Shown: positions 1 through 64,000 of the stretch, in pieces
Numbering within the stretch: position 1 is the stretch's first letter
Layout of the letters: each line of letters opens with the position of its first letter
From: a virus
Taxonomy: Duplodnaviria > Caudoviricetes
Direction: 5' to 3' (one strand)
Length of the DNA stretch: 64,000 nt
IMG/VR virus record: IMGVR_UViG_3300020576_002828
Coordinates: 3,017 to 67,016 of that record
Position numbers and translations under genes: made by a program
The notes under the pieces: model-generated
The model's input: the letters and a program-made list of their open reading frames with translations, nothing else
Told to the model about the DNA's origin: nothing
The model's database searches: none

Positions 1-71
1 GCACCCATTCCAACCAACACGCCATGCATCACACACCGATATTGCAATGTCCATGCTTTCGTGCGCTTCAT
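1..71 (-). CDS. 5' part of a hypothetical gene running off the window (MKRTKAW...)
   Basis: ATG at 71 with GGAG RBS, downstream of promoter 98-126. Confidence 0.45.
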   Translation of the reverse strand, partial: MKRTKAWTLQYRCVMHGVLVGMG

Positions 72-97
72 GATGTGCTCCGTTTGGGGTATATTGG

Positions 98-126
98 AAC
101 CTAACATCGTATAAACGTGGTGTCAA
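98..126 (-). promoter_or_regulatory. sigma70-like promoter TTGACA-N17-TAGGTT
   Basis: read directly; spacer holds CGTTTATACG box. Confidence 0.6.
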
Positions 127-192
127 GTGGTCGCAGAAAAACGGGCCACCATGCGGTTTCTACCTTTCGGCTGTTATCATATGCTTTATACC

Positions 193-212
193 TTCTGCCC
201 GTTTGTAACAAT
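193..212 (+). repeat. intergenic element TTCTGCCCGTTTGTAACAAT copy 1
   Basis: 5 copies with 0-1 mismatch in the first 5.1 kb. Confidence 0.9.
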
Positions 213-273
213 ATCGCGGCATGGTTATTGCGCCCTTGACATATTTGAATATCGTCCACCTCGTTTATACGGC

Positions 274-301
274 TTGACTATTCGAATATGATGTGTATAT
301 T
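274..301 (+). promoter_or_regulatory. promoter TTGACT-N16-TATATT
   Basis: same pattern recurs at 1525, 4001, 5645. Confidence 0.6.
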
Positions 302-329
302 CCTTATATCACCTTTACCACGGAGCAAT

Positions 330-1370
330 ATGCACGTTCTGATTAACAGCAAGTCTCGCCAATATGTGGTTGACACAACGGCGGGAGAGATCGTGGAACG
401 CACTGGTCGTGGGAAGCCGCCCAGTGACGCGACAGTCGAGTATATGGTTCGTGAGGCTCAGCGTGCGGCCAAAGCGGGTATCAAAGAAATCACCATGCCC
501 GATGCGCGTGATTTGCCCGCTGCGAAAGGGATCACGATTGCACCACCGGCCCCACGTGTATCGACCACACCGGCTCATCGGGACGCGGGTAAGACCGATG
601 ACGAATTGATGGCGGATATGCATGCGCGATATGATATGTTTTGTCGTATCGTGGATGGCGCGACGTATGGTGAATTTCCCGCTGTTATCGTCACGGGTTC
701 GGCGGGCATGGGCAAGACCGAAACGTCCACCGCTATTCTGGAAAAAGCATTCCGGGACCGCGATGTGAAATATTCCATCGTGCAAGGTTCCAACGTTTCC
801 CCGATCACGTTGTATGAACGGTTGTGGAAGTTCCGGCATAAGGGCAACGTGCTGGTGATGGACGACAGTGATACGCTGCTGAACGACTCGCAGGGTGTCA
901 TGATGCTCAAAGCCGCGATGGATTCCAAGCCGTCACGGAAGATGTCATGGGGCACGCGGGCAAGCTTGGAAGGTGACACCCCAAACGAATATGATTATCA
1001 GGGGAGTCTGATTTTTCTCAGCAATCAGAATTTCCGGCATATCGTGAACACCGGGAATCCATTGCATGCGCGAATTCAGCACCTCTCGGCAATCACGTCG
1101 CGTGTGAACTATCTGGATTTGGGCATGCATTCGAACCATGCGCGGTATCTCTGGACCGTCATGCAGATCAAACGGCACCGGATTCTGGAAAAGCGTGGGT
1201 TGACGGCACAGGAACAGACGGATGTGATGACGTTCATTCGGGATCACACGGAAGATTTGCAGGAGGTGTCAATCCGCACCGCTGTCAAGATGGTACCGTT
1301 TGTGCTTATGGCCCGTCGCGACTCGTCTAACGATTGGCGTAAGGCAGTCCGGATGATGGAATTCCGGTGA
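330..1370 (+). CDS. AAA-family P-loop ATPase
   Basis: Walker A GSAGMGKT, Walker B VLVMDDSD; GGAG RBS favours start 330. Confidence 0.85.
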   Translation: MHVLINSKSRQYVVDTTAGEIVERTGRGKPPSDATVEYMVREAQRAAKAGIKEITMPDARDLPAAKGITIAPPAPRVSTTPAHRDAGKTDDELMADMHARYDMFCRIVDGATYGEFPAVIVTGSAGMGKTETSTAILEKAFRDRDVKYSIVQGSNVSPITLYERLWKFRHKGNVLVMDDSDTLLNDSQGVMMLKAAMDSKPSRKMSWGTRASLEGDTPNEYDYQGSLIFLSNQNFRHIVNTGNPLHARIQHLSAITSRVNYLDLGMHSNHARYLWTVMQIKRHRILEKRGLTAQEQTDVMTFIRDHTEDLQEVSIRTAVKMVPFVLMARRDSSNDWRKAVRMMEFR

Positions 1371-1386
1371 TGTTCCACGTGAAACA
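1371..1386. promoter_or_regulatory. parS-consensus site TGTTCCACGTGAAACA
   Basis: matches bacterial parS TGTTNCACGTGAAACA at all 16 positions, intergenic. Confidence 0.7.
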
Positions 1387-1414
1387 CCCCTCAGTGCTCG
1401 GACAGGCTGAGGGG
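1387..1414 (+). terminator. hairpin CCCCTCAG..CTGAGGGG
   Basis: 8-bp stem after ATPase stop, short T run. Confidence 0.55.
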
Positions 1415-1470
1415 CTTTCGCACGTCTGACCGAATTCGCACCCACTGTTTTCTATCCTCTAGCTTCTAGC

Positions 1471-1490
1471 TTCTGCCCGTTTGTAACAAT
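1471..1490 (+). repeat. intergenic element copy 2
   Basis: exact copy. Confidence 0.9.
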
Positions 1491-1524
1491 GCAAAAATAT
1501 TCCGCGACAGATTGAAATATTCAC

Positions 1525-1552
1525 TTGACACCGCGTTTATACGGTGTATATT
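1525..1552 (+). promoter_or_regulatory. promoter TTGACA-N16-TATATT
   Basis: spacer holds CGTTTATACG. Confidence 0.65.
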
Positions 1553-1582
1553 TAAGGCATCACTTCAACGGGAGCCTGACCG

Positions 1583-2275
1583 ATGGAACTGCTGACGTAC
1601 GGGAACGCCAAGATTGTGAAAGGTGAGAGCGAGGGTTTTCTCACGGCAATTCTACATCTTGCGCCTTCGAATATTTCAGGGTACAACGTGTGTGCATCGG
1701 CTTCGGAAGGGTGCAAGCTTGGGTGCCTGAATCGCGCCGGTCGTGGCATTTACCAGAAGACCCAGAACGCTCGTATCCGTCGCACACACGAATTTTTTGC
1801 CGATGTGGACGCGTTCATGGTCCGTTTGGCGAAAGATATTCGCACCGTCACGCGTAAGGCGCACAAGATGGGTTTGACGCCGTGCATCCGTCTCAATGGC
1901 ACGTCTGATATTCCATGGGAGCGTATCGGGTTCTCTGCCGATGGTGCGTTCTTTCCGAATATCATGGCGATGTTTCCCGATATTCAGTTTTATGATTATC
2001 GGAAAATCACCAAGTTTGATAACATTCCGGCCAACTATCACTTGACTTTTTCGCGGTCGGAAGTTAACGAAATGGACGCAATTTCCGCGCTGCATGCTGG
2101 TGTGAACGTCGCGGTTGTGTTCAAAAAATCGCTGCCGTCTCGCTGGCACGGGTTCAAGGTGATTGACGGCACCACGCACGATCTACGGTTTCTGGACCCG
2201 AAAAACACCGTCGTCGGTTTGGTGGCGAAAGGACCAGCACGACGGGATACCAGCGGGTTCGTCGTCCACATCTAA
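1583..2275 (+). CDS. phage gp88-like protein (Cys cluster, radical-SAM-like fold suspected)
   Basis: CxxxxxxCxxxC, RLNGTSD, FYDY, YHLTFSRSE, HDLRFLD motifs. Confidence 0.75.
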   Translation: MELLTYGNAKIVKGESEGFLTAILHLAPSNISGYNVCASASEGCKLGCLNRAGRGIYQKTQNARIRRTHEFFADVDAFMVRLAKDIRTVTRKAHKMGLTPCIRLNGTSDIPWERIGFSADGAFFPNIMAMFPDIQFYDYRKITKFDNIPANYHLTFSRSEVNEMDAISALHAGVNVAVVFKKSLPSRWHGFKVIDGTTHDLRFLDPKNTVVGLVAKGPARRDTSGFVVHI

Positions 2276-2283
2276 ATCGCTCT

Positions 2284-2313
2284 AACCCCTTGGCGGAACA
2301 TTGTCAAGGGGTT
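2284..2313 (+). terminator. hairpin AACCCCTTG-N12-CAAGGGGTT
   Basis: 9-bp stem after gp88-like stop. Confidence 0.6.
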
Positions 2314-2341
2314 TGACAATTGTATATCATGACGATATAAT
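2313..2341 (+). promoter_or_regulatory. perfect consensus promoter TTGACA-N17-TATAAT
   Basis: read directly. Confidence 0.7.
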
Positions 2342-2388
2342 ATTGCCACCTAAAGACGGACGATCTCTTTGTCAAGGGGTCGTCCGAA

Positions 2389-2408
2389 ATTGTTACAATC
2401 GGGCAGAA
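2389..2408 (-). repeat. intergenic element copy 3 (inverted)
   Basis: TTCTGCCCGATTGTAACAAT on minus strand. Confidence 0.85.
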
Positions 2409-2440
2409 GCTGAAAGGTAGAAGGTATATGGTGCCGGAAA

Positions 2441-2487
2441 TTGCAAACGGCCACCATCCGGTTAAGGTATATGGTGGCCGTTTGCAA
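2441..2487. repeat. perfect 17-bp inverted repeat, 13-nt loop
   Basis: TTGCAAACGGCCACCAT / ATGGTGGCCGTTTGCAA. Confidence 0.9.
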
Positions 2488-2856
2488 CGGGTACATTCTT
2501 TTTGTTTAGAGTCAGAATACAACCCGATGAAAACTGACTGGAAACCGTTTCCGCCATCCGATTTTTACGGTATCGGCAACCGTGATATGCTGGTGATTAG
2601 ACTGATATCACCGTACTGTCCATTCTTAAAAATCAGTCTCGGGCCGTCAAACCCGTTGCACCCCTTACTTTTTCCCAGTTGACGCCGGTACTTTTCAGGC
2701 ATCGGTCTATTCCCCTAATGGGCAGTGCCGATGTGGACGGTTGCATACACACTCGCGGTGTTGTACTACGCTAGATGCCGCATTATTGGGCTGTTGGGGT
2801 GAGCGATTACTGGGGTGATTTCGATATTATGAATGTATCACCCCAGTGGCGATCTG

Positions 2857-3165
2857 TCAACCGTCGACCAGATGCCCGATAATGAGGTTGTGCCGGTCGA
2901 TCAACGTCTGCACCGTGGCAATCTCGTTCATGGCATCCTCACGCGCTTCGATGGCTGCCGGGGGATCGTATTGGAAATCCCGACCATGGGGCATCGCAGC
3001 ACGCATCAACGCAGCGGCTTCCGACAGGGCATCAACCACCTTTTGCTGTTGGTCGATCAATTCCCCTTTCGACGTGCCGTTAATGCTTACCTGCGGCATG
3101 ATCACGCTGCCGTCAATTTCCCGTGTGTGTGACCGACGCTGAATGAACTTGACTTCAGCTTGCAT
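2857..3165 (-). CDS. hypothetical protein
   Basis: ORF with GGAG RBS and own promoter. Confidence 0.7.
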   Translation of the reverse strand: MQAEVKFIQRRSHTREIDGSVIMPQVSINGTSKGELIDQQQKVVDALSEAAALMRAAMPHGRDFQYDPPAAIEAREDAMNEIATVQTLIDRHNLIIGHLVDG

Positions 3166-3191
3166 CAAATCTCCGTTGAGGTGATATCCTA

Positions 3192-3220
3192 AACATAATC
3201 ACGTATAAACGTCGCGTCAA
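3192..3220 (-). promoter_or_regulatory. promoter TTGACG-N17-TATGTT
   Basis: spacer holds CGTTTATACG. Confidence 0.6.
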
Positions 3221-3278
3221 CCCCTTCCCATTTGAAATATTCAGGTTATATTACGATATCACTTCATCGGAGATCACC

Positions 3279-3488
3279 ATGAAAGAACTGTTCGGCGGTC
3301 TGGACAATACTCGGGCACTGCGATACGACGGGAGGCAGATCGTATTTCGTCGTCTCCATGAAACCCGTTGGGAGATCGGGACGGTGATCCATGGCGGCAA
3401 TTCGCAATGGGGGTATGTGTCGGCACCCAGTCCGTTGGCGAATATCCATGGTGAGCAAATCGCCGTATTCATCGTCCTTCCGAGCTAA
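3279..3488 (+). CDS. hypothetical protein
   Basis: GGAG RBS. Confidence 0.65.
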   Translation: MKELFGGLDNTRALRYDGRQIVFRRLHETRWEIGTVIHGGNSQWGYVSAPSPLANIHGEQIAVFIVLPS

Positions 3489-3491
3489 CCC

Positions 3492-3785
3492 ATGCATGAA
3501 CTGAAACTTACCACGGATCACGGTCGAATCGTTTTTCAGGTGTCTGACACGAATCCTGCGAATATCCTCATGTCTTCGACGTTGGGTATTCTGGAAGGAC
3601 GTGGTAAATCCGATGATCGCAAGACACCGGAAGAACTGGAATTCTCCGCCGCCTGTGATGGGATGGAAACCCTGTTGATGGAATTGGTGGCCAGTGGTAT
3701 CATTACCGATGCCAACGTGACCACCTTTGCGCCCATGGTTCAACGGGTGTACGAAACCCTCTGCGAAAAATTCTCGGAACTGTGA
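3492..3785 (+). CDS. hypothetical protein
   Basis: operonic ORF. Confidence 0.7.
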   Translation: MHELKLTTDHGRIVFQVSDTNPANILMSSTLGILEGRGKSDDRKTPEELEFSAACDGMETLLMELVASGIITDANVTTFAPMVQRVYETLCEKFSEL

Positions 3786-4018
3786 TGGACACCTTTCGTA
3801 TTACCTTCCGGCCTACGTTCAATTCCCCTCGTCAGACTCGCACAGTTGACGCTGAAACACTTCAATCAGCGGTGGCTATGCTTGGTCCTGTCTGGGGAAT
3901 TCAATCGTGGGAGATTCGCTGTCAGCACACCAACAAGAATTCCACCATGCAGTGCTCCCGATACTCGTCAACAAATATTTGCAATTTCCATCAACGAGTA
4001 TTGACAGCGAGTAAATAA
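3782..4018 (+). CDS. hypothetical protein
   Basis: start overlaps upstream stop. Confidence 0.55.
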   Translation: MMDTFRITFRPTFNSPRQTRTVDAETLQSAVAMLGPVWGIQSWEIRCQHTNKNSTMQCSRYSSTNICNFHQRVLTASK

Positions 4019-4028
4019 AGGGTATATT
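4001..4028 (+). promoter_or_regulatory. promoter TTGACA-N16-TATATT
   Basis: read directly. Confidence 0.65.
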
Positions 4029-4059
4029 TAAAGCATACCCTTTCACTCACGAGGTAACG

Positions 4060-4137
4060 ATGTCTGATCGTCAGGTGCGTGCAGAACAGAAGCGACTCCG
4101 GAAGGCCATGCTGCGGCTCCTGTTGTCCCTGTCCTAA
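4060..4137 (+). CDS. 25-aa basic amphipathic peptide MSDRQVRAEQKRLRKAMLRLLLSLS
   Basis: GAGG RBS, own promoter and terminator; hand-translated. Confidence 0.6.
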   Translation: MSDRQVRAEQKRLRKAMLRLLLSLS

Positions 4138-4147
4138 AACCCAATAA

Positions 4148-4175
4148 GCCCGCTCAGGTATTCACTTGGGCGGGC
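4148..4175 (+). terminator. 12-bp GC-rich hairpin
   Basis: GCCCGCTCAGGT-attc-ACTTGGGCGGGC. Confidence 0.6.
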
Positions 4176-4238
4176 AGGAGTTTTCCACCATATGGTTTAT
4201 ACCTTATGCTGTCTGTCATGTAGTTTCTACCTTCTGTT

Positions 4239-4258
4239 TTCTGCCCGTTTGTAACAAT
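4239..4258 (+). repeat. intergenic element copy 4
   Basis: exact copy. Confidence 0.9.
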
Positions 4259-4274
4259 TCTAGAAAAAACCAAC

Positions 4275-4305
4275 AACCCCCTTGACTTATGTAGCCAAGG
4301 GGGTT
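4275..4305 (-). terminator. hairpin AACCCCCTTG-N11-CAAGGGGGTT
   Basis: 10-bp stem overlapping stop of 4287-4511. Confidence 0.55.
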
Positions 4306-4511
4306 AAGGCGATCTCGGTCAACAGTCCCTGCTCGTCCACCGTGAAATTCGGCTGCTCATCGGACGGGACCACCTGAAACGATTCGCACTGCATCCACGT
4401 GCGATATTTCATATTCCCATATCGCTGAGCCTCATCCTCGGTGGCGACCACAACCCCATTGGGATAAAACTTGGGATCGTCGAACACCTTGAACTGTGCG
4501 GCAAATGCCAT
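4287..4511 (-). CDS. conserved phage hypothetical protein
   Basis: NGVVVATEDEAQRYG resembles a common small phage family. Confidence 0.7.
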   Translation of the reverse strand: MAFAAQFKVFDDPKFYPNGVVVATEDEAQRYGNMKYRTWMQCESFQVVPSDEQPNFTVDEQGLLTEIALTPLAT

Positions 4512-4515
4512 GGTA

Positions 4516-4587
4516 TCACTCCCAGAGGTGAATAGGTTCGTTGAGAGAATTCAGGAATCGACGGATGGTGACACGAATATACTTCAT
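4516..4587 (-). CDS. 23-aa coupled peptide
   Basis: ATGA overlap with 4584-4916 stop. Confidence 0.35.
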   Translation of the reverse strand: MKYIRVTIRRFLNSLNEPIHLWE

Positions 4588-4916
4588 GGTACTTCGTCCG
4601 CAGTGAGCACGGGCAGACCATGTGCGGCGGGATTCTTCAGGACTTCCATCATGGCGTCCATCTGTTCCAGCAACTTGGCCGGGGAACCCTTGAAGCCGAA
4701 TTCCGTTTTGACGATGGTGGTGCACTTCGGAGCCTTGGCGGTGAGACGCATGCCGGGATTTTTGACTTCCATCTTGAGTCCACGCCAGATCATGTGCAGA
4801 CGGAAGAAATTGACCGCCGTGGGTCCAACGAAGCTGGTCGGCACACCCTTGGCGTTGCACTGGATGTAGCTGTCGGGGCTGACCGGAATCTTGGCGTTGC
4901 GAGCGAATGCGATCAC
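4584..4916 (-). CDS. hypothetical protein
   Basis: GGAG RBS, promoter 4946-4974. Confidence 0.7.
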   Translation of the reverse strand: MIAFARNAKIPVSPDSYIQCNAKGVPTSFVGPTAVNFFRLHMIWRGLKMEVKNPGMRLTAKAPKCTTIVKTEFGFKGSPAKLLEQMDAMMEVLKNPAAHGLPVLTADEVP

Positions 4917-4945
4917 GTTGGCGTCTCCGTTGAGGTTATATAAGG

Positions 4946-4974
4946 AATATACACCGCTGTTTAAACACTGTCAA
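4946..4974 (-). promoter_or_regulatory. promoter TTGACA-N17-TATATT
   Basis: read directly. Confidence 0.65.
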
Positions 4975-5042
4975 CCCTGAATATACACGAATATTATATA
5001 CCCCCTCCCCCTATCCAAACCGGTCACTATATACCCTTCCTT

Positions 5043-5062
5043 TTCTGCCGGTTTGTAACAAT
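5043..5062 (+). repeat. intergenic element copy 5
   Basis: TTCTGCCGGTTTGTAACAAT, 1 mismatch. Confidence 0.85.
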
Positions 5063-5079
5063 TCCCATAAATACCGAAA

Positions 5080-5106
5080 CGCCCCTTGACATTGAGCCAA
5101 GGGGCG
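5080..5106 (-). terminator. hairpin CGCCCCTTG-N9-CAAGGGGCG
   Basis: 9-bp stem followed by TTTC on minus strand. Confidence 0.65.
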
Positions 5107-5156
5107 TTTACGGTTATTGCAGATTTTTGATAAGATATCTGCAAACTTATTGGCGT

Positions 5157-5411
5157 TTAGTCAGCCACAACCGAATTCGACTTCGGCTTGTTCGTGCTGC
5201 CGACCGGACGGCCACGGCCACGCTTACCCGCTTCGATCATGAACTTGGTTGACTTGGCACTCGGACGGCCACGCGGTGTGGTGATGGTGATCAAATCATC
5301 GGGAATGTTGCGCAGCGTGGCACGAACTTCCTTGAGCTTCGCCAATTCCGTTTCCTTCGTCGCGATGGCGGAATCAAGCGTATTGCGCACGTTCTGGACA
5401 GATGCAGACAT
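5157..5411 (-). CDS. coiled-coil + AT-hook DNA-binding protein (paralog 1)
   Basis: PRGRP and RGRGRPVGSTNKPK motifs, N-terminal heptad helix. Confidence 0.8.
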   Translation of the reverse strand: MSASVQNVRNTLDSAIATKETELAKLKEVRATLRNIPDDLITITTPRGRPSAKSTKFMIEAGKRGRGRPVGSTNKPKSNSVVAD

Positions 5412-5483
5412 GGTAGTTTCCTATGGTGTGTCAGGTGTTTTGGTTGCTCGGACATCGCGTTGTGCGTCTGCCCTACACAACTA

Positions 5484-5511
5484 AATCTAATCGGCCAATA
5501 TCCAATGTCAA
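5484..5511 (-). promoter_or_regulatory. promoter TTGACA-N16-TAGATT of AT-hook gene 1
   Basis: same hexamers and spacing as 13934-13961. Confidence 0.6.
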
Positions 5512-5644
5512 CAGGAAATAGGCCATTTCGTAAAGAAATTTCGTGTTTTCTTTTGCGCGTTCGTAAGTTGTTGATGTGTATACACTTAGCCCCTAAATCG
5601 CGGCGTCATTCTCACAAAGCTGCTCTAATTGACGCGTTTAGACG

Positions 5645-5672
5645 TTGACTATTGGGCCATAATGTGTATATT
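5645..5672 (+). promoter_or_regulatory. promoter TTGACT-N16-TATATT heading MRxQ cluster 1
   Basis: 32 nt upstream of first MRTQ ORF. Confidence 0.65.
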
Positions 5673-5704
5673 AAAGCATACCCTTTCACCCGTCACCCGA
5701 TATC

Positions 5705-5869
5705 ATGCGAACTCAGCATAAGATCAAGTTGGGCACCACATCACCCACCGGATATACCCGTTTGTTCAATAGTATGTATACCCGATATCACGTGTTATCC
5801 CGTATGGTATTCTGGCGGTTGGATATCCTGTATCGTCGCATACTCCATACCGACTTCATGGTCAAATGA
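5705..5869 (+). CDS. MRxQ micro-protein (MRTQ, 54 aa)
   Basis: hand-translated; first gene after promoter. Confidence 0.8.
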   Translation: MRTQHKIKLGTTSPTGYTRLFNSMYTRYHVLSRMVFWRLDILYRRILHTDFMVK

Positions 5870-6045
5870 GATACCAACGGCAGCATACCTTCGCCTACTT
5901 TGAGCACCCGTTTGATATAGTCGCGTCCAAACCCATGCTGATGAATTTCTGGCAGTTCAACGTAGTGATTAACGCCACCTTTTATGATCTGTTAGAGGCC
6001 ATGCAGTACAATAGCGTCCAACATTACTGGGTAGTCGGTCCATGA
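5866..6045 (+). CDS. MRxQ micro-protein (MRYQ, 59 aa)
   Basis: ATGA overlap. Confidence 0.8.
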   Translation: MRYQRQHTFAYFEHPFDIVASKPMLMNFWQFNVVINATFYDLLEAMQYNSVQHYWVVGP

Positions 6046-6227
6046 GATACCAAGAGAATATCACGTTACCCCCCAGTAGCACCATAGTACAGGCCATTAT
6101 GTGGTATTATAGTAATGGTAAACGGTATATGTATGATCTGTACGTCGGTCCACAAACCACTCTACATATAGCGATATTCATTACCTTTGTAAGTAAGGCA
6201 TACCTCCGGCCCTATAGCGGATCATAG
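6042..6227 (+). CDS. MRxQ micro-protein (MRYQ, 61 aa)
   Basis: ATGA overlap. Confidence 0.8.
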   Translation: MRYQENITLPPSSTIVQAIMWYYSNGKRYMYDLYVGPQTTLHIAIFITFVSKAYLRPYSGS

Positions 6228-6421
6228 TAGTAGGCAATACCCATAGTAGTCGATTTCGCATAGTAGATATCGCCTATATCGCATAGTGGCCGATCATAGT
6301 AGCCAATATATGCATAGTAGGGGATCATAGTAGTCGTTCTTGCCATAGTAGACCGATCATAGTAGCTTTACCATAGGCTATCTGTCATAGTGGCAACAAC
6401 ATAACACCCTTTTCATAGTGG
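6223..6421. repeat. CATAGT(A/G)G short-repeat tract, 11 copies
   Basis: copies at 6223, 6242, 6259, 6282, 6295, 6313, 6326, 6344, 6358, 6386, 6414. Confidence 0.9.
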
Positions 6422-6435
6422 GCGGATCATAGGCC

Positions 6436-6621
6436 ATGCGTAGTCAAGTAAACATAGAAGACGATATCATTACTACTCAGTATATTCTTCGTAGTCGCAT
6501 CATGAAGAATAGATTCTGTAACGCGATACGAATTGATTTGTTGCATACACTTAACGGTTTGGATATCAGCCTTGAAGATATCCTTGATACCATAAGCGAA
6601 GAACATAGGCACCATGCGTAG
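6436..6621 (+). CDS. MRxQ micro-protein (MRSQ, 61 aa)
   Basis: ends HA*, 8-nt overlap with next. Confidence 0.8.
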   Translation: MRSQVNIEDDIITTQYILRSRIMKNRFCNAIRIDLLHTLNGLDISLEDILDTISEEHRHHA

Positions 6622-6781
6622 TCAAGAGATCATAGCGATGCGATATACCGTAGAGCCTACCATAACACGGGCATGTCAAGATAGATCGCGTTTTCTATTT
6701 ATACATACCCCGTGGATAGATGATCAAAATACACTACATAGGATGGCACGCGATCTTGTATGGATTGTATATGGCCTATAG
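6614..6781 (+). CDS. MRxQ micro-protein (MRSQ, 55 aa)
   Basis: paralog of 6812-6982. Confidence 0.8.
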   Translation: MRSQEIIAMRYTVEPTITRACQDRSRFLFIHTPWIDDQNTLHRMARDLVWIVYGL

Positions 6782-6811
6782 TGGCATCTTCATAGTGGAG
6801 GCATCATAGCC

Positions 6812-6982
6812 ATGCGTAGTCAGGTTAGCATAGCGATCTACCCATACACAGGGATGAAACTATCAGGACTGTGTATGGGTAGATCGCCTTTTTTATTTAT
6901 GCATATCCCATGGATAGATCCTGATGATAGTCTATATTGGGTAGCACGAGGTCTAGAATGGGATATAGAGATGTCGTCATAG
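6812..6982 (+). CDS. MRxQ micro-protein (MRSQ, 56 aa)
   Basis: GGAGG RBS; paralog of 6614-6781. Confidence 0.8.
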   Translation: MRSQVSIAIYPYTGMKLSGLCMGRSPFLFMHIPWIDPDDSLYWVARGLEWDIEMSS

Positions 6983-7069
6983 TGTCATCTTCATAGCCAT
7001 TTTTACCGTAGTTGGAAGCCCATAGTGGCAACATCATAGCGCCATCTTCATAGTGAGGGCATCATACCC

Positions 7070-7264
7070 ATGCGGCAACAACACGATATTGGCTACCCAA
7101 CATGTTTTACGCAACATATTTGGAATCTGGCGTCTAAACATCCAGATTTCCATGGGTCAGCCTTCCAGAAATTATACAATCAACGACACATTAATGATCT
7201 GTTTGACCGTATAAACATCCCCATCAACGTCATCCATACTATTGATGATGCGATCTCCCTTTAA
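7070..7264 (+). CDS. MRxQ micro-protein (MRQQ, 64 aa)
   Basis: GAGG RBS. Confidence 0.8.
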   Translation: MRQQHDIGYPTCFTQHIWNLASKHPDFHGSAFQKLYNQRHINDLFDRINIPINVIHTIDDAISL

Positions 7265-7358
7265 GGATGGGGATGGTGAGGCATGGTCGCAAGTAACAAT
7301 CCAAAGAAGATCACACATAATACAATAGGCATACCCATACTCCATAAAAAGGGAATGC

Positions 7359-7544
7359 CTATAAATAGTATTTTTTACTCATAATAACACGGGAAATACC
7401 CACATGCATCTCCCACATGATATTAAACCGTACAGTGGGGCGATGCTGTCGTATGGTCCGTCGTGTGATCAACTTAATACTCTTATACAGCATATCTTCG
7501 AAAAGGTCACCAATAGCGAACGGATATGTGATCTGTTTACGCAT
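7359..7544 (-). CDS. MRxQ micro-protein (MRKQ, 61 aa)
   Basis: ATGCGTAA overlap. Confidence 0.8.
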   Translation of the reverse strand: MRKQITYPFAIGDLFEDMLYKSIKLITRRTIRQHRPTVRFNIMWEMHVGISRVIMSKKYYL

Positions 7545-7704
7545 GAGAGTATGGAATACCGGTAACGAGTCGCAACATCATCAATGCATCCAGCGTATCT
7601 GACCATAAGACTCGCTTTTTATCTGCCTCTGAAATCGAATAATATATCACGTTCTCATATCCATTCCCAACTCCGATCTTCTTACTGACATATTGTTTAC
7701 GCAT
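7537..7704 (-). CDS. MRxQ micro-protein (MRKQ, 55 aa)
   Basis: ATGCGTAA overlap. Confidence 0.8.
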   Translation of the reverse strand: MRKQYVSKKIGVGNGYENVIYYSISEADKKRVLWSDTLDALMMLRLVTGIPYSHA

Positions 7705-7879
7705 GATAGGGTGTCTCCGAATAGTCACGTCCATATACCGTACGTCGATCTACATGACCGAATACCTTATTTGCTATTATGCGATGAACCGATTGTTGTA
7801 AGACCGTGAGTGAAATGAAAAGACGTCCCTCAACGTCCCCATATATCCCTAAGTCTTTATTATATCGCTGTTTACGCAT
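7697..7879 (-). CDS. MRxQ micro-protein (MRKQ, 60 aa)
   Basis: paralog of 8207-8389. Confidence 0.8.
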   Translation of the reverse strand: MRKQRYNKDLGIYGDVEGRLFISLTVLQQSVHRIIANKVFGHVDRRTVYGRDYSETPYHA

Positions 7880-8036
7880 GAGTAATACACCAGCGGTAGA
7901 TAGTTTCGTTGGCATTCCCACTCATTAAGTTAAACCGCATAAACGGGATAGACAAGACATCCGCTACCTGATGCCAGATTTCATGTTCTTGAGGCGACAT
8001 GAACTGATGCACCATACGGAATCGCTGTTTACGCAT
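7872..8036 (-). CDS. MRxQ micro-protein (MRKQ, 54 aa)
   Basis: ATGCGTAA overlap. Confidence 0.8.
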   Translation of the reverse strand: MRKQRFRMVHQFMSPQEHEIWHQVADVLSIPFMRFNLMSGNANETIYRWCITHA

Positions 8037-8214
8037 GCTGACGTTGAACGAGGTATGCGATAGTATACACGTCGAACATAGTATCACGAAGATACCCAAA
8101 CACACGGTCTACGGCACATAATTGCGCTTTCGGTGTTTGGACATTTACACGATGATAGGTGTCTTTTTCGTATCTGGAGAGGATGCCGAGTTTATGGTAT
8201 GCTTGTTTACGCAT
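8029..8214 (-). CDS. MRxQ micro-protein (MRKQ, 61 aa)
   Basis: ATGCGTAA overlap. Confidence 0.8.
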   Translation of the reverse strand: MRKQAYHKLGILSRYEKDTYHRVNVQTPKAQLCAVDRVFGYLRDTMFDVYTIAYLVQRQHA

Positions 8215-8389
8215 TGAAGACGGCCCGTTCATAGCGTCGTCCATATACTATGTGTTGATCTACGTAGCCGAATACGAAATTGGCCATCGTCCGTACATTC
8301 GATGGATTAAATGGGGTGAGCGAACCGAAAATACGATGTTCCATGTCTCCATATATCCCCATTGTGGTGTTCTTATGTTGTTTACGCAT
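8207..8389 (-). CDS. MRxQ micro-protein (MRKQ, 60 aa)
   Basis: paralog of 7697-7879. Confidence 0.8.
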   Translation of the reverse strand: MRKQHKNTTMGIYGDMEHRIFGSLTPFNPSNVRTMANFVFGYVDQHIVYGRRYERAVFNA

Positions 8390-8564
8390 GTTTCCCCATC
8401 GCATGATAGTAATCTCGTCCGTCTGTGGTGGTGAATGCAATTTTTGAATGTACTTCATCTGCCCACTTCCGTAGTTTGCGTTGCGGGTGTGCATGGATTG
8501 ATATAAAAATAGACGCTTCCTTGGGTGAATATATGCCAAATTTGACGAAATACTGTTTCTGCAT
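8382..8564 (-). CDS. MRxQ micro-protein (MQKQ, 60 aa)
   Basis: first gene of cluster; shares GIY and GRxY with neighbours. Confidence 0.8.
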   Translation of the reverse strand: MQKQYFVKFGIYSPKEASIFISIHAHPQRKLRKWADEVHSKIAFTTTDGRDYYHAMGKHA

Positions 8565-8626
8565 ATAGGGGGAGGGGTATCCGCGTGTGGTCTATCTGAG
8601 TGTGACAAAATATTCGGGAAATATAA

Positions 8627-8686
8627 TCGGTCAAAAAGTCCACCGATTCGGTCAAAAAGTCCACCGATTCGGTCAAAAAGTCCACC
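8627..8686. repeat. 21-bp tandem repeat TCGGTCAAAAAGTCCACCGAT x ~2.9
   Basis: exact copies 8627, 8648, 8669 (partial); further TCGGTCAAAA near 8715. Confidence 0.95.
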
Positions 8687-8733
8687 TAAAAACCCCTATT
8701 TTCTGGTATACATCGGTCAAAATGACTGACCTA

Positions 8734-8952
8734 TCAAGTTAGCGTGACACGATGTGGGAGGAAGGAGTCAACATGCGCTCGCACAACACGCGTCACTTCC
8801 ATATACAAGGTATCAGAAAAGACCCCTTGGATCGGGTAATTGCACACGAGGGTGGTACTATCTACGAACACCACATTCACGGCATGGTGGCATCGATGGG
8901 TTTTCTCAAAGGCGTCCATGATACCAAGAAGATGTTGTCGTTGTTTTCTCAT
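8734..8952 (-). CDS. MRxQ micro-protein (MRKQ, 72 aa)
   Basis: ATGA overlap; paralog of 9077-9295. Confidence 0.8.
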   Translation of the reverse strand: MRKQRQHLLGIMDAFEKTHRCHHAVNVVFVDSTTLVCNYPIQGVFSDTLYMEVTRVVRAHVDSFLPHRVTLT

Positions 8953-9080
8953 GAGTGACGTATATACCGATGTACTGCCGCAAAGATTCGAAAGGATTGA
9001 TACAACGTCCACCAGAAAGTATATCCTCTAGGTACTATATACTCAATGGCGTAATACAACACAGGAGTTTGTTTTCTCAT
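8949..9080 (-). CDS. MRxQ micro-protein (MRKQ, 43 aa)
   Basis: ATGA overlaps at both ends. Confidence 0.75.
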   Translation of the reverse strand: MRKQTPVLYYAIEYIVPRGYTFWWTLYQSFRIFAAVHRYIRHS

Positions 9081-9295
9081 GGAAGACCCCCACGCAGTAC
9101 GCCCACGAGGTAGCTACGCATCCCTCGAATCACCCCGGCATATAACTCATCATAAAACGTCATCGGAATAGGGCGTGTACACCGAAGTTGAAAGGTCGCG
9201 ACATTAGAATATGCAACATTCACGCTGTGCCGAAGCCGATGCTGCCATTCCATGTATTCCATAAAGCCCATCTGATGTGCGGATTGTTTTCTCAT
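9077..9295 (-). CDS. MRxQ micro-protein (MRKQ, 72 aa)
   Basis: paralog of 8734-8952. Confidence 0.8.
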   Translation of the reverse strand: MRKQSAHQMGFMEYMEWQHRLRHSVNVAYSNVATFQLRCTRPIPMTFYDELYAGVIRGMRSYLVGVLRGGLP

Positions 9296-9414
9296 GACCG
9301 GAGGGTGGTATGGAGTGCGAGTTGGAGTATAAGACAAATATACTCCAAATGGTTCCGTGTACAGAAGAACGGTGTCGGCAATAATGGGATATGGCGGATG
9401 GTCTGGTAGGTCAT
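9292..9414 (-). CDS. MRxQ-family micro-protein (MTYQ, 40 aa)
   Basis: ATGA overlaps at both ends. Confidence 0.7.
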   Translation of the reverse strand: MTYQTIRHIPLLPTPFFCTRNHLEYICLILQLALHTTLRS

Positions 9415-9587
9415 GGTAGTACTAATCCCTTCCACAGCGCATGTTGCAGGGTAGGAAAGAAATATGGACCAAGTCGCCAACTCCGAGATAGCCGGTCCCA
9501 GAGCTTCCGATGCCATGAAGTAGACGTAATCTCATCACCAGACAGGAAGAACACCACATACCGAGGGTGATACTTCTGTTTTCTCAT
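9411..9587 (-). CDS. MRxQ micro-protein (MRKQ, 58 aa)
   Basis: ATGA overlaps. Confidence 0.8.
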   Translation of the reverse strand: MRKQKYHPRYVVFFLSGDEITSTSWHRKLWDRLSRSWRLGPYFFPTLQHALWKGLVLP

Positions 9588-9748
9588 GAGCGGATCACCC
9601 CGAACAGCCGGTGATTTTCTGAAAAGAGCAAGAAGGTGGGATGGGTATAATGTAACCTATACCATAGATGGGTCAACCCATTTGGTGTGAGTGTGACCGC
9701 ACGATGAAAGCGATAAGGATGATGGATGGCGAGGGTTTGGTGTCTCAT
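9584..9748 (-). CDS. MRxQ micro-protein (MRHQTLAI, 54 aa)
   Basis: ATGA overlaps. Confidence 0.8.
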   Translation of the reverse strand: MRHQTLAIHHPYRFHRAVTLTPNGLTHLWYRLHYTHPTFLLFSENHRLFGVIRS

Positions 9749-9909
9749 GAAAAAATATCGTAGATGGCCCACCGCAGATCGGTTATATAGGTATCACTCT
9801 GTTGCAATACACTAGAAAAACAGATCTTATTCCAGACATTGCGGTGAAACTGCGTCGGGGAGATGATCGCAAATGTACTATGACGGATGGCAAGGGTTTG
9901 GTGTCTCAT
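9745..9909 (-). CDS. MRxQ micro-protein (MRHQTLAI, 54 aa)
   Basis: ATGA overlaps. Confidence 0.8.
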   Translation of the reverse strand: MRHQTLAIRHSTFAIISPTQFHRNVWNKICFSSVLQQSDTYITDLRWAIYDIFS

Positions 9910-10070
9910 GAGCCTATAGGTCGCTGCATCCCATACATGACAGTCCGATGGGTACCGAACCATAATTGATAAAAGATCTTATCCCAGATCAGACGATGAT
10001 ATGACGTAGGGGTGATCTGAGCACAATCTGTTAAGGTACGACGACGGATAGTAAGGGTTTGCCGTCTCAT
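9906..10070 (-). CDS. MRxQ micro-protein (MRRQTLTI, 54 aa)
   Basis: ATGA overlap downstream. Confidence 0.8.
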   Translation of the reverse strand: MRRQTLTIRRRTLTDCAQITPTSYHRLIWDKIFYQLWFGTHRTVMYGMQRPIGS

Positions 10071-10178
10071 GATAAAAGAGGGGTGGTGATCCGAGTAATC
10101 AGCCGCCAGAGTTCCCATTTTTGCATGGTTGCATCTGACCGGTTCCACTTCTGATAAAAGAACCGTTTACGATCTCAT
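10067..10178 (-). pseudogene. broken array unit (ATG AGA TCG TAA at junction; orphan open frame)
   Basis: junction ATG followed by TAA at the Gln4 position; frame of the upstream gene stays open past its TGA to the next ATGA junction. Confidence 0.55.
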
Positions 10179-10336
10179 TTGGGGAAGACCGTCCAATAAA
10201 AATCGACAAAGATCCGAAACTGAGGAACTTTCAGTTGGAACGCGTATCGGACGTATGGGTTATCGTCGGGGAGTATCGGAAGGTATGGAGATATCATACA
10301 CCGTCTAATCCATGGATTTTGGGTTTGTCGTCTCAT
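10175..10336 (-). CDS. MRxQ micro-protein (MRRQ, 53 aa)
   Basis: ATGA overlap. Confidence 0.75.
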   Translation of the reverse strand: MRRQTQNPWIRRCMISPYLPILPDDNPYVRYAFQLKVPQFRIFVDFYWTVFPK

Positions 10337-10485
10337 AGGACAAAGACATAGTTATGGACGCTCCATCGAAACATAACGATCTCTGTAAAGAAACGCAAAT
10401 ACGCCGGATAGTATGCAGACCACACGGCTGGAAACTTGGTGGTGGTAGGTAGGGACCGGTCGAAACAGATGCGTTGCTGTCTCAT
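10333..10485 (-). CDS. MRxQ micro-protein (MRQQ, 50 aa)
   Basis: ATGA overlaps. Confidence 0.8.
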   Translation of the reverse strand: MRQQRICFDRSLPTTTKFPAVWSAYYPAYLRFFTEIVMFRWSVHNYVFVL

Positions 10486-10646
10486 GTGAAGAACAACGTA
10501 TGTGTGATACCGTCACGAGCCATCACCGTAATCGTCATAAGGCGTCTATATATTGCGAATCGACGTTGATGATGTTGCACCAACTGAGAGAGGGTTTGGT
10601 TCAGGTGGGTATACATCAAATATCGACGATTGGTTTGCTGTCTCAT
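10482..10646 (-). CDS. MRxQ micro-protein (MRQQ, 54 aa)
   Basis: ATGA overlaps. Confidence 0.8.
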   Translation of the reverse strand: MRQQTNRRYLMYTHLNQTLSQLVQHHQRRFAIYRRLMTITVMARDGITHTLFFT

Positions 10647-10810
10647 CGGTTGTGTAGATCGACAATATGACTCCACAATATCTCAAACCGTAACACCGCA
10701 AAAAATCTCCATAGCAGGTTATTGGTGGTATACCGGTAAAATGCGGAGTTTTCTGGTATGTCGGCGATGAGATGTTGCCGACGACTGATGGCAAGCGTTT
10801 GGTGTCTCAT
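10643..10810 (-). CDS. MRxQ micro-protein (MRHQTLAI, 55 aa)
   Basis: ATGA overlaps. Confidence 0.8.
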   Translation of the reverse strand: MRHQTLAISRRQHLIADIPENSAFYRYTTNNLLWRFFAVLRFEILWSHIVDLHNR

Positions 10811-10959
10811 GAGAAGTGACGAACTTGAATGATCCACCACAAGATATTCCGAAGCCCACTGAATTGCCCGATGATATTGGGGGTAGTGAGATTGAACCAC
10901 CAATAAAACTCGTTGGGGTGGTGTCGGGCGTTAAGAATATTGAAACGTTGATGTCTCAT
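10807..10959 (-). CDS. MRxQ micro-protein (MRHQ, 50 aa)
   Basis: ATGA overlaps. Confidence 0.8.
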   Translation of the reverse strand: MRHQRFNILNARHHPNEFYWWFNLTTPNIIGQFSGLRNILWWIIQVRHFS

Positions 10960-11120
10960 CGGAATGTACTCTTAGCAACGAACTGACCAGACTCTTTGAC
11001 ATACCATATGAGAAGTTTAACCCGAAAGAGGGCATGGCATAATGTCTGGTACATATACCACTGAGGGGTAGACGCGGTGTTACAGTAGCCGACTTCAATC
11101 CGAAGAGTCTGCTGTCTCAT
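10956..11120 (-). CDS. MRxQ micro-protein (MRQQ, 54 aa)
   Basis: ATGA overlaps. Confidence 0.8.
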   Translation of the reverse strand: MRQQTLRIEVGYCNTASTPQWYMYQTLCHALFRVKLLIWYVKESGQFVAKSTFR

Positions 11121-11269
11121 GGTCGTCGGATAACGCGTCGGAGGGTGACCCGCATTCGCCACTGTTGCATGATGCCGGGATGATACCAATCCCCGATCAC
11201 ATCATAGAACGGTATCCAGACGATGCCGGTGAGAATCGGTTTGAGGGTGTAAAGCTGTTGTAGACGCAT
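11117..11269 (-). CDS. MRxQ micro-protein (MRLQ, 50 aa)
   Basis: start lies inside upstream ORF whose junction stop is lost. Confidence 0.75.
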   Translation of the reverse strand: MRLQQLYTLKPILTGIVWIPFYDVIGDWYHPGIMQQWRMRVTLRRVIRRP

Positions 11270-11423
11270 TAGTAATACTAACCCACCCCGCATCCCATCG
11301 CAAGGCACCCATGAGTTGACCGATGGGAGTTGTGTATACGATTCGTGCGTAATTAACAATATGTTCTAATATACCATCGGTTTCGAAATGCGTCCGAATT
11401 GGACATCGATGTTGGTGTCTCAT
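11202..11423 (-). CDS. MRxQ micro-protein (MRHQ, 73 aa, C-terminally extended)
   Basis: reads through junction ...TNA-S. Confidence 0.75.
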   Translation of the reverse strand: MRHQHRCPIRTHFETDGILEHIVNYARIVYTTPIGQLMGALRWDAGWVSITNASTTALHPQTDSHRHRLDTVL

Positions 11424-11593
11424 GAAAATAGTTCGACAAACATACTTCCACAGATATCATTAATCTCGTCTGGGCGGAATGCGTTATAAATGTGACTGCG
11501 TATCTCGGAGGGGACCGACAGCCAAATCGCATCCCAGTTGGCATACATCGGTTTATGGCGAAGCGCGGTATATAGAGAGCGTTGCTGTCTCAT
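11420..11593 (-). CDS. MRxQ micro-protein (MRQQ, 57 aa)
   Basis: ATGA overlaps. Confidence 0.8.
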   Translation of the reverse strand: MRQQRSLYTALRHKPMYANWDAIWLSVPSEIRSHIYNAFRPDEINDICGSMFVELFS

Positions 11594-11778
11594 GGGCGGC
11601 GTACTATAGTATCTGTGATGGCGCGAGAGACATCAACTCGCACAACGGACTTCACACTTTTGAGTGCCAACAGCGGATTGGTGATGGTATATACGTCAGA
11701 GCGCCAACCGATGGTGGTCTTCCGGTGTATGCTCACCCAGTTAGGACGGTATACCTGCACATAATGTTGGTGTCTCAT
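11590..11778 (-). CDS. MRxQ micro-protein (MRHQ, 62 aa)
   Basis: ATGA overlaps. Confidence 0.8.
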   Translation of the reverse strand: MRHQHYVQVYRPNWVSIHRKTTIGWRSDVYTITNPLLALKSVKSVVRVDVSRAITDTIVRRP

Positions 11779-11954
11779 AGTTCGATCCATATACGCATCG
11801 CAGCGCCCATAGAATGTATTGAGATACGTTTAAACGCAAACAGTGGTTCTAGTATGACGTACATATCATATCGTATTGAACTATGGGTGGCACATCGAAT
11901 GCAATCCCATATTGATTCGGTTGTGTATACGCTAATTCGACGTTGGTGTCTCAT
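11775..11954 (-). CDS. MRxQ micro-protein (MRHQ, 59 aa)
   Basis: ATGA overlaps. Confidence 0.8.
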   Translation of the reverse strand: MRHQRRISVYTTESIWDCIRCATHSSIRYDMYVILEPLFAFKRISIHSMGAAMRIWIEL

Positions 11955-12112
11955 CGATGCACACTCTGCCATAGTGCTGCCGTGACCCCTACTTCCACAA
12001 GATCATCCGTCGTACGATAGATGGCTACGCGCACTTCCAGTTCACTATAGGCTTTTATCTGTCGCCATAATGAAGGAGATGCACCCACTGAACTGATCGA
12101 TTGGCGTCTCAT
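11951..12112 (-). CDS. MRxQ micro-protein (MRRQ, 53 aa)
   Basis: ATGA overlaps. Confidence 0.8.
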   Translation of the reverse strand: MRRQSISSVGASPSLWRQIKAYSELEVRVAIYRTTDDLVEVGVTAALWQSVHR

Positions 12113-12258
12113 CGGAAAATACGCTCCCATGAAATATTATCGTGGGATAAATCGGGTATGCGGATGATGGGCTGACGCATAATGACCTTCCAGTATCGAA
12201 TGCGAAGATGCACTAGATAATACTGTCGTACGGTGCGAATACACGATTGATGTCTCAT
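12109..12258 (-). CDS. MRxQ micro-protein (MRHQ, 49 aa)
   Basis: ATGA overlaps. Confidence 0.8.
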   Translation of the reverse strand: MRHQSCIRTVRQYYLVHLRIRYWKVIMRQPIIRIPDLSHDNISWERIFR

Positions 12259-12431
12259 GTGGACGGGCGATGAGTATAGGTCTGTAACGTAAAGATGATG
12301 GTGATAATCGATCCACATGTGCGTTGAACGCCAACGGCGATGCGGTGGGCGACATATGTATCGACAGGAATCATCTCACGACAGTGTAATTCTGTCCAGA
12401 GGATGGTGCGGTTGACGGGTTGGCGTCTCAT
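12255..12431 (-). CDS. MRxQ micro-protein (MRRQ, 58 aa)
   Basis: ATGA overlaps. Confidence 0.8.
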   Translation of the reverse strand: MRRQPVNRTILWTELHCREMIPVDTYVAHRIAVGVQRTCGSIITIIFTLQTYTHRPST

Positions 12432-12619
12432 TTAGACCACCACCGGTATAGGGACGTGAGCTTCCCACGGAGCGTATTGATGTGTATCTGGATCGGATGC
12501 TGCACACCATAGTATGCACGGTTACGTAATCGGTAAGCAACCCGACGAGACACCGGCATCATACTATCGCGGTAAATGTTGATGAAGATGTCTTCCCAGA
12601 CGTTGTGTTGTTTGCGCAT
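12428..12619 (-). CDS. MRxQ micro-protein (MRKQ, 63 aa)
   Basis: 28-nt gap upstream, ATGA overlap downstream. Confidence 0.8.
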   Translation of the reverse strand: MRKQHNVWEDIFINIYRDSMMPVSRRVAYRLRNRAYYGVQHPIQIHINTLRGKLTSLYRWWSK

Positions 12620-12647
12620 CCCTGAAACCTAACCCGTACCCGATGAA

Positions 12648-12842
12648 TCACAAGATGGGAATCGTGATCCGGTGTCTAATCTCGTTGGTGGGTGGGAGGC
12701 GAGTGTGAAAATAACGAGTAATCTTCCGGCGATATACAACTAGTGGATGATTCCATATGGTATACGGAAAATCCACACCAGCATACACTCTACCCCGCAC
12801 CCTACCAGAAACCCGTTCAGACAGATTCTGTTGTTTAGTCAT
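12648..12842 (-). CDS. MRxQ-family micro-protein (MTKQ, 64 aa)
   Basis: ATGACTAA overlap. Confidence 0.75.
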   Translation of the reverse strand: MTKQQNLSERVSGRVRGRVYAGVDFPYTIWNHPLVVYRRKITRYFHTRLPPTNEIRHRITIPIL

Positions 12843-13017
12843 ATGACCCAAAGTGAGCGATCCAGTCAGGTGTTGGATACCGTGAAATGGAAACAATGAA
12901 TACTGCTTTCCACGGATAATTCCACGCGAGACTATATATGTCAGCGTCTCTATTGTATATACGTGCCCGCATCTGATCTTTTATATAACTGATGGGGATA
13001 TTCGTCTGGTTACGCAT
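12835..13017 (-). CDS. MRxQ micro-protein (MRNQ, 60 aa)
   Basis: ATGCGTAA overlap. Confidence 0.8.
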   Translation of the reverse strand: MRNQTNIPISYIKDQMRARIYNRDADIYSLAWNYPWKAVFIVSISRYPTPDWIAHFGSYD

Positions 13018-13189
13018 AATAACGGTACATGAGTTGATAATAACCTCGCACGCGTGTCAACATCAGCGTGATAGGACGTGTCTTGGCATCGACGCGATGA
13101 TCAATAGCTCTGATAAATGGTACCCGACTATCCTTGGTAAACAACGGAATAGCTGGTGTGATGTTACTGATGGCGGTTTGAACGCGCAT
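13010..13189 (-). CDS. MRxQ micro-protein (MRVQ, 59 aa)
   Basis: start inside upstream ORF whose junction stop is lost. Confidence 0.75.
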   Translation of the reverse strand: MRVQTAISNITPAIPLFTKDSRVPFIRAIDHRVDAKTRPITLMLTRVRGYYQLMYRYYA

Positions 13190-13325
13190 AGTCTTCAACG
13201 AGATATCGGAAAATCCAGTACCGATGGGAAAACAGGTTGTTTACCAATGGCTGAGGTACACGGTATTGCACTATTGAAAACAACCGCCGAGTGCTAATAC
13301 CAGACACATACTGTTGGTTACGCAT
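13164..13325 (-). CDS. MRxQ micro-protein (MRNQ, 53 aa)
   Basis: reads through junction ...DYA-R. Confidence 0.75.
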   Translation of the reverse strand: MRNQQYVSGISTRRLFSIVQYRVPQPLVNNLFSHRYWIFRYLVEDYARSNRHQ

Positions 13326-13515
13326 AAAACTTGGCCATCACGTCGATTTTAATGTCCATCAACGATACCACGAAGCGACCGAGTGGCAGCTTTATCTTTA
13401 GTTGTTCCACACCAGCCAAGAATATCGTCACGTCGCGTGGGAATCTGGAATCGGTGATGGAATAGAATGATGGCCGCATCGTTCCTACTGATCGACAGAG
13501 GGCCTGTTTACACAT
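13318..13515 (-). CDS. MRxQ-family micro-protein (MCKQ, 65 aa)
   Basis: ATGTGTAA overlap. Confidence 0.75.
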   Translation of the reverse strand: MCKQALCRSVGTMRPSFYSITDSRFPRDVTIFLAGVEQLKIKLPLGRFVVSLMDIKIDVMAKFYA

Positions 13516-13714
13516 CCGGATCACCCATCCAACTCCAAAAATGAACCCACAGAGGGCGTAGAACCGTATTCCATGTATCATCCCAAATCGGTTCGTCCAC
13601 ATCGGCACTGATTTTACACCATATCAGTTCAGTCGTCTGACTATATGCCCGATCTTGAATAGCGAGAAGGAAACGCGTCGACTGATTAAATTTCCGGAGT
13701 CGTTGGTTACGCAC
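13508..13714 (-). CDS. MRxQ micro-protein (GTG start, RNQ, 68 aa)
   Basis: GTGCGTAA overlap. Confidence 0.75.
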   Translation of the reverse strand: MRNQRLRKFNQSTRFLLAIQDRAYSQTTELIWCKISADVDEPIWDDTWNTVLRPLWVHFWSWMGDPDV

Positions 13715-13913
13715 GAGTAGATATGGGGATGGACCGACAGTATGAAATTAAATCGGCGTCGAAAATATTACTGACGTATAACTGCAGAGAACGATTGGCC
13801 GGGATGCCGAGGCCAGCGATATACCCGATCAAATATGGTGGGGTGATCCATCGCGGCGAAATACCGCATACTACAGTGTTGCGAGGCCGAAACGCGGTTG
13901 TCTGGGTGCGCAT
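13707..13913 (-). CDS. MRxQ micro-protein (MRTQ, 68 aa)
   Basis: first gene after leftward promoter. Confidence 0.8.
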   Translation of the reverse strand: MRTQTTAFRPRNTVVCGISPRWITPPYLIGYIAGLGIPANRSLQLYVSNIFDADLISYCRSIPISTRA

Positions 13914-13933
13914 GGGATGATGGATAGGTGTCC

Positions 13934-13965
13934 TTGACAATACTCCAATACTTCGTAGATTGCAA
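13934..13965. promoter_or_regulatory. overlapping divergent promoters: TTGACA-N16-TAGATT (+) and TTGCAA-N17-TATTGT (-)
   Basis: + hexamers 13934-39 and 13956-61; - hexamers 13965-60 and 13942-37. Confidence 0.65.
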
Positions 13966-14007
13966 GAGTGGACCAGTAGGTGCATTCACCTCTTTCTTTT
14001 TCATACC

Positions 14008-14586
14008 ATGGATACGATCAACGAACTACTCTCTACCGTGGATAAGCAGATTGCCCAAGGCACTGCTGAACTGGCGATACTGAAAACGGCCAAACGCCAG
14101 TTGGACGCCATTCCATCCGATGGACCCGTCCGTGATACCCCGCCCAAGAAACGTGCGGGTCGACCCAAGGGATCGAAGAATCTGACCCCGGCTGAACGTG
14201 TGAATAAGAAAGCGGCCAAGCCATCATCCACGGGGCGTCCAAAGGGTCGACCGAAGGGATCGAAAAATCTGACCCCGGCTGAACGGGAAGCCCGCAAGTT
14301 GGCGAAGAAGGCGGGATCGATGGTGTCAGCCGCTACATCATCGGATGTCGAGTTGGCCGAAGTCAGTGCACCCGTTGAACCGTCGCCCATCATCGATCAG
14401 TCCGCACCGGTAGTAGAATCTGCCGCACCATCCAGCCCATGGTCCCCGCCATCGGATGCCGTGGTTGAAACGCCGTATGCACCGGAAGTGGTCGACGAAG
14501 AAGCCCCGTCTGCCCCTATGTATATGGAACAGCCGACCGCAGGATTCCAGAGCAAGGAAGATCTGTTGAACGCTTCGCAGCAGTAG
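14008..14586 (+). CDS. coiled-coil + AT-hook DNA-binding protein (paralog 2) with Pro/Ala/acidic tail
   Basis: two GRPKGSKNLTPAER repeats plus GRPK; N-terminal helix like 5157-5411. Confidence 0.8.
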   Translation: MDTINELLSTVDKQIAQGTAELAILKTAKRQLDAIPSDGPVRDTPPKKRAGRPKGSKNLTPAERVNKKAAKPSSTGRPKGRPKGSKNLTPAEREARKLAKKAGSMVSAATSSDVELAEVSAPVEPSPIIDQSAPVVESAAPSSPWSPPSDAVVETPYAPEVVDEEAPSAPMYMEQPTAGFQSKEDLLNASQQ

Positions 14587-14599
14587 GGGTCACGTAGAT

Positions 14600-14626
14600 A
14601 TGGGCATGGAGAATAACCGTGCCCAT
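14600..14626 (+). other. hairpin between AT-hook gene and tRNA
   Basis: ATGGGCATGG-N7-CCGTGCCCAT. Confidence 0.5.
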
Positions 14627-14632
14627 TCTATT

Positions 14633-14706
14633 GGTCTGGTAGCTTAGTCGGTTAAAGCGCCTGACTCATAATCAGGGGATCGTGGGTTCAAGTCCCACCC
14701 AGACCA
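14633..14706 (+). tRNA. tRNA-CAU (elongator Met or Ile2), CCA not encoded
   Basis: acceptor GGTCTGG/CCAGACC, anticodon arm CCTGA-CTCATAA-TCAGG, T arm GTGGG-TTCAAGT-CCCAC; G1-C72 excludes initiator. Confidence 0.93.
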
Positions 14707-14709
14707 CTT

Positions 14710-14916
14710 ATGCGCACACAAGAGAATCTCTCATTTAGTGTATCGGTACAACCGAACATCGATATATACCAAGCCTACCGCGTAGCAAGTCGTATTCATC
14801 CGGTCGCAGACGTGGCATATGATACATGCATTTCAACCCGAACAGAAAATAGTAAGCTGTCTCGCTGGACACATGAAGTACGGATAGATCTCAAAGAGGC
14901 GTTGTTCGATGCGTAA
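14710..14916 (+). CDS. MRxQ micro-protein (MRTQ, 68 aa)
   Basis: starts 3 nt after tRNA. Confidence 0.8.
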   Translation: MRTQENLSFSVSVQPNIDIYQAYRVASRIHPVADVAYDTCISTRTENSKLSRWTHEVRIDLKEALFDA

Positions 14917-15094
14917 TCAAAAACTTCAAATATACACCATCGAACTTAGACCCCATAGTATATTGACAGACGCGGTTATGCGTCGTCATCCCGGCTTTTG
15001 GACACGTCTGTATAACCAAGCGCCGATTAAACAGACACCGTGGAAGCATTGGGTGTCGGGTATACCGGGATACGACGGAAGCTTTCATGCGTAA
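14909..15094 (+). CDS. MRxQ micro-protein (MRNQ, 61 aa)
   Basis: ATGCGTAA overlap. Confidence 0.8.
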   Translation: MRNQKLQIYTIELRPHSILTDAVMRRHPGFWTRLYNQAPIKQTPWKHWVSGIPGYDGSFHA

Positions 15095-15263
15095 ACAGAT
15101 CTTACTATCAGACAATATCGACCTAGAACAGCATACACAATTACATCGTACCTTCGGTCGTATCGCATGGCAGCGTGTAGAAAAACATGCCCCATTCCGT
15201 ACACTCAAATGGGCATCAGCCATGATTGTGCCGATACGATTAAAAGTATTTTTTCATGCGTAG
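15087..15263 (+). CDS. MRxQ micro-protein (MRKQ, 58 aa)
   Basis: ATGCGTAA overlap. Confidence 0.8.
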   Translation: MRKQILLSDNIDLEQHTQLHRTFGRIAWQRVEKHAPFRTLKWASAMIVPIRLKVFFHA

Positions 15264-15489
15264 ACAACTCTCACGAATCTATCGTATAGATGTAAAGTTG
15301 CATATAGAGATCATGAATCAATATTACACTCGCGACAAACAACGGTGGGTGTTGGAACGAAGTGTCGTGTATCGTAGTTCTGACATATACGATCATCCAT
15401 CACAGATTGTGATGCATCGTAGTTCTGACATATACGATGCATCACAGATTGTGATGCCAGTATTATTTTATATTCAACGCCATGCGTAA
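15256..15489 (+). CDS. MRxQ micro-protein (MRRQ, 77 aa, internal duplication)
   Basis: ATGCGTAG overlap. Confidence 0.8.
   Translation: MRRQLSRIYRIDVKLHIEIMNQYYTRDKQRWVLERSVVYRSSDIYDHPSQIVMHRSSDIYDASQIVMPVLFYIQRHA
15371..15458 (+). repeat. in-frame ~45-bp tandem duplication
   Basis: ATCGTAGTTCTGACATATACGAT..CATCACAGATTGTGATGC twice. Confidence 0.9.
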
Positions 15490-15679
15490 ACAAGACCTGT
15501 TGAGCAAGGTGTTGGTGAAACAAATAGAATATGACACCCACAATCAGTTATCCTCACGTGCGAGAGTGACAAGGGGATGGTGGTGGAATAGTTATAGCTA
15601 TATATGTCAACCCGAACGTAGGTTGCGTGAAGTAATGGAAGATCTATACGAACGCTTCTTTTTTGACCACGATGCGTGA
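15482..15679 (+). CDS. MRxQ micro-protein (MRKQ, 65 aa)
   Basis: ATGCGTAA overlap. Confidence 0.8.
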   Translation: MRKQDLLSKVLVKQIEYDTHNQLSSRARVTRGWWWNSYSYICQPERRLREVMEDLYERFFFDHDA

Positions 15680-15848
15680 ACAGCGATCCGTTATTCAGCT
15701 TACCCGACTGCTACGAATTCGGTATTATATCCCAACAGTAATGCACTATAAGGGAAGTAAACGGATGTTGCAAAAATATCTACGGGTGGCCGATGTGCTG
15801 CGGAGTTCGAAGTTCTCCATTATAACACACATTATACACGATGTGTAA
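15672..15848 (+). CDS. MRxQ micro-protein (MREQ, 58 aa)
   Basis: ATGCGTGA overlap. Confidence 0.8.
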   Translation: MREQRSVIQLTRLLRIRYYIPTVMHYKGSKRMLQKYLRVADVLRSSKFSIITHIIHDV

Positions 15849-16032
15849 GCAGAGGTCAGTTAAATACCCCGTCGAACACGGAACGCATAATACGTTGATG
15901 ACTGAATATAGTATGCATGATCCAAAACATCGTCTTGAACGTGCGGTGGCGGATCGTATGGAGTATGACGTGCCCGCTGTTAACAACAGTGTGATAGTTA
16001 TGCTCCACTTAGAGGCGTATCCTCTTGCGTGA
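15841..16032 (+). CDS. MRxQ-family micro-protein (MCKQ, 63 aa)
   Basis: ATGTGTAA overlap. Confidence 0.8.
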   Translation: MCKQRSVKYPVEHGTHNTLMTEYSMHDPKHRLERAVADRMEYDVPAVNNSVIVMLHLEAYPLA

Positions 16033-16201
16033 ACAACAGCTACTCACCTATCCCATCGAACACGTTACCCATAGAACGTTGTGTAATATCTATTATACAC
16101 GTGATCCAAAAGCGTTGATAGAATCGTATATACTGACGTACATGGATAACGGGGGAGATTTGCGTTCCCTTGCAGCGATAGCCTTTGATATGGTGAAGTG
16201 A
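16025..16201 (+). CDS. MRxQ micro-protein (TTG start, REQ, 58 aa)
   Basis: TTGCGTGA overlap; homologous to both neighbours. Confidence 0.75.
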   Translation: MREQQLLTYPIEHVTHRTLCNIYYTRDPKALIESYILTYMDNGGDLRSLAAIAFDMVK

Positions 16202-16374
16202 TGCGTAAACAAATACTACTTACACATCCCGTCGTATACAAAACGCACCATATCTTGTATACGGCATATACCAAATGTGATCCGGAATACAAGTTGCGCA
16301 TCTATATGATGACGGATCGAATATTTACAATCGGCAGTGCGATTCATTCGTTTACGAATTTAATCCATGCGTAA
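16201..16374 (+). CDS. MRxQ micro-protein (MRKQ, 57 aa)
   Basis: TGATG overlap. Confidence 0.8.
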   Translation: MRKQILLTHPVVYKTHHILYTAYTKCDPEYKLRIYMMTDRIFTIGSAIHSFTNLIHA

Positions 16375-16552
16375 CCAACACGTTATAACACAAGGGGTGG
16401 ATATCACTCTGCATAACAAAGGGTTTGATGCATTTTGTACTAAATATGAAAACGCATTTATTCTCTTACACCGTTTATACGATCACGACATATATCACTT
16501 GCGAGATACAACCATTGAAGTAGAAGAATTCATATACGACCTCTATGCATAA
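16367..16552 (+). CDS. MRxQ micro-protein (MRNQ, 61 aa)
   Basis: ATGCGTAA overlap. Confidence 0.8.
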   Translation: MRNQHVITQGVDITLHNKGFDAFCTKYENAFILLHRLYDHDIYHLRDTTIEVEEFIYDLYA

Positions 16553-16745
16553 ACAAACATCTCTACAACGTGACGTGGTACTCATGACACATATGAAGCT
16601 ATATGGAAATCATCAAATCTATATGACTCCTGATATGTGGTCATACCTCAAAACTGTGGTCATATCACGTCAACCGGCGCATGCTCTGTTAGGACGGAGT
16701 GAGGTAAAAACACACATATCTGCGCAAGCTCCGTCGCCCATGTAA
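16545..16745 (+). CDS. MRxQ-family micro-protein (MHKQ, 66 aa)
   Basis: ATGCATAA overlap. Confidence 0.75.
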   Translation: MHKQTSLQRDVVLMTHMKLYGNHQIYMTPDMWSYLKTVVISRQPAHALLGRSEVKTHISAQAPSPM

Positions 16746-16926
16746 CCATGTTGCGAAGGATGGCATGAGCGTCGTCCGCGTTAGGATACGTATATTCGGT
16801 CACCAAAAGTACAACACCGTGGAAAGTGATTTCTCCACGGTATTTACCATCGGTGTCTAAATACGTGCGTTGCGAGAGATACGTGGCCGGATGTTCATGT
16901 AAGGCGACAAGCAGGGGATGGTGCAT
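16660..16926 (-). CDS. hypothetical protein
   Basis: coupled to upstream ORF; convergent overlap with 16545-16745. Confidence 0.45.
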   Translation of the reverse strand: MHHPLLVALHEHPATYLSQRTYLDTDGKYRGEITFHGVVLLVTEYTYPNADDAHAILRNMVTWATELAQICVFLPHSVLTEHAPVDVI

Positions 16927-17363
16927 CAGAGAACGAGAGCTTTAGGAAAGGTGGGATAGTGCTGACTCAAAATCTGATGGGACTGACGGACTTTTTTCTT
17001 GTCGTCTTCTTTCCCGACAATGATGGTAATGGTTTCGTAGGAGTCTGATGAAGACGCATAAATCATCACGATCCATGCACGACTCAGATTATCATATCGA
17101 AAGATCCGTTGAATGGTGCATGGGCCTTCCTTCCACCAGTCCATGATTGTCGTAAAATACGTGGCCCATCCTTTCTCGCTCAACGTAATGGCAGATCCTT
17201 TTTCCTTTTTTGATACCGGAAGAGCATCACACGCTTGTGGTCTGGTGAGCGTCTTCTGTTTGGATAGGATGGGGATTGTCACGGTAGGTGTCTTCCCAAG
17301 GGACAATCTGGAATCGGTTGCTCGTGGGGCTGTCAGAAATGCCGTACGTACGCTGGTCGTCAT
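16926..17363 (-). CDS. hypothetical protein (start uncertain)
   Basis: long ORF; 5' part overlaps next gene. Confidence 0.4.
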   Translation of the reverse strand: MTTSVRTAFLTAPRATDSRLSLGKTPTVTIPILSKQKTLTRPQACDALPVSKKEKGSAITLSEKGWATYFTTIMDWWKEGPCTIQRIFRYDNLSRAWIVMIYASSSDSYETITIIVGKEDDKKKVRQSHQILSQHYPTFPKALVL

Positions 17364-17787
17364 AGATGTAGGTAATATATCCGTACGAGGTATGTGTGGT
17401 CCAGACCCGATCACCAATGGCAAAGGGGGATGGGGTGGTGAGCGTAGCAGCCCATTCAGCAACGGCTTTAGACAAGATACGTTGCCCAATGAGCGGTAGA
17501 TCGTCTAATGTTTGGACCATCTGTGCATCAGGCGTATATCCCAAGCTATCCATCTCACGGGCGGTTTCATAGCCATCCTGACTATACTGAATACTATCCC
17601 AGATACGACGATAGACGGGACCGTAGGATTCATCTTCCTCTTCGAAATCATCGTCGTCCCATGAAATCCCGGTACCCGATGATTCAAGTTCCCTACGCAC
17701 TGCTTCCATAATCCGCGCCTTAATGGTGGCCATACCCATAGTAGGACGGATTGATGGTAGATCAGGAAACGCGTCGAGTTGATTCAT
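17227..17787 (-). CDS. hypothetical protein
   Basis: ATGA overlap at 17787. Confidence 0.7.
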   Translation of the reverse strand: MNQLDAFPDLPSIRPTMGMATIKARIMEAVRRELESSGTGISWDDDDFEEEDESYGPVYRRIWDSIQYSQDGYETAREMDSLGYTPDAQMVQTLDDLPLIGQRILSKAVAEWAATLTTPSPFAIGDRVWTTHTSYGYITYIYDDQRTYGISDSPTSNRFQIVPWEDTYRDNPHPIQTEDAHQTTSV

Positions 17788-17900
17788 GGCCAAAGTGGAC
17801 CATCATCGTCGTCAAGATCATCCCCATCATCGTCATCGTCGAAAATCTCGTCTTCGGTTATGTCTGCGTCTTGAAGATGAAGCCTTTCTGTCGGAAACAT
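17784..17900 (-). CDS. 38-aa highly acidic peptide
   Basis: hand-translated MFPTERLHLQDADITEDEIFDDDDDGDDLDDDDGPLWP; TGA overlaps next ATG. Confidence 0.45.
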   Translation of the reverse strand: MFPTERLHLQDADITEDEIFDDDDDGDDLDDDDGPLWP

Positions 17901-18070
17901 GAGGGGAGTTCTTCAGGTGGAGTGGTGTGGGGTGGAGTATCCCAAATACCGATACGTTGACGACGAACAAGTTGAGCCGTGGAAAAGGACCAACATTCAA
18001 CAACCCCGTACGGATTGTTACCCTTGTTGTAGAAGTCATCTACACACCCACGACAATTAGCCTTTTTCAT
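17858..18070 (-). CDS. small Cys-containing phage protein
   Basis: CxGC..N..ECW pattern. Confidence 0.65.
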   Translation of the reverse strand: MKKANCRGCVDDFYNKGNNPYGVVECWSFSTAQLVRRQRIGIWDTPPHTTPPEELPSCFRQKGFIFKTQT

Positions 18071-18314
18071 CAGGTGACGTGGTGTTAAGAAGTCGTAGAA
18101 TAGATGTCTTTATGGGAGTCGACGGGGGTACTGGTAGAACCGCATCACCCACAAACTCTGGACGGAAAGACGTGAAAATTGCAATAATCCCCTCGTCTCG
18201 CAGTGCCGATATTTCTTCATCGGTTACTTCAGATCGGCACTCTGGTGAGAACCATAGTATCCGAGTAGGGATTACGTATTCTTCGTCTTCGGGTGAGTCT
18301 GGTGGACCCCACAT
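18057..18314 (-). CDS. hypothetical protein
   Basis: upstream TTGACA-N17-TATTGT promoter. Confidence 0.6.
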   Translation of the reverse strand: MWGPPDSPEDEEYVIPTRILWFSPECRSEVTDEEISALRDEGIIAIFTSFRPEFVGDAVLPVPPSTPIKTSILRLLNTTSPDEKG

Positions 18315-18378
18315 AGCAACACCTGAGCAAAAGTTGATAACCGCTGATATTGAACAATACACTGACTATCGCGTGTTG

Positions 18379-18969
18379 TCAACCCTCATGTACATTTCCG
18401 GTACGCTGCCGTAGACTCTGCATGAACGCTTCCAATTCTTCGTCTGGGATGAATGGCGATACATCTTCTAACGATATTGCAGGGGTGGATCGCACTTCGG
18501 TAGGGATTCGACCAGACACCAAGAAACAACAATTAAAACACACCAATTGTAAGTTGTGTAAGTAGATGCCTTCGGAGTCATTCTTCTTAATCAATCGGAG
18601 TGGACGACGCCCATCTAAGATCCGAGACTCTGCAAACCCACATAGCATGCAGCGATATTCAATTAATTTAGACGCAATTAATCGCTTCTGCAGGGCATAC
18701 ATGGAAAAGTCTGGATATTGATTATCCAGCAATTCATGGAGCGAGATATGGGGGACGCTTTTCTTTTTGGAAATGCCCTTGCCACCCTGATTCCGATTGG
18801 GTATAAACAATCCATAGTCGGTGGCGTGTCGATGAAATGCTTTCCGAGAAATGCCAAGGAGACGGGCCGCTTGTACATTAGATTTGCTGTTGGCAATGGC
18901 GGCTTCAAATTCTTCACGGGAGGGGATGTGATGGGGGCGAGATTTGAAACCAGCAGGAGTAAGATTCAT
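18379..18969 (-). CDS. HTH + degenerate HNH/zinc-finger protein
   Basis: Fis-like AARLLGISRKAF, CxxC and NLQLVCFNC. Confidence 0.7.
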   Translation of the reverse strand: MNLTPAGFKSRPHHIPSREEFEAAIANSKSNVQAARLLGISRKAFHRHATDYGLFIPNRNQGGKGISKKKSVPHISLHELLDNQYPDFSMYALQKRLIASKLIEYRCMLCGFAESRILDGRRPLRLIKKNDSEGIYLHNLQLVCFNCCFLVSGRIPTEVRSTPAISLEDVSPFIPDEELEAFMQSLRQRTGNVHEG

Positions 18970-18981
18970 AACAAATCACTA

Positions 18982-19016
18982 CGGTCTACCTATCTGTACA
19001 CTGGATAGGTAGACCG
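18982..19016. terminator. 13-bp hairpin
   Basis: CGGTCTACCTATC / GATAGGTAGACCG. Confidence 0.6.
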
Positions 19017-19031
19017 CGTTGAGGGGGTGAT

Positions 19032-19151
19032 TTACTTCTTGGTGTCTTCGATCTTTTCGATGATGGCGTTTGCCTGACCAACACGACGATTATATCCAAG
19101 GAAATAACCAACGGCAAGAGCAGCCGCAACCAGCAATAAAGTAGTAAACAT
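19032..19151 (-). CDS. 39-aa single-pass membrane peptide
   Basis: hand-translated MFTTLLLVAAALAVGYFLGYNRR... Confidence 0.6.
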   Translation of the reverse strand: MFTTLLLVAAALAVGYFLGYNRRVGQANAIIEKIEDTKK

Positions 19152-19196
19152 AGATATATGGGTTAAGGTGATAATGGCCTTCTGGTATAAATATCG

Positions 19197-19673
19197 CTAT
19201 AGAATGGGATTCGGATGCTTTTGGTACTGAAATAGCTGGACTGCGAGAAACTGTATTTCATCGGTGACATAGACAATATCCCGATATACGATAGTGGCAG
19301 CATATTCGGGTATAAGCTTGAGATTCTTTTGTTTCGGCTTATATCCCGGTGTATAATCATCTTCTCGCATCGTATCAAACCCTATCCACCAACTACGCTG
19401 TGGGGGTGAAAATAGCATATCATCAGATGCAATAAATGAGGTATACATGATATCACCATGTACATCGATGTGCTGATACACCGGATTGGTATAGGGAATC
19501 ATGAACAGTGGATGATCTGCCGCCACTCCCACACGTCCTTGCCATGCGCCGACGACATTACGTTGTAGGACGCAGCGATACATGGTGTCTTTATCAACCC
19601 ATGATACATAATCCGGTTCATCTTTCCACGGACCATCTGGCCAATCCGTTTTATCTATTGACCATAGTTTCAT
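19197..19673 (-). CDS. conserved phage hypothetical protein
   Basis: W..GPW..EPD and GFD motifs. Confidence 0.75.
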   Translation of the reverse strand: MKLWSIDKTDWPDGPWKDEPDYVSWVDKDTMYRCVLQRNVVGAWQGRVGVAADHPLFMIPYTNPVYQHIDVHGDIMYTSFIASDDMLFSPPQRSWWIGFDTMREDDYTPGYKPKQKNLKLIPEYAATIVYRDIVYVTDEIQFLAVQLFQYQKHPNPIL

Positions 19674-20209
19674 TTAACAATCTGGAGAATCGATGCACAA
19701 ATATCGTCTAAATCGTCATCGCTATAATAGGTGAATGGAATGTCATTATCGGTAAGTAATTCAACAATATCTTGATCAATTCGAATACTTTGTTGTTCGG
19801 TATGAATGCGACCAAACATGGAATATTCGATGTCCATATTACGTGGCACCATAAGGTTAAAATTATTCATCTTCTTATATTGTTCGAAGATGACTAATTC
19901 TAGATTTGGTGATATAAAATGACTGGCATCCCTATTATAGATACATCCTAATAGAATAGGGGTGTCAGTAATGGTAACGGTCGCACGATCATACGCACAT
20001 TGATTGCGATAGAGTTGAGATGCCCACACGTATAATTGATTATTCATGGCCGATATGTTGCCTTGAATAATCATATCTTTGGCAAAATCCGTTACCAACT
20101 CACAATCGATGTGATGGCGTTTGAGCGTGGCATAAATGGTAGCGGCAGCGGTAGATTTTCCTGAGCCGGGTCCGCCGTATAATGAACATATTAATCTATC
20201 TGTTTTCAT
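19670..20209 (-). CDS. NadR-like P-loop kinase/ATPase
   Basis: GGPGSGKST, ITDTP. Confidence 0.75.
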   Translation of the reverse strand: MKTDRLICSLYGGPGSGKSTAAATIYATLKRHHIDCELVTDFAKDMIIQGNISAMNNQLYVWASQLYRNQCAYDRATVTITDTPILLGCIYNRDASHFISPNLELVIFEQYKKMNNFNLMVPRNMDIEYSMFGRIHTEQQSIRIDQDIVELLTDNDIPFTYYSDDDLDDICASILQIVK

Positions 20210-20345
20210 GTCTGTCTACTACCCATCCTAATGTTAAATAATGTGAAGGATATTTATACATTCTTCGTAATCTATCGGCACGCAATGAATGTATTTTTGC
20301 AAATTCACTCATATTAGTGTGAGTAAAAATTTCACCAGATGGCAT
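20196..20345 (-). CDS. orphan NUMOD-like DNA-binding module (49 aa)
   Basis: P.G..F.....EFAK.H.L....L.R......GW aligns by eye with GIY-YIG and sigma C-termini. Confidence 0.5.
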   Translation of the reverse strand: MPSGEIFTHTNMSEFAKIHSLRADRLRRMYKYPSHYLTLGWVVDRHENR

Positions 20346-20364
20346 CTTAACAATCCATGTGTAT

Positions 20365-20538
20365 TCAGCACATCTTTCGTTTAGACGCTTCGCCCATCAA
20401 CTGTACCAACTGCTGCATCGCTATGTCCCACTCTTCTGCCATGACTGATTGGGCAGGGGACCGCTCATGTTGAATCGCAATATCCAACTGCTGAATGCGT
20501 TTATGCAACATGAAAATCTGTGTTAAGTCTGATGCCAT
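20365..20538 (-). CDS. 57-aa helical hypothetical protein
   Basis: hand-translated, GGAG RBS. Confidence 0.55.
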   Translation of the reverse strand: MASDLTQIFMLHKRIQQLDIAIQHERSPAQSVMAEEWDIAMQQLVQLMGEASKRKMC

Positions 20539-20574
20539 ACCGGATCTCCATATCTTTGGGAGGAACGAAACCGC

Positions 20575-21399
20575 TTAGACCTTGTGATGTTCAGGCGACC
20601 ACACCGGAATATCATCATATTCTTCAACAACGCTGAAATCGTTAAAATACAAAGGTGCCTCGGTCCTTAATACACGCAGTACTTCGTTTGCCAAGATACG
20701 AATTTCTGGTTCCGCACCTGCATTAGAACGTGATTCTATGAACCATCGATACCCTCGTAAATTATTTGTCCATGTGCCACGTGTTTCTAGTCCATGGGGT
20801 AGAAGGTTACGGGCTTTTCCTCGTGCCCACTTACGTAAATCAAAACCTTTGAGGTTATTCGGATTCAGTTCTTCCAACAACCGAACCTGAATTTTGTACG
20901 CGTGAATGCTGTTGCGTGATGCGGTAAGAAAATCTGCGACTAAATCAGCTTCTGTACTATAGACCGATGCGGTGTATGCGTCGTATTCATCGCTCCATGT
21001 ATAAGTACCACCGTTGGATGTGAAGCGATTATAAATTGACGCATAAAATGGTTCTAATACGATAGCCGCATCTTCTTCTTTCGTATATCTCGTACTCCGT
21101 TGTGAGATATTGAACGGGCGATGTCGATTAAGCTCTAACGACAGGCCACGCGTAATACCTTCAATAAATAGGGAGTAGTGGATATGTTCTAATACTGATC
21201 CGTGTTTATGTTCAAGAATCGCTTCTTGATTTTCAGTATTAGATCGACCGTTGACACCAAAAGAATCGTAACATCCTTTTGCGGCAAAGCTGCCAAGTCG
21301 GGTCGCGTCATCCCCATCGTCGGGAATGGAATAGGTGGGGTGTTCAACGAACTCAGGACGGCTGACAATTGTGACAGTCGGCTGTGTAATTATTTGCAT
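20575..21399 (-). CDS. thyX: FAD-dependent thymidylate synthase
   Basis: H.SVLEH, ELNRHR...SQRSTRY, AR.LLP, N.R, R....A..EIR.LA. Confidence 0.93.
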   Translation of the reverse strand: MQIITQPTVTIVSRPEFVEHPTYSIPDDGDDATRLGSFAAKGCYDSFGVNGRSNTENQEAILEHKHGSVLEHIHYSLFIEGITRGLSLELNRHRPFNISQRSTRYTKEEDAAIVLEPFYASIYNRFTSNGGTYTWSDEYDAYTASVYSTEADLVADFLTASRNSIHAYKIQVRLLEELNPNNLKGFDLRKWARGKARNLLPHGLETRGTWTNNLRGYRWFIESRSNAGAEPEIRILANEVLRVLRTEAPLYFNDFSVVEEYDDIPVWSPEHHKV

Positions 21400-21577
21400 T
21401 TTCCAAAATCTCCGTGCGTGAGGTGATTTTGGAAAGATCTGCAAATTTGCGAACGGTGTCAACCGATCAGGACACCGTCACACAGGCGTCTCACAGCGTC
21501 ACACAATCGCATCCTAAGATGGATTGGCTCATCCGTCAAGGACCATCTACATCTTGAGACGTAGATGGCCCTTTCTC

Positions 21578-22345
21578 TTACGGATGAAACACTTCTGCCG
21601 CAATCTGTAGGGCTTGCGCCACTGTTAAGTCTGGTGTATGGTGCAAAGTGTCACGGATTCGACGCAAAGCGTGTCCGATTAACACACCAGATGGTACGTT
21701 GAAATGTTGCATCAGGTCCACACCATTGACGGGCAGAGGCGTACGCGGTATCTCAACCGGAAGGGTGAGCAGCCGTTGACGGATGCCGGTGATCTGATGG
21801 GGTAGATTAAAATCAGGTGCATGCGATATATTATCAGCATCGATCACATCCAACACCATCTCTATATGATTACCGGTCGCACTTTTGAACTTCCGAAGCG
21901 CCGAGACAGAAATGCGCTCGCCATCCTGACCCGATTGCTTGAGGCGCATATGATTACGAACCCCAATTGCAACAGCATCGATGACCTCCGGCGAGTAATG
22001 AATGCGAGCAAGGACGTGTTGAACGATCTCGACGCCTACATTCTCGTGGTCATGAAAGTGGATCTCGTTATCAATGATCCGCTGTGTCTTGGCTTTCCCA
22101 ACATCGTGAAAGAGTGCGGTCAGACGACAGAGGAATTCGGGTGTCACGTGCCGTACTACTTGTAGCGTGTGATCCCAAACATCATCTACGTGGTATTTAT
22201 TCTGCACCACACCTTTGAGTACGTGCAACTCCGGTAAATGCACTGCCAGAAACCCGTTGCGATGGGCGTCTTGCAGTGCATTTACTGCGTTAGGCGACGT
22301 GAGCGTGTCCGTGAGCCACTGTTGGATATTACGGTTTTGCGACAT
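21578..22345 (-). CDS. stand-alone HD domain of CCA-adding-enzyme type
   Basis: LPEL..L.GV.QN.YH..DVWDHT, LFHDVGK, H.F.DHE.VG; no nucleotidyltransferase head. Confidence 0.85.
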   Translation of the reverse strand: MSQNRNIQQWLTDTLTSPNAVNALQDAHRNGFLAVHLPELHVLKGVVQNKYHVDDVWDHTLQVVRHVTPEFLCRLTALFHDVGKAKTQRIIDNEIHFHDHENVGVEIVQHVLARIHYSPEVIDAVAIGVRNHMRLKQSGQDGERISVSALRKFKSATGNHIEMVLDVIDADNISHAPDFNLPHQITGIRQRLLTLPVEIPRTPLPVNGVDLMQHFNVPSGVLIGHALRRIRDTLHHTPDLTVAQALQIAAEVFHP

Positions 22346-23465
22346 ATGCTAAATATACACTATTACATTTAGCCTGTCCAGTAGGTGTGATAGGAGCCAG
22401 AATACGCACCGAGCCGTTGAAGCGATTCTTTCCAAGATAACACAAGGAATATGAAAACCCCTTGTGGAATCGTACTGGCACGGTTAGGAGATGGTGGGGA
22501 ATCAGTGCCGGTGCCAAGGTGTCGACCACCACGTCAACTCCAATAGAATCGGCAGACGCGGCAATCACATCCCATTCACGGTTCATGATCACTGAATCGG
22601 CGCGGGTGTTCACGTTGGCCAAATCTTTTAGGCGATAACTATCCAGATTCGGTAATTTATATCCATACGGATTTGCAAACACGACAATACGCTTTGCATC
22701 AGGGAAGGAATCTACAAATGCGAGATATTCCTTTTCCTTCTGCGTCGATACTAATATCCGCACAGAATCTCGGATAATACCAGAGCGAGTGGCCCATGAT
22801 GCGACTACCCATGTAAGATATGATGTAGTAGTCGCGGTATTAAATACTCTGGCGGATGAATCGCTCAATACCACGAGTCGGGCTGCAGACGTATCTCGTA
22901 ATATCCATGTAGCGCGAAATCCTGAGACTGGTACGCCACCAGAAGTACGGGCGGATACTCGCAACGTCATACTACCACCACTCAATGGTGTGGGTGGATT
23001 CATGGAAAACCGCTGTGAGGGGCGAATCATTAACTGTTGACCAGATCGCCACGTCTGAGTGGTATATAATGGCCCAATGGCAAACCGCATCTGCCGTACA
23101 TGGGGTTGCACGGTGATGGTTACGGAATCACGGAAGGTACCAGATGACGTTTTCCATGAACCGACCAACCATGTTGTACGTGGTGTGGTAATCTTCATGG
23201 GATACAGAACCATCTTACTTGTGCCGGTCTTCACGACGGAAATTCCGGCTGAGTCGCGCACATTCCATGTAATGCCGGGAGCCGTGACCGGTACACCTGA
23301 AGACGTTCGTGCCACAGCAAATACTTCAATGGAGTCTACAACAGCGGCGGTAGTAACGTTTGGAATTACCATCACCTGTTGCCCACGCTTCCATACATAC
23401 TGTGCATGGGCAACATCGCTACTCAGAGCAAGTAGCATGATTGCATAACTGATTTTTTTAAGCAT
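22329..23465 (-). CDS. exported protein with two Ig-like repeats
   Basis: signal peptide ending AHA; two repeats ART.SGVPV....TW..RD...DSV.I.V. Confidence 0.7.
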   Translation of the reverse strand: MLKKISYAIMLLALSSDVAHAQYVWKRGQQVMVIPNVTTAAVVDSIEVFAVARTSSGVPVTAPGITWNVRDSAGISVVKTGTSKMVLYPMKITTPRTTWLVGSWKTSSGTFRDSVTITVQPHVRQMRFAIGPLYTTQTWRSGQQLMIRPSQRFSMNPPTPLSGGSMTLRVSARTSGGVPVSGFRATWILRDTSAARLVVLSDSSARVFNTATTTSYLTWVVASWATRSGIIRDSVRILVSTQKEKEYLAFVDSFPDAKRIVVFANPYGYKLPNLDSYRLKDLANVNTRADSVIMNREWDVIAASADSIGVDVVVDTLAPALIPHHLLTVPVRFHKGFSYSLCYLGKNRFNGSVRILAPITPTGQAKCNSVYLAYVAKP

Positions 23466-23471
23466 AACTGT

Positions 23472-23858
23472 TTAGAGTGGAAGATTGGACATCGTCTCCC
23501 CGTTGGTCGCAGGAGAGGTTTGATTGCACCGATCTTCGAATTTCCGACCGGTTTCAATCGCGGTTTGTTTCACGATAGCGGGCCATGCATTGGGTGCACC
23601 ATACTTCTTCAGTGCCCATTTGCAGAATTTCGCCCACTTTTTCAACAATTCCTGTGCTTCATTTGGAAGAATGGCGATATGGGCTTTATAGATATTACCT
23701 CCAAATGGTGCGCCGGGAAGATTCATCAGCTTCGATTGACCGGCAGATGCAGGATGTCCCGGCTTGGGATCAAGATCTGCAGCAATCGGATAACCATCAG
23801 CTTCAAACATACGTTGCATTTCTGCTTTAATCAAGCCCTGTAGTTCATCAAGCTTCAT
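23472..23858 (-). CDS. hypothetical, possible head protein
   Basis: ATGA-coupled; N-terminal LI..E...MFEA. Confidence 0.7.
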   Translation of the reverse strand: MKLDELQGLIKAEMQRMFEADGYPIAADLDPKPGHPASAGQSKLMNLPGAPFGGNIYKAHIAILPNEAQELLKKWAKFCKWALKKYGAPNAWPAIVKQTAIETGRKFEDRCNQTSPATNGETMSNLPL

Positions 23859-24745
23859 CGATCTGGTCCAAAACGAGTAGGGTTGTTGTGGTAATCATCA
23901 TCTTCCTTGGACTGACGTTCGGCATCCGGATCATCGTATTTATCCGGTGGTAAATCTTGCGGCATTAAATCTTTCAAGGATGGCGTGGTTGGTGCGGGTT
24001 CCTGTGCTTTACCTGCACGACGGGCCATTAATTCCTTGGCATAGGTCATGGCTTGGTCGGCATAAAATCCTTCACCATTTGGATTTTCGCGACCCGACGC
24101 CTTACTTGCTGCCCATGCATCCTTAATCGCATATTCCAATTCATCACTGGTCATACTACGGGCCTTGCGTTCTTCCTTTTCCCAATCCAATACTTTATGC
24201 ATGGTATCGTTGCTCTTGGGATATCCGGCCTTGAATTCCTTATCCTTCGCTAACTGCTTCGAAATACGCTGTAAGGACTTTTGTGCCTGTGGACTGAGGT
24301 GATCCCAATCGGCACCATTATCCTTCATCTTACGAAGAATTGTGGCCAACTTCTGCATACGCTGTAATTTCTGGACCTGTTGTGGATCGTCTTTATGGTG
24401 AGACGACGCAAAGGCAGCAGTTGCGGTGGCCATTTTTTGTGGAGAATCCGGATCGGCATTTAACTGATCTTCTGCGTCCTGATAATCTGAATCATGGTTT
24501 TCATCATCGTTAGGATCGACTTTGACGAGTTTGCCGTTGACACTTTTGGCGACGAGATTTCCATCTTCATCATAGTAGCGACCCCACCCTCTATGTGTTA
24601 ATCCCAACGCTTCGGCATCTTCACCAGCAGAGGATTCTGTAATAATGGAATCAACTATTTTCTTTAATAGAAATGGTTTATTCACAGTATATGCAGACGC
24701 TTTCATGATCAAGGACTCCACCGGAGTTAAAACGTATTTCTTCAT
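23855..24745 (-). CDS. hypothetical, possible head protein
   Basis: LGLTHRGWGRYYDEDGNLVAKS module shared with 27023-29722. Confidence 0.75.
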   Translation of the reverse strand: MKKYVLTPVESLIMKASAYTVNKPFLLKKIVDSIITESSAGEDAEALGLTHRGWGRYYDEDGNLVAKSVNGKLVKVDPNDDENHDSDYQDAEDQLNADPDSPQKMATATAAFASSHHKDDPQQVQKLQRMQKLATILRKMKDNGADWDHLSPQAQKSLQRISKQLAKDKEFKAGYPKSNDTMHKVLDWEKEERKARSMTSDELEYAIKDAWAASKASGRENPNGEGFYADQAMTYAKELMARRAGKAQEPAPTTPSLKDLMPQDLPPDKYDDPDAERQSKEDDDYHNNPTRFGPDR

Positions 24746-24753
24746 AATATATC

Positions 24754-25071
24754 CTAGTGTGGCGTAATGCCATATTTAAATACCCAAACTTCAACTGCGG
24801 CCCAAAGTAATCCTATTGCAACGGGAATCAAATCTCGCCATGTCGGAAAGATGGGTTCTTTTGGTCCTAAAATAATCCAGTGCCACGTAAGCCATGTCCA
24901 GAGCGGTAAAAAGAAAAAGCGCCAATTGGTATAGCGTAAGACTTCTCGTACAGTATCGGATAAGGTATCACGTTGACCGGGAAGCAGCGTATAACATTCA
25001 TACACTAACAGTACCACAAAAATCCACAACCAGATACGTCGATGTGGCCAGTTAACGAAGAATGCATCCAC
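24754..25071 (-). CDS. multi-pass membrane protein (holin candidate)
   Basis: three hydrophobic segments, near endolysin. Confidence 0.6.
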   Translation of the reverse strand: MDAFFVNWPHRRIWLWIFVVLLVYECYTLLPGQRDTLSDTVREVLRYTNWRFFFLPLWTWLTWHWIILGPKEPIFPTWRDLIPVAIGLLWAAVEVWVFKYGITPH

Positions 25072-25073
25072 GT

Positions 25074-25400
25074 TTATTCCCCGTAGAAATATACATGTTG
25101 GAGACGGAATTCGACTAACGAGCGATCATTCTTGGTTTTGACATCATTGAGGAAATGAAGCATGAGTTCGTTGACCGGCATATCTAGCAACTCAGCCACG
25201 GTCGTGATTTCAATGCGACGTTCAGGGCGAGCATGAGCGGCAGCAGCGTTTAAACTCTCAGTCTTCGACATCTCCGGAATCAACTTCTTGCGTAGCGATT
25301 CTAATTTAGCCGCCACATCAGGAGACTTTTCTTTAGCTTCCTTGATCATTTTCTGAAGCTCTTCCCGAACAATTTTACTGGCAACATCTTGAATGGACAT
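25074..25400 (-). CDS. hypothetical protein
   Basis: start MSIQ; IVREELQKMIKE motif. Confidence 0.7.
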   Translation of the reverse strand: MSIQDVASKIVREELQKMIKEAKEKSPDVAAKLESLRKKLIPEMSKTESLNAAAAHARPERRIEITTVAELLDMPVNELMLHFLNDVKTKNDRSLVEFRLQHVYFYGE

Positions 25401-25449
25401 AAGGGATCTCAGGGTAAGGTGTATCTTGTATAAATAGTGTTTGTTTATA

Positions 25450-26304
25450 TTAGGCGAGTTTCCAACCACGATATGTTTTTCGTTCTCCATGGGCCACTCT
25501 TCGCAAACAATTAGATACTATTCCGTGGTTTCTAGCAAACTTGCTCAGATCAGTTATATCGGTATATACAGTTCCATCGGGAGATATTAAAGGTGGCCAT
25601 GATTTTACATTAGTGGGTCCGTTTTTTTCATATTGCAATTTTTTCGTATTACTGATCTTCAATTTCACATCATCGGTCATCTGCGATTTTCTGATGGGTG
25701 ACATTTTAGCTTTAAACTCTGGATCTGACCAAACTTCTTTTAATGCTTGTGACTGTCTGTCTTTATATTCTTGTGTTCTGGGAGGCATTAACTTTCCAAT
25801 CATAGAATTTCGCTTTTTCTCATTAGTCTCAGCCGATACAATTCGCCCTTTACCAGACTCTGAAATTTTACGTTTTGTTTCGTCTGAATGTCTCTTACCT
25901 AAAGAATGACGAGAATGATTAATGCTTATTTTTCTTTTTGTTTCGTCTGAATGTTTAAATCCAGTTTTTAATACAGACATTTTCTTTCTAACTTCTTCGG
26001 ACATAATAAACCCAGAATTTCCACCGGTAGTAGAATTATAGCCAAATCGTTTATCTGTCGCATTATGTTTAATAATCCATTTGGTTTCGCATAAATCCAA
26101 TTCTGCAAGAGTAGAACATTCTTGAATAACTTCGAATTTAAACGAATCTTCTCCATATTTGTTCCACGCTGATTGAAGATGTTTATTAGGATGCGAATTA
26201 GTATTAAATTTCGCTCTATGATTCACCCATCGAGACTTACCCAATCTAGTTTGACCGATATATACCTTATTATTGACTAAATTTAATATTTTATAAATAT
26301 ACAT
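25450..26304 (-). mobile_element. free-standing GIY-YIG homing endonuclease with NUMOD3 repeats
   Basis: YIYKI....N.KVYIGQT, HSDETKRKIS repeats, visibly AT-rich. Confidence 0.9.
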
Positions 26305-26348
26305 GATAGTAGTGGTATGAGTTAATGTACCATCTATACATATCACGA

Positions 26349-27026
26349 TTACAAACTTTTAAGCATATTGATTAGAGGTGGATATGGATATACATCAAAT
26401 TTATCCTTGCGCACGCTAGAATGCGCCCATATCCCTCTTTCACCCATCAAAGCTCTTTTATCGATATCGAATATTTCATCGCCTTTATATTTCAGATCTA
26501 TATCCCACGTTTGACCTAAATACAATAACAACTCACGGGTGTTATCTAATTGGGCTTCTGTATATTTCTGATAGAATTTGTATCCTCTAAACGGAACACT
26601 TAGTTCACAGACATCTACGTCAGCTATTCTAGCACCAGTGTATGCATAGAATCCTGTACTTTTCTCTGTTAAAAATCCAAAATTACAGATCTCAATGCCA
26701 ACCGACATCTGATTGAGCCATGTAGACGTTTTGCCGCCTTTGACTAAATGAGATGCCTTGAGTCCTAAATGCCATGCCCAATGCTTGGAACTGAAGCATT
26801 GAATAATATCGCCGTCTTTCCATCGGGCGTTTCCACCAGCAGGACGACCCGCAATCACAAACGACGTAGCAACGCGTTCTGGGGTATGTCGCCACCAATC
26901 CAAAACCCCATAGGGATCGGGGGAACTAGCGGTGTGATGTACATAAATCTGATGCTTAGCTGTCTCTTCTTTTATGAAGTGGGCATCACCTAATGGCGTC
27001 CAAATAATCTTTTCTAATACGGTCAT
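26349..27026 (-). CDS. N-acetylmuramoyl-L-alanine amidase (endolysin)
   Basis: IYVHHTA, AWH, S.GIE, H...R.DK.D. Confidence 0.9.
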   Translation of the reverse strand: MTVLEKIIWTPLGDAHFIKEETAKHQIYVHHTASSPDPYGVLDWWRHTPERVATSFVIAGRPAGGNARWKDGDIIQCFSSKHWAWHLGLKASHLVKGGKTSTWLNQMSVGIEICNFGFLTEKSTGFYAYTGARIADVDVCELSVPFRGYKFYQKYTEAQLDNTRELLLYLGQTWDIDLKYKGDEIFDIDKRALMGERGIWAHSSVRKDKFDVYPYPPLINMLKSL

Positions 27027-29722
27027 TTAGTATCTCTAATTGGGGGTTTTTCTGTACGTGCATATTCTGGTGCAACGATATCATCTATCACCATATTAAA
27101 TGAACTCAGTGATCCGTCTATATCGCCAGCATATCGCCATTTTACAATGACGTTTTTCGAATCGGTTGACTGTATATCGCCGCTAGTAAATGTCTGATTT
27201 TGCATCAGTTGATGTGTGGCACCGGCATTTAATACTGCTTCCCCAATCTTACCAAATAATAACGAAGTTGGATCTTCTATTTCTTTCCCCTTTGCTTTAC
27301 GGTCATTATTGGTTTTAAGCATATGTTGTCGTAAACGAGTCATTCGCGTACTAGCATTTGCAATAGAAATACCATAGTAATTGCATAATAATTCTTGCAT
27401 GTATTCATCATTGAAGATATCATCTAATAATTTTGACGCATATTGTAATCCCTTTTCAGCGTCATCTTTTCCGAAATCACTTAATCCTTTTTTGAAAAAC
27501 TTTATGATAGCAGGATTGACGTTAGGATCGAATTCATGGAAATTTACCAATCCAGAAATGGCAGGAGTTGCACCACCCCTTTCTACTTTTAAGTTTCCCT
27601 GTGCGTCAGTCTTATGGGTTACACCAGATTTAACTGATGTAAGATCGATATCGCTTAACATCATAGAAATATTTGAATCAACATCTAATAACTCTTCAAG
27701 TGATGGAGCGACCGGAGAAGATTGTGGTGTAATGGCAATGTGGTCAATAGATTTACCATTGGACATCTTCGAAAAAAATACGGTTTTGTTTTTGCGCAAT
27801 GCCATAAGCGCAGACATATGTTCAGCTAATGCGCTTGCGATATAGCGTAGTCTCGGATCACGTGCAAATTTTTGTACGAATGTTACCCACTTATCATTAA
27901 AGTCGGCATCTGGTTCTACCCCTTCTGGCACTTCTGCGAAGGTATCCAACATATTGAGAATTTGTATTTGTTCATCATTGAATGCACCATCTTTACTCGT
28001 GCGTGCTGCATTAGTGATTTGCAATTTTACGTCAGCTACATAGGTTTTGAGGTCAGCCGTACCGTTAAATTGTATATGATTACCGTGCATAGACTGTAAT
28101 ACCTTTAACCGTTTCTGGTACATAACCACCGCATCACTAACGGTTTTACTGACTCGCTGAATGTCCAGTTCGGTAGGATTGGAGATACCATGCAATGCAC
28201 CCGTGGTGTTGGCAATCGACCGTGCCTTTTGCTCATATAGCTGTAATTGTTCTACCAGCATTTGAATTTGCGCAACAGATTTATCAATGGGTACTATTAA
28301 TGGCAACTTGATCCCACCGAAATCCAACATATCATTACCAACATCGGCGGTGTACAGTGGACCTATGGTTGGTTGAATATTCACAACGGGTTTATGCCGA
28401 AATACATATGACGGTTCACACAATGTTTTTAATGTCACATTCGTCCTAACATGATTTTCATAATTGTCTTTACCTAATATATCTTTAAAGAACTGGTGTA
28501 ATACATCACCTTGTATATTCTTAGAATAATAATCGGATCTATTGGTAAAAATATCCTTTGATCTATCGAAGAAATTATCTATGTTCGGAGCATCATCGCT
28601 ATTAAATTGTTTTAACACTTCAAAGGTAAATTTGTTGGCCTTGGAATTGGTTCGCATTTCATATTTTTCTATGAATAAAATAGCGTCGTCCGCAGATGGA
28701 TTTTCTAATAACTTATCTAAGTCAGCCACTGCTGATTGTAATATCTCATATTGTGCCTGTGTGTATTCAACGGTTGTAACTCCATTATTTCGTCTTTCTA
28801 CAGATTCTTTAACTTCATTTAGATATCGGTGTACGGACTTACTGATAGCTTGCAATTTCTTACGATCTTGCACGAGAGGTATCTCTGTTGGCGTTTCTGC
28901 TGGTACTTCTGCCGGTACTTCTACTGGTGCCGGTACCTCTTTGGGCGGTTCTTTCTTTTGCTTCTGTGGAGCGGATGCCTGTGTTGCCGCATAAAATTCC
29001 GCAGCCGCTGCCATCACATCCTTGTATATATTGAATGACTTAGATGGATCTTTTAGATTTGTATATACCAATGGAATTGCTTTTTTTCCCAATATTAAGT
29101 GGGAAGGCATTTTACCACCTTCGGTATTCGTCATTAAACCGGGAAATGACCCAATCTTACTATTAGGAGATAATCGAAATAACTTCAATTCCTTAGGATT
29201 ATCACGGTCACCATATTTAATGACCGTCGATTCTGGATTGACGCTATTATCATATTGTTGTTTAAAGGCGAAATGCAAAAATTTCTTAAATTTATCGGGA
29301 AACTTTTGCAATGCTCCCATATTGGCAAGTGTTTCTTTATTACTTGAAACTTGGGAGATGGCATTGCGATCTGGATCATTATCCACATCCAAATCGTCTG
29401 CTGAGGTAGGATCATCTGACGATTTATTGTCGGCATCTGACGGGACTTCACGGTTTAAACGTACCAATTGGGTGGTGCCGTCCGATAATGTTACGGATTG
29501 GGCTACCACCTTCCCTGTCGAGTCAGCCCAGTAGCCATATGCCGTGTGATGCAGTCCAAGCTTACGGGCCGTCTCTGCGGCCTTAGACACGGGTTCTTGA
29601 CCACCAGCAGAGGTAATAGGCTTATCATCCCCCTCTTTTTCTAGCAAGGGGACGGGTGGACGGGCATCAGGGAACAACTCGTACATATACTGCGTGTATT
29701 CATTCATAAGAAAATCCTCCAT
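27023..29722 (-). CDS. 899-aa hypothetical protein, probable virion protein
   Basis: long ORF; N-terminal LGLHHTAYGYWADSTGKVVAQS module. Confidence 0.8.
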   Translation of the reverse strand: MEDFLMNEYTQYMYELFPDARPPVPLLEKEGDDKPITSAGGQEPVSKAAETARKLGLHHTAYGYWADSTGKVVAQSVTLSDGTTQLVRLNREVPSDADNKSSDDPTSADDLDVDNDPDRNAISQVSSNKETLANMGALQKFPDKFKKFLHFAFKQQYDNSVNPESTVIKYGDRDNPKELKLFRLSPNSKIGSFPGLMTNTEGGKMPSHLILGKKAIPLVYTNLKDPSKSFNIYKDVMAAAAEFYAATQASAPQKQKKEPPKEVPAPVEVPAEVPAETPTEIPLVQDRKKLQAISKSVHRYLNEVKESVERRNNGVTTVEYTQAQYEILQSAVADLDKLLENPSADDAILFIEKYEMRTNSKANKFTFEVLKQFNSDDAPNIDNFFDRSKDIFTNRSDYYSKNIQGDVLHQFFKDILGKDNYENHVRTNVTLKTLCEPSYVFRHKPVVNIQPTIGPLYTADVGNDMLDFGGIKLPLIVPIDKSVAQIQMLVEQLQLYEQKARSIANTTGALHGISNPTELDIQRVSKTVSDAVVMYQKRLKVLQSMHGNHIQFNGTADLKTYVADVKLQITNAARTSKDGAFNDEQIQILNMLDTFAEVPEGVEPDADFNDKWVTFVQKFARDPRLRYIASALAEHMSALMALRKNKTVFFSKMSNGKSIDHIAITPQSSPVAPSLEELLDVDSNISMMLSDIDLTSVKSGVTHKTDAQGNLKVERGGATPAISGLVNFHEFDPNVNPAIIKFFKKGLSDFGKDDAEKGLQYASKLLDDIFNDEYMQELLCNYYGISIANASTRMTRLRQHMLKTNNDRKAKGKEIEDPTSLLFGKIGEAVLNAGATHQLMQNQTFTSGDIQSTDSKNVIVKWRYAGDIDGSLSSFNMVIDDIVAPEYARTEKPPIRDTK

Positions 29723-29751
29723 TGCTATAAATAGGCAATGGAGGAGTCTCG

Positions 29752-29916
29752 TTACGAATCTGGGATAATTAATACGTCATCATGGGGCTTCTTTTTCTTC
29801 TTTTCAGCTTTTCGGACTTCTTCGGAATGTTTCTGTCCTTTCTTGATTTTCTGAAAGGATTCACGAGGTAGCTCATCATCGTCATCTACCTCTAAGTAAT
29901 GCGACCACTTAGGCAT
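29752..29916 (-). CDS. 54-aa acidic/basic peptide
   Basis: hand-translated; 8-nt overlap with HAD stop. Confidence 0.6.
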   Translation of the reverse strand: MPKWSHYLEVDDDDELPRESFQKIKKGQKHSEEVRKAEKKKKKPHDDVLIIPDS

Positions 29917-30664
29917 ATCCCACTCTGGTTAATTGATCGTTAAAGGGAACAAACTCAATTCTATCCGGCAGATCCGCAATAGAGTTAATCTGTAGGGTTG
30001 GCGACACATGCTGTTGGTCATAACCCCACGGATGACCACTCATAACTAGTACGGATCGCATGTTGACCGCTTTAGCAGACATCACATCATCTCGCATAGA
30101 ATCCCCCACCAAAATCGTCTCGTCAATATTCAACTCGTGGTCGACGATAATATTGTTGAGTTCGTGTCCCGACTTATGGGGCACAATGTATTGATGGCTG
30201 GTTGGAAAGAACCGTGTTAGATTATGCTTGATGATTTTTTCCTGTTGGACGTTATAATCACCTTTGGTATATAAGAAGAGTTTGATATGATGATCACTCA
30301 ACCACGTCAGGGTTTCAATGGCTCCTGCAATCAATTCATAGGGAGCGTGAAAGACTGACTCACCCAACAAAAAGGATTGCTCTGCCGCCGTTTCGTCTAC
30401 TGACTTTCCAGAGAGAATATCCAACGTTACCGAGGCTGCCGCAAAGGACCGAGGAAAACGATCTTTACCCCATCCATTCGCTAGCGTCGTGCACTCTAAA
30501 TCGATGTGATGGAGAATAGATTCACAGAAGCGTTCAGGTAGTCCAGTACGCTTGGCATTGAATTCTGCAAAATCCTTTCGACACTTGATATAATACTTCC
30601 CACAGACCAGAATGGTGTCATCCATATCAAAAATGACATTTTCTACATTAAGTAGCGTGTTCAT
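29909..30664 (-). CDS. HAD-family hydrolase
   Basis: FDMDDT, VGDSMRDD. Confidence 0.88.
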   Translation of the reverse strand: MNTLLNVENVIFDMDDTILVCGKYYIKCRKDFAEFNAKRTGLPERFCESILHHIDLECTTLANGWGKDRFPRSFAAASVTLDILSGKSVDETAAEQSFLLGESVFHAPYELIAGAIETLTWLSDHHIKLFLYTKGDYNVQQEKIIKHNLTRFFPTSHQYIVPHKSGHELNNIIVDHELNIDETILVGDSMRDDVMSAKAVNMRSVLVMSGHPWGYDQQHVSPTLQINSIADLPDRIEFVPFNDQLTRVGYA

Positions 30665-31245
30665 GTGAGTGAATATCTAGGTGGTATAGGATCTTTAGTG
30701 AGTGCAAATTTGATCAGTATTTCAGTGAGTTGATCTTGTACATCACTGATATAGACCGGATCGTTGAATAGATAGGCATCGAATCTATCGTACCCGTCTA
30801 AAGCGGTTTCACTGATATGTTGACGGGCTTCTGGGGTCAGTGAGTTGTTTTCTGCACGAATGGGTGCATGAATTCGAACAACGCGTCCACCATGTGATTT
30901 AATGAAATCTACTTCATTTGGAAATCGCACATCAGGAATTACGAAATCATTGATCCCGGAATAATCGTGCAACACCTTAAACCATGTGAAAATCGTATTA
31001 CACCAGATATCTTCACCAAACGCCATACGCCCTCGTTCAGTCCCTTCTTCCTGTAATAATTTCCGAACATGTGGGGGTTTTGTTACAAAGACTTCTTCAT
31101 ACGTGGCCAACCCTTTACCAACCAACCATACCTTAAAATGCCATGCCAATGAAAAGGTAAAATACTTTTGTGGTTGTAGATATTTGTTGGTAATAAAATC
31201 TTTTCCCACCCCCGCTTTTCCAGAAATTCCAATCACATTAATCAT
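30661..31245 (-). CDS. deoxynucleoside monophosphate kinase
   Basis: GISGKAGVGKD, R.LLQ..GTE.GR, VI.DVRFPNE, H.SE. Confidence 0.88.
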   Translation of the reverse strand: MINVIGISGKAGVGKDFITNKYLQPQKYFTFSLAWHFKVWLVGKGLATYEEVFVTKPPHVRKLLQEEGTERGRMAFGEDIWCNTIFTWFKVLHDYSGINDFVIPDVRFPNEVDFIKSHGGRVVRIHAPIRAENNSLTPEARQHISETALDGYDRFDAYLFNDPVYISDVQDQLTEILIKFALTKDPIPPRYSLT

Positions 31246-31486
31246 AATCGGCCTCATCGCCATCTATATCATAAATTATATCATCAGTATCATCGAAAAT
31301 ATTGTCATCAGAATCGTCAAGATCAATATCTTCCAAATAGTCTTCAATTTTTTCATTAGCAATCCGCGCCTCTTCCCATATATCCCGAAAGGTCGGATCT
31401 TTAATGCTCTCTGGTGAAATGTCCTTTAGGGTTTTGTCTAATCCTTCAGACTGAATGATGCTATTAATTTCTTGGAGCGAATACAT
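31238..31486 (-). CDS. small protein with acidic tail
   Basis: Asp-rich C-terminus. Confidence 0.7.
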   Translation of the reverse strand: MYSLQEINSIIQSEGLDKTLKDISPESIKDPTFRDIWEEARIANEKIEDYLEDIDLDDSDDNIFDDTDDIIYDIDGDEADYD

Positions 31487-31493
31487 ATTATAC

Positions 31494-32327
31494 TCAGGTA
31501 AAAGAAATGCCATTAACAGGTGATGTTGCCGGTTTAGCACTGTTTAGTTCATTCCGCCGAGGTAGATATCCCCACTTCCATTCGAAATATTCAAAGGACT
31601 GAAGCTCGGCAGACTGATGTTTAAATAGAGATTCGGGGGTCTTTTTCGCAGATACCGACGTAAAATGGTAAAATGCGACATTGATAATGCGAAGACACGT
31701 AAGACCAGCTAATTCAGCACGAAGAAAGAAGTCCCAATCCGCAACCGCAGGAGATGGAAATTGGTTGTCAATGCCGTTTAAAATCATGTACCACTTTTTT
31801 TCCATGAAGAGTGGCCACGTTTGACCCGCCTTGGAATATTGCCATGCATTTCTGCTGATGATATCGGCAAATTTCGCATACGCGTCAAATTCAAACGTAT
31901 CTGCCGTAATCCCAAAATCTTTGATGATAAAGTCTGGGAAGATACTTGGGCGGGGTTCGATCTGGTTGGGCGTCAACACATGATCGGGTTTAAACGCGGC
32001 ATTCAATGAGGTGTCCCAATGCGGCGGGAAGACATTATCATCATTGACCACGAGAATACGGTCATTAGTAGCCAGTGTAACGCCGGTATTATGCGCGATG
32101 GTCTGTCCCTTATTCACTGGGAAGACCACCATATCAACCAATGGGAACTCTTGCTCTACGATGGCTTCTGTGGCGGGATCAGGCCCATCAACGACTAAGA
32201 CGACCTGATGTCCAATCGTATCTTGATGGGTGTAGAGGGAGCGTAGACATAATCGCACATAGTCAGGGTTCTGATGTGTGATGATGACAACGCTAATCGG
32301 GTGACTTGTGTGGTCCGAAGATGACAT
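31494..32327 (-). CDS. GT2 glycosyltransferase
   Basis: SVVI, VVDG, NDD, DWD. Confidence 0.88.
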   Translation of the reverse strand: MSSSDHTSHPISVVIITHQNPDYVRLCLRSLYTHQDTIGHQVVLVVDGPDPATEAIVEQEFPLVDMVVFPVNKGQTIAHNTGVTLATNDRILVVNDDNVFPPHWDTSLNAAFKPDHVLTPNQIEPRPSIFPDFIIKDFGITADTFEFDAYAKFADIISRNAWQYSKAGQTWPLFMEKKWYMILNGIDNQFPSPAVADWDFFLRAELAGLTCLRIINVAFYHFTSVSAKKTPESLFKHQSAELQSFEYFEWKWGYLPRRNELNSAKPATSPVNGISFT

Positions 32328-32395
32328 AATAGATGAATACTAAAAGAGGGTACGTCCACATTAATACCGCAAAATATGACACCACCAACATTTGG

Positions 32396-32767
32396 TCAAG
32401 TGCCATGTGTCATCTCCCATACGATGATGTCAACGATATCCGCGATCTCATCGAACGACATTTTATAGTCATCGTTCATGGTAGGAAATGATACCAGTTG
32501 CACTCCCGGTAGGTATGCATCAAGAAGAGATATACCGCTGCCACCTAAGAATGCATGTGTTTCCGGAAATCTGCCGTTATGAATTGTTCCGTGGGCTTCG
32601 TCCTTTTGTACCGGAGTATCACCTGATATACACGTGGCTACGCCCAAGCAACAATATGAATCTCCTCTACGAAGCCGCCCCTCAGCTTGTCGGTATGTGC
32701 CACTCCGAAGTGCGGCAGACCACTTTTTGAGAAACTTGATCTGTTCCTTCTTGCTGACGCGAGCCAT
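32396..32767 (-). CDS. conserved phage hypothetical protein
   Basis: W..ALRSG.Y.Q..G.L....YCCLGV..ND...SF.EIAD. Confidence 0.75.
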   Translation of the reverse strand: MARVSKKEQIKFLKKWSAALRSGTYRQAEGRLRRGDSYCCLGVATCISGDTPVQKDEAHGTIHNGRFPETHAFLGGSGISLLDAYLPGVQLVSFPTMNDDYKMSFDEIADIVDIIVWEMTHGT

Positions 32768-32769
32768 GG

Positions 32770-33084
32770 TTAGGATGGTTTACGGTTATTGAAGAATGCC
32801 AGCATGACGAGTTGTACCCCACATCCCACACAAGCCAAAAACAGGGCAAAGATACCGGGGAAGAACATCACGGTACCGAACACGAAGTGAAAGATCAATG
32901 TCACCACGGCCATGCGCGGGGATGCCCGCATCTGATCATAGAACGTGGCCTGTGACACCGGGGTGAAAAAAGCCCGATAGAAGAGCGGCATGGCCAGCAG
33001 AAACCACAGGATCACGTTCATCATACCAGCCATCACCCATACTTCCATCGGGGACAGGCTGTGAATCCACTCATAGTAGGACAA
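32770..33084 (-). CDS. membrane protein
   Basis: hydrophobic segments. Confidence 0.7.
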   Translation of the reverse strand: MSYYEWIHSLSPMEVWVMAGMMNVILWFLLAMPLFYRAFFTPVSQATFYDQMRASPRMAVVTLIFHFVFGTVMFFPGIFALFLACVGCGVQLVMLAFFNNRKPS

Positions 33085-33128
33085 CGAAACCTCCGTAAAA
33101 GGGTATACTGAAATATACCCTTTATTCC

Positions 33129-33491
33129 CTACTTGTCAATCTTTGCCAGTGGACCAAGATACGTCACCATCCGGGAACCGTTGGCTAGCCCGTAATCGTG
33201 GGCTTCGATCTCCATCGGATGTGTATGATAGGACGTTTTTAGGAGTCCGGTCAAGTAGGTCCAGTAAAATTTGAAGAATCCCATGCGCTTGTATTGGAGC
33301 ACGTGACAAAATTCATGGGCCAGAAACCACTGGGTGACATCTTTCGGCAACCCACCCCATCGGATCGTGGACCCTAAGGTGATACCGAGCAACCGCTTAT
33401 TGATCCCGATCTTCCGCATAAACCGCACCAACCGGGAACTCGTAATCAGGGTAACGTCTACCCCATCAATTTCCATATGACTTTTAGCCAT
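33129..33491 (-). CDS. HExxH (DUF4157-like) protein
   Basis: LAHEFCHVLQY, P.E.EA. Confidence 0.75.
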   Translation of the reverse strand: MAKSHMEIDGVDVTLITSSRLVRFMRKIGINKRLLGITLGSTIRWGGLPKDVTQWFLAHEFCHVLQYKRMGFFKFYWTYLTGLLKTSYHTHPMEIEAHDYGLANGSRMVTYLGPLAKIDK

Positions 33492-34050
33492 GTCGTAACC
33501 AAGTAAGAGGTGAAACTACATCAATCAATGAACCGCCCTGTGTATCTTTTTCGGACATAATCGGTGTAACGTGCTTCGGTAGACCCCAATCGATCTTTAA
33601 TTCTGGATCTAACGGATTGATCGTGTATGCTCGACTTTGATCGTGTGCGGCGGTATGGAGATAGAGGATCTGGGTATTTGGCTCAATCGCCACAAATCCA
33701 CGGGCACACCAATCCGGAGCCATAATTCCCAATGACATATCTGCCGTCACATCAATTGATACGTACTGTTTATACGTAGGGGAGTTTGGTCGAATATCTA
33801 CATTGACAATGCGAGCCATGCCACTAATAACGAACATGACCTTGGCCATCCCACGTTGAAAATGCAACCCGCGCAGAACACCGGCCCGAGACGCCGAAAT
33901 ACTGATTTGTTGAATACCTGCGGCAAAGGTACGGGCATAGAAGGGATCATTGACCGAAAATGCTTCCGTAAACCATCCCCGATCATCTAACTTATGATCG
34001 GGGAGTAAGGTGGTAATTCCCGGTATACTTGTTGGATAACTGCGAATCAT
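33484..34050 (-). CDS. rmlC: dTDP-4-dehydrorhamnose 3,5-epimerase
   Basis: D.RG.F.E, GVLRGLHFQ, VDIRP.SPT. Confidence 0.9.
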   Translation of the reverse strand: MIRSYPTSIPGITTLLPDHKLDDRGWFTEAFSVNDPFYARTFAAGIQQISISASRAGVLRGLHFQRGMAKVMFVISGMARIVNVDIRPNSPTYKQYVSIDVTADMSLGIMAPDWCARGFVAIEPNTQILYLHTAAHDQSRAYTINPLDPELKIDWGLPKHVTPIMSEKDTQGGSLIDVVSPLTWLRHG

Positions 34051-35276
34051 GCGTGGTAATCCTGTGTCGTAAGTACCGTGAAATGTGGAAAATAGGAAAT
34101 GAACGAATCATTAGAATCCCGATTGGCCGATACCTTGTCAATAATTTCATCACGGAAATTCCACGCCAATGGGATAATGACTACCTCATCTGGTTCATTG
34201 TACAACACGTCGGGGGCATAGACCGGAATACGTTGTGCCGACGCGAAAAGATTTTGCTTTAGCGGATTCTCATCTACGATATAATCCAACGTAATCTTCC
34301 CATAGTTCAACACCGTCATACCCTTTGCAGCGGCTCCAAAACCAATAACCTTTTTTCCCGATGCCCGTACCATCTCTACAAACTGCGCAAGATCGTTCAC
34401 CACTTTTTTCGCTTGCTTTGCAAAATCATAGTACGTGTCGACTACATACAATGCCGTAGTGCGCTCAAATTGTAAGACACCTTCGGTATTACTGGACGGA
34501 TGTACACCCCCATTCAATGATAAACAGAAAATGTAGCTTGATCCATGAATTGATGTTTTGAAGACGTTCTCTAATACCATCCCTGCACGTGATGCGGCAT
34601 TATACATGGAGAGGGCATTGAAAAAGCTGAGATGTTCATGATAGATGGTATCAAATTCATTGCGCACAAACATTTCTGACTGTGACGTTTGAATATAGAG
34701 AACCGACTTATCATGCATCACCAACTGACAGGCATTGAGAAACCCATGAATATCATCGACGTGCGCAAAGACATTCTGTGCAGTAATGACATCAAATTTG
34801 GTATTGGTCGGTAGTGCACGTATCGCATCAACACCCCAGAAGTTGGTAATCACTTCATGTCCCTTCTCTCGGGCAATCGGTGTTAGATTTTCTGCAGGAT
34901 CTACACCATACGTTGACCACCCCAACTCCTTAAACGCGTCCAACTGCTCTCCGGTATTACAGGCAATATCTAACAGCTTACCTGTAGAGCGAGTGGTAAC
35001 ACCGTCACACCACTGTGCAAATTTCGTAACATACTCACGAATGGTATTAGTAGTACCCATGGTGTAGATATAATGCTTGTACAGAAACGCCGGATCTACC
35101 ACCACGCTCAGTTGACTAAGAAAACAGGTGCGACATAACAACAGCTTTAACGGAAATACCGGTGCGATGGTATCTTCTGTTACAAAGCAATTTGCAGGAG
35201 GTTGAGTCCCAAGATCTAAAATTTCAATAAGATCACTATTGTCACAAGCGCGACACTTCGTCACAGTTTTATACAT
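34047..35276 (-). CDS. NDP-hexose C-methyltransferase (SAM dependent)
   Basis: CR.C..LDLG.QP.AN zinc finger, DIACN.G, DTIYHEH, GFGAAAKG. Confidence 0.88.
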   Translation of the reverse strand: MYKTVTKCRACDNSDLIEILDLGTQPPANCFVTEDTIAPVFPLKLLLCRTCFLSQLSVVVDPAFLYKHYIYTMGTTNTIREYVTKFAQWCDGVTTRSTGKLLDIACNTGEQLDAFKELGWSTYGVDPAENLTPIAREKGHEVITNFWGVDAIRALPTNTKFDVITAQNVFAHVDDIHGFLNACQLVMHDKSVLYIQTSQSEMFVRNEFDTIYHEHLSFFNALSMYNAASRAGMVLENVFKTSIHGSSYIFCLSLNGGVHPSSNTEGVLQFERTTALYVVDTYYDFAKQAKKVVNDLAQFVEMVRASGKKVIGFGAAAKGMTVLNYGKITLDYIVDENPLKQNLFASAQRIPVYAPDVLYNEPDEVVIIPLAWNFRDEIIDKVSANRDSNDSFISYFPHFTVLTTQDYHA

Positions 35277-36132
35277 TGGAAATGGTTTCGTAAATGAGTT
35301 GATACACTTCACGGTCGGTCAATTCATAATGCAGATGTACATGCCCTGCATCTGGATAATATACGGCTGGCCCCATTGCTGGATATTCCGTGGGTCGTAC
35401 TAATCCTAGCGGTCCATAATTCTGGAAAATGAAGTCGGTGGTGATAATACACTTTGTCCCAATACCCGCCGCCAAATTCGTCAATCCACCTTCTGATCCA
35501 ATCATCCAATCACAGTACTTAATGAGGGATGCCGTTTGTGAATAGAGTTCTGGGTTTTGTGCTGCACCATCCGTGGTATTCACATGTCGATCAAATCCCA
35601 TGGGAAGTAGCGCAATTTCTTCATGGCGTCCGAGCCAATAGATGATCTGCTCAATATTACGATGCGGACCACCTTTCCCTTGCTGTAATAGGGCATCCGT
35701 TGTCTGATACGCTTTCCATTCCCAGTTCTTTTGCCATGCGATCACCTTACCATTCTTGGGCAGTTGCTTTCGAATGTAATCAATTTTAGCCATCGCATCA
35801 ATGTCATGCAGCGGACTGGTATAGATATTGAATTCTAACGTCGGATTACTGATACCTGCGGCGACCTGATATTGATAGGTCGCCGGATACGCTTGGTTAA
35901 TTTCTGACAGATGTACAATTTTATCATAGCTACTATAATCTATTGCCATATGATCCGACTCATCGAACGCGTAATCAATGAATGGATTATTGTTCAATAG
36001 AAGCTTAGGCTGTTTCACGGGGATTAAGTAATCTACCACCGTGACGTTATGATCAATTTTGAGTTTTTTGGCAATGGAACTGGCAAACAACACATCACCA
36101 ATAAAGCCTTTACACACGATTAAATACTTCAC
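35269..36132 (-). CDS. GT9-like glycosyltransferase
   Basis: IGDVL, IG.EGG..NLAA..GTK. Confidence 0.75.
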   Translation of the reverse strand: MKYLIVCKGFIGDVLFASSIAKKLKIDHNVTVVDYLIPVKQPKLLLNNNPFIDYAFDESDHMAIDYSSYDKIVHLSEINQAYPATYQYQVAAGISNPTLEFNIYTSPLHDIDAMAKIDYIRKQLPKNGKVIAWQKNWEWKAYQTTDALLQQGKGGPHRNIEQIIYWLGRHEEIALLPMGFDRHVNTTDGAAQNPELYSQTASLIKYCDWMIGSEGGLTNLAAGIGTKCIITTDFIFQNYGPLGLVRPTEYPAMGPAVYYPDAGHVHLHYELTDREVYQLIYETISNV

Positions 36133-36970
36133 GTTTCCTCGCTTCGATCATAGGAGAGCTTGCAAACTGCCACGATAAAAATACATTGTGAGTTTTTACA
36201 CTTCGTAAGACGCTTTGTGCCGGTCGTGGTACCTTATCATACGGAACCGACGTGGTATTAAACGTGATACCTAATCCCAATTGAAAATTGATATATTGCG
36301 CAAATTCCAGCCACGTCGCAGATCCGCTTGGAGTTAGATGGATGACACCTGAAATAATAGATGTCATCACACGCTGAATAACGATATCCACCAATGATTC
36401 AACGGGTGTTGGCGTCATGCGCACACCGGTATATAGGGTCATCTCTCTACCAGCATGATCAATGACTTTATCTACAAAACTTGGAGACGTATGTCGTGTC
36501 GTGGCGTATAAACTGGCGGTGCGAATGATGGTATAGTTGCTGAAGTTCGTGGCCATAATTGCTTTCTCCCCATCATACTTTGACCGACCATAGGCATTGA
36601 TCGGATTCGGGAGATCAAATTCAGTGTAAGGACGATCTAATGTGCCATCGAATACATAGTCTGTACTAAAGTGTATGAGACGAGCATTTACGTTGTGTGC
36701 ATAACTAGCCAATATTGCCGGTAATGCCACATTCAATGCATGGACCATTTCCGCATTATCTGAATCTTCTGCCCCAACAACATCCGTCCATGCCGCACAA
36801 TTAATGATGATGTGTGGTTTAACGGTATACAACCATGACTGTACGGCGTTTGATGAAGTCAATTCCAGTTCAGTTCGCGATGGGGCATATATATCATAGG
36901 AATGATGCAATTTCCGAACGAATTCAGATCCGAGCAACCCCGTGCCACCGAGAATAGCAATACCACTCAT
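36110..36970 (-). CDS. rmlD: dTDP-4-dehydrorhamnose reductase
   Basis: GGTGLLG, NCAAWTDV, STDYVFDG, YGRSK. Confidence 0.92.
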   Translation of the reverse strand: MSGIAILGGTGLLGSEFVRKLHHSYDIYAPSRTELELTSSNAVQSWLYTVKPHIIINCAAWTDVVGAEDSDNAEMVHALNVALPAILASYAHNVNARLIHFSTDYVFDGTLDRPYTEFDLPNPINAYGRSKYDGEKAIMATNFSNYTIIRTASLYATTRHTSPSFVDKVIDHAGREMTLYTGVRMTPTPVESLVDIVIQRVMTSIISGVIHLTPSGSATWLEFAQYINFQLGLGITFNTTSVPYDKVPRPAQSVLRSVKTHNVFLSWQFASSPMIEARKREVFNRV

Positions 36971-37932
36971 ACCGTTGCCTTGTTAACATGTTCGTTCACA
37001 ATATCACCTAAATACTTCCTATCACCTGCCATATTAATTACACGAATCCATGCACATGTATTTCGTATTTTCGTATCATCCACTCCATATGAGACATCCA
37101 TTCCCGGTCGAACCGCATCATAGGACACGAGATCAGATAAAAACAATTCAGCATTGTTTCGGTAGTGTTTACTAGACCATACATGAAATACATCTTTTAC
37201 CACATCATTAATACTGATTAATTCACCACCAATGTTGTAGATTTGATTTGGTTGACCATTTTTAAATACCGCATATATTGCCCGTGCCGCATCCTTTACA
37301 TGCAGCCATGACCGAGTTTGAGTACCGTCACCGTGAATAGGGAGAACGCGTCCTAATGTGAAATACCACACGCTCTTGGGAATCAGTTTCTCTTTATATT
37401 GATGCTCACCCCAACAATTACTTGGACGAATGATATTATACGAGATACCATACGTACGTGCATAGGCTTCAATATACAGATCTGCCGCTGCTTTACTGGC
37501 GGAATAGGGATTAGAGGGCCGTAGTGGCGATTCTTCAGTAGGTGGTGTCTGCCCGAACGAATCACCATATACTTCGTCAGTACTAATTTGTATGAAGTGT
37601 GGCCGTGAATCTGTCCGCTTATTACGCAGAAGATTCAAGAGATTTTGTACACCCAGTAAATTACTATGTGTGAACTTATCTGAATTGCTGATGCTATTGT
37701 CTACATGTGTTTCAGCCGCAAAATTGACAATAACATCTACATCCGGCAATTCGGTCATCGTCGCAATATCTTCGATGATATATTTTTCGGCAGCATTTCC
37801 TAGTCCGTAATGAATGGGGTTGTATGCATACGTTTTTGCATCAACCCCAATTACATGATGCCCTTGGCTTCTAACTAACCGTGTAAACTCACTTCCAATA
37901 AATCCTAAGCATCCAGTAACCATGAAAATCAT
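36967..37932 (-). CDS. rmlB: dTDP-glucose 4,6-dehydratase
   Basis: TG..GFIG, AAETHVD.S, STDEVYG, PYSASK. Confidence 0.92.
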   Translation of the reverse strand: MIFMVTGCLGFIGSEFTRLVRSQGHHVIGVDAKTYAYNPIHYGLGNAAEKYIIEDIATMTELPDVDVIVNFAAETHVDNSISNSDKFTHSNLLGVQNLLNLLRNKRTDSRPHFIQISTDEVYGDSFGQTPPTEESPLRPSNPYSASKAAADLYIEAYARTYGISYNIIRPSNCWGEHQYKEKLIPKSVWYFTLGRVLPIHGDGTQTRSWLHVKDAARAIYAVFKNGQPNQIYNIGGELISINDVVKDVFHVWSSKHYRNNAELFLSDLVSYDAVRPGMDVSYGVDDTKIRNTCAWIRVINMAGDRKYLGDIVNEHVNKATV

Positions 37933-38717
37933 AGATCGGTCAACCAGTCAAAAGACGATGCAACAATAGTCTGTGAACCAACAACCGGTGGATCGAAATT
38001 AGTAGCCTGAATCCATCGTACATGTTTCGCCCACCCTTCACTAAATAGGCACCCACCTTCCGAAGATGTAGACGGTTGATTTGTTACACCCTTATCTAGA
38101 TGTTGTTGCCACACGTGCTCTAAATGCATGTTGCGAATGAAGTCTGGATCATTGTGTTCTGGTCCACTATCCACGTGATTGAGCGCATAGAATAGATTAT
38201 CATCAGAACGTTTCACTGAGAGTCCATAGTGATATACGCGTGCACGTAGATCGGCGTCTTCCACACCCCATCCTACAAATAACGGAGAAAACCCATTAAT
38301 CTTGAAAAATGCGTCTCTCGTAAATACACTCACGGCTCCAAAGAAATTCTCATCGACACTAATCTTGAAGTGTCGATATCCCCGTGGCACATCATTGGGA
38401 TCGCGTGGGGTTAGATCGTTGTTCATGAATTCTACGCGGCGCACGGGGAGAAATACATCCGACACCCCATCATAGTACTGCTGATTTAATGAGGATGGAT
38501 AGTAATCGATGTCATGGAAGACAAGGATGTCGCCCGTAGCATATTTAGCGCCCTCATTTAAGAGATTCGCACGTCGGAATTTCTTGTCATCGTTTTGTTC
38601 GACCACTATGATTTCGAAATCCAATCCTTGATGCCGTACCATATCTTCAATACGTGGCATGGTAATACGGATGTGGTCTGGTCGATCACGGTACGAAAAA
38701 ATGAAGGAGTATTTCAT
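37929..38717 (-). CDS. GT7-like galactosyltransferase-family protein
   Basis: FRRA.LLN.G, FHD.D, INGF...F.GWG.ED. Confidence 0.85.
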   Translation of the reverse strand: MKYSFIFSYRDRPDHIRITMPRIEDMVRHQGLDFEIIVVEQNDDKKFRRANLLNEGAKYATGDILVFHDIDYYPSSLNQQYYDGVSDVFLPVRRVEFMNNDLTPRDPNDVPRGYRHFKISVDENFFGAVSVFTRDAFFKINGFSPLFVGWGVEDADLRARVYHYGLSVKRSDDNLFYALNHVDSGPEHNDPDFIRNMHLEHVWQQHLDKGVTNQPSTSSEGGCLFSEGWAKHVRWIQATNFDPPVVGSQTIVASSFDWLTDL

Positions 38718-38718
38718 A

Positions 38719-39495
38719 TTAGGCGTCTGGTTCAGCGTACGAAATGCCACTGGGCGAATGAGTAATGTGAAACCCAACGTTCAATTCACGAAGTTCTGCA
38801 TGGAATCCACTCAATCTACGTGGTAGCACATGATTGAGTGTGGCTTCAACGAAAATATGTGGACACGATACCTTACGAATATTATAGATATGTTCTAAAT
38901 ATTCATACTGTACATCGGCAAATAATCGTACGGTTGAGGCAGACCCAATCATGAAGCTATCACCCGTTCCGGTTCCCATCTTATTTTTACCGGGGAGTGT
39001 ATACACAACATTTTTATCGATGACTTCCTGTAAATCGACATATGTGGGATCGTGATCAAGTACTACATCAGGACGCGCACGCACTATGATGTCGTAGCCA
39101 GTCGGAACTGATCGCACGCCCTGTTGAATCTTATAGGCTTGAGAGATTGAATTCTTTGGACGAGTATATGCATTGACAAACTGCTTAGCCCGCTCCGTAA
39201 ATTCAGCTTCTTTGGTATCAAACCGTTCTACTTTAATAGATACTGGATTGTAGAATTCCATCAACGTGTTCACATCCACTTTCTGACCGGCATGGAATCC
39301 CTTATCGTCTGCTGAGGTTGAAATAAAGGTGTCATTAGGTCCATGAGTATAGCCTTTTCCGGTATACCAACCTACCTCATCCCAAATGTCAATGAAGACA
39401 TCGGCGTTCCACTTATCAATGAAACAGTGTTTGAATACCGGATACGCATCTTCCCATTTGCGCAACAGTCCAGTGAGTACAAGAGCAACTTTCAT
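38719..39495 (-). CDS. GT-A-like hypothetical protein
   Basis: KVAL..TG..R, YD...RARPD. Confidence 0.7.
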   Translation of the reverse strand: MKVALVLTGLLRKWEDAYPVFKHCFIDKWNADVFIDIWDEVGWYTGKGYTHGPNDTFISTSADDKGFHAGQKVDVNTLMEFYNPVSIKVERFDTKEAEFTERAKQFVNAYTRPKNSISQAYKIQQGVRSVPTGYDIIVRARPDVVLDHDPTYVDLQEVIDKNVVYTLPGKNKMGTGTGDSFMIGSASTVRLFADVQYEYLEHIYNIRKVSCPHIFVEATLNHVLPRRLSGFHAELRELNVGFHITHSPSGISYAEPDA

Positions 39496-39971
39496 AGTGG
39501 AATATAATCCGTGCAAATTTTGTGAAATTGCCATGGCTTCGTGGTTTGCCATGAATCGTCAGCACACATCAGAACAGTACGCGGATTTACGAATTCAGGC
39601 AAGACGGTCCACCCATATCCGTGTGATGTAAGTGTTACCTTGTCTGTTTCGTGCCAAAAGAAATTGAGAGGAATAGAGGATATGATATTGTGCCGGTGCA
39701 ACGCAAACATCGCTTCCGCATTCTTGGCATGAATCCATAGACGGTCACTTCGATGCGTCAACCAGCCTAATGATGATTTATAGTGGGTGGCGTCGTGCCC
39801 TAACCAAATATCGTCGCCCACGGCATAGACATCGATTTCACAATCAATTCCCATATTCAGTACACTATCTATGACAGCGGGGTCGTTTTCATAGGAACTC
39901 CTCGGACCATAGATATTACCGCGATGCGCAATAAGTCGTTGCTGTGCCCATTCTAATTTCGATACACTCAT
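39492..39971 (-). CDS. GDPD/PI-PLC-like phosphodiesterase-fold protein
   Basis: IAHRGN, EN, EIDV, LGHD, WIHAKN. Confidence 0.75.
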   Translation of the reverse strand: MSVSKLEWAQQRLIAHRGNIYGPRSSYENDPAVIDSVLNMGIDCEIDVYAVGDDIWLGHDATHYKSSLGWLTHRSDRLWIHAKNAEAMFALHRHNIISSIPLNFFWHETDKVTLTSHGYGWTVLPEFVNPRTVLMCADDSWQTTKPWQFHKICTDYIPL

Positions 39972-40690
39972 AACCAAAATCCTATATCACGGTGGGATGG
40001 TTCGGATATGGCATCAAATTTTTTCCCTATATCATTAAACCGAACAATTCTATGAGGAATATCTAATACATGCCGTGTATATCTGGCAAACACCGTCATC
40101 CATGTAGATACATTCCATTCCCCATTTGGTACATATTCCTTGTGCTTGAACATAGGCATATGTGCCATCATCCATAGCACCAACGATGCAAAATGGGTTG
40201 CTGCCTCATCTCGACAGATAATAAATTGATCACTCCAAGAATCAAAATTTTGATATGACGATTGAATCACTTTCTTTGGATCATCAAGATATGGTTCTGG
40301 ATCAAATTGGGATGTGTTGTAAATAATATCCCCGCGCATGAACGCAATCGCATCATAGGTAAAATCATGAATACGTTCATAATTTATACGAGCAATGTTG
40401 GCCATATAGTTTGACCACGACTTACTATAAATCGTACGTACGTCATATGAATTAGGAATCATGTGTTCTACACTATCACGCTGCGCATCCCAATTCATAG
40501 GAGCCGGGAACGCATAGTACACGGGGCTGAATTTATCTACGATAGCTTGTTTCTTTTCAGGAGATAGTTCATCGTCCCAAATTTGTAAGAAATAATCAAT
40601 TTGATGCTTATTGTGGAATAATGATTTGATATTATCTGCGCATTCTAAGATGGTTCTAGGCGCACCGGTAATTAAGACTGCAATTCTCAT
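39968..40690 (-). CDS. GT-A-like hypothetical protein, tandem paralog B
   Basis: 240 aa, aligns with 40692-41414. Confidence 0.75.
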   Translation of the reverse strand: MRIAVLITGAPRTILECADNIKSLFHNKHQIDYFLQIWDDELSPEKKQAIVDKFSPVYYAFPAPMNWDAQRDSVEHMIPNSYDVRTIYSKSWSNYMANIARINYERIHDFTYDAIAFMRGDIIYNTSQFDPEPYLDDPKKVIQSSYQNFDSWSDQFIICRDEAATHFASLVLWMMAHMPMFKHKEYVPNGEWNVSTWMTVFARYTRHVLDIPHRIVRFNDIGKKFDAISEPSHRDIGFWL

Positions 40691-40691
40691 A

Positions 40692-41414
40692 TTATTTCCA
40701 TATTTTAATGTCTTGTGGTGCCGTTTCTGTTACGCGATTAAATTCTTTTCCAATATCCATTATTCGCACAATTTTATGTGGAAGGTCTAATATATGGCGA
40801 GTGTAATTACCATACATTGTCATCCATGTCTTAACATTACATTCACCACATACTGGATAGGTGTGCGATTCCAACATAGGCATGTGCGCCATCATCCATA
40901 ATATTAATGACGCGAAGTGGGTCGCTGCTTCATCTCGACAGATAATGAATTGATCGCTCCACATACCAAAATTTTGACGACTTGATTGAATCACTTTCTT
41001 TGGATCATCAAGATATGGTTCTGGATCAAATTGGGATATGCCGTATATGATATCGGGTCTAAGAAATGCCACTGCGTCATATGTGAATTTATGAGTTCGT
41101 TCGTATCGCAATCGCATATTATTGACCGCATAATTCGCCCACGATTTGCTATAAATTGTGCGCACATCATACGATTTGTTGCATAGATGTGATATACTAT
41201 CTCTAGAAGCATCCCATGTCATGAACGGTACAAAATTACATTCAATTGGATTGAACCAATGCTTAATTTGATCCTTCGTTGGATCTGTTAGATTATCATC
41301 CCAAATATGAAGGAAATAATCAATCTGATGCTTAGGATCTAAGAATGAAATTATTGATGGTGCACAATTTAATATAGTTCGTGGTGCACCGGCTATCAAT
41401 ACCGCAATGCGCAT
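40692..41414 (-). CDS. GT-A-like hypothetical protein, tandem paralog A
   Basis: 240 aa, RIAVLI.G.PR, LRPD. Confidence 0.75.
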   Translation of the reverse strand: MRIAVLIAGAPRTILNCAPSIISFLDPKHQIDYFLHIWDDNLTDPTKDQIKHWFNPIECNFVPFMTWDASRDSISHLCNKSYDVRTIYSKSWANYAVNNMRLRYERTHKFTYDAVAFLRPDIIYGISQFDPEPYLDDPKKVIQSSRQNFGMWSDQFIICRDEAATHFASLILWMMAHMPMLESHTYPVCGECNVKTWMTMYGNYTRHILDLPHKIVRIMDIGKEFNRVTETAPQDIKIWK

Positions 41415-41415
41415 A

Positions 41416-42240
41416 TTATAACAAATTGATCCGTTTAAAGTCTTCGTACAACGGTTGTCCTAGCTCATTCATTTGCGTGAAGAAATCAACCGATAGTTTG
41501 ACATTTCGTTCATCAGTTACCGGTGCCAACGTCTGATGCTTCATTTTCGGCACATCCCACATTTCTGCAAACGCGTCGATATCATATGAACTCGTCATCT
41601 GATCGAAAATACGGGTACCAATCGTCGGCACGGTACCGGCTGAGATGGCATTTTGTAGTCCTATGAGGGTACGCATACTTCCAGTGATTACTTTACCCGA
41701 TACGTCGTTTCGTGCGGCAAGGATATTTGCCATATGACTATTGGCGTCAATACCTACCTCTTCCATGCGACCGGGAATGAGACTGGCATATCTCACGGGA
41801 CTGAATGAAAACACGCGTAGTAATGTCCCTGCATCAGAGATACCGGTAACGTTAATTTGCAAATCCCACATGGTGTCTGTCATATCAAGATAGCGTTTAT
41901 ACGGTGGGATCTTTAATCCTACTGTTGCGCCGGGATACAACGAACTTATTGCGCGAATATGATTGCACCATATTATCACTTCTGATAGGGGCATATGATC
42001 ATACGGAAGCTGCACATACACAATAGCCGCTGGATCAAGTGCATGTTTTTCAACAAATCCCATTAACCCATGAAGCACTGTATCAAACTGCGCCATGGTC
42101 TTGACCCCAACCTTTGCCATAGCATTCGGATTGGTGGTAATACCGGCAAACCCTTTATAGAGAGTATCGTTTTTGGAGAGACGCTTCCATAGTGCTTCAA
42201 TATACGAGATGTCAGCGGTGTCAATAAAATAAGAACACAT
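41416..42240 (-). CDS. transaldolase/fructose-6-phosphate aldolase family protein
   Basis: FIDTAD, GITTNP, KIP, SLIPGR; start MCSY. Confidence 0.8.
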   Translation of the reverse strand: MCSYFIDTADISYIEALWKRLSKNDTLYKGFAGITTNPNAMAKVGVKTMAQFDTVLHGLMGFVEKHALDPAAIVYVQLPYDHMPLSEVIIWCNHIRAISSLYPGATVGLKIPPYKRYLDMTDTMWDLQINVTGISDAGTLLRVFSFSPVRYASLIPGRMEEVGIDANSHMANILAARNDVSGKVITGSMRTLIGLQNAISAGTVPTIGTRIFDQMTSSYDIDAFAEMWDVPKMKHQTLAPVTDERNVKLSVDFFTQMNELGQPLYEDFKRINLL

Positions 42241-42241
42241 A

Positions 42242-43351
42242 TCAGGTAGTAGAAAAAGTGTGAATAAATTCGGCAGTATCTTTCCAATTCGTGTGCCGAT
42301 ATCCCTTGTCATCAATGAAAATATCGACGTGGGGTTTACCAAATCGAATTTCATCATACGGGATGTGATGTTTGTCTAACCAATCTACGAGGAGTTTAGC
42401 CCCCATCGCAAGTACCTTCCCCTCATTGGCATCACAACTGCGCATATGACGAGCGGTTTGAATAATGAGATAGTGCCCCTGTGATTTCCATCGTTGCATG
42501 GTTTCTACGGCACCTTCTAATGGCAACACGTCGGCATACGTCTGATCACCTTCTTTATTATGACAGAGCGTACCATCTACATCAATGGCTAATCGAAGGG
42601 GTCGGGGTGTATTAGCACGAATAACCCGTTGGATATCTTCGGGAGTGCCTAAGGGGACGGGATCGGTCACTTGGTGGGCAAATACCTTTGATCCACCATA
42701 CAACCAATTGGACGCTACCTGACTCACGAAAAATTCATTGCTGGTCGTATGCATAGAATCGATGATCAATCGTGCGATACGTTTGAATTTATCCGTGCGG
42801 CTGAACCAAAATACCCCCATCAACGGATGATATCCATTTACCGAATTCGTCGCCGGTTTTTCTACAATCTTGGTCACTGAGTTATGCTGTAATTCAATGC
42901 ACGCCCATTTATTCGCTTCAAAGGGTGCATTGAAATACGTGACCATCATATTGTCACCATGCGCTTCCTTGGCCATGGCAATTGTATCCATCAATCCATT
43001 ATGAGAATATGCATTATCACAATCTAACACCAACAGATCTTCATCCGGCGAAAATTTGAATCGTTCAATGACTTTATATGCCGTTTCCAAATTACCCTGT
43101 GTAGGATGTTCAAAAAGTAGAAATTGAATATTGTTACCGTATCTATCCTTCAATAATTGAATATAATCCATATCATGCCATCGAATAGCAAAGAATATTT
43201 TATGATCTGGATTCAGTTGGATAGCAGGACAGGAATCCAACGTATGCTCAATGATGGTTTTACCCTGCACATCGATAAACGGTTTTGGTATGGTGTATCC
43301 CGCGTCTTTGAATCGCTTGCCTTCTCCTGCCATCAACACAACGATGTTCAT
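42242..43351 (-). CDS. sugar-phosphate NTP-transferase fused to HAD capsule-type phosphatase
   Basis: MAG.G.RF..PKP; DVDGTL..TAR..KP..D.FIDDK. Confidence 0.85.
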   Translation of the reverse strand: MNIVVLMAGEGKRFKDAGYTIPKPFIDVQGKTIIEHTLDSCPAIQLNPDHKIFFAIRWHDMDYIQLLKDRYGNNIQFLLFEHPTQGNLETAYKVIERFKFSPDEDLLVLDCDNAYSHNGLMDTIAMAKEAHGDNMMVTYFNAPFEANKWACIELQHNSVTKIVEKPATNSVNGYHPLMGVFWFSRTDKFKRIARLIIDSMHTTSNEFFVSQVASNWLYGGSKVFAHQVTDPVPLGTPEDIQRVIRANTPRPLRLAIDVDGTLCHNKEGDQTYADVLPLEGAVETMQRWKSQGHYLIIQTARHMRSCDANEGKVLAMGAKLLVDWLDKHHIPYDEIRFGKPHVDIFIDDKGYRHTNWKDTAEFIHTFSTT

Positions 43352-44280
43352 AATGCCATTCCCGAGTTCAATAATTGTACACCAGTTAAATACATGACTC
43401 GCTGCCGTTGTATGGAATCATAGTGTCGCGCAGCCATACCAATATAGATGCACCCTTGTAATATCATGATTTCTTTTCGATCAAACGTCGGAAAGAATCG
43501 TTCTTGAAAATATACATTGGCTGCCGTGAGCATATAGTTGCCAATAGACACCTCTAAGTCAGTCGGTGTTATTTCACGCAGGGTAAAGTGATCATTGATA
43601 ATGAAGTCATATCCACCATCAAAGGAATGCATGAGTTTGGCCACATCATAGCGAATATCACCGTAACAGCCACGCTCTCCAAATTCTCCACGAGGGTCGA
43701 TACACTTAATTACCCCGTTAGGACTATACAAGATGTTTGATGCACAAAAATCACCGTGTATAAACGATGCCGTGTAGGGTAAGATCGATTCTAGATAGGG
43801 TTGAATGTCCGACCACATATAGGCGAAATTATCATATACCACACCATTGATGGTTAGATGCTTACTCGTGAATACCGAATCGTCAAGGGCATAGGCATCC
43901 GTAAACGCCACAAATTCTCGCCATGTCTTGTCAATATACATGGTTCTGGTAAATGCGGTATTACCGGGATGTGTCTTGTCAGAAAAGAATTGAATGGTAT
44001 CTAAGAGTCGAACCATGATACCGTCCAACGCATTTAGATCGCGTTGTTCTAACAAGTAGGATGACAGGGTAGGATAATCATAATATTCCATTACGACAAA
44101 CGTGTCCGTGTTTGTCGTAGAATAATCAAATACCCGAGGAAAATACTGTTGAAATCGATGGGGGATATTGGTTAGATATCCAATCTCCCCCCGCAATCGA
44201 TCTGTATTGCTGATTTTTTTGATGGTACCACGCAAGACATCTAGTTCAAACTGATTATATGCTCGACTGACGACTGCCAT
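43348..44280 (-). CDS. APH/choline-kinase-like phosphotransferase
   Basis: HGDFC.SN, IDPRG, YD.AK. Confidence 0.85.
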   Translation of the reverse strand: MAVVSRAYNQFELDVLRGTIKKISNTDRLRGEIGYLTNIPHRFQQYFPRVFDYSTTNTDTFVVMEYYDYPTLSSYLLEQRDLNALDGIMVRLLDTIQFFSDKTHPGNTAFTRTMYIDKTWREFVAFTDAYALDDSVFTSKHLTINGVVYDNFAYMWSDIQPYLESILPYTASFIHGDFCASNILYSPNGVIKCIDPRGEFGERGCYGDIRYDVAKLMHSFDGGYDFIINDHFTLREITPTDLEVSIGNYMLTAANVYFQERFFPTFDRKEIMILQGCIYIGMAARHYDSIQRQRVMYLTGVQLLNSGMAL

Positions 44281-44881
44281 AAATATGTTCCGAAAGATCG
44301 TCGATGGAAATAATGTTCACGTTATGGACATTGGCGAATGTTTCTAATTCGGGCAACCGTGCCATGCTTCCATCATCATTCATGATCTCGCAAATAATAG
44401 CAACCGGTTGACATCCTGCTAGGTGCATCATTTCAATAGACGCTTCCGTATGCCCCTGTCGTTCCTGTAACAAGCCGGGACGGGGACGTAAGGGAAATAG
44501 GTGGCCGGGATAGGCAAGATCAGACGGCACGGTCGAAGGATCTAACACCTTACGAATGGTGACCATACGGTCTTCAACAGATACACCGGTAGAGACGCCC
44601 TCTGCAGCATCAATAGACACGGTAAACGGTGTCTGAAGCTTATCCAGTGAGTTCGACGGTGACATGGGAATCTCAAGTCGGTCTAGAATCGCACCATCAC
44701 ATGGAATACACATGATACCGCGAGCATACCGAGCAATAAACGCCAAGGTTTCAGCCGTAGCATATTCTGCCGCAATGACTAAATCTCCTTCGTTTTCCCG
44801 ATCCCATGAATCTACTACAATGACGGGTTTACCAGCAACGATATCATCGATAATCGCATTAAAATCTTTCGTAATGGGCAT
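44255..44881 (-). CDS. ribB: 3,4-dihydroxy-2-butanone 4-phosphate synthase
   Basis: DRENEGDL, FTVSIDA, TGVS..DR, PGHLFPL, GHTEA. Confidence 0.95.
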   Translation of the reverse strand: MPITKDFNAIIDDIVAGKPVIVVDSWDRENEGDLVIAAEYATAETLAFIARYARGIMCIPCDGAILDRLEIPMSPSNSLDKLQTPFTVSIDAAEGVSTGVSVEDRMVTIRKVLDPSTVPSDLAYPGHLFPLRPRPGLLQERQGHTEASIEMMHLAGCQPVAIICEIMNDDGSMARLPELETFANVHNVNIISIDDLSEHIYGSRQSSI

Positions 44882-44883
44882 AA

Positions 44884-45510
44884 TTAATTAGGTGTAATTG
44901 TTTTCTTGCAAAACCACAAAAAGCGTCCTTCTTCATAGCCGTTGATTATTTGCGGTATTGTATATGGAACTACTGTAAATTCCATATTACAATCTCGTAA
45001 TATTCTATTGATAAATTCAACTGATGGTCTAGAATAATCCACAATCATATCAAGAGGTTCCCATGTAAATTCTGTGGGTGGATCTACTCGTTGGATAAAG
45101 TGTGGATCATCTACCGTAGCTGCCAATGTTTCAATGATCATTTCTGAACAATGTGCAATGGCTTCTCGTAGTCGAATTTCTACGATATCTGGTGGTTGAT
45201 GATAAATAACGCCCATATGAATAATAACGTCGAAATGTTCATCTAAATCCCATGGATTATTTAGATCTTGAACAAATGTTCGTATATTTGGATATCGTGT
45301 CGCAATTGTTTGTACCCATTTATCATAATAATCGGTACACGTAACCGTTGCTCCATATTCATTCGCAAACTTGGCACCAATATGGCCCCATGCCGCTGCG
45401 ACTTCTAGAACAGTTTTACCCTGAAAATGTGTAGCGGCATCATAGTGAGATTCAATGTGTTGAAATCTTGTCGCTCGCCATTCATTGGTAGTATCGTAAA
45501 ATAAGTTCAT
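44884..45510 (-). CDS. class I SAM methyltransferase
   Basis: VLEVAA..G, FDVI...GV.YH. Confidence 0.82.
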   Translation of the reverse strand: MNLFYDTTNEWRATRFQHIESHYDAATHFQGKTVLEVAAAWGHIGAKFANEYGATVTCTDYYDKWVQTIATRYPNIRTFVQDLNNPWDLDEHFDVIIHMGVIYHQPPDIVEIRLREAIAHCSEMIIETLAATVDDPHFIQRVDPPTEFTWEPLDMIVDYSRPSVEFINRILRDCNMEFTVVPYTIPQIINGYEEGRFLWFCKKTITPN

Positions 45511-46262
45511 ATGGTGTCAATAAATGTTTTCAAATCTTCAGGTGTACCCAATCCATACATATCGGTTACCTGATATTCCATGATACGCTTTCCATCACGA
45601 ATGGCCTCATTAAATACCGGACACACATAGAATTCGTTATTAGTACGAATATTTTTAGCAATCATCTGCTTTGCATATTTTACATAATCGCTACCACGCG
45701 CCCAATAGTAAAATCCTACCGTGGCCCGATGGGAGATCGGATTTTTCTCAGCCACCTCTGTGATTTCACCATGTTCATTGACTGCAGCGTAGGACCATTT
45801 CGGATGAGTGGCTTCAAAGGTGACCACACATCCATCCGGTTTATGATAATTGATGAACCGCATGAAATCTCTAAAATCCCAATCCTTCACAAATTGATCT
45901 GAATTGGCGAGAAATAGGGGTTCGTCATTGTCAATGTACATCTCGGCCAACAACGTCGTACAAGCCGCACCTTCTGTGATCCCATCAACCAATACGAACG
46001 TCTGTACGGTCGGTAGTTCTTCATGAAGTGCATAGGCAAGATCGTGCTTATACAGTTGCCAGTGCGATTTTTGCATAATGAAGATACGAGTATGATCGTC
46101 GTGAATACTATTGGTGATGTTGTCGACCACCAATTCGATCATAGGCTTCGTGTCATACCCAATACCGTCATACACCTCAATGGGAATGAGGGGTTTGGGC
46201 ATCATATATCCGGCATCTATAAACCGTTTTCCTGCACCGGCCATAGGGATTAGAATATTCAT
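45507..46262 (-). CDS. sugar-phosphate NTP-transferase
   Basis: ILIPMAG.G.RF...GY..PKP, N.D, NEFYV, LGTPEDL. Confidence 0.88.
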   Translation of the reverse strand: MNILIPMAGAGKRFIDAGYMMPKPLIPIEVYDGIGYDTKPMIELVVDNITNSIHDDHTRIFIMQKSHWQLYKHDLAYALHEELPTVQTFVLVDGITEGAACTTLLAEMYIDNDEPLFLANSDQFVKDWDFRDFMRFINYHKPDGCVVTFEATHPKWSYAAVNEHGEITEVAEKNPISHRATVGFYYWARGSDYVKYAKQMIAKNIRTNNEFYVCPVFNEAIRDGKRIMEYQVTDMYGLGTPEDLKTFIDTI

Positions 46263-46492
46263 TCGGGTAGTGTTTCGACAGTTTCAGATATGGTGACTTC
46301 TAATCGTTGTTCCATAACAGAGGGCGTTAATACCGTCACAGAGTCTTTGCGTGGAATGACTAACCCCTTTCCTTCAGCCACAGCACCCATCAGCCCAACA
46401 ATAGTATCTTCATCTAATTGTGCGTCTTCAATTTTTAAAATGTTTGAACCGGTATCTACCTTGGAGATACTTACAGTAAAAAATACACTCAT
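46259..46492 (-). CDS. hypothetical protein
   Basis: ATGA-coupled. Confidence 0.65.
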   Translation of the reverse strand: MSVFFTVSISKVDTGSNILKIEDAQLDEDTIVGLMGAVAEGKGLVIPRKDSVTVLTPSVMEQRLEVTISETVETLPE

Positions 46493-47163
46493 ATAAACTC
46501 CGGATTGCCATTGGTGGTTGTAATCATGCGAGGAACATGCTGTGCTTCTATCAAATTAATGGTTTTTTGTACCATGTCAACCGCCATCTCCCATGGGTCC
46601 GTTACGATGCGTACATAGCCACCCGACGCATTGGCCGAATGAATACCCTTTTCAGAATCTTCGAAAATCACAGTTTCCAACGGGTGTACGCCCATACAAT
46701 GTTTCATCGCAAGCGTATACATCTCGGGGTGAGGTTTTGGATTCTTCACCATTTCATTGGTCAAAATGACGGTAAAATATGATCCAATATGCAATCGTTC
46801 CAAAATAAGCATTGTAGTGGTACGAATGGAATTGGTACACAACGCCAGTAAAAAGGGACGCTGTGATAAATATTCAAACAATTCGGTATGATCTATGCTG
46901 AAATTGAAATCATGTAACATTTCATGTGTATATTTCTGCTTTAAACTAGAAATATCTTTCCGCAATCGTTCCGGCAATCCCCGAATGTGCAACATGTCTA
47001 GTTTTGAACTAGTGGGCAATCCATCGAAATTATGTAAATGATCCGCTTTGGTAATAACAAATTCTGGTGCATATTTAGTCAAGGCCATATTCAACGCTTC
47101 GAAATGCAATTCCTTTGTCGATACCAGCGTTCCGTCCAAATCAAAACATAACAATTTAATCAT
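46489..47163 (-). CDS. HAD-family phosphatase
   Basis: FDLDGTL, KP.P, FEDS..G. Confidence 0.9.
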   Translation of the reverse strand: MIKLLCFDLDGTLVSTKELHFEALNMALTKYAPEFVITKADHLHNFDGLPTSSKLDMLHIRGLPERLRKDISSLKQKYTHEMLHDFNFSIDHTELFEYLSQRPFLLALCTNSIRTTTMLILERLHIGSYFTVILTNEMVKNPKPHPEMYTLAMKHCMGVHPLETVIFEDSEKGIHSANASGGYVRIVTDPWEMAVDMVQKTINLIEAQHVPRMITTTNGNPEFI

Positions 47164-47870
47164 ATGAAATAATATTGAAGATTTCTAATTTGTGCCAATT
47201 TAGATAAATACTCTGGCTTCAATAATCCCGGTGCCCATTTATTAGGTTTCAATAACTGAACAGCCGAATTGGTATTTAGCACAAAGGTAGTTGCATCTCG
47301 TGCACGTTTAGACCAATCAACATCTTCACCCTGTACAGGACTAGTAAGAGATTCATTTAATGGAAACTTCCTCATAAAGGATCGCTTGGCAACGAAATAA
47401 TTACCCGACAGGTACTGTGCCGCATTAAGCCCTCTAATATTGTACGGCAATCCTACGTTCCAGTCACCATGTGTTTCCGGTACATATTCCCACAATTCTG
47501 GTGCGAGTACAACCCAATCAGAATGTCTATATCCTTCCATGGTAAATACTTTATTCACCCCTGCGTCCCAATCTGTGCCGAATTGCAGCCATCCATTAAA
47601 CCACCCCTCATGAAAATACATGTAATCATGTGCATAGACGATGAATTCATGCTTTGCATATTCCATAATGAGATTTTTCTTCTTGGTAATCCATGGATCG
47701 GGTGTCTGCGTTTCATCAAAGGGGATGATGATGGTATTCGGACGATCTATGTCTATATTACCGACAATAACCACTTGGTAGTCTGGAATATTCTGCGATT
47801 CAATGGAATCTAACATAATATTCAACGTTTCTAGGCCGGATGGATGACTAAGAATACCAAAGGTTATCAT
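47160..47870 (-). CDS. GT2-like glycosyltransferase
   Basis: HDY, EDV.WS. Confidence 0.8.
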   Translation of the reverse strand: MITFGILSHPSGLETLNIMLDSIESQNIPDYQVVIVGNIDIDRPNTIIIPFDETQTPDPWITKKKNLIMEYAKHEFIVYAHDYMYFHEGWFNGWLQFGTDWDAGVNKVFTMEGYRHSDWVVLAPELWEYVPETHGDWNVGLPYNIRGLNAAQYLSGNYFVAKRSFMRKFPLNESLTSPVQGEDVDWSKRARDATTFVLNTNSAVQLLKPNKWAPGLLKPEYLSKLAQIRNLQYYFI

Positions 47871-48841
47871 ATGACCGCCAATATACCCGCTAATGAGTGT
47901 TCAATCATGTGATGGCCCCGTACATACCGATATGCTCGTTCTAAATATTCAGGTGAAGCTGGTAATTCGCTGTTTCTGAATAACATAGACAACCCATCAA
48001 CAGATGTGATAATAGACCCAAAGCCTAACTGATGTAAATCATCCCCCGCAGCTACCGGTGTAGACCACCAGTAGGTTTTATTATACATGGCTTCCAATAA
48101 TGTAAGTCCATACCCCTCAGATTCGGAGTTCATAATACATACGTCAGCATCGGCCATAGCATCGTATATATCTGACGTTTCAGCATCAACGATAGGAATA
48201 ACTCTTTCATTGCCGTGTGTAGGAATAGAACCATATTGAGTGTCATATCCAAATAATACCAATGACCAATCGGGATGATTTGCCATATTGAATGCAGTTA
48301 CAATATCATGGAATCGTTTATGTGGCCAATATCCACCCGCTGCCATGGCCATATATTTGGTCTTCACCCCAACCAATTCTTTAATACGCCCTGCGGTTCC
48401 TTTGGCACTATGTGGAATTCCGTGTACATATGGCACCGCTTTACGATGTAAATCTACAGGAAGGGATTCAATATATCTATAATCTTGCGTCGTGTCATAT
48501 CCAATCCATGTTGCATTTCGCGTCCCGTATTCCCGAGCAACCATGTTCTTTGGTGGCTCTATTAACATGTAGTATACAGGACTTGGAAGGTTGTATTCAG
48601 CATGCACAAAATCTTGTGTTGGACATGATCCGTGAACAATGATCAGGTCAAACTTCATATCACGCACCACACGACGGTCTGAGGTGACTGCTACGCCCTC
48701 AAAATCTCCTTGGTGAATGTCAGACAACACCAGCACATCATGCCCCTGTCTAACGGCTTCCTTGGCTAGATTGTGTGTGTAATATTCAGACCCACCGGGA
48801 TAGGGCGCATATCGGTGTACTACAAATAACAGTTTATACAT
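47867..48841 (-). CDS. GT4 glycosyltransferase
   Basis: PY.GG.E, EGYGL..LEAM. Confidence 0.88.
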   Translation of the reverse strand: MYKLLFVVHRYAPYPGGSEYYTHNLAKEAVRQGHDVLVLSDIHQGDFEGVAVTSDRRVVRDMKFDLIIVHGSCPTQDFVHAEYNLPSPVYYMLIEPPKNMVAREYGTRNATWIGYDTTQDYRYIESLPVDLHRKAVPYVHGIPHSAKGTAGRIKELVGVKTKYMAMAAGGYWPHKRFHDIVTAFNMANHPDWSLVLFGYDTQYGSIPTHGNERVIPIVDAETSDIYDAMADADVCIMNSESEGYGLTLLEAMYNKTYWWSTPVAAGDDLHQLGFGSIITSVDGLSMLFRNSELPASPEYLERAYRYVRGHHMIEHSLAGILAVI

Positions 48842-49691
48842 GGTATTTTTGTAAATAGTGTTGTCGTAGAAGCGGATGACGATCCCATTGATGGACGATA
48901 ACATAGGGCACACCATTGGATGATATCACCATATTATCAGATCGGATAGTTGGTTGTGCTTCGCTCAATCGATCCCATAACCATGGCTTGGTAGGATCTA
49001 ACGTTGTTCCGATTTGTGCAGCCCAATCGAAAAACTCATATGCAATTCGAATATCGGATTTCCATAGTACATGCGTCAATAAATTCCATGACGACTGATC
49101 TGATGGATAACTGCGTCCAAGGGTCATTTCATAAATTTGCAAACAGGCTCGTTTAATAGCCTCAAATGTACCGGCAATAGTACCTACATTACACGACATT
49201 TTGTCTTGCATCTCTAACTCCCAGATAACCGACCCATAGCTATCAAGAAAATTTTGCTTACCCCATTCTTCATTTTTGTATAAGATGCATTCAGAGGGAG
49301 AAATCAACGGTTTTTCACCAACCATATTATTGCGCAACCAGATAGATGGATCAACTTGAAATACGACATCTCTCACATCAGTGGTGATAACGTAGTCATA
49401 TTCATCAGCATTCAATCGGCTCAACAACTCCCAGATATGATAGAACCGGAGATTGTGTGCAGATGTTGATCCATGGGCACTATGATTGATGGGACGCATA
49501 AACGGATCATGTTCCACCTGATAGACATTAACGCCATGGGCTTCTAGGGTGGAAATAACGACCGGATCGATACGATAGGCTACCAACCAGATGTCGCCCG
49601 TAAATCCTGTCTCTTTAATTGACAATACCCATGGCGCAATCTGTTGCCATGAGTATGTGTCAATACCACCAATTAGTATATCTTTTCGCAT
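48834..49691 (-). CDS. GT-A-like hypothetical protein
   Basis: TDVRDV.FQ.DP, N.G.I.G, DQ, HQWDR. Confidence 0.75.
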   Translation of the reverse strand: MRKDILIGGIDTYSWQQIAPWVLSIKETGFTGDIWLVAYRIDPVVISTLEAHGVNVYQVEHDPFMRPINHSAHGSTSAHNLRFYHIWELLSRLNADEYDYVITTDVRDVVFQVDPSIWLRNNMVGEKPLISPSECILYKNEEWGKQNFLDSYGSVIWELEMQDKMSCNVGTIAGTFEAIKRACLQIYEMTLGRSYPSDQSSWNLLTHVLWKSDIRIAYEFFDWAAQIGTTLDPTKPWLWDRLSEAQPTIRSDNMVISSNGVPYVIVHQWDRHPLLRQHYLQKYHV

Positions 49692-49960
49692 TAATGTTTG
49701 GGATAAAGTACGAACTCCGATGCTTTGAAGTTACCATCAACAAACTTGATATATACCGTGCCGTTGATTGCGCCGAATTCAGATTTTACATTCACCAAGA
49801 ATTCGTTGGATGGAAGTATTTTATTCAAGTGAAGGTGCACCGCTTCCCGAATACTTACTGGATCTAACTTATCGGTCTTATCCAATGTCGCCAGATGATC
49901 ATATACCGCACCTAACACATACTCTTTCACATTGAATTTCATAGGGAGTGGCATTATCAA
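49691..49960 (-). CDS. hypothetical protein
   Basis: coupled ORF. Confidence 0.65.
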   Translation of the reverse strand: MIMPLPMKFNVKEYVLGAVYDHLATLDKTDKLDPVSIREAVHLHLNKILPSNEFLVNVKSEFGAINGTVYIKFVDGNFKASEFVLYPKH

Positions 49961-50292
49961 TAACTCGGAAGAATGCCATATTGTGCAGCTTCTTCGGGCG
50001 AGATCTTAATAGTTTGTACGACCGACTTTTCTTCTAATTGGGTATCCATATCAAGTTCTCGGATATCACAGTAATGCATTTCTTTGATATAATTCTCTTC
50101 GGTCAACTGAATCGTAGGCATTACCGTTAATATACGAAACGACTTGAATTTAGATCGCTGGACCGATTCGTATAATGTCTTATGCTTTTCGATTAGCTCT
50201 GGGATCTTTTCAGGATCGATGCATGCTAACGAAATAGGTAACGAAATGTTGTTCTCAAATTCAAACATCATCTTATAGATTTGCTGTCTCAT
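49957..50292 (-). CDS. hypothetical protein, probable start MRQQ
   Basis: ATGAGACAGCAA 20 nt after upstream stop. Confidence 0.6.
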   Translation of the reverse strand: MRQQIYKMMFEFENNISLPISLACIDPEKIPELIEKHKTLYESVQRSKFKSFRILTVMPTIQLTEENYIKEMHYCDIRELDMDTQLEEKSVVQTIKISPEEAAQYGILPSY

Positions 50293-50311
50293 ACTAATAC
50301 CGGTAATAAAG

Positions 50312-50521
50312 TTAAAGATCGTTCCATCTATACCATGTGTATTCAATACCATATTGCAACTCACATTGATCTTTTGGAATATCTAGTTGTTGACGATAAT
50401 CAAAAAACCACGTTGCAATAAAATGGGTGTCTGTTTCGCCCACAATACTATAGAATGCATTAAAACTAGCACTTGGTTCACTAGCATGATGCAACAAACT
50501 TTCGCGACGAATAAAGCTCAC
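50312..50521 (-). CDS. hypothetical protein
   Basis: ATGA-coupled. Confidence 0.55.
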   Translation of the reverse strand: MSFIRRESLLHHASEPSASFNAFYSIVGETDTHFIATWFFDYRQQLDIPKDQCELQYGIEYTWYRWNDL

Positions 50522-51213
50522 AATTTACTCCAATCAACACGAGGGGCTAACCATGCCGGTTCACAGTGGGTAGATAGCGACGGAATGGGTGAAATCAATA
50601 CCCGTCCAAAATCTCGCAACGCTAAGAAGGCTTGAAAATCGTGTGGATGTGTACCGTCCGTAAATTGGGTCCAAATTGCATTATCTGCACGTAATGTTCC
50701 CACTCGTGTTGCAAAGGTCATCGTCGTCGAGTTCGTGATCCGCCAATGAGTCGTAGGCGTGAGGATGACACGGGTATCATCTGCACCGTCATCTTCAATA
50801 AACGGGTTTCCACCAAACTTAGCGGGTACATACTTATCAGGAGCATCATATAGAGTAACATAGTGAGCATGTTCTAACCCCTCTAAAATCGCCTTGCGAG
50901 AATTGGGTAAATGGAAGTAGTCATCTTCAACAAAGTAGACGATCTCGTCATCTGGTAGTGTTAACGCAATATCACGCACAATACGCCAACTACCGGCTGA
51001 ACTACCCCCATCAATTGGCTGGATATCTAGTCCTGTGATATCTGCATAGTCAGTGAGAAATTCTTCAGTAGCCGGTGCACAGCGATCCTTATATACCGTA
51101 ACTTCAGCTAACGGCCAGTGTGTCATGAAATTCAAGAGACAGTTTTTCTTCGTAGCATTGGGTAATTTAGGCTTGACATACCCATTATCACTGATGCGAA
51201 ACAAAACTTTCAT
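50518..51213 (-). CDS. GT-A-like glycosyltransferase
   Basis: YFVEDDY.H, STTMTF. Confidence 0.75.
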   Translation of the reverse strand: MKVLFRISDNGYVKPKLPNATKKNCLLNFMTHWPLAEVTVYKDRCAPATEEFLTDYADITGLDIQPIDGGSSAGSWRIVRDIALTLPDDEIVYFVEDDYFHLPNSRKAILEGLEHAHYVTLYDAPDKYVPAKFGGNPFIEDDGADDTRVILTPTTHWRITNSTTMTFATRVGTLRADNAIWTQFTDGTHPHDFQAFLALRDFGRVLISPIPSLSTHCEPAWLAPRVDWSKL

Positions 51214-51488
51214 TGCATATCCTCTAAATGTTTCAATACCAATATCATAGCGCGTTCTAATTCAGTGACATCATTACGGTATACTTCCGAACCGTCGATA
51301 ATTATTTGTTCCCGACCATCTATCTGTTTGATGATATCCACGCGACTATTCACATGAATTGGTTTGGGTGATGTAAACGGATCGTAGTCATCACCACGTC
51401 TTCGCAGCTTATTATAAAATATGGTTTTGATAATACGGGTTTGTTCCTTCCACGGAATATCAATTTCTACGGCACCGGTAACTTTCAT
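51210..51488 (-). CDS. hypothetical protein
   Basis: ATGA-coupled. Confidence 0.65.
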   Translation of the reverse strand: MKVTGAVEIDIPWKEQTRIIKTIFYNKLRRRGDDYDPFTSPKPIHVNSRVDIIKQIDGREQIIIDGSEVYRNDVTELERAMILVLKHLEDMQ

Positions 51489-51913
51489 AGGTCATTATCG
51501 TTATAGCGCCGCTTGGTAAATTCATCGGACACGTTCGGCACATCATAATCGTATTTCATGATGGTCTGAATCTTGTCGAGATTATAGGTACGATAGGCGT
51601 CCAAGGAATAGAGCACGTCTTTCTTGTAGACCGTATCATAGAAAATCTTGGGATCGACCACAGTGTCTAAACGCGGGACAATACTTTGAAGCAAGACATC
51701 GCGACTAATGTTCTTGAGATCCAAGCCATGTAGCTTCCCTTCCCAATTCGGATGAACCACCATTACGAATCGGGGTTTTCCGAGATACACAAACGCAATG
51801 ACATCTCCCAGTGTTAACCGGGAGACGCCAAGCATAGAGCGTTCATTGCGGACAAAACCACGATGGGTTGACAATTCACCTTCTTGTGCCCATTTAATAT
51901 CCGGAGTAGTCAT
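51485..51913 (-). CDS. DNA end-protector-like protein (tentative)
   Basis: F.Y, HGLDL, YRTY pattern. Confidence 0.5.
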   Translation of the reverse strand: MTTPDIKWAQEGELSTHRGFVRNERSMLGVSRLTLGDVIAFVYLGKPRFVMVVHPNWEGKLHGLDLKNISRDVLLQSIVPRLDTVVDPKIFYDTVYKKDVLYSLDAYRTYNLDKIQTIMKYDYDVPNVSDEFTKRRYNDNDL

Positions 51914-51914
51914 G

Positions 51915-53210
51915 TTATTTATTCAATGAAACTTTTTTGAGTTTTGGCAATGACAGCGGTGCTACCATCTGAAATTGCGGAGCATATTTGTCAAGCAATT
52001 CTTTGGTACGATTTTTGATGATTTGATATGCGAAATTCTCTTTCGTTTTCTTGTATAATTTCTCGGCCCGTGGTAAAAACTTATCATAGTTGCGATACAC
52101 TGCCATCATAGCAGTTGCAGCCATATTGGTATCAACGGAGAACCATGACGATTCCTCAATAATGACTCCCGGCCATACTACACTTGGATCGACTTTAGTA
52201 AGCGTACCATTCAACAAGATGGCATTTTCAGGATCAAGAAAATCAAGATGCCCACTCCATCCACTCGCAATAATCGGTTTTTTGCTTGTAGTCGCTTCTA
52301 GCAATGGACGACAGAATCCCTCACCCTTTGTAAAATTGACGTGGGCCTTTATCTTCGGATGGTTATATAATCCACTCATTTCATCGTCAGTTAAATCCCC
52401 ATGCAATAGATACACATTAGGTGGATTCGGCGTCACAGATGCCCGAATCTGTTGGATCTTGGTCATAATGGCATCATGATCCATATGCGAAAATCCGGCA
52501 CCACTTGTTTTCAATAACAGGGCAGGGCGCTTGGTTGGTGGCATATCTTTAAAGACTTCACAGAATATCTTGACTAATAATCCAACATTCTTTCTGTCTT
52601 CACCTACATTGCCCTTTAACCAATGTCCGACAAACAAAAATACAAAATCTTCTGGAATAGCCTGTAATTCAGCACGGATAGTTTTTGGAATTTCGGTCAT
52701 ATCACGTGGATGAAACGTACCAAGATTTACACAGTTGTGCAATACATCGATAGGCTTTTCTAACTTCACCTGACGCACCGTTTGACCTTGTTGATTGCGC
52801 TGATCCACAACCGTATTTTGAAATACATTCTTTGCATGATTACTCATACACCAAATGACATCCATTCGATTACATCCTTCCAACCATTCTAATGAACATG
52901 CATTGGTTTCAATACCAGCGGTAATGCCAATGTTGTATTTACCAACCGGTTGAAATTCACTTGGAATACTCACCTGAATATACAACTCTGGCTGACGTGG
53001 AAGTTGTACTGGAATATTTGCAATACGACCAATTAATTCAAAATCTTTTGTAGGATCTAATGCCGTCATAGGAGTACTACCCCATGGTAAACTTACTAGT
53101 ATGACATCATAGACACCTAACTCAATAATATGACGTGCAATATCTCTAGCGGCATCACCATATCCACTACGAGTTGCAAGTGGAGATTGTATTAAGCAAA
53201 TCGGTTTCAT
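51915..53210 (-). CDS. GT4 glycosyltransferase
   Basis: SGYG, EGF..P.LEA, SGH.DF. Confidence 0.88.
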   Translation of the reverse strand: MKPICLIQSPLATRSGYGDAARDIARHIIELGVYDVILVSLPWGSTPMTALDPTKDFELIGRIANIPVQLPRQPELYIQVSIPSEFQPVGKYNIGITAGIETNACSLEWLEGCNRMDVIWCMSNHAKNVFQNTVVDQRNQQGQTVRQVKLEKPIDVLHNCVNLGTFHPRDMTEIPKTIRAELQAIPEDFVFLFVGHWLKGNVGEDRKNVGLLVKIFCEVFKDMPPTKRPALLLKTSGAGFSHMDHDAIMTKIQQIRASVTPNPPNVYLLHGDLTDDEMSGLYNHPKIKAHVNFTKGEGFCRPLLEATTSKKPIIASGWSGHLDFLDPENAILLNGTLTKVDPSVVWPGVIIEESSWFSVDTNMAATAMMAVYRNYDKFLPRAEKLYKKTKENFAYQIIKNRTKELLDKYAPQFQMVAPLSLPKLKKVSLNK

Positions 53211-53530
53211 GTTAATTCTGTTTGAGGGTCATTATTTTCATCACCTAACTGTGTCGATAAAAATAGTGTATCGGGGTGATCTTCTGATATATTTTCATCA
53301 CCCCAAATAGGAGTCAATAAAAATAGCGTATCTGGATAGTTACCTATTTCATCACGTTGAAGATCTGGATTGTAAAACATATTACGGCTATGACGTTGTA
53401 GATATTCATAGTGTGTTACATCAGTGGTATATGCTTCCATACCTTTAAACGTATCTCGCCATTCCTGTTCATTAAACGAGTCCGAATCATATTGCACTAA
53501 ATGCAACACCAATAGTCGCCGTGCTGTCAT
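53207..53530 (-). CDS. hypothetical protein with duplicated C-terminal motif
   Basis: PDTLFL.T..GDEN twice; ATGA-coupled. Confidence 0.6.
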   Translation of the reverse strand: MTARRLLVLHLVQYDSDSFNEQEWRDTFKGMEAYTTDVTHYEYLQRHSRNMFYNPDLQRDEIGNYPDTLFLLTPIWGDENISEDHPDTLFLSTQLGDENNDPQTELT

Positions 53531-54984
53531 AGACTTTTTGACAATGTGAAACGTTTCCGTGGCGTCCACTTTGAAAGTACCATGTTGATACCGTCAATGA
53601 ACTTTTGATTCATAGTATCTGCAGTAAATCCAGAATCGATTAGATATTCACGACCAAGTGCGCCACGTCGAGCACGTTCTTCTGCTGGCATGTCATACAC
53701 GGTTCGAAGAGCTACCGCCGCATCTTCCCACGAACAGCGATCATCAAAAATGTATGGAGTCGGTGGTGACCCAATTAATGCGCGTGAGACAGGAAACACT
53801 GGAATGACCCATTCACCATGATCTTTAAAACGACCATCGTGGTTTGATCCCCATTGTTCGTTATATTCACGATCTTCATGGATGTATTCACCGGCTTCAT
53901 TTTTAAAACCACATTGATCCTGCAATCCACCAGTGACATTCACAATGATCATCTTTTCCGCCATCAATGCTTCTGCCGTGCCCAATCCAAATCCTTCATT
54001 GGATGCTAAATTGATGACGACATCAGATGCTGCGTATAAATCGTTGATGGTTTGATTCGACACTCGATCTGTGGAAAACACTACCTTTAATTCCGGTGCA
54101 ACATCATTAATGAGACGAATAAGATCGGTACCATTATCATCAACTGGCTGTGTATGCATCAACAGACGCACCCGATCTTGTGCTGACTTGGGAAGCCCTA
54201 ATACAAGCTCACGAGCCGCCATAATTACATCACCGGTCATCTTTCGACGAATGTTGCGATTATTGTAAAAAATGACAAAATCTACATCTTCATTATTAAA
54301 CAGCTTTCCACGAATTTCTTGTACCCGCGCCAAATCTTCTACGGAAGTCGGCTTTTTGAATACATTCTGATTAATACCATGGGGAATATATTCAATTTGC
54401 CAGTCAGCGGGTGCATTTTTCTTCCATACCTGTCGTACGATATTATACGTCTGACGACTAATGTTGGCAATATAATCACATGAGCGATAATACGGCTCAT
54501 TGTACTTGGGAAACGGGAGATCATCCCACACGTGATAGAACATAATCGGCATTTTGGTACGGATTTCATGTTCCATCTCGTATAACCACGTCCAATATCG
54601 AGGATCGGTGAAATGTAGAATGGCATCCGGTCGTTCAATTTGAATCAACTGACGGAGGATATTCTGGTCACCATATCCATTATACGGATAGATGCGACAA
54701 TAGGCATCGCTAATTCCTATATCATTGCCTAATGACTCACTGGCGTCTACGATCTTACCGACTTCGGGATGGTTGAGTGCGGCACCAAGCTGAACCCAAT
54801 TGAATACATGGGCGGTACCTAGTACAATTTCTCGGCTCATATTTCCTACACCAGATGGAAGCCGCAAATCATCAGATAGGAGTAGGATTTTCTTACGATC
54901 TTCTCGACGAATATAACCGTTCTTTAGTGCTTTGGAGAACATCGATTTTACATCTAATTCTAATGGTGTAACATTTTGGGTCAT
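53527..54984 (-). CDS. GT4 glycosyltransferase
   Basis: SGVG, N.RRK, EGFGL..AEA, TGGL. Confidence 0.9.
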   Translation of the reverse strand: MTQNVTPLELDVKSMFSKALKNGYIRREDRKKILLLSDDLRLPSGVGNMSREIVLGTAHVFNWVQLGAALNHPEVGKIVDASESLGNDIGISDAYCRIYPYNGYGDQNILRQLIQIERPDAILHFTDPRYWTWLYEMEHEIRTKMPIMFYHVWDDLPFPKYNEPYYRSCDYIANISRQTYNIVRQVWKKNAPADWQIEYIPHGINQNVFKKPTSVEDLARVQEIRGKLFNNEDVDFVIFYNNRNIRRKMTGDVIMAARELVLGLPKSAQDRVRLLMHTQPVDDNGTDLIRLINDVAPELKVVFSTDRVSNQTINDLYAASDVVINLASNEGFGLGTAEALMAEKMIIVNVTGGLQDQCGFKNEAGEYIHEDREYNEQWGSNHDGRFKDHGEWVIPVFPVSRALIGSPPTPYIFDDRCSWEDAAVALRTVYDMPAEERARRGALGREYLIDSGFTADTMNQKFIDGINMVLSKWTPRKRFTLSKSL

Positions 54985-55001
54985 TTGATACTAACCTATT
55001 G

Positions 55002-55163
55002 TTAATGAGTGGAACCGGACATGTATGCATGAAACATTATTTCAACAAATTTCCCTATCTTCAATCCTCGTTGTTCAACATAGACCTTAATTTGCTGTTT
55101 AATTTCACTACTAATTTGTACCGATTCGTATTTCACTTTATTTTTTGGACGAATTGATGGCAT
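55002..55163 (-). CDS. ribbon-helix-helix-like small DNA-binding protein
   Basis: hand-translated YESVQISSEIKQQIKVYVEQRGLKIGKFVE. Confidence 0.6.
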   Translation of the reverse strand: MPSIRPKNKVKYESVQISSEIKQQIKVYVEQRGLKIGKFVEIMFHAYMSGSTH

Positions 55164-55216
55164 AATGCTTCTCTGTAAAGGTACAGCTATACATAGTAGA
55201 TTTTAGTAGATTTCTA

Positions 55217-55447
55217 CTATGTTTGGGACATATTTTCATATTCTTCTAATGTATATGGAAAAAACAATTTGCATATAGCCATGTGTTCTATGAAGTCTTT
55301 GTGCTGAAATATTGTCTGTGCTTCTTGCAATGATTCAGCCTCTACTACAACCGTCATATACGCACCAGCATCAATATCATTTTGTTGACGAAGTGTTCGA
55401 ATTTCCATGATAAGGTCAATAACCGATTTTGCCGGATCATATGACAT
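55217..55447 (-). CDS. hypothetical protein
   Basis: ORF. Confidence 0.65.
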   Translation of the reverse strand: MSYDPAKSVIDLIMEIRTLRQQNDIDAGAYMTVVVEAESLQEAQTIFQHKDFIEHMAICKLFFPYTLEEYENMSQT

Positions 55448-55458
55448 ACCGCTCTCAA

Positions 55459-56331
55459 TTATTCAACTCCGACTGCACACAATTCTTTACGAGTTCTATA
55501 CACGCAGAATTTACACGACGATTTAGATGGAGTTGGTGGAAAATTATCATGCCGTGGTGCACCATCAATGTCAAACGATGATTTAATGAAATGTTCGAAT
55601 TTTAAAGAAGCAGTTTTCACAACCGATGCTGGTGTTTTAATGGAGAAACGTTCTAGTCGTGGTGAATCGCTCTGTCTGGCAAGAATGATAAATTCGACGG
55701 CAATGTTTTTGAGTGGAACTTGAAATTGTTGTGCGAAGAAGTTTTTATAGAGAATGATTTGTTCTGATTTCGTGTCATCTTTCTTTTGCCATGACGACCA
55801 CCCTTTCTTGGAAGTCTTTAGATCGACAATCGTGTACAGTTCATCTTCGGCATTGTACAACAGAATATCAATAAATCCTGTAAAGGACGCGTGGTCATTT
55901 ATCGGAATATCCAATTCATATTCAATGGCCATCAGCGTTGTATTGTGTGTCGGAAAATAGGTATCGGCTTCAACGAATATATTGGATAAGATGATGCATC
56001 CTTCCTCAAAATATTGCTTCACCGTCTCTAAGTCACACACAAAAATCGGTTTCTTATCGTCATCATAGGTAACATTGTTTTGAAATTCTTTCTTCAATGC
56101 GTCCCTGAAAAATGTGGTCCACTGTTCTAAGGTGCCATTGCTTTGCTCCCCAGTAAGTGCATAACGCGACGATAGCCACGCTTGAATAGTTTCGTGTATA
56201 GCCGTTCCAAACACTGTATCAATGCTTGCGTCAAAAAATCGAATATTGTCAACATATTTAAGTTTCCATTGATGTGGACATTTTGACCACATTGAATATT
56301 GCGAGTAACTAATTTTTCGTGGGTCTGTCAT
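55459..56331 (-). CDS. PD-(D/E)XK (RecB-like) nuclease
   Basis: SYS...CP, G.IH, GFID, IVDLKT, Q..LY, C.FC..C. Confidence 0.9.
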   Translation of the reverse strand: MTDPRKISYSQYSMWSKCPHQWKLKYVDNIRFFDASIDTVFGTAIHETIQAWLSSRYALTGEQSNGTLEQWTTFFRDALKKEFQNNVTYDDDKKPIFVCDLETVKQYFEEGCIILSNIFVEADTYFPTHNTTLMAIEYELDIPINDHASFTGFIDILLYNAEDELYTIVDLKTSKKGWSSWQKKDDTKSEQIILYKNFFAQQFQVPLKNIAVEFIILARQSDSPRLERFSIKTPASVVKTASLKFEHFIKSSFDIDGAPRHDNFPPTPSKSSCKFCVYRTRKELCAVGVE

Positions 56332-56768
56332 TTGATTTTCTTGATGAATTTGTCATCGATACCTCGCCCTCGACAAATGCTACGGAGTTCATCTTTTCCC
56401 GCATCCGTTTTAAACAAAATATCTAAGTAAGTAGTAGCTTCAGATCGACTCACCAAATACTCTTGTGTGATAATGGATACCATCCACTCGTCATAACGCT
56501 CAGTTTTATCAGCCTTAACATATTTAGAGAATACTTTTCGACGAGGAAATACCGTCCGATATAGCGTATATACGTGCTTATCAGGAATAGATCCGTAATA
56601 CTTCTGCAGTTCATTCACCGTCAAAATGTAATCTTGGTTCATACTAATGAATCGATTAATCATATAAACATTAAACGTCTTTCTATCAGCATCCTCTAAG
56701 AGAGTGTAATAGTCAGACGTTTGATGCTGTAGGATATGATTAACATGCTCCCACACTGAAATGGCCAT
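56328..56768 (-). CDS. clamp loader small subunit (T4 gp62-like)
   Basis: F..YMINRF.S, KY.K; next to RFC and clamp. Confidence 0.75.
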   Translation of the reverse strand: MAISVWEHVNHILQHQTSDYYTLLEDADRKTFNVYMINRFISMNQDYILTVNELQKYYGSIPDKHVYTLYRTVFPRRKVFSKYVKADKTERYDEWMVSIITQEYLVSRSEATTYLDILFKTDAGKDELRSICRGRGIDDKFIKKIK

Positions 56769-56770
56769 CG

Positions 56771-57070
56771 TTAGGCCGGTGAGCCAAAGTTTTCAGGCTT
56801 ACGGTCAGGGGCTTCCATGGCTTGGAGAAGTTTAAGTGCCTTCACACAATCACCTAGTCGACATGATACCAAGTGATCTTCACCAACTACCTTAGCGACT
56901 TCCGCCTCAGCGACGGCAATACGGGCAAACGGCGCAAGTGCCTCTTGGAGCTTATCCAATCCCTTGACTAATACCGGGATTTGATAGGCGGATTCCGGAT
57001 CTCCCCCATTCGGGAAACTCTGACGGACACGTTTACGGGCTTCGGCAAGAATTGCAGCATTTCTAGACAT
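56771..57070 (-). CDS. hypothetical protein
   Basis: operonic ORF. Confidence 0.65.
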   Translation of the reverse strand: MSRNAAILAEARKRVRQSFPNGGDPESAYQIPVLVKGLDKLQEALAPFARIAVAEAEVAKVVGEDHLVSCRLGDCVKALKLLQAMEAPDRKPENFGSPA

Positions 57071-57073
57071 AGA

Positions 57074-57424
57074 TTATTCCTTTACAAGGGTGATTTTGTT
57101 GGAAGTTGTTTCCCGCCCATCTGTCTTTCTGAGAATGGCTGGAATAAACTCTTTGTTCACATTATTACACACGTTACACGCATACGTCGGAATCGGAATC
57201 ATACCCTCTTCTCCGGTTGGCGAGGCAATGCTTGAAATGTGTTTAATGAGAAATACTTGTGCAAATGTAGCATTACCACATTTTTCACAGCGGACATCCG
57301 TACTATTTTCCAAAATGACGGACGGATCAATGGGCGGGGCTTGAGGTGGACGACCACCGAATTTTGAAGACATAACTAGATTACGTAAGAGTTTGAAGAA
57401 GTTGGATAATAGTAGACATCGCAT
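57074..57424 (-). CDS. zinc-ribbon protein (start probably downstream)
   Basis: CEKCG and CNVCN. Confidence 0.75.
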   Translation of the reverse strand: MRCLLLSNFFKLLRNLVMSSKFGGRPPQAPPIDPSVILENSTDVRCEKCGNATFAQVFLIKHISSIASPTGEEGMIPIPTYACNVCNNVNKEFIPAILRKTDGRETTSNKITLVKE

Positions 57425-58313
57425 TGATTTCCTTGTCTACCACAGAGCTATCACGATACTGCCCTTCAGCAATAATTAGTATCAATTCAGGAACTTTGGC
57501 CTCATTTGTGGTCAATTGGTCGACCTTATCGTACAAGACTCTAAATATATCCGAAAAATCACGAATTTGTGCATTCGCTACCAATTGACGGATGGCGGTG
57601 AATACGTCTTTCCGATCCCGTGACGTGGCACTAGCCAACAATTTAATGATTTGATATTTGACATCATTTTCATTGATCTTCTTTTCATCCAACACCAACG
57701 CATTATCAACAGTATTTAGCTGTATTTCATTAATGACTTTACGAATATCGGGATAATAGGTTTCCACCATGAATTTCACATCGGCGGGCTTATACGTAAC
57801 TCCCTTATCTTTCAAGATATGTACCATGTGCACACATACATCCTTGACGGTCATCGGTTCAATGCGGAACGTCTGTACTCGACTGACAATGGCATCCGAA
57901 ATACGCTCAACATAATTAGCGGTTAGGATGAATCGGGTGGTGAGGCTATACTTCTCCATTAAATTACGGAGCGCATCCTGACCGGCCCGACTGAACCCAT
58001 CGAATTCGTCTAGTACAATAATTTTCAACGGATTTGACCCATGCGTAGAGGCAAATCCACGAATTTTACCACGCACGGTTTCAATGTTATTATCATCCGA
58101 GGCATTGAGAAACAACACGTCGGCATTGATGTGCGCCACGAGGATCTTAGCCAAGGTCGTCTTCCCAGTTCCCGGTGGTCCAATGAACAACACGTGCGGA
58201 AGATCCCCGTCAGCAATATATCGATTCATCTTGGTCTTAATGGCGTCATTTCCAATATACGTATCCATCGCAGTGGGACGATACTGCTCACACCATAGCA
58301 TATTTGTTCGCAT
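57381..58313 (-). CDS. clamp loader large subunit (RFC/gp44-like)
   Basis: W.E.YRP, GPPGTGKT, LNASD, LDE.D, SR. Confidence 0.93.
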   Translation of the reverse strand: MRTNMLWCEQYRPTAMDTYIGNDAIKTKMNRYIADGDLPHVLFIGPPGTGKTTLAKILVAHINADVLFLNASDDNNIETVRGKIRGFASTHGSNPLKIIVLDEFDGFSRAGQDALRNLMEKYSLTTRFILTANYVERISDAIVSRVQTFRIEPMTVKDVCVHMVHILKDKGVTYKPADVKFMVETYYPDIRKVINEIQLNTVDNALVLDEKKINENDVKYQIIKLLASATSRDRKDVFTAIRQLVANAQIRDFSDIFRVLYDKVDQLTTNEAKVPELILIIAEGQYRDSSVVDKEINAMSTIIQLLQTLT

Positions 58314-59050
58314 CAGTCTTCCTGTTTATTGATGATATAAGTCGCTTGCCACTCCGGAGTTTTATAGTGTACGCGTATAAACGGAGCAGCCCCATCGATC
58401 TGAACCACCTGTAGCACCCCAGTAGATCCTTTGTTGGCATTCAGGATGTCGTACAAATATTGGTTGAGAAAACTGGTGTGCGATAAGGGCTTCTGTATGG
58501 TCGCGTCAGGTGCAATGGTCACACGGTTGCTATTAGATCGCTGTTCATACCCGATAATAAGCTCCGTGGTAGAGCCGTCAGACCACACCGTAAACGTGGA
58601 TACGTCTCGTAGGGCACTCTTCCCCTTCAAGAATGCTGTCATGAACTCAGGCGTGATGGGAGCCGATACCATGACATCTGCTGCGTCAGGTTCTACATTG
58701 GCATTTCGAATCCGTTTGGCCATACGGTCATCACCCAACGCAAACGCAATCTTGTTCTTCTTATCGGTGATGTGCATGGATACCGGAACATTATTCAGTT
58801 CCTTGGTCGTGACGGTAATATCGGTGCCAAGTACATTGAGCAGTGATCGTAGTGTGCTCGTATCCGTGATGAAATATTCGCCGGATGGTAGATCTGCATT
58901 GTGCGTCTCAACATATCCAAAACAGCTTTCATCTGCCGTTGAAAATCGAACAATCAATGACGATCCCGTGGACTTCCATTTGGCTACTTCAACTTCCCCA
59001 GAGGGTAAATTATACTTCGCAATGAAGTCAGTTAATATATCAGTTTTCAT
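58313..59050 (-). CDS. DNA sliding clamp (gp45-like, tentative)
   Basis: 245 aa beta-rich ORF coupled to clamp loader. Confidence 0.65.
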   Translation of the reverse strand: MKTDILTDFIAKYNLPSGEVEVAKWKSTGSSLIVRFSTADESCFGYVETHNADLPSGEYFITDTSTLRSLLNVLGTDITVTTKELNNVPVSMHITDKKNKIAFALGDDRMAKRIRNANVEPDAADVMVSAPITPEFMTAFLKGKSALRDVSTFTVWSDGSTTELIIGYEQRSNSNRVTIAPDATIQKPLSHTSFLNQYLYDILNANKGSTGVLQVVQIDGAAPFIRVHYKTPEWQATYIINKQED

Positions 59051-59073
59051 AATATATACGTAAAAGAAAACAC

Positions 59074-59113
59074 AAATCCCCTATGCGATCAATATACATC
59101 GCATAGGGGATTT
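59074..59113. terminator. perfect 16-bp inverted repeat overlapping a TTGATA-N17-TATATT promoter (-)
   Basis: AAATCCCCTATGCGAT-N8-ATCGCATAGGGGATTT. Confidence 0.75.
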
Positions 59114-59129
59114 TATCAACGTGGTGGTA

Positions 59130-59495
59130 TTATGCGCGTCGGACCAATACGTCGTTCTGAGAGTATAAATCAACTAGCGCATCGACATCTACGTGCGGGT
59201 TGAAAATACGAACCCCCTTGTAGAGAAACTTTTCCGCAGCCTCATGCATCTCGGCGGCTTGAATCGCTTTCCATGCCGTCATGACCACTTCACTTTTCGT
59301 CATGTGCTTGGATAGTCGCCACTTTCGGCACTTCTGGATCACCTTCCCGAGTTCTGGGGCGTCTACATCCACGTCCCAGAACTGTACCTGAAGATATACA
59401 TCGGTGTCCCCGTTTCCACCCAATACGATGAACCAGTCTGGCTTATCGTATTTGATTTCCAACAGGATCTGCTGCATCTCGTCAAGGGTCATCAT
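59130..59495 (-). CDS. conserved phage hypothetical protein
   Basis: CRKW.LS.HMT.SEVV.TA.KA. Confidence 0.75.
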   Translation of the reverse strand: MMTLDEMQQILLEIKYDKPDWFIVLGGNGDTDVYLQVQFWDVDVDAPELGKVIQKCRKWRLSKHMTKSEVVMTAWKAIQAAEMHEAAEKFLYKGVRIFNPHVDVDALVDLYSQNDVLVRRA

Positions 59496-60928
59496 ACCTG
59501 TCTATTCCAGTCATCGATAGGAAGCTCGGCACGGGCACGGATTTCGGCTAGTGTGTGATTCGTAGGCAGTTGTAGCGGCTGTCCCGGCAACTTCTCATAC
59601 ACCACGTTCAACAGGTTGTGACCGATTTCTGTGGCTGGTACGGTGGTCAATACACCATCGTCTCCACGAATCAGCTTGAGACGACCGGCCTTGGACCACT
59701 TCGAAATATCGGTAACCGGTTCCTTCCGATAATCAACCCGACGACCGTTGATGATGGCACTCGACCCCTTAATGGCAAACTTATGGGTATCGCGATCCAT
59801 CTTCTGCAACAGTCCACCACCCGAACCAAAGGACACCATATCGGCTGACCATCCACGTACCATCAAAGCGTCATGAATACGCGTGATATCAACCGGTTCC
59901 GAGATACTGTCACCCTGAATCAATCGGGCACTGTTGATGACCTTGTAACCCTTCTCGTTCACCGTTGACCCAAACGTGGGTTCCAACTTTTCACACAACT
60001 GACGGATGATTTCATGTGGCACCCCAGAGTCCGGACGTAGAATCAACATACTCGTGGACCCGCGCACCACATTGAGAAGCTGTCGCCCAAAAATCTCTAC
60101 CGCTTCGAACGGATCATAGGAGTCGATCACGATGGCATATGCACCAGCACCACTATTACCGTACTGCTGGATCATATTCTTGTACGAGTTGTATTCACCG
60201 GATTTGAGCCATGGCAGCACGGTACCATGTTCCATTGCGGGAATACTGTTAGCGGCGCACGGTTCACCATAAATCTGTCGTGCAACCTTCAGTGCCGACA
60301 ATGTATCCGATGCAGAGAAATTGGCTAGGTGAGCAAACCCACCGATACCACCCGATTCGATACTCGACACGCCACGCATCCCAAAATCAACCAGTCGCTG
60401 ATGAATAGTACTGGGCGTGCCGCTCTTAATCAGACCCGCGAGAATCGCTTTCTTCATCTCGCGGCTGAGTGTTGCCACGGTAGACGGATACCACAACAGA
60501 GATTCCAACGTTTCCATAAATCCCGGTACCCACGGCAATTTTTCATCGGTGGATTCTGTATCCATGAAAACATTACGTGTGGGAATGGGCAACCCTTCCG
60601 GTGCAAAGCGAACTCGCATCGGCCAGTGTCCATCATGTTCGCGGACGATACGCAAGAAGCCGTCCATATTAAACATGGTGGCATCATTGAAGTATGGCGT
60701 GAGATAGGATTCCGCCTCTTCAATATGTTCCATCGTGATCTTACGTGCGAGATAAATATCCCGGTAGTATTGCATCCCTATCGGCATCACCTCCGCAGAT
60801 CGGCCACCACGCGGTTCCCAATACGTGTAAGTACTAGTGGTCCCTTCCGGCAGCAGAGGCCAGTGTGAATATTTGTAGCCGTCTGCCCACAGAATGGGGT
60901 TATCGAACAAAAAGTTAAATGCGACCAT
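59492..60928 (-). CDS. nadV: nicotinamide phosphoribosyltransferase
   Basis: D.YK.SH, DFG.RG, SIPA.EH, DSYD, RPDSG, QGD, GSGG.LLQ. Confidence 0.93.
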   Translation of the reverse strand: MVAFNFLFDNPILWADGYKYSHWPLLPEGTTSTYTYWEPRGGRSAEVMPIGMQYYRDIYLARKITMEHIEEAESYLTPYFNDATMFNMDGFLRIVREHDGHWPMRVRFAPEGLPIPTRNVFMDTESTDEKLPWVPGFMETLESLLWYPSTVATLSREMKKAILAGLIKSGTPSTIHQRLVDFGMRGVSSIESGGIGGFAHLANFSASDTLSALKVARQIYGEPCAANSIPAMEHGTVLPWLKSGEYNSYKNMIQQYGNSGAGAYAIVIDSYDPFEAVEIFGRQLLNVVRGSTSMLILRPDSGVPHEIIRQLCEKLEPTFGSTVNEKGYKVINSARLIQGDSISEPVDITRIHDALMVRGWSADMVSFGSGGGLLQKMDRDTHKFAIKGSSAIINGRRVDYRKEPVTDISKWSKAGRLKLIRGDDGVLTTVPATEIGHNLLNVVYEKLPGQPLQLPTNHTLAEIRARAELPIDDWNRQV

Positions 60929-60940
60929 GGTGATATCCTC

Positions 60941-61270
60941 TTATGTACACTTGGTATTACGTCTAGCGTAGATTAACGCGGACAGGAAATTGGTAGCTTC
61001 TTCTGGTGTCAGATTGGCTCGGCTGCACAACAATTCTGCCATCTGATAGTGGTAACGTCGGGACGATCCCTTTCTAAAATAATGGTTGGGGGTATTGTCA
61101 TACTCCCATCCACACCCATCCGTGTGATTATTGTGACAGAGCAATCCATGTAATTCATCTGCCAACACTATCATAGGTTGTGTGGTTTTTTCCCGAAGCT
61201 TAGATAATTCGGCTTCCAACTTCTCTTTTTCTGCGTTGAGTTGATCGATGCGCTCTTGAATGCTTGACAT
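60941..61270 (-). CDS. hypothetical protein
   Basis: coiled coil + CxxxHxxxC. Confidence 0.7.
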   Translation of the reverse strand: MSSIQERIDQLNAEKEKLEAELSKLREKTTQPMIVLADELHGLLCHNNHTDGCGWEYDNTPNHYFRKGSSRRYHYQMAELLCSRANLTPEEATNFLSALIYARRNTKCT

Positions 61271-61271
61271 G

Positions 61272-62198
61272 TTATCCTCTGGTCAATTTAGCGAGATAGT
61301 CAGCGAGCATCGTCACGAGGGGGACGTGTTCAGGAATGACGGGAACGTTGCGAATCAATTCCGATGTTGCGATCCATTCTACCGATGCAATATCGTCATC
61401 CGCTTGGGGGCGTCCGTAGAGATAGGTGGCAGCAAAGAACATGGTCTTGATCTTGTCTTTCTCGTTCTTATATCGCCAGTCGTTAATCAGCGTGCTACCG
61501 ATATACACCGGATCACTAATTTCAACGTGCGTCTCTTCCATCACTTCCCGACGTGCATCCGCTTCATATGTTCGACTGGTCGTTGACGCGAATCCACCAA
61601 TGAAACGTAGACCGCTGTCCGTGTGCTTCCGACCCATCAACACCTTGGTACGATCATCTGACAGGATCGCGATATCCACCGTGGGTAGTGCGCTGGTATA
61701 TCGGTTCATACTGGCAGCGATCATACCGGCACGAAATGCAGGGGATGACGGAAAGCTATTGGTAATCCGCCGCCGCATCTCCGTTCCAGAAATGAACTTG
61801 GTGGATTCCAGTTCTTGGGTGGCAAATTTCCCGCTATAATACTGTAGAAAACTGTCCCGGCTCCCATACAGCACACACGTCTGATAGGGTTTGAGCCACC
61901 GGTCGATCAGTGCATCCAGCGTCCGACTCCACACTTCATCGGAGGGATGATCTTCCACGTAATAGACTTCGATATCGGGATATTGCTCAAGAATCATCCG
62001 CTTCCGAGTATCAAAATCCAATGGATTGTTCAGGGTGTTCCGTAACGACGAAAGTCCAACAAAGATGATCACACGGTCATGTGCTGCCTTGACCGTATCA
62101 ATCAGTTCTCTATGGGCTTCATGGAGTTCGTGAACCTGCCATCTACCTACTAAAATACCCACGTCGGCCTTGACAGTGGGTTTCATGCTGCGTGTCAT
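61272..62198 (-). CDS. bifunctional NMN adenylyltransferase / Nudix hydrolase (NadM-Nudix)
   Basis: VGRWQ..H..H, NPL, SGT..R; Nudix GGF......E..ARREV.EET. Confidence 0.92.
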   Translation of the reverse strand: MTRSMKPTVKADVGILVGRWQVHELHEAHRELIDTVKAAHDRVIIFVGLSSLRNTLNNPLDFDTRKRMILEQYPDIEVYYVEDHPSDEVWSRTLDALIDRWLKPYQTCVLYGSRDSFLQYYSGKFATQELESTKFISGTEMRRRITNSFPSSPAFRAGMIAASMNRYTSALPTVDIAILSDDRTKVLMGRKHTDSGLRFIGGFASTTSRTYEADARREVMEETHVEISDPVYIGSTLINDWRYKNEKDKIKTMFFAATYLYGRPQADDDIASVEWIATSELIRNVPVIPEHVPLVTMLADYLAKLTRG

Positions 62199-62240
62199 AT
62201 AGAGCCTCTTATCTGTATCAGAGTGATTGTCGTCCTGCGA

Positions 62241-62281
62241 GGGTAAGACTACTCAGCCGAAGCCATCTTTCATCTTACCCC
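62241..62281 (-). other. structured 5' leader of NAD operon
   Basis: GGGTAAGA/TCTTACCC stem enclosing a C-TTCG-G hairpin at predicted TSS. Confidence 0.5.
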
Positions 62282-62288
62282 TATACAT

Positions 62289-62317
62289 ATCATACATCAG
62301 TTAGAAACGGATGTCAA
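62289..62317 (-). promoter_or_regulatory. promoter TTGACA-N17-TATGAT
   Basis: read directly. Confidence 0.7.
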
Positions 62318-62425
62318 GGGTCACATTGGTCTTAGTCATCGTTTCTATGTCTCGCTGCATCTCCAACCATATTCTATCAGGATGGGCCATGAGGTCGACA
62401 CCCTTCCATGCATTAGCCGGTAACG

Positions 62426-62626
62426 TCATGTATCGGTACCTAATAGATACGTCAGCAGATTACCCCGTCCGACGATCTTTCCGGTGGCATCCTTCGTCAC
62501 ATCGGTCTTGGCATCATATCGTCCCAATTCCGTGCCACGCTTATTACGTAGGATATGTGAATCCCCGTTCGTATACACGCTACCGACTTCTACCCCGTCA
62601 TTGTTCCGTAATATTTTTACACTCAT
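62426..62626 (-). CDS. small beta-rich hypothetical protein
   Basis: ORF with repeated G..G..Y/D pattern. Confidence 0.7.
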   Translation of the reverse strand: MSVKILRNNDGVEVGSVYTNGDSHILRNKRGTELGRYDAKTDVTKDATGKIVGRGNLLTYLLGTDT

Positions 62627-63305
62627 TGTTTTCCTCGGTATAAACGGTCCATCCTCTATGTTGAGCTTGCCGACCGGACTTTACAGCTAACATGGCCTTG
62701 GCATCTAATCCATGTTCTGCGGCAAATTCTTTCATCGATCCTATGATTATATGTATGTTCCCATCCGGATCTTTGAACGGTGGATATTCAGTTGGACGAC
62801 CACCTTTCGACGCCGTATGTTTTGGAATAAGTCCTAATTCCATACGGAGCTTAATCAGTGCCTTATGCCGTGCACTCGCTACCGTACCAACTGGAATATC
62901 CAATTCTAACGCAATTTCTGCATTCGTTCTATTCCACATGGTCGTTAGATAGAGAATCCGTTTCTCTTTCTTGGAGAGCGTATTGAGAGATCGTTTGACC
63001 ACACGGGGTAGACGGGTACGCAATCGAACCGGTTTATGATATTCGGTTCCATTCATAGCCGATTCCGACCCCACCCCATCAATAATCACTCCCCCTCTGG
63101 CCACTTCTATCCAATTGACCATGGCCGACTTAATCGCATATTCCGCACCGGCAAACGCATAGGCATCCGGCTTACCAGATTTTTTGAGTGAATCGTACGC
63201 CAACCACGCTTCACTCAAAAAATCCCCCTCCTCTAACCCATAGAATCTATTTGCTGCGGTTCGGGCCATCTGTTGAAGCCGAATCATCACGCTGGTGTCG
63301 TACAC
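62598..63305 (-). CDS. ECF-like sigma factor fused to NUMOD-like C-terminal module
   Basis: region 2 D..SEAWL, region 4 T..EIA..L.I..GTV.S..H.AL.KLR. Confidence 0.8.
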   Translation of the reverse strand: MYDTSVMIRLQQMARTAANRFYGLEEGDFLSEAWLAYDSLKKSGKPDAYAFAGAEYAIKSAMVNWIEVARGGVIIDGVGSESAMNGTEYHKPVRLRTRLPRVVKRSLNTLSKKEKRILYLTTMWNRTNAEIALELDIPVGTVASARHKALIKLRMELGLIPKHTASKGGRPTEYPPFKDPDGNIHIIIGSMKEFAAEHGLDAKAMLAVKSGRQAQHRGWTVYTEENNECKNITEQ

Positions 63306-63882
63306 GGTGCATCCCTTTTTCAGTATTTAACCAATTGAACAAACGTCCCATAATAACCCACCCAGTCACAATTATTAGAAAACTTGCAGCTATGTGTAAC
63401 GGAGATTCAATGCCCTTACCTGCAAAATATAACCATCCGGTAGCATATAGGGCACCCACCACCACACGTTCTTTCAAAGATGCAACAGACGCGGTTGGTC
63501 CATATGTTGCGATGGAATCGACTTTTTCTAACAACTCCACTTTATTATCGATATTCACCCACGCATCTGCTTTGATAGAGTCATATATATCATGCACGTC
63601 TACCGTATAACGATGCCGTTTGATTGCCATGTGCAAGAACATGGCAAATATTAGTACCGTCCAGACAATGCCCCACCCCGACGTAGGTCTATCGAAGGTA
63701 ATACTTATCACACCCCACAATCCAACAAAGAATTGAAGGACGTAGACTTTGATATACGACAGCCGCAAATACGCATCCGTGTCAAATACGTTTAGCATGA
63801 TATTTGCGAATGGTACCAATTCCTCACGTGGAGGTGCATCCAGTGGGAATTTGGTTTCGTCATATCCGTTAAAAGTCGCCAT
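63247..63882 (-). CDS. multi-pass membrane protein
   Basis: four hydrophobic segments. Confidence 0.7.
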   Translation of the reverse strand: MATFNGYDETKFPLDAPPREELVPFANIMLNVFDTDAYLRLSYIKVYVLQFFVGLWGVISITFDRPTSGWGIVWTVLIFAMFLHMAIKRHRYTVDVHDIYDSIKADAWVNIDNKVELLEKVDSIATYGPTASVASLKERVVVGALYATGWLYFAGKGIESPLHIAASFLIIVTGWVIMGRLFNWLNTEKGMHRVRHQRDDSASTDGPNRSK

Positions 63883-64000
63883 GTTCCCGAATGTTGATGA
63901 CCCGTGGAAATTGCGGCACCCCACGTTCCGTCAGTGTCTGATACCGCACGGTCGCGTATTGGCCTTTGTAGAAATCCATGCCGAGTGATAGGATCTCACG

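What the first reader, a model, noticed from the sequence alone, without database searches (positions are those of the whole stretch)
5157..14586. Two paralogous AT-hook genes each sit head-to-head with an MRxQ cluster
Seen: 5157-5411 (-) and 14008-14586 (+) share an N-terminal helix plus GRP AT-hooks and have the same TTGACA-N16-TAGATT promoter. Each is divergent from a cluster whose first gene starts MRTQ, so they point outwards while the clusters converge at 7265-7358. Established: AT-hooks bind AT-rich minor grooves (HMGA, Lsr2/H-NS-like hooks). Inference: one AT-hook+array module duplicated in inverted orientation; the proteins may regulate or compact the array or counter host xenogeneic silencing.
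Basis: partly seen in the sequence, partly recalled or inferred. Interest (0 to 1): 0.7.

Follow-up and report, generated by a model that had tools for sequence, protein, structure and literature searches.

The report
Paired phage AT-hook genes flanking micro-gene arrays
An uncultured T4-like phage has two diverged copies of a small early DNA-binding protein (a pairing helix plus AT-hook arms) at the outer edges of an 11-kb block of about 54 chained mini-genes; the layout is real and rare, but no evidence yet shows that these proteins control the block.

Summary
The genes at 5157-5411(-) and 14008-14586(+) are real paralogs. The N-terminal helix alone aligns at z about 7.8, and profile comparison gives E 4.7e-6. 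TTGACA-N16-TAGATT occurs only twice in 64 kb, once before each gene. Each gene is divergent from a chain of MRxQ mini-genes whose head gene starts MRTQ.

New points:
- AT-hook2 also appears to head a transcript with a tRNA(CAU) and a third MRTQ-headed chain (cluster C).
- Its promoter overlaps the only plausible cluster B promoter.
- Cluster A instead uses the phage's standard early promoter.
- A/T tracts are not enriched in the arrays.
- Both paralogs recur on one 47-kb relative contig (94% and 79% identity). None of nine array ORFs in the database has a relative at 90% identity or more.

Best reading: early, dimeric, NAP/HMGA-like AT-hook DNA binders in a T4-type hyperplastic early region, linked to the arrays by transcription layout rather than shown regulation. 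An inverted duplication of a whole AT-hook-plus-array module is not supported at DNA level.

This scan has noted chained mini-gene arrays and paired AT-hook-like early genes in other marine T4-like phages. None is sequence-related to this one.

The parts
5157..5411 (-). AT-hook1 gene: 84 aa, pI 10.7, N-terminal amphipathic helix plus two RGRP hooks
   Evidence: ORF. Orthologs P0010 and P0011 are 93-94% identical. Heptad a/d hydrophobic occupancy is 0.80, against 0.21 at other positions. Pfam AT_hook scores 13.1 bits, below the 17.4 cutoff.
5484..5511 (-). AT-hook1 promoter, TTGACA-N16-TAGATT
   Evidence: One of only two matches in the window; also found by the promoter scan.
5077..5109 (-). 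Strong terminator-like hairpin just after AT-hook1, which makes the gene monocistronic
   Evidence: 14-pair stem followed by a T-rich tail.
5645..5672 (+). Cluster A promoter, TTGACT-N16-TATATT, a member of the phage's standard early promoter family with the conserved leader AAAGCATACCCTTTCAC
   Evidence: family D9, copies at 274, 1525 and 5645; same leader as the promoter at 4001.
5705..7264 (+). Cluster A: 7 chained MRxQ mini-genes; the head gene starts MRTQ
7265..7358 (.). Gap where clusters A and B converge
7359..13913 (-). Cluster B: 36 chained MRxQ mini-genes; the head gene starts MRTQ
   Evidence: Of the 51 junctions within the three chains, 41 are 4- or 8-nt stop/start overlaps.
13937..13965 (-). 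Only plausible cluster B promoter, TTGCAA-N17-TATTGT (8 of 12 matches). It occupies the same 30 bp as the AT-hook2 promoter on the other strand.
   Evidence: Read directly. It falls below the threshold of the scan, so it is inferred.
13934..13961 (+). AT-hook2 promoter, TTGACA-N16-TAGATT
14008..14586 (+). AT-hook2 gene: 192 aa. Helix 2-34, hooks at residues 50-55 and 75-84, disordered acidic half (pI 4.05), invariant C-terminal 40 aa.
14600..14626 (+). 10-bp hairpin between AT-hook2 and the tRNA; a weak terminator or a processing site
14633..14707 (+). tRNA with anticodon CAU; not of the initiator type (G1:C72 pair, no GGG/CCC anticodon stem)
   Evidence: sequence.
14710..16745 (+). Cluster C: 11 chained MRxQ mini-genes; the head gene starts MRTQ. 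No sigma70-like promoter of its own, so it is probably co-transcribed with AT-hook2 and the tRNA.

Best explanation
The two genes are diverged paralogs of a small early phage DNA-binding protein. Each has a helix of about 33 residues with a heptad pattern, which most likely pairs the protein into dimers and possibly heterodimers. Behind the helix lie two AT-hook-type GRP arms in a disordered basic stretch, which would bind the minor groove of AT-rich DNA. Both genes are read by host RNA polymerase from a shared, slightly weakened sigma70 promoter variant with a TAGATT -10. AT-hook1 is the minimal form and is monocistronic. AT-hook2 has added an acidic, disordered tail that ends in an invariant 40-residue motif with a short helix. 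The tail is likely a partner-binding or self-masking module, as in HMGA. I read both proteins as general nucleoid-associated, architectural proteins used early in infection: for host DNA take-over, for competing with H-NS-like silencers, or for organising phage DNA. They sit in a T4-type hyperplastic early region. Their tie to the MRxQ mini-gene chains is one of transcription layout. The AT-hook2 promoter probably also drives the tRNA(CAU) and cluster C, and it competes sterically with the cluster B promoter. A dedicated array-binding system is not shown. Shown here: paralogy, motifs, promoters, gene order, conservation in relatives. Inferred: dimerisation, DNA binding, early timing, co-transcription, promoter competition, biological role.
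For: Paralogy. Helix 2-34 is modelled at pLDDT above 90 and the rest is disordered. Heptad a/d hydrophobic occupancy is 0.78-0.80, against 0.21-0.32 elsewhere. GRP cores are read directly; the only PDB sequence hit is the HMG-I/Y AT-hook peptide 2EZD, E 0.26; Pfam AT_hook scores 13.1 bits on AT-hook1. AT-hook2 splits into a basic half (pI 10.7) and an acidic half (pI 4.05). In orthologs of 79-99% overall identity, the helix, the hooks and the last 40 residues are conserved while the middle varies. Both paralogs occur on a contig of 47,015 nt (P0003 and P0011). No sigma70-like site lies on the + strand between 13961 and 16584, and only a weak hairpin precedes the tRNA. The T4-like context rests on the ATPase at 288-1370, which matches T4-type phage (Straboviridae) proteins at about 31% identity, and on a repeated early promoter and hairpin family, comparable to the PeSL cassettes of PMC2839356. 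An oligomerising N-terminus plus an AT-hook-like minor-groove reader is the design of H-NS and Lsr2, and phages are known to encode such homologs (PMC6936261, PMC7074111).
Against: No experiment and no characterised homolog exists. Pfam, PHROGs and NCBIfam give nothing above threshold. The AT-hook2 hooks read AGRPKG and GRPKGRPKG rather than the canonical RGRP. AlphaFold modelled a monomer only, so dimerisation rests on the heptad pattern. Co-transcription with cluster C rests on the absence of a consensus promoter, and a phage-specific middle or late promoter could have been missed. The mirrored layout and the MRTQ heads of all three clusters (a chance of about 1 in 24,800 that the three T3 genes are exactly the three heads) suggest a closer link to the arrays than this reading allows.
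Confidence: 0.5

Rival explanations
1. Dedicated array regulators. The AT-hook dimers bind at or within the MRxQ clusters and switch, insulate or compact them. The overlapping AT-hook2 and cluster B promoters form a switch, and TAGATT marks autoregulated promoters.
For: The layout is mirrored, with one paralog at each outer edge. The unusual promoter is shared. The AT-hook2 and putative cluster B promoters overlap. All three cluster heads, and only they, start MRTQ. The pair is kept together on the 47-kb relative.
Against: A/T tracts are at or below expectation in clusters A, B and C and in both intergenic regions. The two promoter regions share nothing beyond the hexamers. Cluster A uses the ordinary early promoter family, 134 bp away from the AT-hook1 promoter. 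No repeated operator-like motif is common to the three cluster heads.
Confidence: 0.2
2. Evolutionary origin by inverted duplication of one AT-hook-plus-array module, after which the arrays diverged beyond recognition.
For: The AT-hook genes are paralogs with the same promoter variant. Both neighbouring chains start MRTQ and point inward.
Against: There is no detectable similarity between any cluster A gene and any cluster B gene; every significant paralog pair lies within one cluster. The head genes share nothing beyond MRTQ. The intergenic regions differ in length and promoter type. Cluster C also has an MRTQ head but lies co-directional with AT-hook2, which a simple mirror duplication does not produce. 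MRTQ could instead reflect the needs of a chain's first, uncoupled start codon.
Confidence: 0.25
3. There is no functional relation. The AT-hook genes are simply conserved early genes that bound a hyperplastic zone where mini-gene chains expand and turn over.
For: AT-hook1 has relatives at 90% identity or more on two foreign contigs. None of nine array ORFs present in the database has one. One array ORF (P0005) and the cluster C profile found nothing outside this phage. The T4-type hyperplastic-region context applies.
Against: AT-hook2 appears to share a transcript with cluster C and a promoter region with cluster B. The MRTQ heads sit beside both paralogs.
Confidence: 0.3

Closest known systems
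H-NS / Lsr2-type nucleoid-associated xenogeneic silencers and their phage- and plasmid-encoded homologs (PMC6936261, PMC7074111)
   Same: Small proteins with an N-terminal self-association helix and an AT-hook-like arginine/glycine minor-groove reader. Mobile elements carry such proteins to interfere with host silencing.
   Different: There is no folded C-terminal DNA-binding domain. The hooks are true linear GRP motifs in a disordered region. There is no sequence or profile match to the H-NS or Lsr2 families. The gene sits in a lytic T4-like early region, and AT-hook2 has an acidic tail.
Eukaryotic HMGA (HMG-I/Y), PDB 2EZD/2EZE
   Same: Multiple GRP hooks are separated by short basic linkers and followed by an acidic C-terminal tail (AT-hook2). 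It is the only PDB sequence hit.
   Different: The hit covers 17 residues at E 0.26, so the resemblance is motif-level only. HMGA has no N-terminal coiled-coil helix. The resemblance is certainly convergent.
PeSL cassettes and hyperplastic regions of T4-type phages (Arbiol et al. 2010, PMC2839356)
   Same: Small nonessential early genes lie behind strong sigma70-like promoters and stem-loops, in a region where relatives differ by whole genes. This window has such a promoter and hairpin repeat family.
   Different: The AT-hook genes use a distinct -10 (TAGATT). The chains between them are linked by 4- or 8-nt stop/start overlaps with no Shine-Dalgarno sequence, not by PeSLs.
Pfam DUF5681 / DUF6312 (uncharacterised bacterial and phage proteins containing GRPKGSKN-type stretches)
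   Same: The GRPKGSKN hook and the following short helix of AT-hook2 match weakly (18 and 16.5 bits).
   Different: Both scores are below the gathering thresholds (27.5 and 27), and the match covers only the hook region.

Membership tests
AT-hook motif (Pfam PF02178; HMGA type) | Core G-R-P (canonically R-G-R-P) flanked by basic residues | tested here: met
   Read directly. AT-hook1 has PRGRPS (46-51) and GRGRPV (65-70). AT-hook2 has AGRPKG (50-55) and GRPKGRPKG (76-84).
AT-hook motif (Pfam PF02178; HMGA type) | Score above the Pfam gathering threshold | tested here: not met
   AT-hook1 scores 13.1 bits against a cutoff of 17.4. AT-hook2 has no AT_hook row. The model is only 13 positions long, so this is a weak test.
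AT-hook motif (Pfam PF02178; HMGA type) | Binds the minor groove of AT-rich DNA | not testable with these tools
   Needs EMSA or footprinting.
H-NS / Lsr2 xenogeneic silencers | N-terminal dimerisation/oligomerisation domain | tested here: inconclusive
   A single helix (2-34, pLDDT above 90) with a/d hydrophobic occupancy of about 0.8. Self-association was not modelled.
H-NS / Lsr2 xenogeneic silencers | Folded C-terminal DNA-binding domain carrying the Q/RGR loop; family profile match | tested here: not met
   AlphaFold models the hook region as disordered, with short helices only. There are no H-NS or Lsr2 hits in Pfam or NCBIfam.
HMGA | Several hooks plus an acidic C-terminal tail, otherwise disordered | tested here: inconclusive
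   The architecture is met by AT-hook2 (N-terminal half pI 10.7, C-terminal half pI 4.05). AT-hook1 has no tail. Homology is limited to one hook (E 0.26).
T4-type hyperplastic-region early gene (PeSL context) | Sigma70-like early promoter, stem-loop terminator, small gene, T4-like genome | tested here: met
   Promoters. A terminator follows AT-hook1. Actual early timing is untested.
DUF5681 | Pfam gathering score | tested here: not met
   18 bits against a cutoff of 27.5.

The most novel reading that the evidence does not exclude
The AT-hook pair and the three MRTQ-headed chains form one conserved expression unit. The coiled-coil AT-hook dimers, perhaps as AT-hook1/AT-hook2 heterodimers, act as boundary or switch proteins. 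They set which of the three chains of a fast-evolving library of about 54 mini-proteins is transcribed. The fully overlapping AT-hook2 and cluster B promoters would work as a toggle, and the AT-hook2 tail would recruit a host or phage partner.
Probability: 0.12. Interest if true: 0.75.

Novelty: new variant of a known kind. Interest (0 to 1): 0.5.

Why it matters
Small early phage proteins that reshape or read host and phage DNA are a rich source of host take-over mechanisms. Linear AT-hook proteins with a pairing helix have not, to my knowledge, been characterised in T4-type phages. Here they are the conserved landmarks around a very unusual locus: 11 kb of SD-less, chained, lineage-specific mini-genes. 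If the proteins do act on that locus, they offer an experimental handle on how such gene libraries are expressed. If they do not, they are still a compact, testable candidate for a phage counter-silencing or nucleoid-remodelling factor.

Tried and rejected
- The single metagenome scan was saturated by the degenerate AT-hook peptide pattern. It returned only unrelated AT-hook-bearing genes; for example, L087 is a DNA methyltransferase with C-terminal hooks.
- IMG/VR scans with the AT-hook alignment, with AT-hook1 alone and with the neighbouring GP88 gene found no relative. A GTDB scan with the invariant AT-hook2 tail also found none.
- tblastn against GenBank phages found nothing for AT-hook2 or the 899-aa neighbour.
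- Three-unit MRxQ DNA patterns give 16 matches in this window against 0 expected. In IMG/VR and GTDB they found only chance hits, simple tandem repeats and a CRISPR array.
- ESM Atlas gave no usable lead.
- SH3/KOW-barrel idea for the mini-genes, a lead from earlier scan notes: the AlphaFold model of the 16201 gene is a two-helix hairpin (pLDDT 76) with no PDB match, so the idea is not supported for that member.
- Non-coding repeat or RNA array: rejected. All 54 frames stay open to the next start, Cys is depleted to 1.0% against 3.1% random, and third codon positions are less conserved than first and second (0.43 vs 0.53 and 0.56). Rfam finds only the tRNA.
- T4 late promoter TATAAATA: 7 copies against 4.6 expected, so uninformative.
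- Small-terminase reading: no support, since the gene is in an early region and has no family hit.
Full report
**Context.** The window is 64 kb of a single 67,016-nt viral contig (one search states it is a virus record). An ATPase at 288-1370 matches T4-type phage (Straboviridae) proteins at about 31% identity. Other genes include a GP88-family protein, ThyX-like and HNH genes, NAMPT and a long run of glycosyl- and methyltransferases. The left 5 kb holds a repeated early promoter family, TTGAC(A/T)-N16-17-(GTG)TATATT, with hairpins. This is the kind of hyperplastic early region described for T4-type phages (PMC2839356). Ordinary genes here have clear GGAG or GAGG ribosome sites.

**Observation.** Both ORFs are present. 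AT-hook1 (5157-5411, minus strand) has 84 aa and pI 10.7. AT-hook2 (14008-14586, plus strand) has 192 aa.
- BLASTP of the two gives 32% identity over 87 aa, E 4e-6.
- hhalign of their ortholog sets gives 86% probability, E 4.7e-6.
- The first 40 residues alone, which exclude the low-complexity hooks, align without gaps at score 54. Shuffles give 20.6 +/- 4.3, and 0 of 5000 reach 54. The paralogy is therefore not an artefact of the GRP motifs.
- TTGACA-N16-TAGATT occurs only at 5484-5511(-) and 13934-13961(+), against 0.06 expected. Outside the hexamers the two promoter regions do not align.
- No other ORF in the contig carries such hooks.

**The neighbouring chains.** I count 54 chained ORFs of 43-77 aa that begin M-R-x-Q (a few have Q, T, C or H at residue 2). 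Cluster A runs 5705-7264(+) with 7 genes. Cluster B runs 13913-7359(-) with 36 genes. Cluster C runs 14710-16745(+) with 11 genes.
- Of the 51 junctions within the chains, 41 are 4-nt (ATGA) or 8-nt (ATGCGTAA-type) stop/start overlaps.
- There is no Shine-Dalgarno signal upstream of the starts.
- The frames are real. All stay open to the next start. Cys is 1.0% against 3.1% expected from base composition. In paralog pairs, third codon positions are less conserved (0.43) than first and second (0.53 and 0.56). Cluster C members share conserved positions beyond MRxQ, for example His16.
- Otherwise the composition is close to random expectation. The proteins are basic (median pI 9.76) and codon usage is flat.
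- Paralog similarity is confined to neighbours within a cluster.
- An AlphaFold model of the 16201 gene is a two-helix hairpin (pLDDT 76.5) with no PDB match.
- The first gene of each of the three clusters, and no other gene, starts MRTQ. Beyond that the three heads are unrelated.

- AT-hook1 is monocistronic, with a strong hairpin terminator at 5109-5077.
- Cluster A has its own standard early promoter at 5645-5672, with the same leader as the promoter at 4001. It lies 134 bp from the AT-hook1 promoter.
- On the other side only 94 bp separate AT-hook2 from cluster B. The only plausible leftward promoter is TTGCAA(13965-13960)-N17-TATTGT(13942-13937), 8 of 12 matches. Its -10 overlaps the AT-hook2 -35 and its -35 overlaps the AT-hook2 -10. 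If it is real, the two promoters exclude one another. This is inference.
- Downstream of AT-hook2 come a 10-bp hairpin with a poor U-run (14600-14626) and a tRNA with anticodon CAU (14633-14707). Cluster C starts 3 nt after the tRNA. No sigma70-like site lies on the plus strand between 13961 and 16584.
- So AT-hook2, the tRNA and cluster C are most simply one transcription unit. AT-hook2 is thus not only head-to-head with a chain but also the leader of another.

**The proteins.** AlphaFold on the four AT-hook2 orthologs gives a confident helix at residues 2-34 (pLDDT 92-96). It also gives short helices after each hook, a disordered acidic middle and a short C-terminal helix at 183-190. Heptad a/d positions are 78-80% hydrophobic, against 21-32% elsewhere, in both paralogs. 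That fits a coiled-coil pairing helix. AT-hook2 is bipartite: residues 1-105 have pI 10.7 and residues 106-192 have pI 4.05. Across orthologs of 79-99% identity the helix, the hooks and the last 40 residues are invariant or nearly so, while the middle varies. Database matches are at motif level only:
- Pfam AT_hook scores 13.1 bits, below the 17.4 cutoff, on AT-hook1.
- DUF5681 and DUF6312 match AT-hook2 below threshold.
- The HMG-I/Y hook peptide 2EZD matches at E 0.26.
- PHROGs and NCBIfam give nothing.

**Relatives.**
- AT-hook2 has three relatives among 5.8 billion clusters: P0001 (99%, on a 14,230-nt contig), P0002 (84%, NCBI, 1,290 nt) and P0003 (79%, JGI, 47,015 nt).
- The 90%-identity cluster of AT-hook1 holds P0010 (13,107-nt contig) and P0011 (47,015-nt JGI contig). 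Both paralogs therefore very probably sit on the same 47-kb relative. AT-hook1 is much the more conserved of the two (94% vs 79%).
- Nine array ORFs are in the database, and all are alone in their 90% clusters. P0005 found only itself. A profile of cluster C run against 1.84 billion representatives found only its own members.
- Caveats apply. About half of the array ORFs were never called as genes. Orthologs of 50-65% identity could have been missed.
- No MRxQ-type array exists in IMG/VR or in the GTDB genomes by a three-unit DNA pattern that hits this window 16 times with none expected.

**Does the AT-hook pair act on the arrays?** Runs of 5, 6 or 8 A/T bases are at or below the iid expectation in clusters A, B and C and in both control regions. 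They are commoner in the AT-richer late part of the genome. No shared operator-like element was found at the three cluster heads. So nothing in the sequence points to the arrays as a preferred target. The link that can be shown is transcriptional layout.

**Verdict.** The most likely reading (about 0.5) is a pair of early, dimeric, AT-hook DNA-binding proteins of the nucleoid-associated or HMGA-like kind. In design they are analogous to H-NS and Lsr2 (PMC6936261, PMC7074111), but they belong to neither family. They are embedded in a hyperplastic early region and coupled to the mini-gene chains by promoter arrangement. The dedicated-regulator idea (about 0.2) and the whole-module inverted duplication idea (about 0.25) remain open but lack positive support. 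Earlier notes of this scan report chained mini-gene arrays and paired AT-hook-like early genes in other marine T4-like phages. A look-up by sequence found none related to this one.

Noticed in passing
window 5705-16745: About 54 chained mini-genes lack any Shine-Dalgarno signal, whereas ordinary genes of this phage have GGAG or GAGG. Information content is confined to ATG-(C/A)G-N-NAN-CAR. In the 8-nt overlap class, codon 3 is forced by the upstream stop (T-AA, T-AG or T-GA), which explains K, N, S, R and E at residue 3.
   Followed up: partly
window 14633-14707 and the arrays: The tRNA(CAU) is not of the initiator type (G1:C72 pair, no GGG/CCC anticodon stem) and could be an Ile2-type AUA reader as in T4. 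ATA makes up 31% of Ile codons in the arrays, against 5% in the other early genes and 15% in the remaining genes.
   Followed up: partly
window 8627-8689: A perfect 21-bp x3 tandem repeat (TCGGTCAAAAAGTCCACCGAT) lies in a 169-nt non-coding gap of cluster B. Each unit carries TTGACC on the minus strand, and the units form ACCGATCGGT palindromes at their joints. A TTGACC-N16-TATTTT promoter-like site follows at 8634-8607(-). This may be an internal, regulated promoter for the last seven genes.
   Followed up: no
window 6223-6430 and 6778-7066: Dense CATAGT(A/G)G repeats, with a 31-bp period in part, fill the 208-nt gap inside cluster A and recur before the ORFs at 6812 and 7070.
   Followed up: no
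window 15371-15457: A 45-bp tandem duplication inside the 15256 mini-gene makes it the longest member (77 aa, with the peptide SSDIYD..SQIVM repeated). It contains a 24-nt inverted repeat.
   Followed up: no
window 11202-11423 and 13164-13325: Two chain genes run 68 and 26 nt into the next gene instead of stopping at the usual 4- or 8-nt overlap. They look like stop-loss read-throughs.
   Followed up: no
window 274, 1525, 4001, 4974(-), 5645, 33139(-): An early promoter family, TTGAC(A/T)-N16-17-(G)TGTATATT, is often followed by a leader hairpin (GGGTAT..ATACCC). A separate 59-nt repeat ending in CCCCTTGAC occurs at 182, 1460, 4228 and 5032. Both resemble PeSL-like cassettes.
   Followed up: partly
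window 14157-14285: The two hook-plus-helix units of AT-hook2 (GRPKGSKNLTPAER) come from a 42-nt direct repeat that is 95% identical at DNA level. This indicates a recent internal duplication or gene conversion.
   Followed up: no

Follow-up and report, generated by a model that had tools for sequence, protein, structure and literature searches.

Between positions 5705 and 16745 of the window, the 64,000-nucleotide stretch analysed from the 67-kb record of a large uncultured phage (31% complete by CheckV), lie 55 open reading frames (ORFs) of 40–77 codons in four same-strand blocks of 7, 7, 30 and 11, which begin with a nearly uniform MRxQ peptide and are chained by overlapping stop and start codons. 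Taken as a whole, we consider it about an even bet (roughly 0.5) that these are four operons of translationally coupled micro-genes, descended from an old duplication family and encoding early, effector-like proteins with a common N-terminal tag.

Layout of the array

The ORF listing returned the same 55 frames in the same four clusters that a sequence-only reading of this DNA had described. The micro-genes average 58.9 aa (sd 6.9, range 40–77 aa) and their coding sequence totals about 9.5 kb, which is 86% of 5705–16745 and makes the family about 14% of the 67-kb fragment; gaps, an AT-hook gene and a tRNA take up the rest of the array region. The blocks and their neighbours are as follows.

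5157..5411, minus strand: AT-hook protein 1, head-to-head with block 1
5645..5672, plus strand: sigma-70-like promoter of block 1, TTGACT-16-TATATT, 33 nt 5' of the first ORF
5705..7264, plus strand: block 1, 7 MRxQ micro-genes, starts at 5705, 5866, 6042, 6436, 6614, 6812 and 7070
7359..8564, minus strand: block 2, 7 micro-genes, every junction an 8-base overlap
8634-8607, minus strand: promoter-like site TTGACC-16-TATTTT, placed by its position at the head of block 2
8627-8689, minus strand: three 21-bp direct repeats, over and upstream of the block 2 promoter-like site
8734..13913, minus strand: block 3, 30 micro-genes (ORF listing)
13937..13965, minus strand: candidate block 3 promoter, TTGCAA-17-TATTGT, read by eye and absent from the promoter-scan list
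13934-13961, plus strand: promoter of AT-hook protein 2, TTGACA-16-TAGATT (promoter scan)
14008..14586, plus strand: AT-hook protein 2, with a coiled-coil N-terminus, GRPKGSKN repeats and a conserved acidic tail
14633..14707, plus strand: tRNA, anticodon CAU, reaching the Rfam gathering score and ending 2 nt before the block 4 ATG
14710..16745, plus strand: block 4, 11 micro-genes (ORF listing), after the AT-hook gene and the tRNA

Three blocks are thus headed by a sigma-70-like promoter and the fourth by an AT-hook gene and a tRNA. Because promoter-like sites across the region are no more frequent than chance (27 vs 29.5 expected), it is only position that supports the block-head promoters; terminator-like sites number 11 vs 8 expected. 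The promoter of block 1 is followed by a C-rich leader without an SD, and the leader of block 3, about 17 nt long, is likewise C-rich and SD-less. The gene for AT-hook protein 2 stands head-to-head with block 3 and 5' of the tRNA and block 4. The two AT-hook proteins are paralogues (32% identity, E 4e-6) whose promoters have identical hexamers (5511-5484 for protein 1). Related contigs carry P0003, P0004 and P0005, with 99%, 84% and 79% identity for the AT-hook protein. The tRNA is of the elongator type, having a G1-C72 pair and no GGG/CCC anticodon stem. It alone exceeded its gathering score in the Rfam search, which found no RNA family for the array; at E up to 1 the search added an antisense echo of the tRNA and two mir-5583 matches far below the gathering score.

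A recount confirmed that all 55 micro-genes carry Gln4 (CAA in 40, CAG in 15) and 49 carry Arg2, the other six having Cys (two), Thr (two), His or Gln. The exact ATG-Arg-x-Gln motif starts 47 ORFs and all 47 are open, compared with an expectation from 300 first-order Markov simulations of the array region of 1.2 motifs and 0.14 open for 40–80 codons (maximum 2), so that the tiling, as claimed earlier, is not due to chance. The remaining 53 kb of the window contain three such motifs.

Coding evidence and protein products

Several properties of the ORFs lead us to regard them, with considerable confidence, as real genes. In a best-of-six-frames test that ignored stops, the annotated frame won in 32/55 cases with a codon table from the phage's long genes and in 40/55 with a leave-one-out micro-gene table (controls: 167/185 long-gene chunks, 0/188 spurious ORFs). 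Codon usage resembles that of the long genes, and public gene calls cover at least 11 of the 55. Cys makes up 1.1% of the micro-proteins, where random sequence would give 3.3%; both random and long-gene values are exceeded by W, Y, H and I, and E, G, K, D and N are less frequent; the bodies, earlier described as rich in R/H/Y/W/I, proved to be raised in R, H, Y, W, M, Q and I. The predicted products are proteins of about 7 kDa, basic (median pI 9.8, with 40/55 above 9), aromatic-rich and Cys-poor. Together, the Cys depletion, aromatic enrichment, codon usage, residues conserved in subfamilies and Arg2/Gln4 indicate selection on the polypeptides.

Compared with ordinary genes, however, the micro-genes have a much weaker coding signal (G frequency at the first codon position 0.23 vs 0.31), and the composition of the micro-genes fits about half random and half real sequence. 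This random-like half, the 37 bodies resembling nothing else, each other included, and the low folding and recognition scores for part of the family would suit ORFs whose products have no function, with frames kept open for ribosome travel (to shield a long early transcript or to titrate host factors) or belonging to a decaying or non-coding repeat. We consider this very improbable, given the signs of polypeptide selection just listed; a decaying repeat would moreover have gained stops, yet 47/47 motif frames are open, and Rfam offers the array no match besides the tRNA and the two chance-level mir-5583 matches.

Few relationships among the micro-proteins are detectable, the bodies having been described earlier as mostly not aligning except between neighbours: seven small subfamilies take in 18 proteins, and 37 are singletons. 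Members of the block-2 family share the signature MRKQ-x5-G-[IF]-x4-E, with E17 kept in 9/9, and those of the block-4 family share MRxQ-x4-Y-x-[IV]-[ED]-x3-H, with His16 in 10/11; in one subfamily about ten common N-terminal residues (MRHQTLAI..) precede unrelated bodies. Paralogue pairs differ most at third codon positions (0.58 vs 0.49 and 0.45), and dN/dS lies between 0.3 and 0.8 in most measurable pairs, although the estimates are near saturation and come from protein-based alignments, which favour such values. With dS mostly above 1, the array has the look of a family that arose long ago by tandem duplication and whose divergence is saturated. Of the proposed "selected repertoire of hypervariable small proteins", then, selected coding is borne out by codon usage and conserved residues, and the hypervariation, or "library", is not.

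Searches beyond the array returned almost nothing. No micro-protein (0/55) matched a Pfam profile, in keeping with the lack of recognisable domains noted before, and the collapse into one Pfam family that had been named as one of two outcomes against the proposal did not occur. PHROGs profiles gave a single weak match (1/55, E 0.005), and searches of 50,697 phage genomes and of billions of proteins brought up the window alone. A comparison by shared sequence words with the other scanned stretches of DNA gave no look-alike. An AF2 model of the block-4 family is a helical hairpin (pLDDT 77), the block-2 family is modelled poorly (pLDDT 50), and the language-model recognition score falls below the level usual for known families.

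Overlapping junctions and the MRxQ start

The earlier observation that nearly every start overlaps the preceding stop applies to 44 of the 51 junctions, comprising 22 four-base overlaps (ATGA), 21 eight-base overlaps (ATGNNT+RR) and one 1-base overlap; among the others, two overlap by more (26 and 68 nt) and five are separated by 28–208 nt. SD-like elements precede 4/46 coupled starts (background 4.7%) and none of the four block-leading starts (0/4), and an upstream GGAGG or GAGGG accompanies 2/5 gap-preceded starts. Three of the latter are in block 1, where the gaps hold CATAGTRG repeats and, in two cases, the SD-like GGAGG or GAGGG. The same ATGA and 8-base overlaps also join about 30 of the phage's ordinary genes. 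From this arrangement it is likely that the micro-genes are translationally coupled along each chain: ribosomes that terminate at ATGA or ATGCGTAA would reinitiate there on the next cistron, in the same mode as at the ordinary genes. Such termination-reinitiation coupling at overlapping gene pairs is said to have been described by Huber et al. in 2019 and 2023 (cited in PMC12548453). The array resembles termination-reinitiation pairs in its same-strand 4-base ATGA and 8-base overlaps and its downstream cistrons without an SD, but known coupled genes form pairs or short runs, often encoding subunits of one complex, whereas here chains of 7–30 cistrons encode unrelated small proteins.

The consensus start reads M-R-(basic/polar)-Q-(T/R/H)-hydrophobic-hydrophobic, the bias extending to residues 5–7. 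Arg2 is encoded by CGT, CGC, CGA, CGG and AGA; in the core of block 3 it is AGA, with ATGA junctions, and at the block's edges CGN. Its third base varies exactly where it is free of an overlapping stop (the leaders at 5705, 13913 and 14710, and 7070, 12619 and 13189). Because of this synonymous variation, and because the roughly 30 ordinary coupled genes begin with MT, MK, MI, MN, MYK and others and in no case with MRxQ, we judge the motif to be probably a peptide-level feature and not a coupling signal. Selection on the peptide would then preserve the MRxQ start while the bodies diverge past recognition.

A/C-rich sequence just 3' of AUG is reported to help SD-less and leaderless translation. 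This, with the scarcity of SD-like elements at coupled and leading starts alike, might suggest that the motif is a translation signal, in which RNA, first codons or a nascent tetrapeptide promotes SD-less (re)initiation and the bodies matter little. We find this improbable: the ordinary genes are coupled without MRxQ, the three gap-preceded starts of block 1 keep it (two with a GGAGG or GAGGG of their own), an RNA signal would not equate AGA with CGN, and RNA structure at the starts is not clearly weaker than inside the ORFs (unpaired 0.48 vs 0.44, p 0.09).

It is also unlikely, if somewhat less so, that the 12 conserved bases (ATG-MGN-NAN-CAR plus the overlapping stop) persist chiefly as a DNA element, with MRxQ merely their translation. 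They would serve as a short joint at which recombination duplicates, removes or swaps whole units, analogous to the PeSL shuffling of T4-type ORFan cassettes, itself a precedent (PMC2839356). Four block 3 units are spaced exactly 161 nt apart (10070-9587), which with the local paralogue runs points to in-register tandem duplication, and many neighbours have identical junction DNA, CATGCGTAAACA occurring in 6/7 block-2 starts. The motif is, however, degenerate at 4–5 of its 12 bases, with a widely variable third codon and five synonymously varying Arg2 codons, and 12 bases are short for homologous recombination.

As a peptide feature, the common N-terminus would serve one shared step, such as targeting, processing or turnover. 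A bolder version, which we regard as doubtful, is that fMet-Arg-x-Gln-... (4–7 residues) constitutes a new minimal sorting or processing tag directing some 50 unrelated micro-proteins into one pathway. Such a tag could be read in capsid loading for injection, or by a single enzyme that would modify the proteins or degrade them at a set time.

Possible roles and published neighbours

Three blocks would be transcribed from a sigma-70-like promoter through a short C-rich leader without an SD, and the fourth would follow the AT-hook gene and tRNA. We infer that the micro-proteins would be made early by host RNA polymerase and would act as an effector set on host or nucleic-acid targets; this early effector role is a tentative suggestion.

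The claim that no system of this form has been described calls for qualification: T4-type regions of small early ORFan genes, T4 internal proteins and termination-reinitiation coupling are published neighbours. [quoted passage not shown] By analogy, MRxQ could be a capsid-targeting peptide. The micro-proteins would then be internal (ejection) proteins, small and basic, that enter the prohead and leave it with the DNA, and their varied bodies would reflect a contest with restriction or defence in the host. The likeness lies in small size, basic charge and a short N-terminus held in common by proteins whose bodies are unrelated (PMC9026906), as in the MRHQTLAI.. subfamily. The T4 CTS, however, ends in an (L/I)xE protease site that is absent here: [LIV]xE occurs in residues 5–26 of 11% of members vs 13% (sd 4%) of shuffles. 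Of the roles suggested earlier (anti-defence, decoys, packaging cargo), one concrete version, a T4-type capsid-targeting propeptide, thus fails on its cleavage motif. The conserved part is also only 4–7 residues long, the sigma-70-like block-head promoters are early-type and not late-type, and 55 cargo species would be unprecedented next to the 3–5 internal-protein genes of T4-type genomes. We hold capsid targeting to be improbable. The window contains no head, protease or scaffold gene, and the 67-kb record (31% complete) no structural gene.

The other neighbour, the hyperplastic regions of T4-type phages, shares long runs of small orphan genes, sigma-70-like promoters and a large phage as host genome; hyperplastic genes are non-essential and early and turn over by local duplication or recombination. 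The PeSL cassettes of these regions are separately transcribed ORFan units, each flanked by a promoter and a stem-loop terminator (Arbiol et al. 2010, PMC2839356). That per-gene hallmark was not found here: one promoter serves up to 30 cistrons with almost no intergenic DNA, and the units are chained by overlapping stop and start codons and share an N-terminal motif.

Our favoured reading remains that of coupled, early, effector-like micro-genes. Small orphan early genes, few of them with a known role, are numerous in large phages. The unusually regular layout and invariant N-terminal signature give this array a handle that the usual orphans lack: MRxQ offers a target for mutation and a key for searches, and could be employed to probe joint packaging, processing or degradation. 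Even if there is no shared tag pathway, the array is a clean natural case of termination-reinitiation chains of 7 to 30 cistrons. Should the tag indeed lead into one pathway, the phage would have in this array a large and evolvable repertoire of effectors with a single address, and screens against targets in host defence and takeover could draw on about 55 small natural binders or effectors.

Organization and probable expression of the array

The sequence-only reading had described 55 chained small ORFs (micro-genes; 40-77 codons each) that form four blocks, each on a single strand, at 5705-16745 of the window, a count that was reproduced exactly by ORF listing.

Blocks of micro-genes, promoter-like sites upstream of them and the adjoining tRNA gene
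Block 1: 5705-7264, plus strand, 7 ORFs; promoter-like site TTGACT-16-TATATT, 33 nt upstream, the best sigma-70-like site of the region
Block 2: 8564-7359, minus strand, 7 ORFs; promoter-like site TTGACC-16-TATTTT, with three 21-bp direct repeats overlapping it
Block 3: 13913-8734, minus strand, 30 ORFs; weaker candidate promoter site, read by eye
Block 4: 14710-16745, plus strand, 11 ORFs; its head lies 3' of an AT-hook gene and tRNA(CAU)
tRNA(CAU): 14633-14707, plus strand, elongator or Ile2 type; 3' end 2 nt upstream of the opening ATG of block 4

The shared start, Met-Arg-x-Gln (MRxQ), and the chaining of starts to preceding stops were both borne out, with Gln4 present in 55/55 micro-genes and Arg2 in 49/55. 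The 51 within-block junctions comprise 22 four-base ATGA overlaps and 21 eight-base overlaps, whose upstream stop is made up of the T of CGT and the following two bases; the remainder are one one-base overlap, two longer overlaps and five gaps. For comparison with chance, sequence was simulated with the same dinucleotide make-up as the region. Per region, the simulations yielded 1.2 ATG-Arg-x-Gln motifs, of which 0.14 were followed by an open frame of 40-80 codons; the real region has 47 motifs, all of which (47/47) are open over that length. Three motifs occur in the 53 kb of the window outside this region. The MRxQ array is therefore real and far above chance expectation.

Two units, at 11202-11423 and 13164-13325, are stop-loss variants that overrun the next unit by 68 and 26 nt, with the next start kept. 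A perfect hairpin with 19-nt arms lies at 6833-6887 within ORF 6812-6982. Within ORF 15256-15489, a 24-nt inverted repeat and a 31-nt direct repeat with copies 45 nt apart (15363-15456) give rise to an internal SSDIYD...SQIVM duplication in the protein.

As promoter-like sites within the blocks occur at chance level, each block is probably one transcript. Transcription by the host RNA polymerase would entail early expression, a timing that we infer from promoter consensus matches only. Over and upstream of the block 2 promoter-like site lie three tandem 21-bp repeats (8627-8689; TCGGTCAAAAAGTCCACCGAT, plus strand), each containing one TTGACC on the minus strand, which resemble an operator or iteron. 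The leaders of all four blocks are C-rich (5680-5704, 8565-8600, 13914-13930 and 14690-14709; CACCCGTCACCC, CCCCTCCCCC, CCATCATCCC and the tRNA 3' end), and no Shine-Dalgarno (SD) element precedes any of the four; by contrast, several ordinary operon-first genes of the phage have AGAGGA-like SD elements. Processing of tRNA(CAU), upstream of which a hairpin is found at approximately 14600-14626, would leave the block 4 mRNA nearly leaderless. An initiator identity for this tRNA was ruled out by its G1-C72 pair.

Three intergenic gaps of block 1 (6223-7028, plus strand) hold thirteen copies of CATAGTRG, each containing TAG TAG, and the whole window holds 20 copies compared with 3.1 expected. These copies may represent a candidate protein-binding array or a stop-rich spacer.

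Coding evidence and the conserved start

Several independent lines of evidence identify the micro-genes as genes, albeit with a weak signal. In a six-frame codon test that ignores stop codons, so that openness of a frame confers no advantage, the annotated frame was the best of six for 32/55 micro-genes with a codon table from long genes and for 40/55 with a leave-one-out micro-gene table; the corresponding controls were 167/185 for long-gene chunks of the same size and 0/188 for spurious ORFs inside long genes. The composition of the micro-proteins lies roughly half-way between random and ordinary in a regression: Cys makes up 1.1% compared with 3.3% expected for random sequence, Ser and Leu are also lowered, and Trp, Tyr, His and Ile exceed both random and ordinary-protein values. 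The codon and composition evidence contradicts the view that the micro-genes have no product function. Among paralogues, dN/dS values are mostly 0.3-0.8 with third codon positions the most divergent, at a divergence near saturation and in alignments made on protein. Glu17 is invariant in nine block 2 and block 3 members with the pattern MRKQ-x5-G-[IF]-x4-E, and His16 is found in 10/11 block 4 members in the context Y-x-[IV]-[ED]-x3-H. AlphaFold2 predicts a helical hairpin for the eleven block 4 paralogues (pLDDT 77); for the block 2 family pLDDT is only 50. GGAGG or GAGGG is found at a suitable distance before 2/5 gap-preceded starts, and SD-like elements at coupled starts (4/46) occur at about the background rate. 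Public gene calls contain at least 11 of the 55 micro-genes, nine with the exact MRxQ start.

Other readings of the array were considered and rejected. A single long protein produced by frameshifting would need +1 and -1 shifts to alternate, and every junction has its own ATG; an alternative genetic code does not fit successive ORFs in different frames. Rfam and tRNA searches led us to reject tRNA-like or Rfam RNA units as the repeats, and signal peptides were rejected for want of a hydrophobic core downstream of the basic start.

An information profile limits conservation to 12 bases, ATG-(C/A)G(T/A)-NAN-CA(A/G), with a weak C at -1. Part of this motif is forced by dual coding, as base 4 at ATGA junctions and bases 6-8 at eight-base junctions belong to the upstream stop; for the same reason, the upstream proteins often end in ...H-A or ...x-A and in ...S. 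The Arg at position 2 is not forced in this way. Its codon is AGA in 22/22 ATGA-type starts, where the overlap would admit any ANN codon, and CGT in eight-base starts, where it would admit any NNT codon; in starts at which the codon is not constrained by an overlap (leaders 5705, 13913 and 14710; starts 7070, 12619 and 13189), it is CGA, CGC or CGG. The AGG codon is rare throughout the phage. This synonymous variation of Arg2 is left unexplained by a reading, modeled on the promoter and stem-loop (PeSL) cassettes of T4-type phages (PMC2839356), in which the 12-base junction would be a recombination joint where units are exchanged, even though such a joint would account for in-register duplications. 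That MRxQ serves as a translation signal is contradicted by the ordinary coupled genes of the same phage, which use both junction types about 30 times and start with MT, MK, MI, MN, MS, MYK, MCK or MAK, never with MRxQ; MRxQ is thus neither a consequence nor a requirement of coupling in this host. Selection on the MRxQ start most plausibly acts on the peptide.

Conservation at the N-terminus extends weakly past residue 4, with a basic or polar residue at position 3, T, R or H at position 5 and hydrophobic residues at positions 6-7. Residues 1-8 are nearly free of acidic residues, a single E or D occurring at position 3, 5, 6 or 8 in a few members. One group of micro-proteins (MRHQTLAI..) has ten residues in common, followed by unrelated bodies.

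Neighboring genes and searches for relatives

Two paralogous genes for coiled-coil and AT-hook proteins, at 14008-14586 and 5157-5411, stand head-to-head with blocks 3 and 1. Their products are 32% identical, and both genes have the same promoter hexamers, TTGACA-16-TAGATT. The longer protein has metagenomic relatives on a JGI contig of 14,230 bp (P0003, 99% identity), an NCBI contig of 1,290 bp (P0004, 84%) and a JGI contig of 47,015 bp (P0005, 79%), which means that sister phages exist. Its last ~40 residues are identical across relatives that are 79-85% identical overall, and this invariant tail suggests a conserved docking peptide.

The window covers bases 3017-67016 of a 67,016-bp IMG/VR virus record with a CheckV completeness of 31%. 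Its larger genes include a GP88-family gene (best match, at ~50% identity, in the Xanthomonas jumbo phage XacN1), a clamp-loader-like ATPase (~30% matches among T4-type phages), NAMPT and a thymidylate-kinase-like protein, as well as a long sugar/glycosyltransferase block and a protein that, by eye, we take to be ThyX-like. No close record was found among 50,697 phage genomes. The gene content and partial completeness indicate that the window is a fragment of a large, distant, uncultured phage. Inside the glycosyltransferase block lies the sole longer motif ORF outside the array (49957-50364, minus strand; MRQQIYKM..., 111 aa from the ATG at 50292), which may be a chance occurrence.

The micro-proteins had been said to lack recognizable domains, and no family was identified for them in Pfam or PHROGs. 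Neither megablast with the 12.5-kb region nor tblastn with two micro-proteins and three neighboring proteins gave a match among the 50,697 phage records. A word-indexed search of 5.8 billion clustered proteins with the block 2 family and the first block 4 protein returned the window's own proteins only, and HMMER with a block 4 profile against 1.84 billion cluster representatives returned solely the window's own 9 proteins. The block 2 profile found nothing in XacN1, the phage with the best GP88-like match. Structure-based searches gave no usable match for the micro-proteins in the ESM Atlas and no match for the block 4 model in BFVD and PDB (Foldseek). Searches of IMG/VR with two flanking proteins and P0005, and of GTDB genomes with P0004 (both metagenomic relatives of the longer AT-hook protein), likewise gave no match. 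For the first block 4 protein, the sole further occurrence was on a near-identical contig of 14,230 bp, which fits, as weak evidence, a fast turnover of micro-genes.

IMG/VR and JGI metagenomes were scanned at the DNA level for two or three start motifs at unit distance. All matches in IMG/VR, and those listed in JGI metagenomes, were chance occurrences, short in-frame repeats or tandem satellites, with no chain of different ORFs among them; as the scans demand this exact motif and spacing, an empty result does not prove absence. The two satellites, on the metagenome contigs L098 (Ga0209390_10228208) and L107 (Ga0056124_1081733), are built from nearly identical tandem units of 150-165 bp, which happen to read as chained MRxQ ORFs; they are trivial look-alikes, not chains of different ORFs, and need to be filtered out of any motif-based search for such arrays.

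Novelty and possible role of the micro-proteins

The sequence-only reading knew of no described system of this form. This holds for the combination, as we know of no published neighbor that unites 55 cistrons and chains as long as 30 with proteins whose bodies are otherwise unrelated behind an invariant starting tetrapeptide. It does not hold for the ingredients, each of which has published neighbors: small orphan early genes of large phages, N-terminal targeting peptides and overlap coupling. The T4 internal proteins, for example, are polymorphic and have N-terminal targeting peptides (PMC9026906). By analogy with them, capsid targeting is an attractive explanation for a common start on varied basic bodies, but the cleavage motif is not enriched in the micro-proteins and the early-type promoters fit poorly.

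In the reading that we prefer, the array would be an old family of real micro-genes, expanded in tandem and expressed as four coupled polycistrons, whose products would be small, basic, aromatic-rich proteins with a common N-terminal tag acting at the peptide level. The micro-proteins have a median pI of 9.8 and are rich in Arg and aromatic residues, a composition that would be suited to binding nucleic acids or to sticky contacts with proteins; the adjoining AT-hook genes hint at a DNA-related theme. The most likely role of the micro-proteins would be that of early, host-directed effectors.

Follow-up and report, generated by a model that had tools for sequence, protein, structure and literature searches.

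The window, that is, the whole 64,000-nt stretch of DNA from a large uncultured phage analysed here, contains an array of 55 chained open reading frames (ORFs) of 40–77 codons each, which lie at positions 5705–16745 and share the start pattern NTG-NNN-NNN-CAR. The array consists of three blocks, the middle one being read from the opposite strand (Table 1). In block A, the first three units are coupled by ATGA; the later units have short leaders in which CATAGTRG words are abundant. Block B, which yielded the subfamily alignments A2 and A4, is interrupted by gaps at 12648–12619, 10175–10070, and 8734–8564. Block C has the subfamily consensus MRxQ..L....TH..L. The tRNA located upstream of block C is not of the initiator type because its G1-C72 is paired; its CCA end is not encoded.

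Table 1. Features of the array and its surroundings (positions in the window).
Feature	Position	Strand	Remarks
Small AT-hook-type gene	5157..5411	-	RGRP words; divergent from block A
Promoter-like site TTGACT-16-TATATT	5645..5672	+	Consensus match only; 33 nt 5' of the first ATG of block A
Block A	5705..7264	+	7 units, all MRxQ; starts 5705, 5866, 6042, 6436, 6614, 6812, 7070
208-nt gap within block A	6228..6435	+	About 14 CATAGTRG words; stops in all frames
Block B	13913 down to 7359	-	37 units; junctions 8-nt ATGCGTAA or 4-nt ATGA
169-nt gap within block B	8565..8733	-	Three copies of a 21-bp direct repeat (8627-8689) over promoter-like TTGACC-16-TATTTT
AT-hook-type gene	14038..14586	+	Two GRPKGSKNLTPAER repeats; upstream of the tRNA and block C, divergent from block B
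tRNA, anticodon CAU	14633..14707	+	Ends 2 nt before the first ATG of block C
Block C	14710..16745	+	11 units; 8-nt overlaps at nearly all joins

The three long gaps in the chains (208, 169, and 104 nt) contain repeats and stops in every frame, and no motif-less units; promoter-like sites are restricted to a few gaps. The 169-nt gap is kept in a related phage contig, L025, and is followed in the window by an uncoupled unit, MQKQ, at 8564. In the roughly 31% of the genome that the analysis covered, the genes flanking the array encode neither a protease nor a chaperone or transferase domain. An antisense gene reading was rejected: a 168-aa ORF at 11479–11985 matches no family.

Consecutive units overlap at 42 of the 52 junctions, by 4 nt (ATGA) at 25 and by 8 nt (ATGCGTAA, ATGCGTAG or ATGCGTGA) at 17. 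Coupling through ATGA-type stop-start overlaps is a general feature of bacterial and phage operons, and here too the upstream stop overlaps the next start. The array differs in that the upstream gene contains no Shine-Dalgarno sequence and in that uncoupled first cistrons carry the same start. No purine-rich word was found at −14 to −6 of any unit, and near the start G is less frequent than any other base. A pyrimidine is favoured at −2 and −1, with C preferred at −1 in both junction classes (32/55), and bases 4–14 are A/C-rich. The folding of mRNA from 0 to +40 is weaker at the starts (−4.0 vs. about −5.8 kcal/mol). The 8-nt overlap accounts for T6, A7 or G7, and A8 or G8, and hence for CGT at codon 2 and for residue 3 being Lys, Asn, Ser, Arg or Glu. 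Since the overlaps are of 4 or 8 nt only, the longer ones ending at base 8, bases 10–12 lie outside them. Two further readings of the junctions fail: recoded stop codons, as TGA and TAA/TAG both terminate units, and a frameshifted polyprotein, as the two junction types shift in opposite directions.

A sequence-only reading of the window had proposed that Gln4 lies beyond the stop overlap and that coupling does not explain it. The first is confirmed by the overlap lengths, and the second is supported: the first cistrons at 5705, 6436, 6812, 7070, 13913, 12619, 10070, 8564, and 14710, which follow promoters, gaps or the tRNA and have no upstream stop, still carry the MRxQ motif (MQKQ at 8564). 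The same cistrons weaken the idea that MxxQ is purely a cue for reinitiation, which does not fit them.

Codon 4 is CAA in 40 units and CAG in 15, among them the seven for which CAG had been given earlier. As had also been noted, it never encodes His: CAC and CAT are absent from this position, though they are common at codon 3 (His in 12 units) and in the ORF bodies, where 151 His codons stand against 101 Gln codons. Given this CAN usage of the bodies, the probability of 55 CAR codons out of 55 is about 1e-22. The derivation of Arg2 from two codon families likewise stands, with AGA counted 23 times and CGN 32 times (CGT 25, CGC 5, CGA 1, CGG 1), and AGY never. Gln4 does survive every change around it, being present in all units with another residue 2 (Thr at 9414 and 12842, Cys at 13515 and 15841, His at 16545, Gln at 8564) and in those starting with GTG (13714) or TTG (16025). 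M1 and Q4 are the only invariant columns of the 55 units, with a mean column identity of 10%. Conservation is limited to M1, R2 (90%), and Q4 (100%), and the relative entropy is at background from residue 5 onward. Residue 3 is mostly Lys, His or Arg, with Lys spelled AAA in 22 cases and AAG in one; at codon 4, CAA is enriched (73% vs. 53–56%, p ~0.02). A purely compositional, A/C-rich effect was rejected: base 12 is G in 28% and C in 0%, though C would fit such a model better. A 3C-like cut after Gln was rejected because Thr, Arg or His predominate at residue 5 in place of a small residue.

Shuffles yield the word ATGMGNNNNCAR 9.2 ± 3.0 times; the window has it 51 times, in 47 cases at a unit start. 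A chance origin of the motif is excluded. A motif-blind chain finder, whose criteria were ATG, ORF size, and stop-start overlap only, recovered 44 of the 55 units, and every chain member after an arbitrary first ORF proved to be MxxQ. Ascertainment bias can thus have contributed little. Of 44 large genes in the same phage, not one begins with MRxQ.

The syntenic metagenome contig L025, from a second phage, adds 13 further units, all with Gln4 (CAA 9, CAG 4), so that over the two genomes (n = 68 units) codon 4 is CAA in 49, CAG in 19, and CAY in none. Frequent His4 in homologous arrays had been named as evidence against conservation at the protein level; the codons of L025 speak for such conservation. 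Block A corresponds to an orthologous block at 5603–6975 of L025, and orthologues of block B lie at 7069–8421; frames and junctions are kept at 45–68% identity. Across nine pairs of orthologues, identity is 94% in the first 12 nt, while codon 5 differs in eight of the nine. Synonymous sites of orthologues are 89% identical in codons 2–4 vs. about 50% further in. CAA and CAG are both used and can flip between orthologues (unit 6812 vs. L025 6526). It follows that Gln4 is kept as an amino acid or through its decoding, as the sequence-only reading had held in naming the protein level, and the data support selection on the encoded or decoded Met-Arg-x-Gln, not on a DNA word.

The array as a whole is 70–80% identical to L025 or unalignable, vs. 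85–90% for its flanks. Units have been replaced, gained, and lost between the two, and in this one genome pair a similarity break lies about 18–21 nt after a start. Database homologues on further metagenome contigs, two of them of 47,015 and 13,107 bp, have intact frames and start with MRKQ, MQKQ or MRHQ. Two distant relatives with ThyX identities of 55–57% (168 kb, 93% complete, and 50 kb) reveal no MRxQ excess and no such chains. Neither a megablast search with the array in 50,697 phage records nor a peptide-pattern search of viral and metagenome contigs found a match. Word-indexed protein searches with all 55 units and with one block C unit returned nothing beyond the proteins of the window itself. 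Scans for a triple DNA motif in IMG/VR and in 185,579 prokaryote genomes found no diverged ORF chain; they matched one repetitive protein gene and tandem repeats that were identical or of short period.

Every one of the 55 frames is open and part of a chain, with precisely overlapping stops. By codon usage, the proposed frame ranks top against the five other frames in 31 of the 55 units. In subfamily A2, the conserved Gly11 is spelled GGG, GGC, GGT, and GGA, and Glu17 is spelled GAA and GAG. The products of 40–77 aa are mostly basic (median pI 9.75; pI >8 in 43/55), rich in Arg, His, Tyr, and Trp and low in Lys, Glu, Gly, and Ala; Cys amounts to 1.1%, below the ~3% expected of random codons. 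Profile searches with the 55 units matched Pfam-A in none and PHROGs in one (E 0.005). Nothing better than E 0.9 was found among PDB sequences, the ESM Atlas gave no usable match, and no RHH-like or other DNA-binding family was matched. Two AlphaFold2 models of one subfamily, built on subfamily alignments, are of low confidence (pLDDT 58–60). The dN/dS ratio is saturated among paralogues; among orthologues it is noisy (0.3–1.3), with a pooled value of about 0.44. The open frames, the varied spelling of conserved residues, the weaker folding at the starts, and the intact frames in relatives indicate that the 55 units are genuine genes, which would be translated, and that they form a lineage-restricted and very fast evolving family.

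The array can be compared with several known systems. The capsid-targeting sequence (CTS) on IPI, IPII, and IPIII of T-even phages is reviewed in PMC3012670 and PMC9026906. Both cases concern small basic phage proteins with unrelated fast-changing bodies, a short common N-terminus, and genes in a variable locus; the N-terminal sequence of the CTS proteins is read by one machine, whereas a reader is only proposed for the array. In T4, the CTS spans some 10 residues, with a Leu/Ile-x-Glu cut site at its end. In contrast, the array fixes just three of the first four residues, has no conserved peptide of ~10 residues, and shows the prohead-protease site [LI]xE within the first 25 residues in only 6 of 68 units. 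T4 has a handful of such genes vs. 55 chained ones here. The CTS-bearing proteins are packaged into the head and leave it with the DNA on ejection; those of the array may do likewise.

In the promoter-early stem-loop (PeSL) cassettes of the hyperplastic regions of T4-type phages (PMC2839356, PMC4122927), too, a plastic region houses numerous small orphan genes, with a short repeated sequence at their borders. Close relatives there differ by the gain, loss, and exchange of whole genes, and the unit content of the array differs from that of L025 in the one genome pair compared. However, PeSLs are intergenic DNA/RNA elements (promoter plus terminator hairpin), whereas the repeat of the array is the first four codons, most junctions (42/52) overlap with no intergenic space, and the variation follows the genetic code. 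In the Q-rule of Bacteroidetes, Gln exposed by signal peptidase I is cyclised to pyroglutamate (PMC5837995, PMC10653852). The likeness lies in a near-invariant glutamine at a fixed position near the N-terminus of unrelated proteins. The Q-rule requires a Sec signal peptide of ~20 residues, whereas the Gln of the array is residue 4 and no hydrophobic segment surrounds it: hydropathy over 9 residues attains 2.0 in 2 of 68 units, and over 15 residues it stays below 1.8 throughout. The absence of a Sec-type signal weakens the secretion role, one of the functions suggested for MxxQ next to a possible protease or pyroglutamate-exposing cut, degron, or chaperone or portal signal.

Our best guess, to which we assign a probability of about 0.4, is that MRxQ serves as a common N-terminal handle for the members of a fast-evolving library of basic micro-proteins. 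The free N-terminus would be recognised by a single reader, for instance a device for packaging or ejection, a modifying enzyme, a protease or a turnover factor. The Met would be retained because Arg2 blocks its removal, one or two basic residues would come next, and then Gln4. The bodies, diverging from residue 5, would be free to diversify and to be gained or lost as cassettes. Such a scheme would resemble the CTS of T4 on otherwise unrelated internal proteins. Transcription seems to begin at a few promoter-like gaps, and within sub-blocks ribosomes would move from gene to gene via the 4- or 8-nt overlaps, with no Shine-Dalgarno sequence. No reader of the tag was found among the flanking genes, and the low-confidence models lend the handle no structural support. 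Against a handle also speak the length of four residues, which is very short for a targeting signal, and the nucleotide layer that also exists at the starts (C at −1, the A/C-rich tract, and the AAA and CAA preferences).

The same layer is in favour of the chief rival, a possible though less favoured explanation in which efficient initiation, reinitiation or early elongation depends on the codons or on the nascent fMet-Arg-x-Gln, and the finished protein needs no tag. The lack of Shine-Dalgarno sequences, the pyrimidine at −2/−1, the A/C-rich tract, the weak folding, the use of AAA over AAG, the enrichment of CAA, and the slow synonymous change in codons 2–4 would all agree with a start-site optimum. 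Yet the 44 large genes of the phage are mostly without a Shine-Dalgarno sequence too (8/44 have one) and start with varied residues, and the presence of the motif in uncoupled first cistrons means that it is not reinitiation-specific. We know of no established bacterial initiation rule that demands Gln at codon 4, and an AGA codon directly after the start is not favoured in model bacteria. An unlikely alternative in our judgement is that Arg2 and Gln4 take part in what the proteins themselves do, for example as a basic arm touching nucleic acid, and are the sole ancestral residues that all paralogues need. The small size and basicity of the products, their content of Arg, His, Tyr, and Trp, the mostly basic residue 3, and the AT-hook genes at the head of two blocks are in its favour; against it, the paralogue subfamilies share no detectable fold or extra motif, no DNA-binding family was matched, and it is difficult to see how two residues could confer a common activity on unrelated bodies.

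It is quite improbable that ATG-MGN-NNN-CAR is kept as a word of DNA or RNA, as a PeSL-like recombination microhomology or the site of an RNA-binding regulator or nuclease, with the residues as by-products. The turnover of units relative to L025, the similarity break shortly after a start, and the near identity of the orthologous 12-mers would suit such a word. However, it would need an ad hoc link between bases 4 and 6 (A with A; C with T, C, A or G) plus a purine-only base 12; only 8 of its 12 bases are fixed, coupled junctions have no conserved flank, and the pattern scans found no such word arrays elsewhere. That the units are not genes at all but a decayed tandem DNA repeat of ~170 bp with accidental open frames is highly improbable: the unusual amino-acid make-up, the weak codon-usage signal, and the low-confidence structure models point this way, but 55 of 55 frames are open with exact stop overlaps, frames and junctions persist in L025, the conserved residues are spelled by several codons, and Cys is below the random level.

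If the handle is an address read on the protein, it would be an undescribed way for a phage to manage a large, changeable set of small effectors with one reader, and it would supply a simple rule for metagenome searches: the same first residues on chained micro-genes. A broader and rather doubtful proposal is that large phages hold "tagged micro-protein libraries", tens of chained, diversifying mini-genes with a lineage-specific N-terminal address of 2–5 residues and a dedicated phage or host reader. In such a library, the address fMet-Arg-x-Gln may serve virion loading, modification or timed destruction, for example, and the MRxQ array would be the largest and cleanest case, with the codon evidence indicating a tag read as protein. 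If a start-site requirement is at work instead, the array would offer an uncommon example of translation that, where the Shine-Dalgarno sequence is absent, strictly requires one particular amino acid or codon at position 4. On either reading, the array shows that orphan micro-proteins can take up about 5% of a large phage genome and, with three N-terminal residues kept constant, evolve faster than the sequence around them.

The units under study, whose proteins start with Met-Arg-x-Gln (MRxQ), are 55 chained ORFs of 40–77 codons each, lying in three blocks between positions 5705 and 16745 of the window. A stop–start overlap is found at 42 of the 52 junctions and comprises either 4 nt (ATGA) or 8 nt (ATGCGTAA, ATGCGTAG, ATGCGTGA). 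All 55 units begin with NTG-NNN-NNN-CAR: bases 10–11 are invariably CA, base 12 is A in 40 units and G in 15 but never C or T, and base 5 is G in 51. The word ATGMGNNNNCAR occurs 51 times, vs. 9.2 ± 3.0 in shuffled sequence. A chain finder that took no account of the motif recovered chains that cover 44 of the 55 units, and all their members past the arbitrary first ORF begin with MxxQ. The three long chain gaps turned out to consist of repeats and stops in all frames, with no motif-less units inside. Alignment of the 55 products reveals only two invariant columns, M1 and Q4, at a mean column identity of 10%, and all-against-all BLASTP links just a few small subfamilies.

Positions of the array blocks, neighbouring genes and sequence elements in the window
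Feature	Position	Strand	Remarks
Block A	5705-7264	+	7 units
Block B	13913 down to 7359	-	37 units
Block C	14710-16745	+	11 units
AT-hook-type gene	5157-5411	-	head-to-head with MRxQ block; promoter-like TTGACA-16-TAGATT at 5484-5511 (-)
AT-hook-type gene	14038-14586	+	head-to-head with MRxQ block; promoter-like TTGACA-16-TAGATT at 13934-13961 (+)
tRNA, anticodon CAU	14633-14707	+	G1-C72 pair; no CCA encoded; 2 nt before first ATG of block C
CATAGTRG words	6215-6435 and 6965-7066		about 14 copies, often ATCATAGTAG; uncoupled gaps and leaders of block A
21-bp direct repeats	8627-8689	-	three copies (GGTGGACTTTTTGACCGAATC on - strand), inside gap 8565-8733
59-nt direct repeat	4228-4286 and 5032-5090		76% identity
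Terminator-like hairpin	5109 to 5077	-	14-bp stem; second copy of the 59-nt repeat belongs to it
Longest unit	15256-15489		77 aa; 45-nt internal duplication at 15363-15438 (repeat RSSDIYD...SQIVM)
Non-array ORF	49957-50292	-	111 aa, acidic; sugar-gene region; possible MRQQ start, ATG at 50292

Every unit frame is open from its start to the next start, and 55 open stretches of about 58 codons are vanishingly unlikely to arise by chance. The codon-usage score favours the proposed frame on average and in 31 of the 55 units, while mRNA folding is weaker between the start and +40 than to either side. Residues conserved within subfamilies are spelled with varied codons (GGG, GGC, GGT and GGA for Gly11; GAA and GAG for Glu17), and the products are depleted in Cys, like real proteins. 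Taken together, these features indicate that the units are genes, and the opposite view, that they are non-coding, is extremely improbable. The longest unit owes its length to an internal duplication. Outside the array, the MRQQ start of the acidic ORF in the sugar-gene region is ambiguous, and a single case of this kind fits chance.

The sequence-only reading had claimed that Gln4 is held at the level of the amino acid and not of the DNA, and this has been borne out. Its coordinates and exceptions proved right: six units have T, C, H or Q in place of Arg2, and two start with GTG or TTG; the seven CAG units that it listed are correct, but the full set comprises 15. When the 13 units of a related metagenome contig (L025) are added, codon 4 is CAA in 49 of 68 units, CAG in 19 and CAY in none. 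Histidine is nevertheless found at codon 3 in 12 of the 68, and within the ORF bodies there are more His than Gln codons (151:101), such that the probability of CAR in 55 of 55 units given ORF-body usage is about 1e-22. The sequence-only reading had named frequent His4 in a homologous array as its counter-evidence; the L025 array has no His4 at all.

A start motif kept as a DNA or RNA word seems quite improbable. Arg2 is encoded by AGA where the ATGA overlap fixes base 4 as A and by CGN elsewhere, never being replaced by AGY (Ser), and a DNA word would require an arbitrary coupling of base 4 to base 6. The 8-nt overlap accounts for T at base 6 and for AA, AG or GA at bases 7–8, and hence for CGT at codon 2 and for Lys, Asn, Ser, Arg or Glu at residue 3, but it ends at base 8. 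There is an effect of A/C-rich composition: bases 4–14 favour A and C, AAA outnumbers AAG by 22 to 1, and the CAA share at codon 4 is 73% vs. 53–56% elsewhere (p about 0.02). As the cause of base 12 this composition was rejected, since C would fit better than G, yet G accounts for 28% and C for 0%. CAA and CAG also interchange between orthologues. The use of CAR without CAY, the spelling of Arg2, the end of the overlap at base 8, the identity of base 12 and the CAA/CAG flips thus support a constraint that acts on the encoded glutamine or on its decoding. The Gln4 observation is solid, coming from two phage genomes as DNA and from database proteins of further contigs.

The parent IMG/VR record is 67 kb long, of which the 64-kb window was taken, and its CheckV completeness of 31% implies a whole phage genome of roughly 200 kb. 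Large genes in the window encode ThyX, a dNMP kinase, an HD/tRNA-nucleotidyltransferase-like protein, a clamp-loader-like ATPase and a GP88-family protein. At the DNA level, the array has no counterpart among GenBank phage records. When 1.84 billion representatives were searched with the profile of one subfamily, four matching proteins were retrieved, encoded on other contigs of 47,015, 8,479 and 13,107 bp; wherever the N-terminus of a match is intact, its aligned start reads MRKQ or MQKQ, and further orthologues from a later search start with MRHQ and MRRQ. The 8,479-bp contig, L025, was retrieved with a 26-mer from an array gap and is syntenic with window positions 867–8730. Its flanks are 85–90% identical to the window, whereas the array is 70–80% identical or unalignable; its 13 units are chained and all have Gln4 (CAA 9, CAG 4). 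Orthologue pairs share 44–68% protein identity with intact frames, dN/dS is noisy (0.3–1.3; pooled about 0.44), and the two phages do not have the same set of units. In two phages related via ThyX (55–57% identity) the array is absent. Simple tandem repeats were all that motif scans yielded, both in IMG/VR and in 185,579 prokaryote species represented by a single genome each, and no family matches for the units were found in Pfam, PHROGs, PDB sequences or the ESM Atlas. These comparisons show that the family is real, fast-evolving and confined to a narrow lineage. Identity over the first 12 nt is 94% in nine orthologue pairs, eight of which differ at codon 5, so a constant head is joined directly to a variable body. 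Third-base identity at codon 5 is 0.11 in these pairs vs. about 0.5 further in, and the residue directly after Gln4 seems to be hypervariable.

Candidate roles of the motif can be ranked. In the top-ranked reading, with a probability of roughly 0.4, MRxQ would be a common N-terminal handle. No candidate for a machine recognising it was found among the genes adjoining the array, about two thirds of the genome not being in the window. The products lack a signal peptide and a membrane segment as well as a T4-type [LI]xE cut site; their median pI is a basic 9.75, Arg, His, Tyr, Trp and Ile are abundant in them, and structure prediction is uninformative (pLDDT 58–60). Ranked second, at a somewhat lower probability, is a requirement of the start site or of early elongation that would act through the amino acid or its decoding, for which a nucleotide-level layer at the unit starts and the high synonymous-site identity of codons 2–4 between orthologues speak. 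In its pure form, the reinitiation cue proposed from the sequence is unlikely, because MRxQ is retained on uncoupled first cistrons (5705, 6436, 6812, 7070, 13913, 12619, 10070, 8564, 14710), which follow promoter-like gaps, short leaders or the tRNA. A GGAG, GAGG or AGGA word of Shine-Dalgarno type precedes 8 of the 44 large genes, and none of the 44 has an MRxQ start, so the motif is specific to the family and is no phage-wide start rule. Ranked third, and less probable again, Arg2 and Gln4 would serve the proteins' own activity, in an arm that binds nucleic acid; the DNA or RNA word comes fourth and non-genes last.

The gaps and flanks of the array carry elements of their own. The CATAGTRG words close every reading frame with stops and may serve as binding sites for a regulator; a leader form ...ATCATAGSCC-ATG is present in L025 too. 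The 21-bp repeats overlap a promoter-like TTGACC-16-TATTTT upstream of MQKQ at 8564, an uncoupled unit, and their gap is partly kept in L025 (common 26-mer; about 81% identity over 180 nt). An identical promoter-like pair precedes both AT-hook-type genes. The array gaps contain promoter words of sigma-70 type, although so few large genes have Shine-Dalgarno words (8/44). The G1-C72 pair, together with an anticodon stem that has no three consecutive G-C pairs, assigns the tRNA to the elongator-Met or Ile2 type rather than to the initiators.

Among known systems, the nearest functional analogy to MRxQ is the capsid-targeting sequence on T4 internal proteins (PMC3012670, PMC9026906). However, the array has neither its tag length nor its cut site, which places it outside that family. 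PeSL cassettes share the biology of a plastic region, but they are intergenic nucleic-acid elements (PMC2839356, PMC4122927). The Bacteroidetes Q-rule likewise involves an invariant N-proximal Gln but requires a signal peptide (PMC5837995), which the array products do not have. Stop–start coupling is present in the array and accounts for bases 1–8 only. We doubt that the MRxQ array marks something categorically new; it belongs with the phage multigene arrays of small proteins bearing a common terminal tag.
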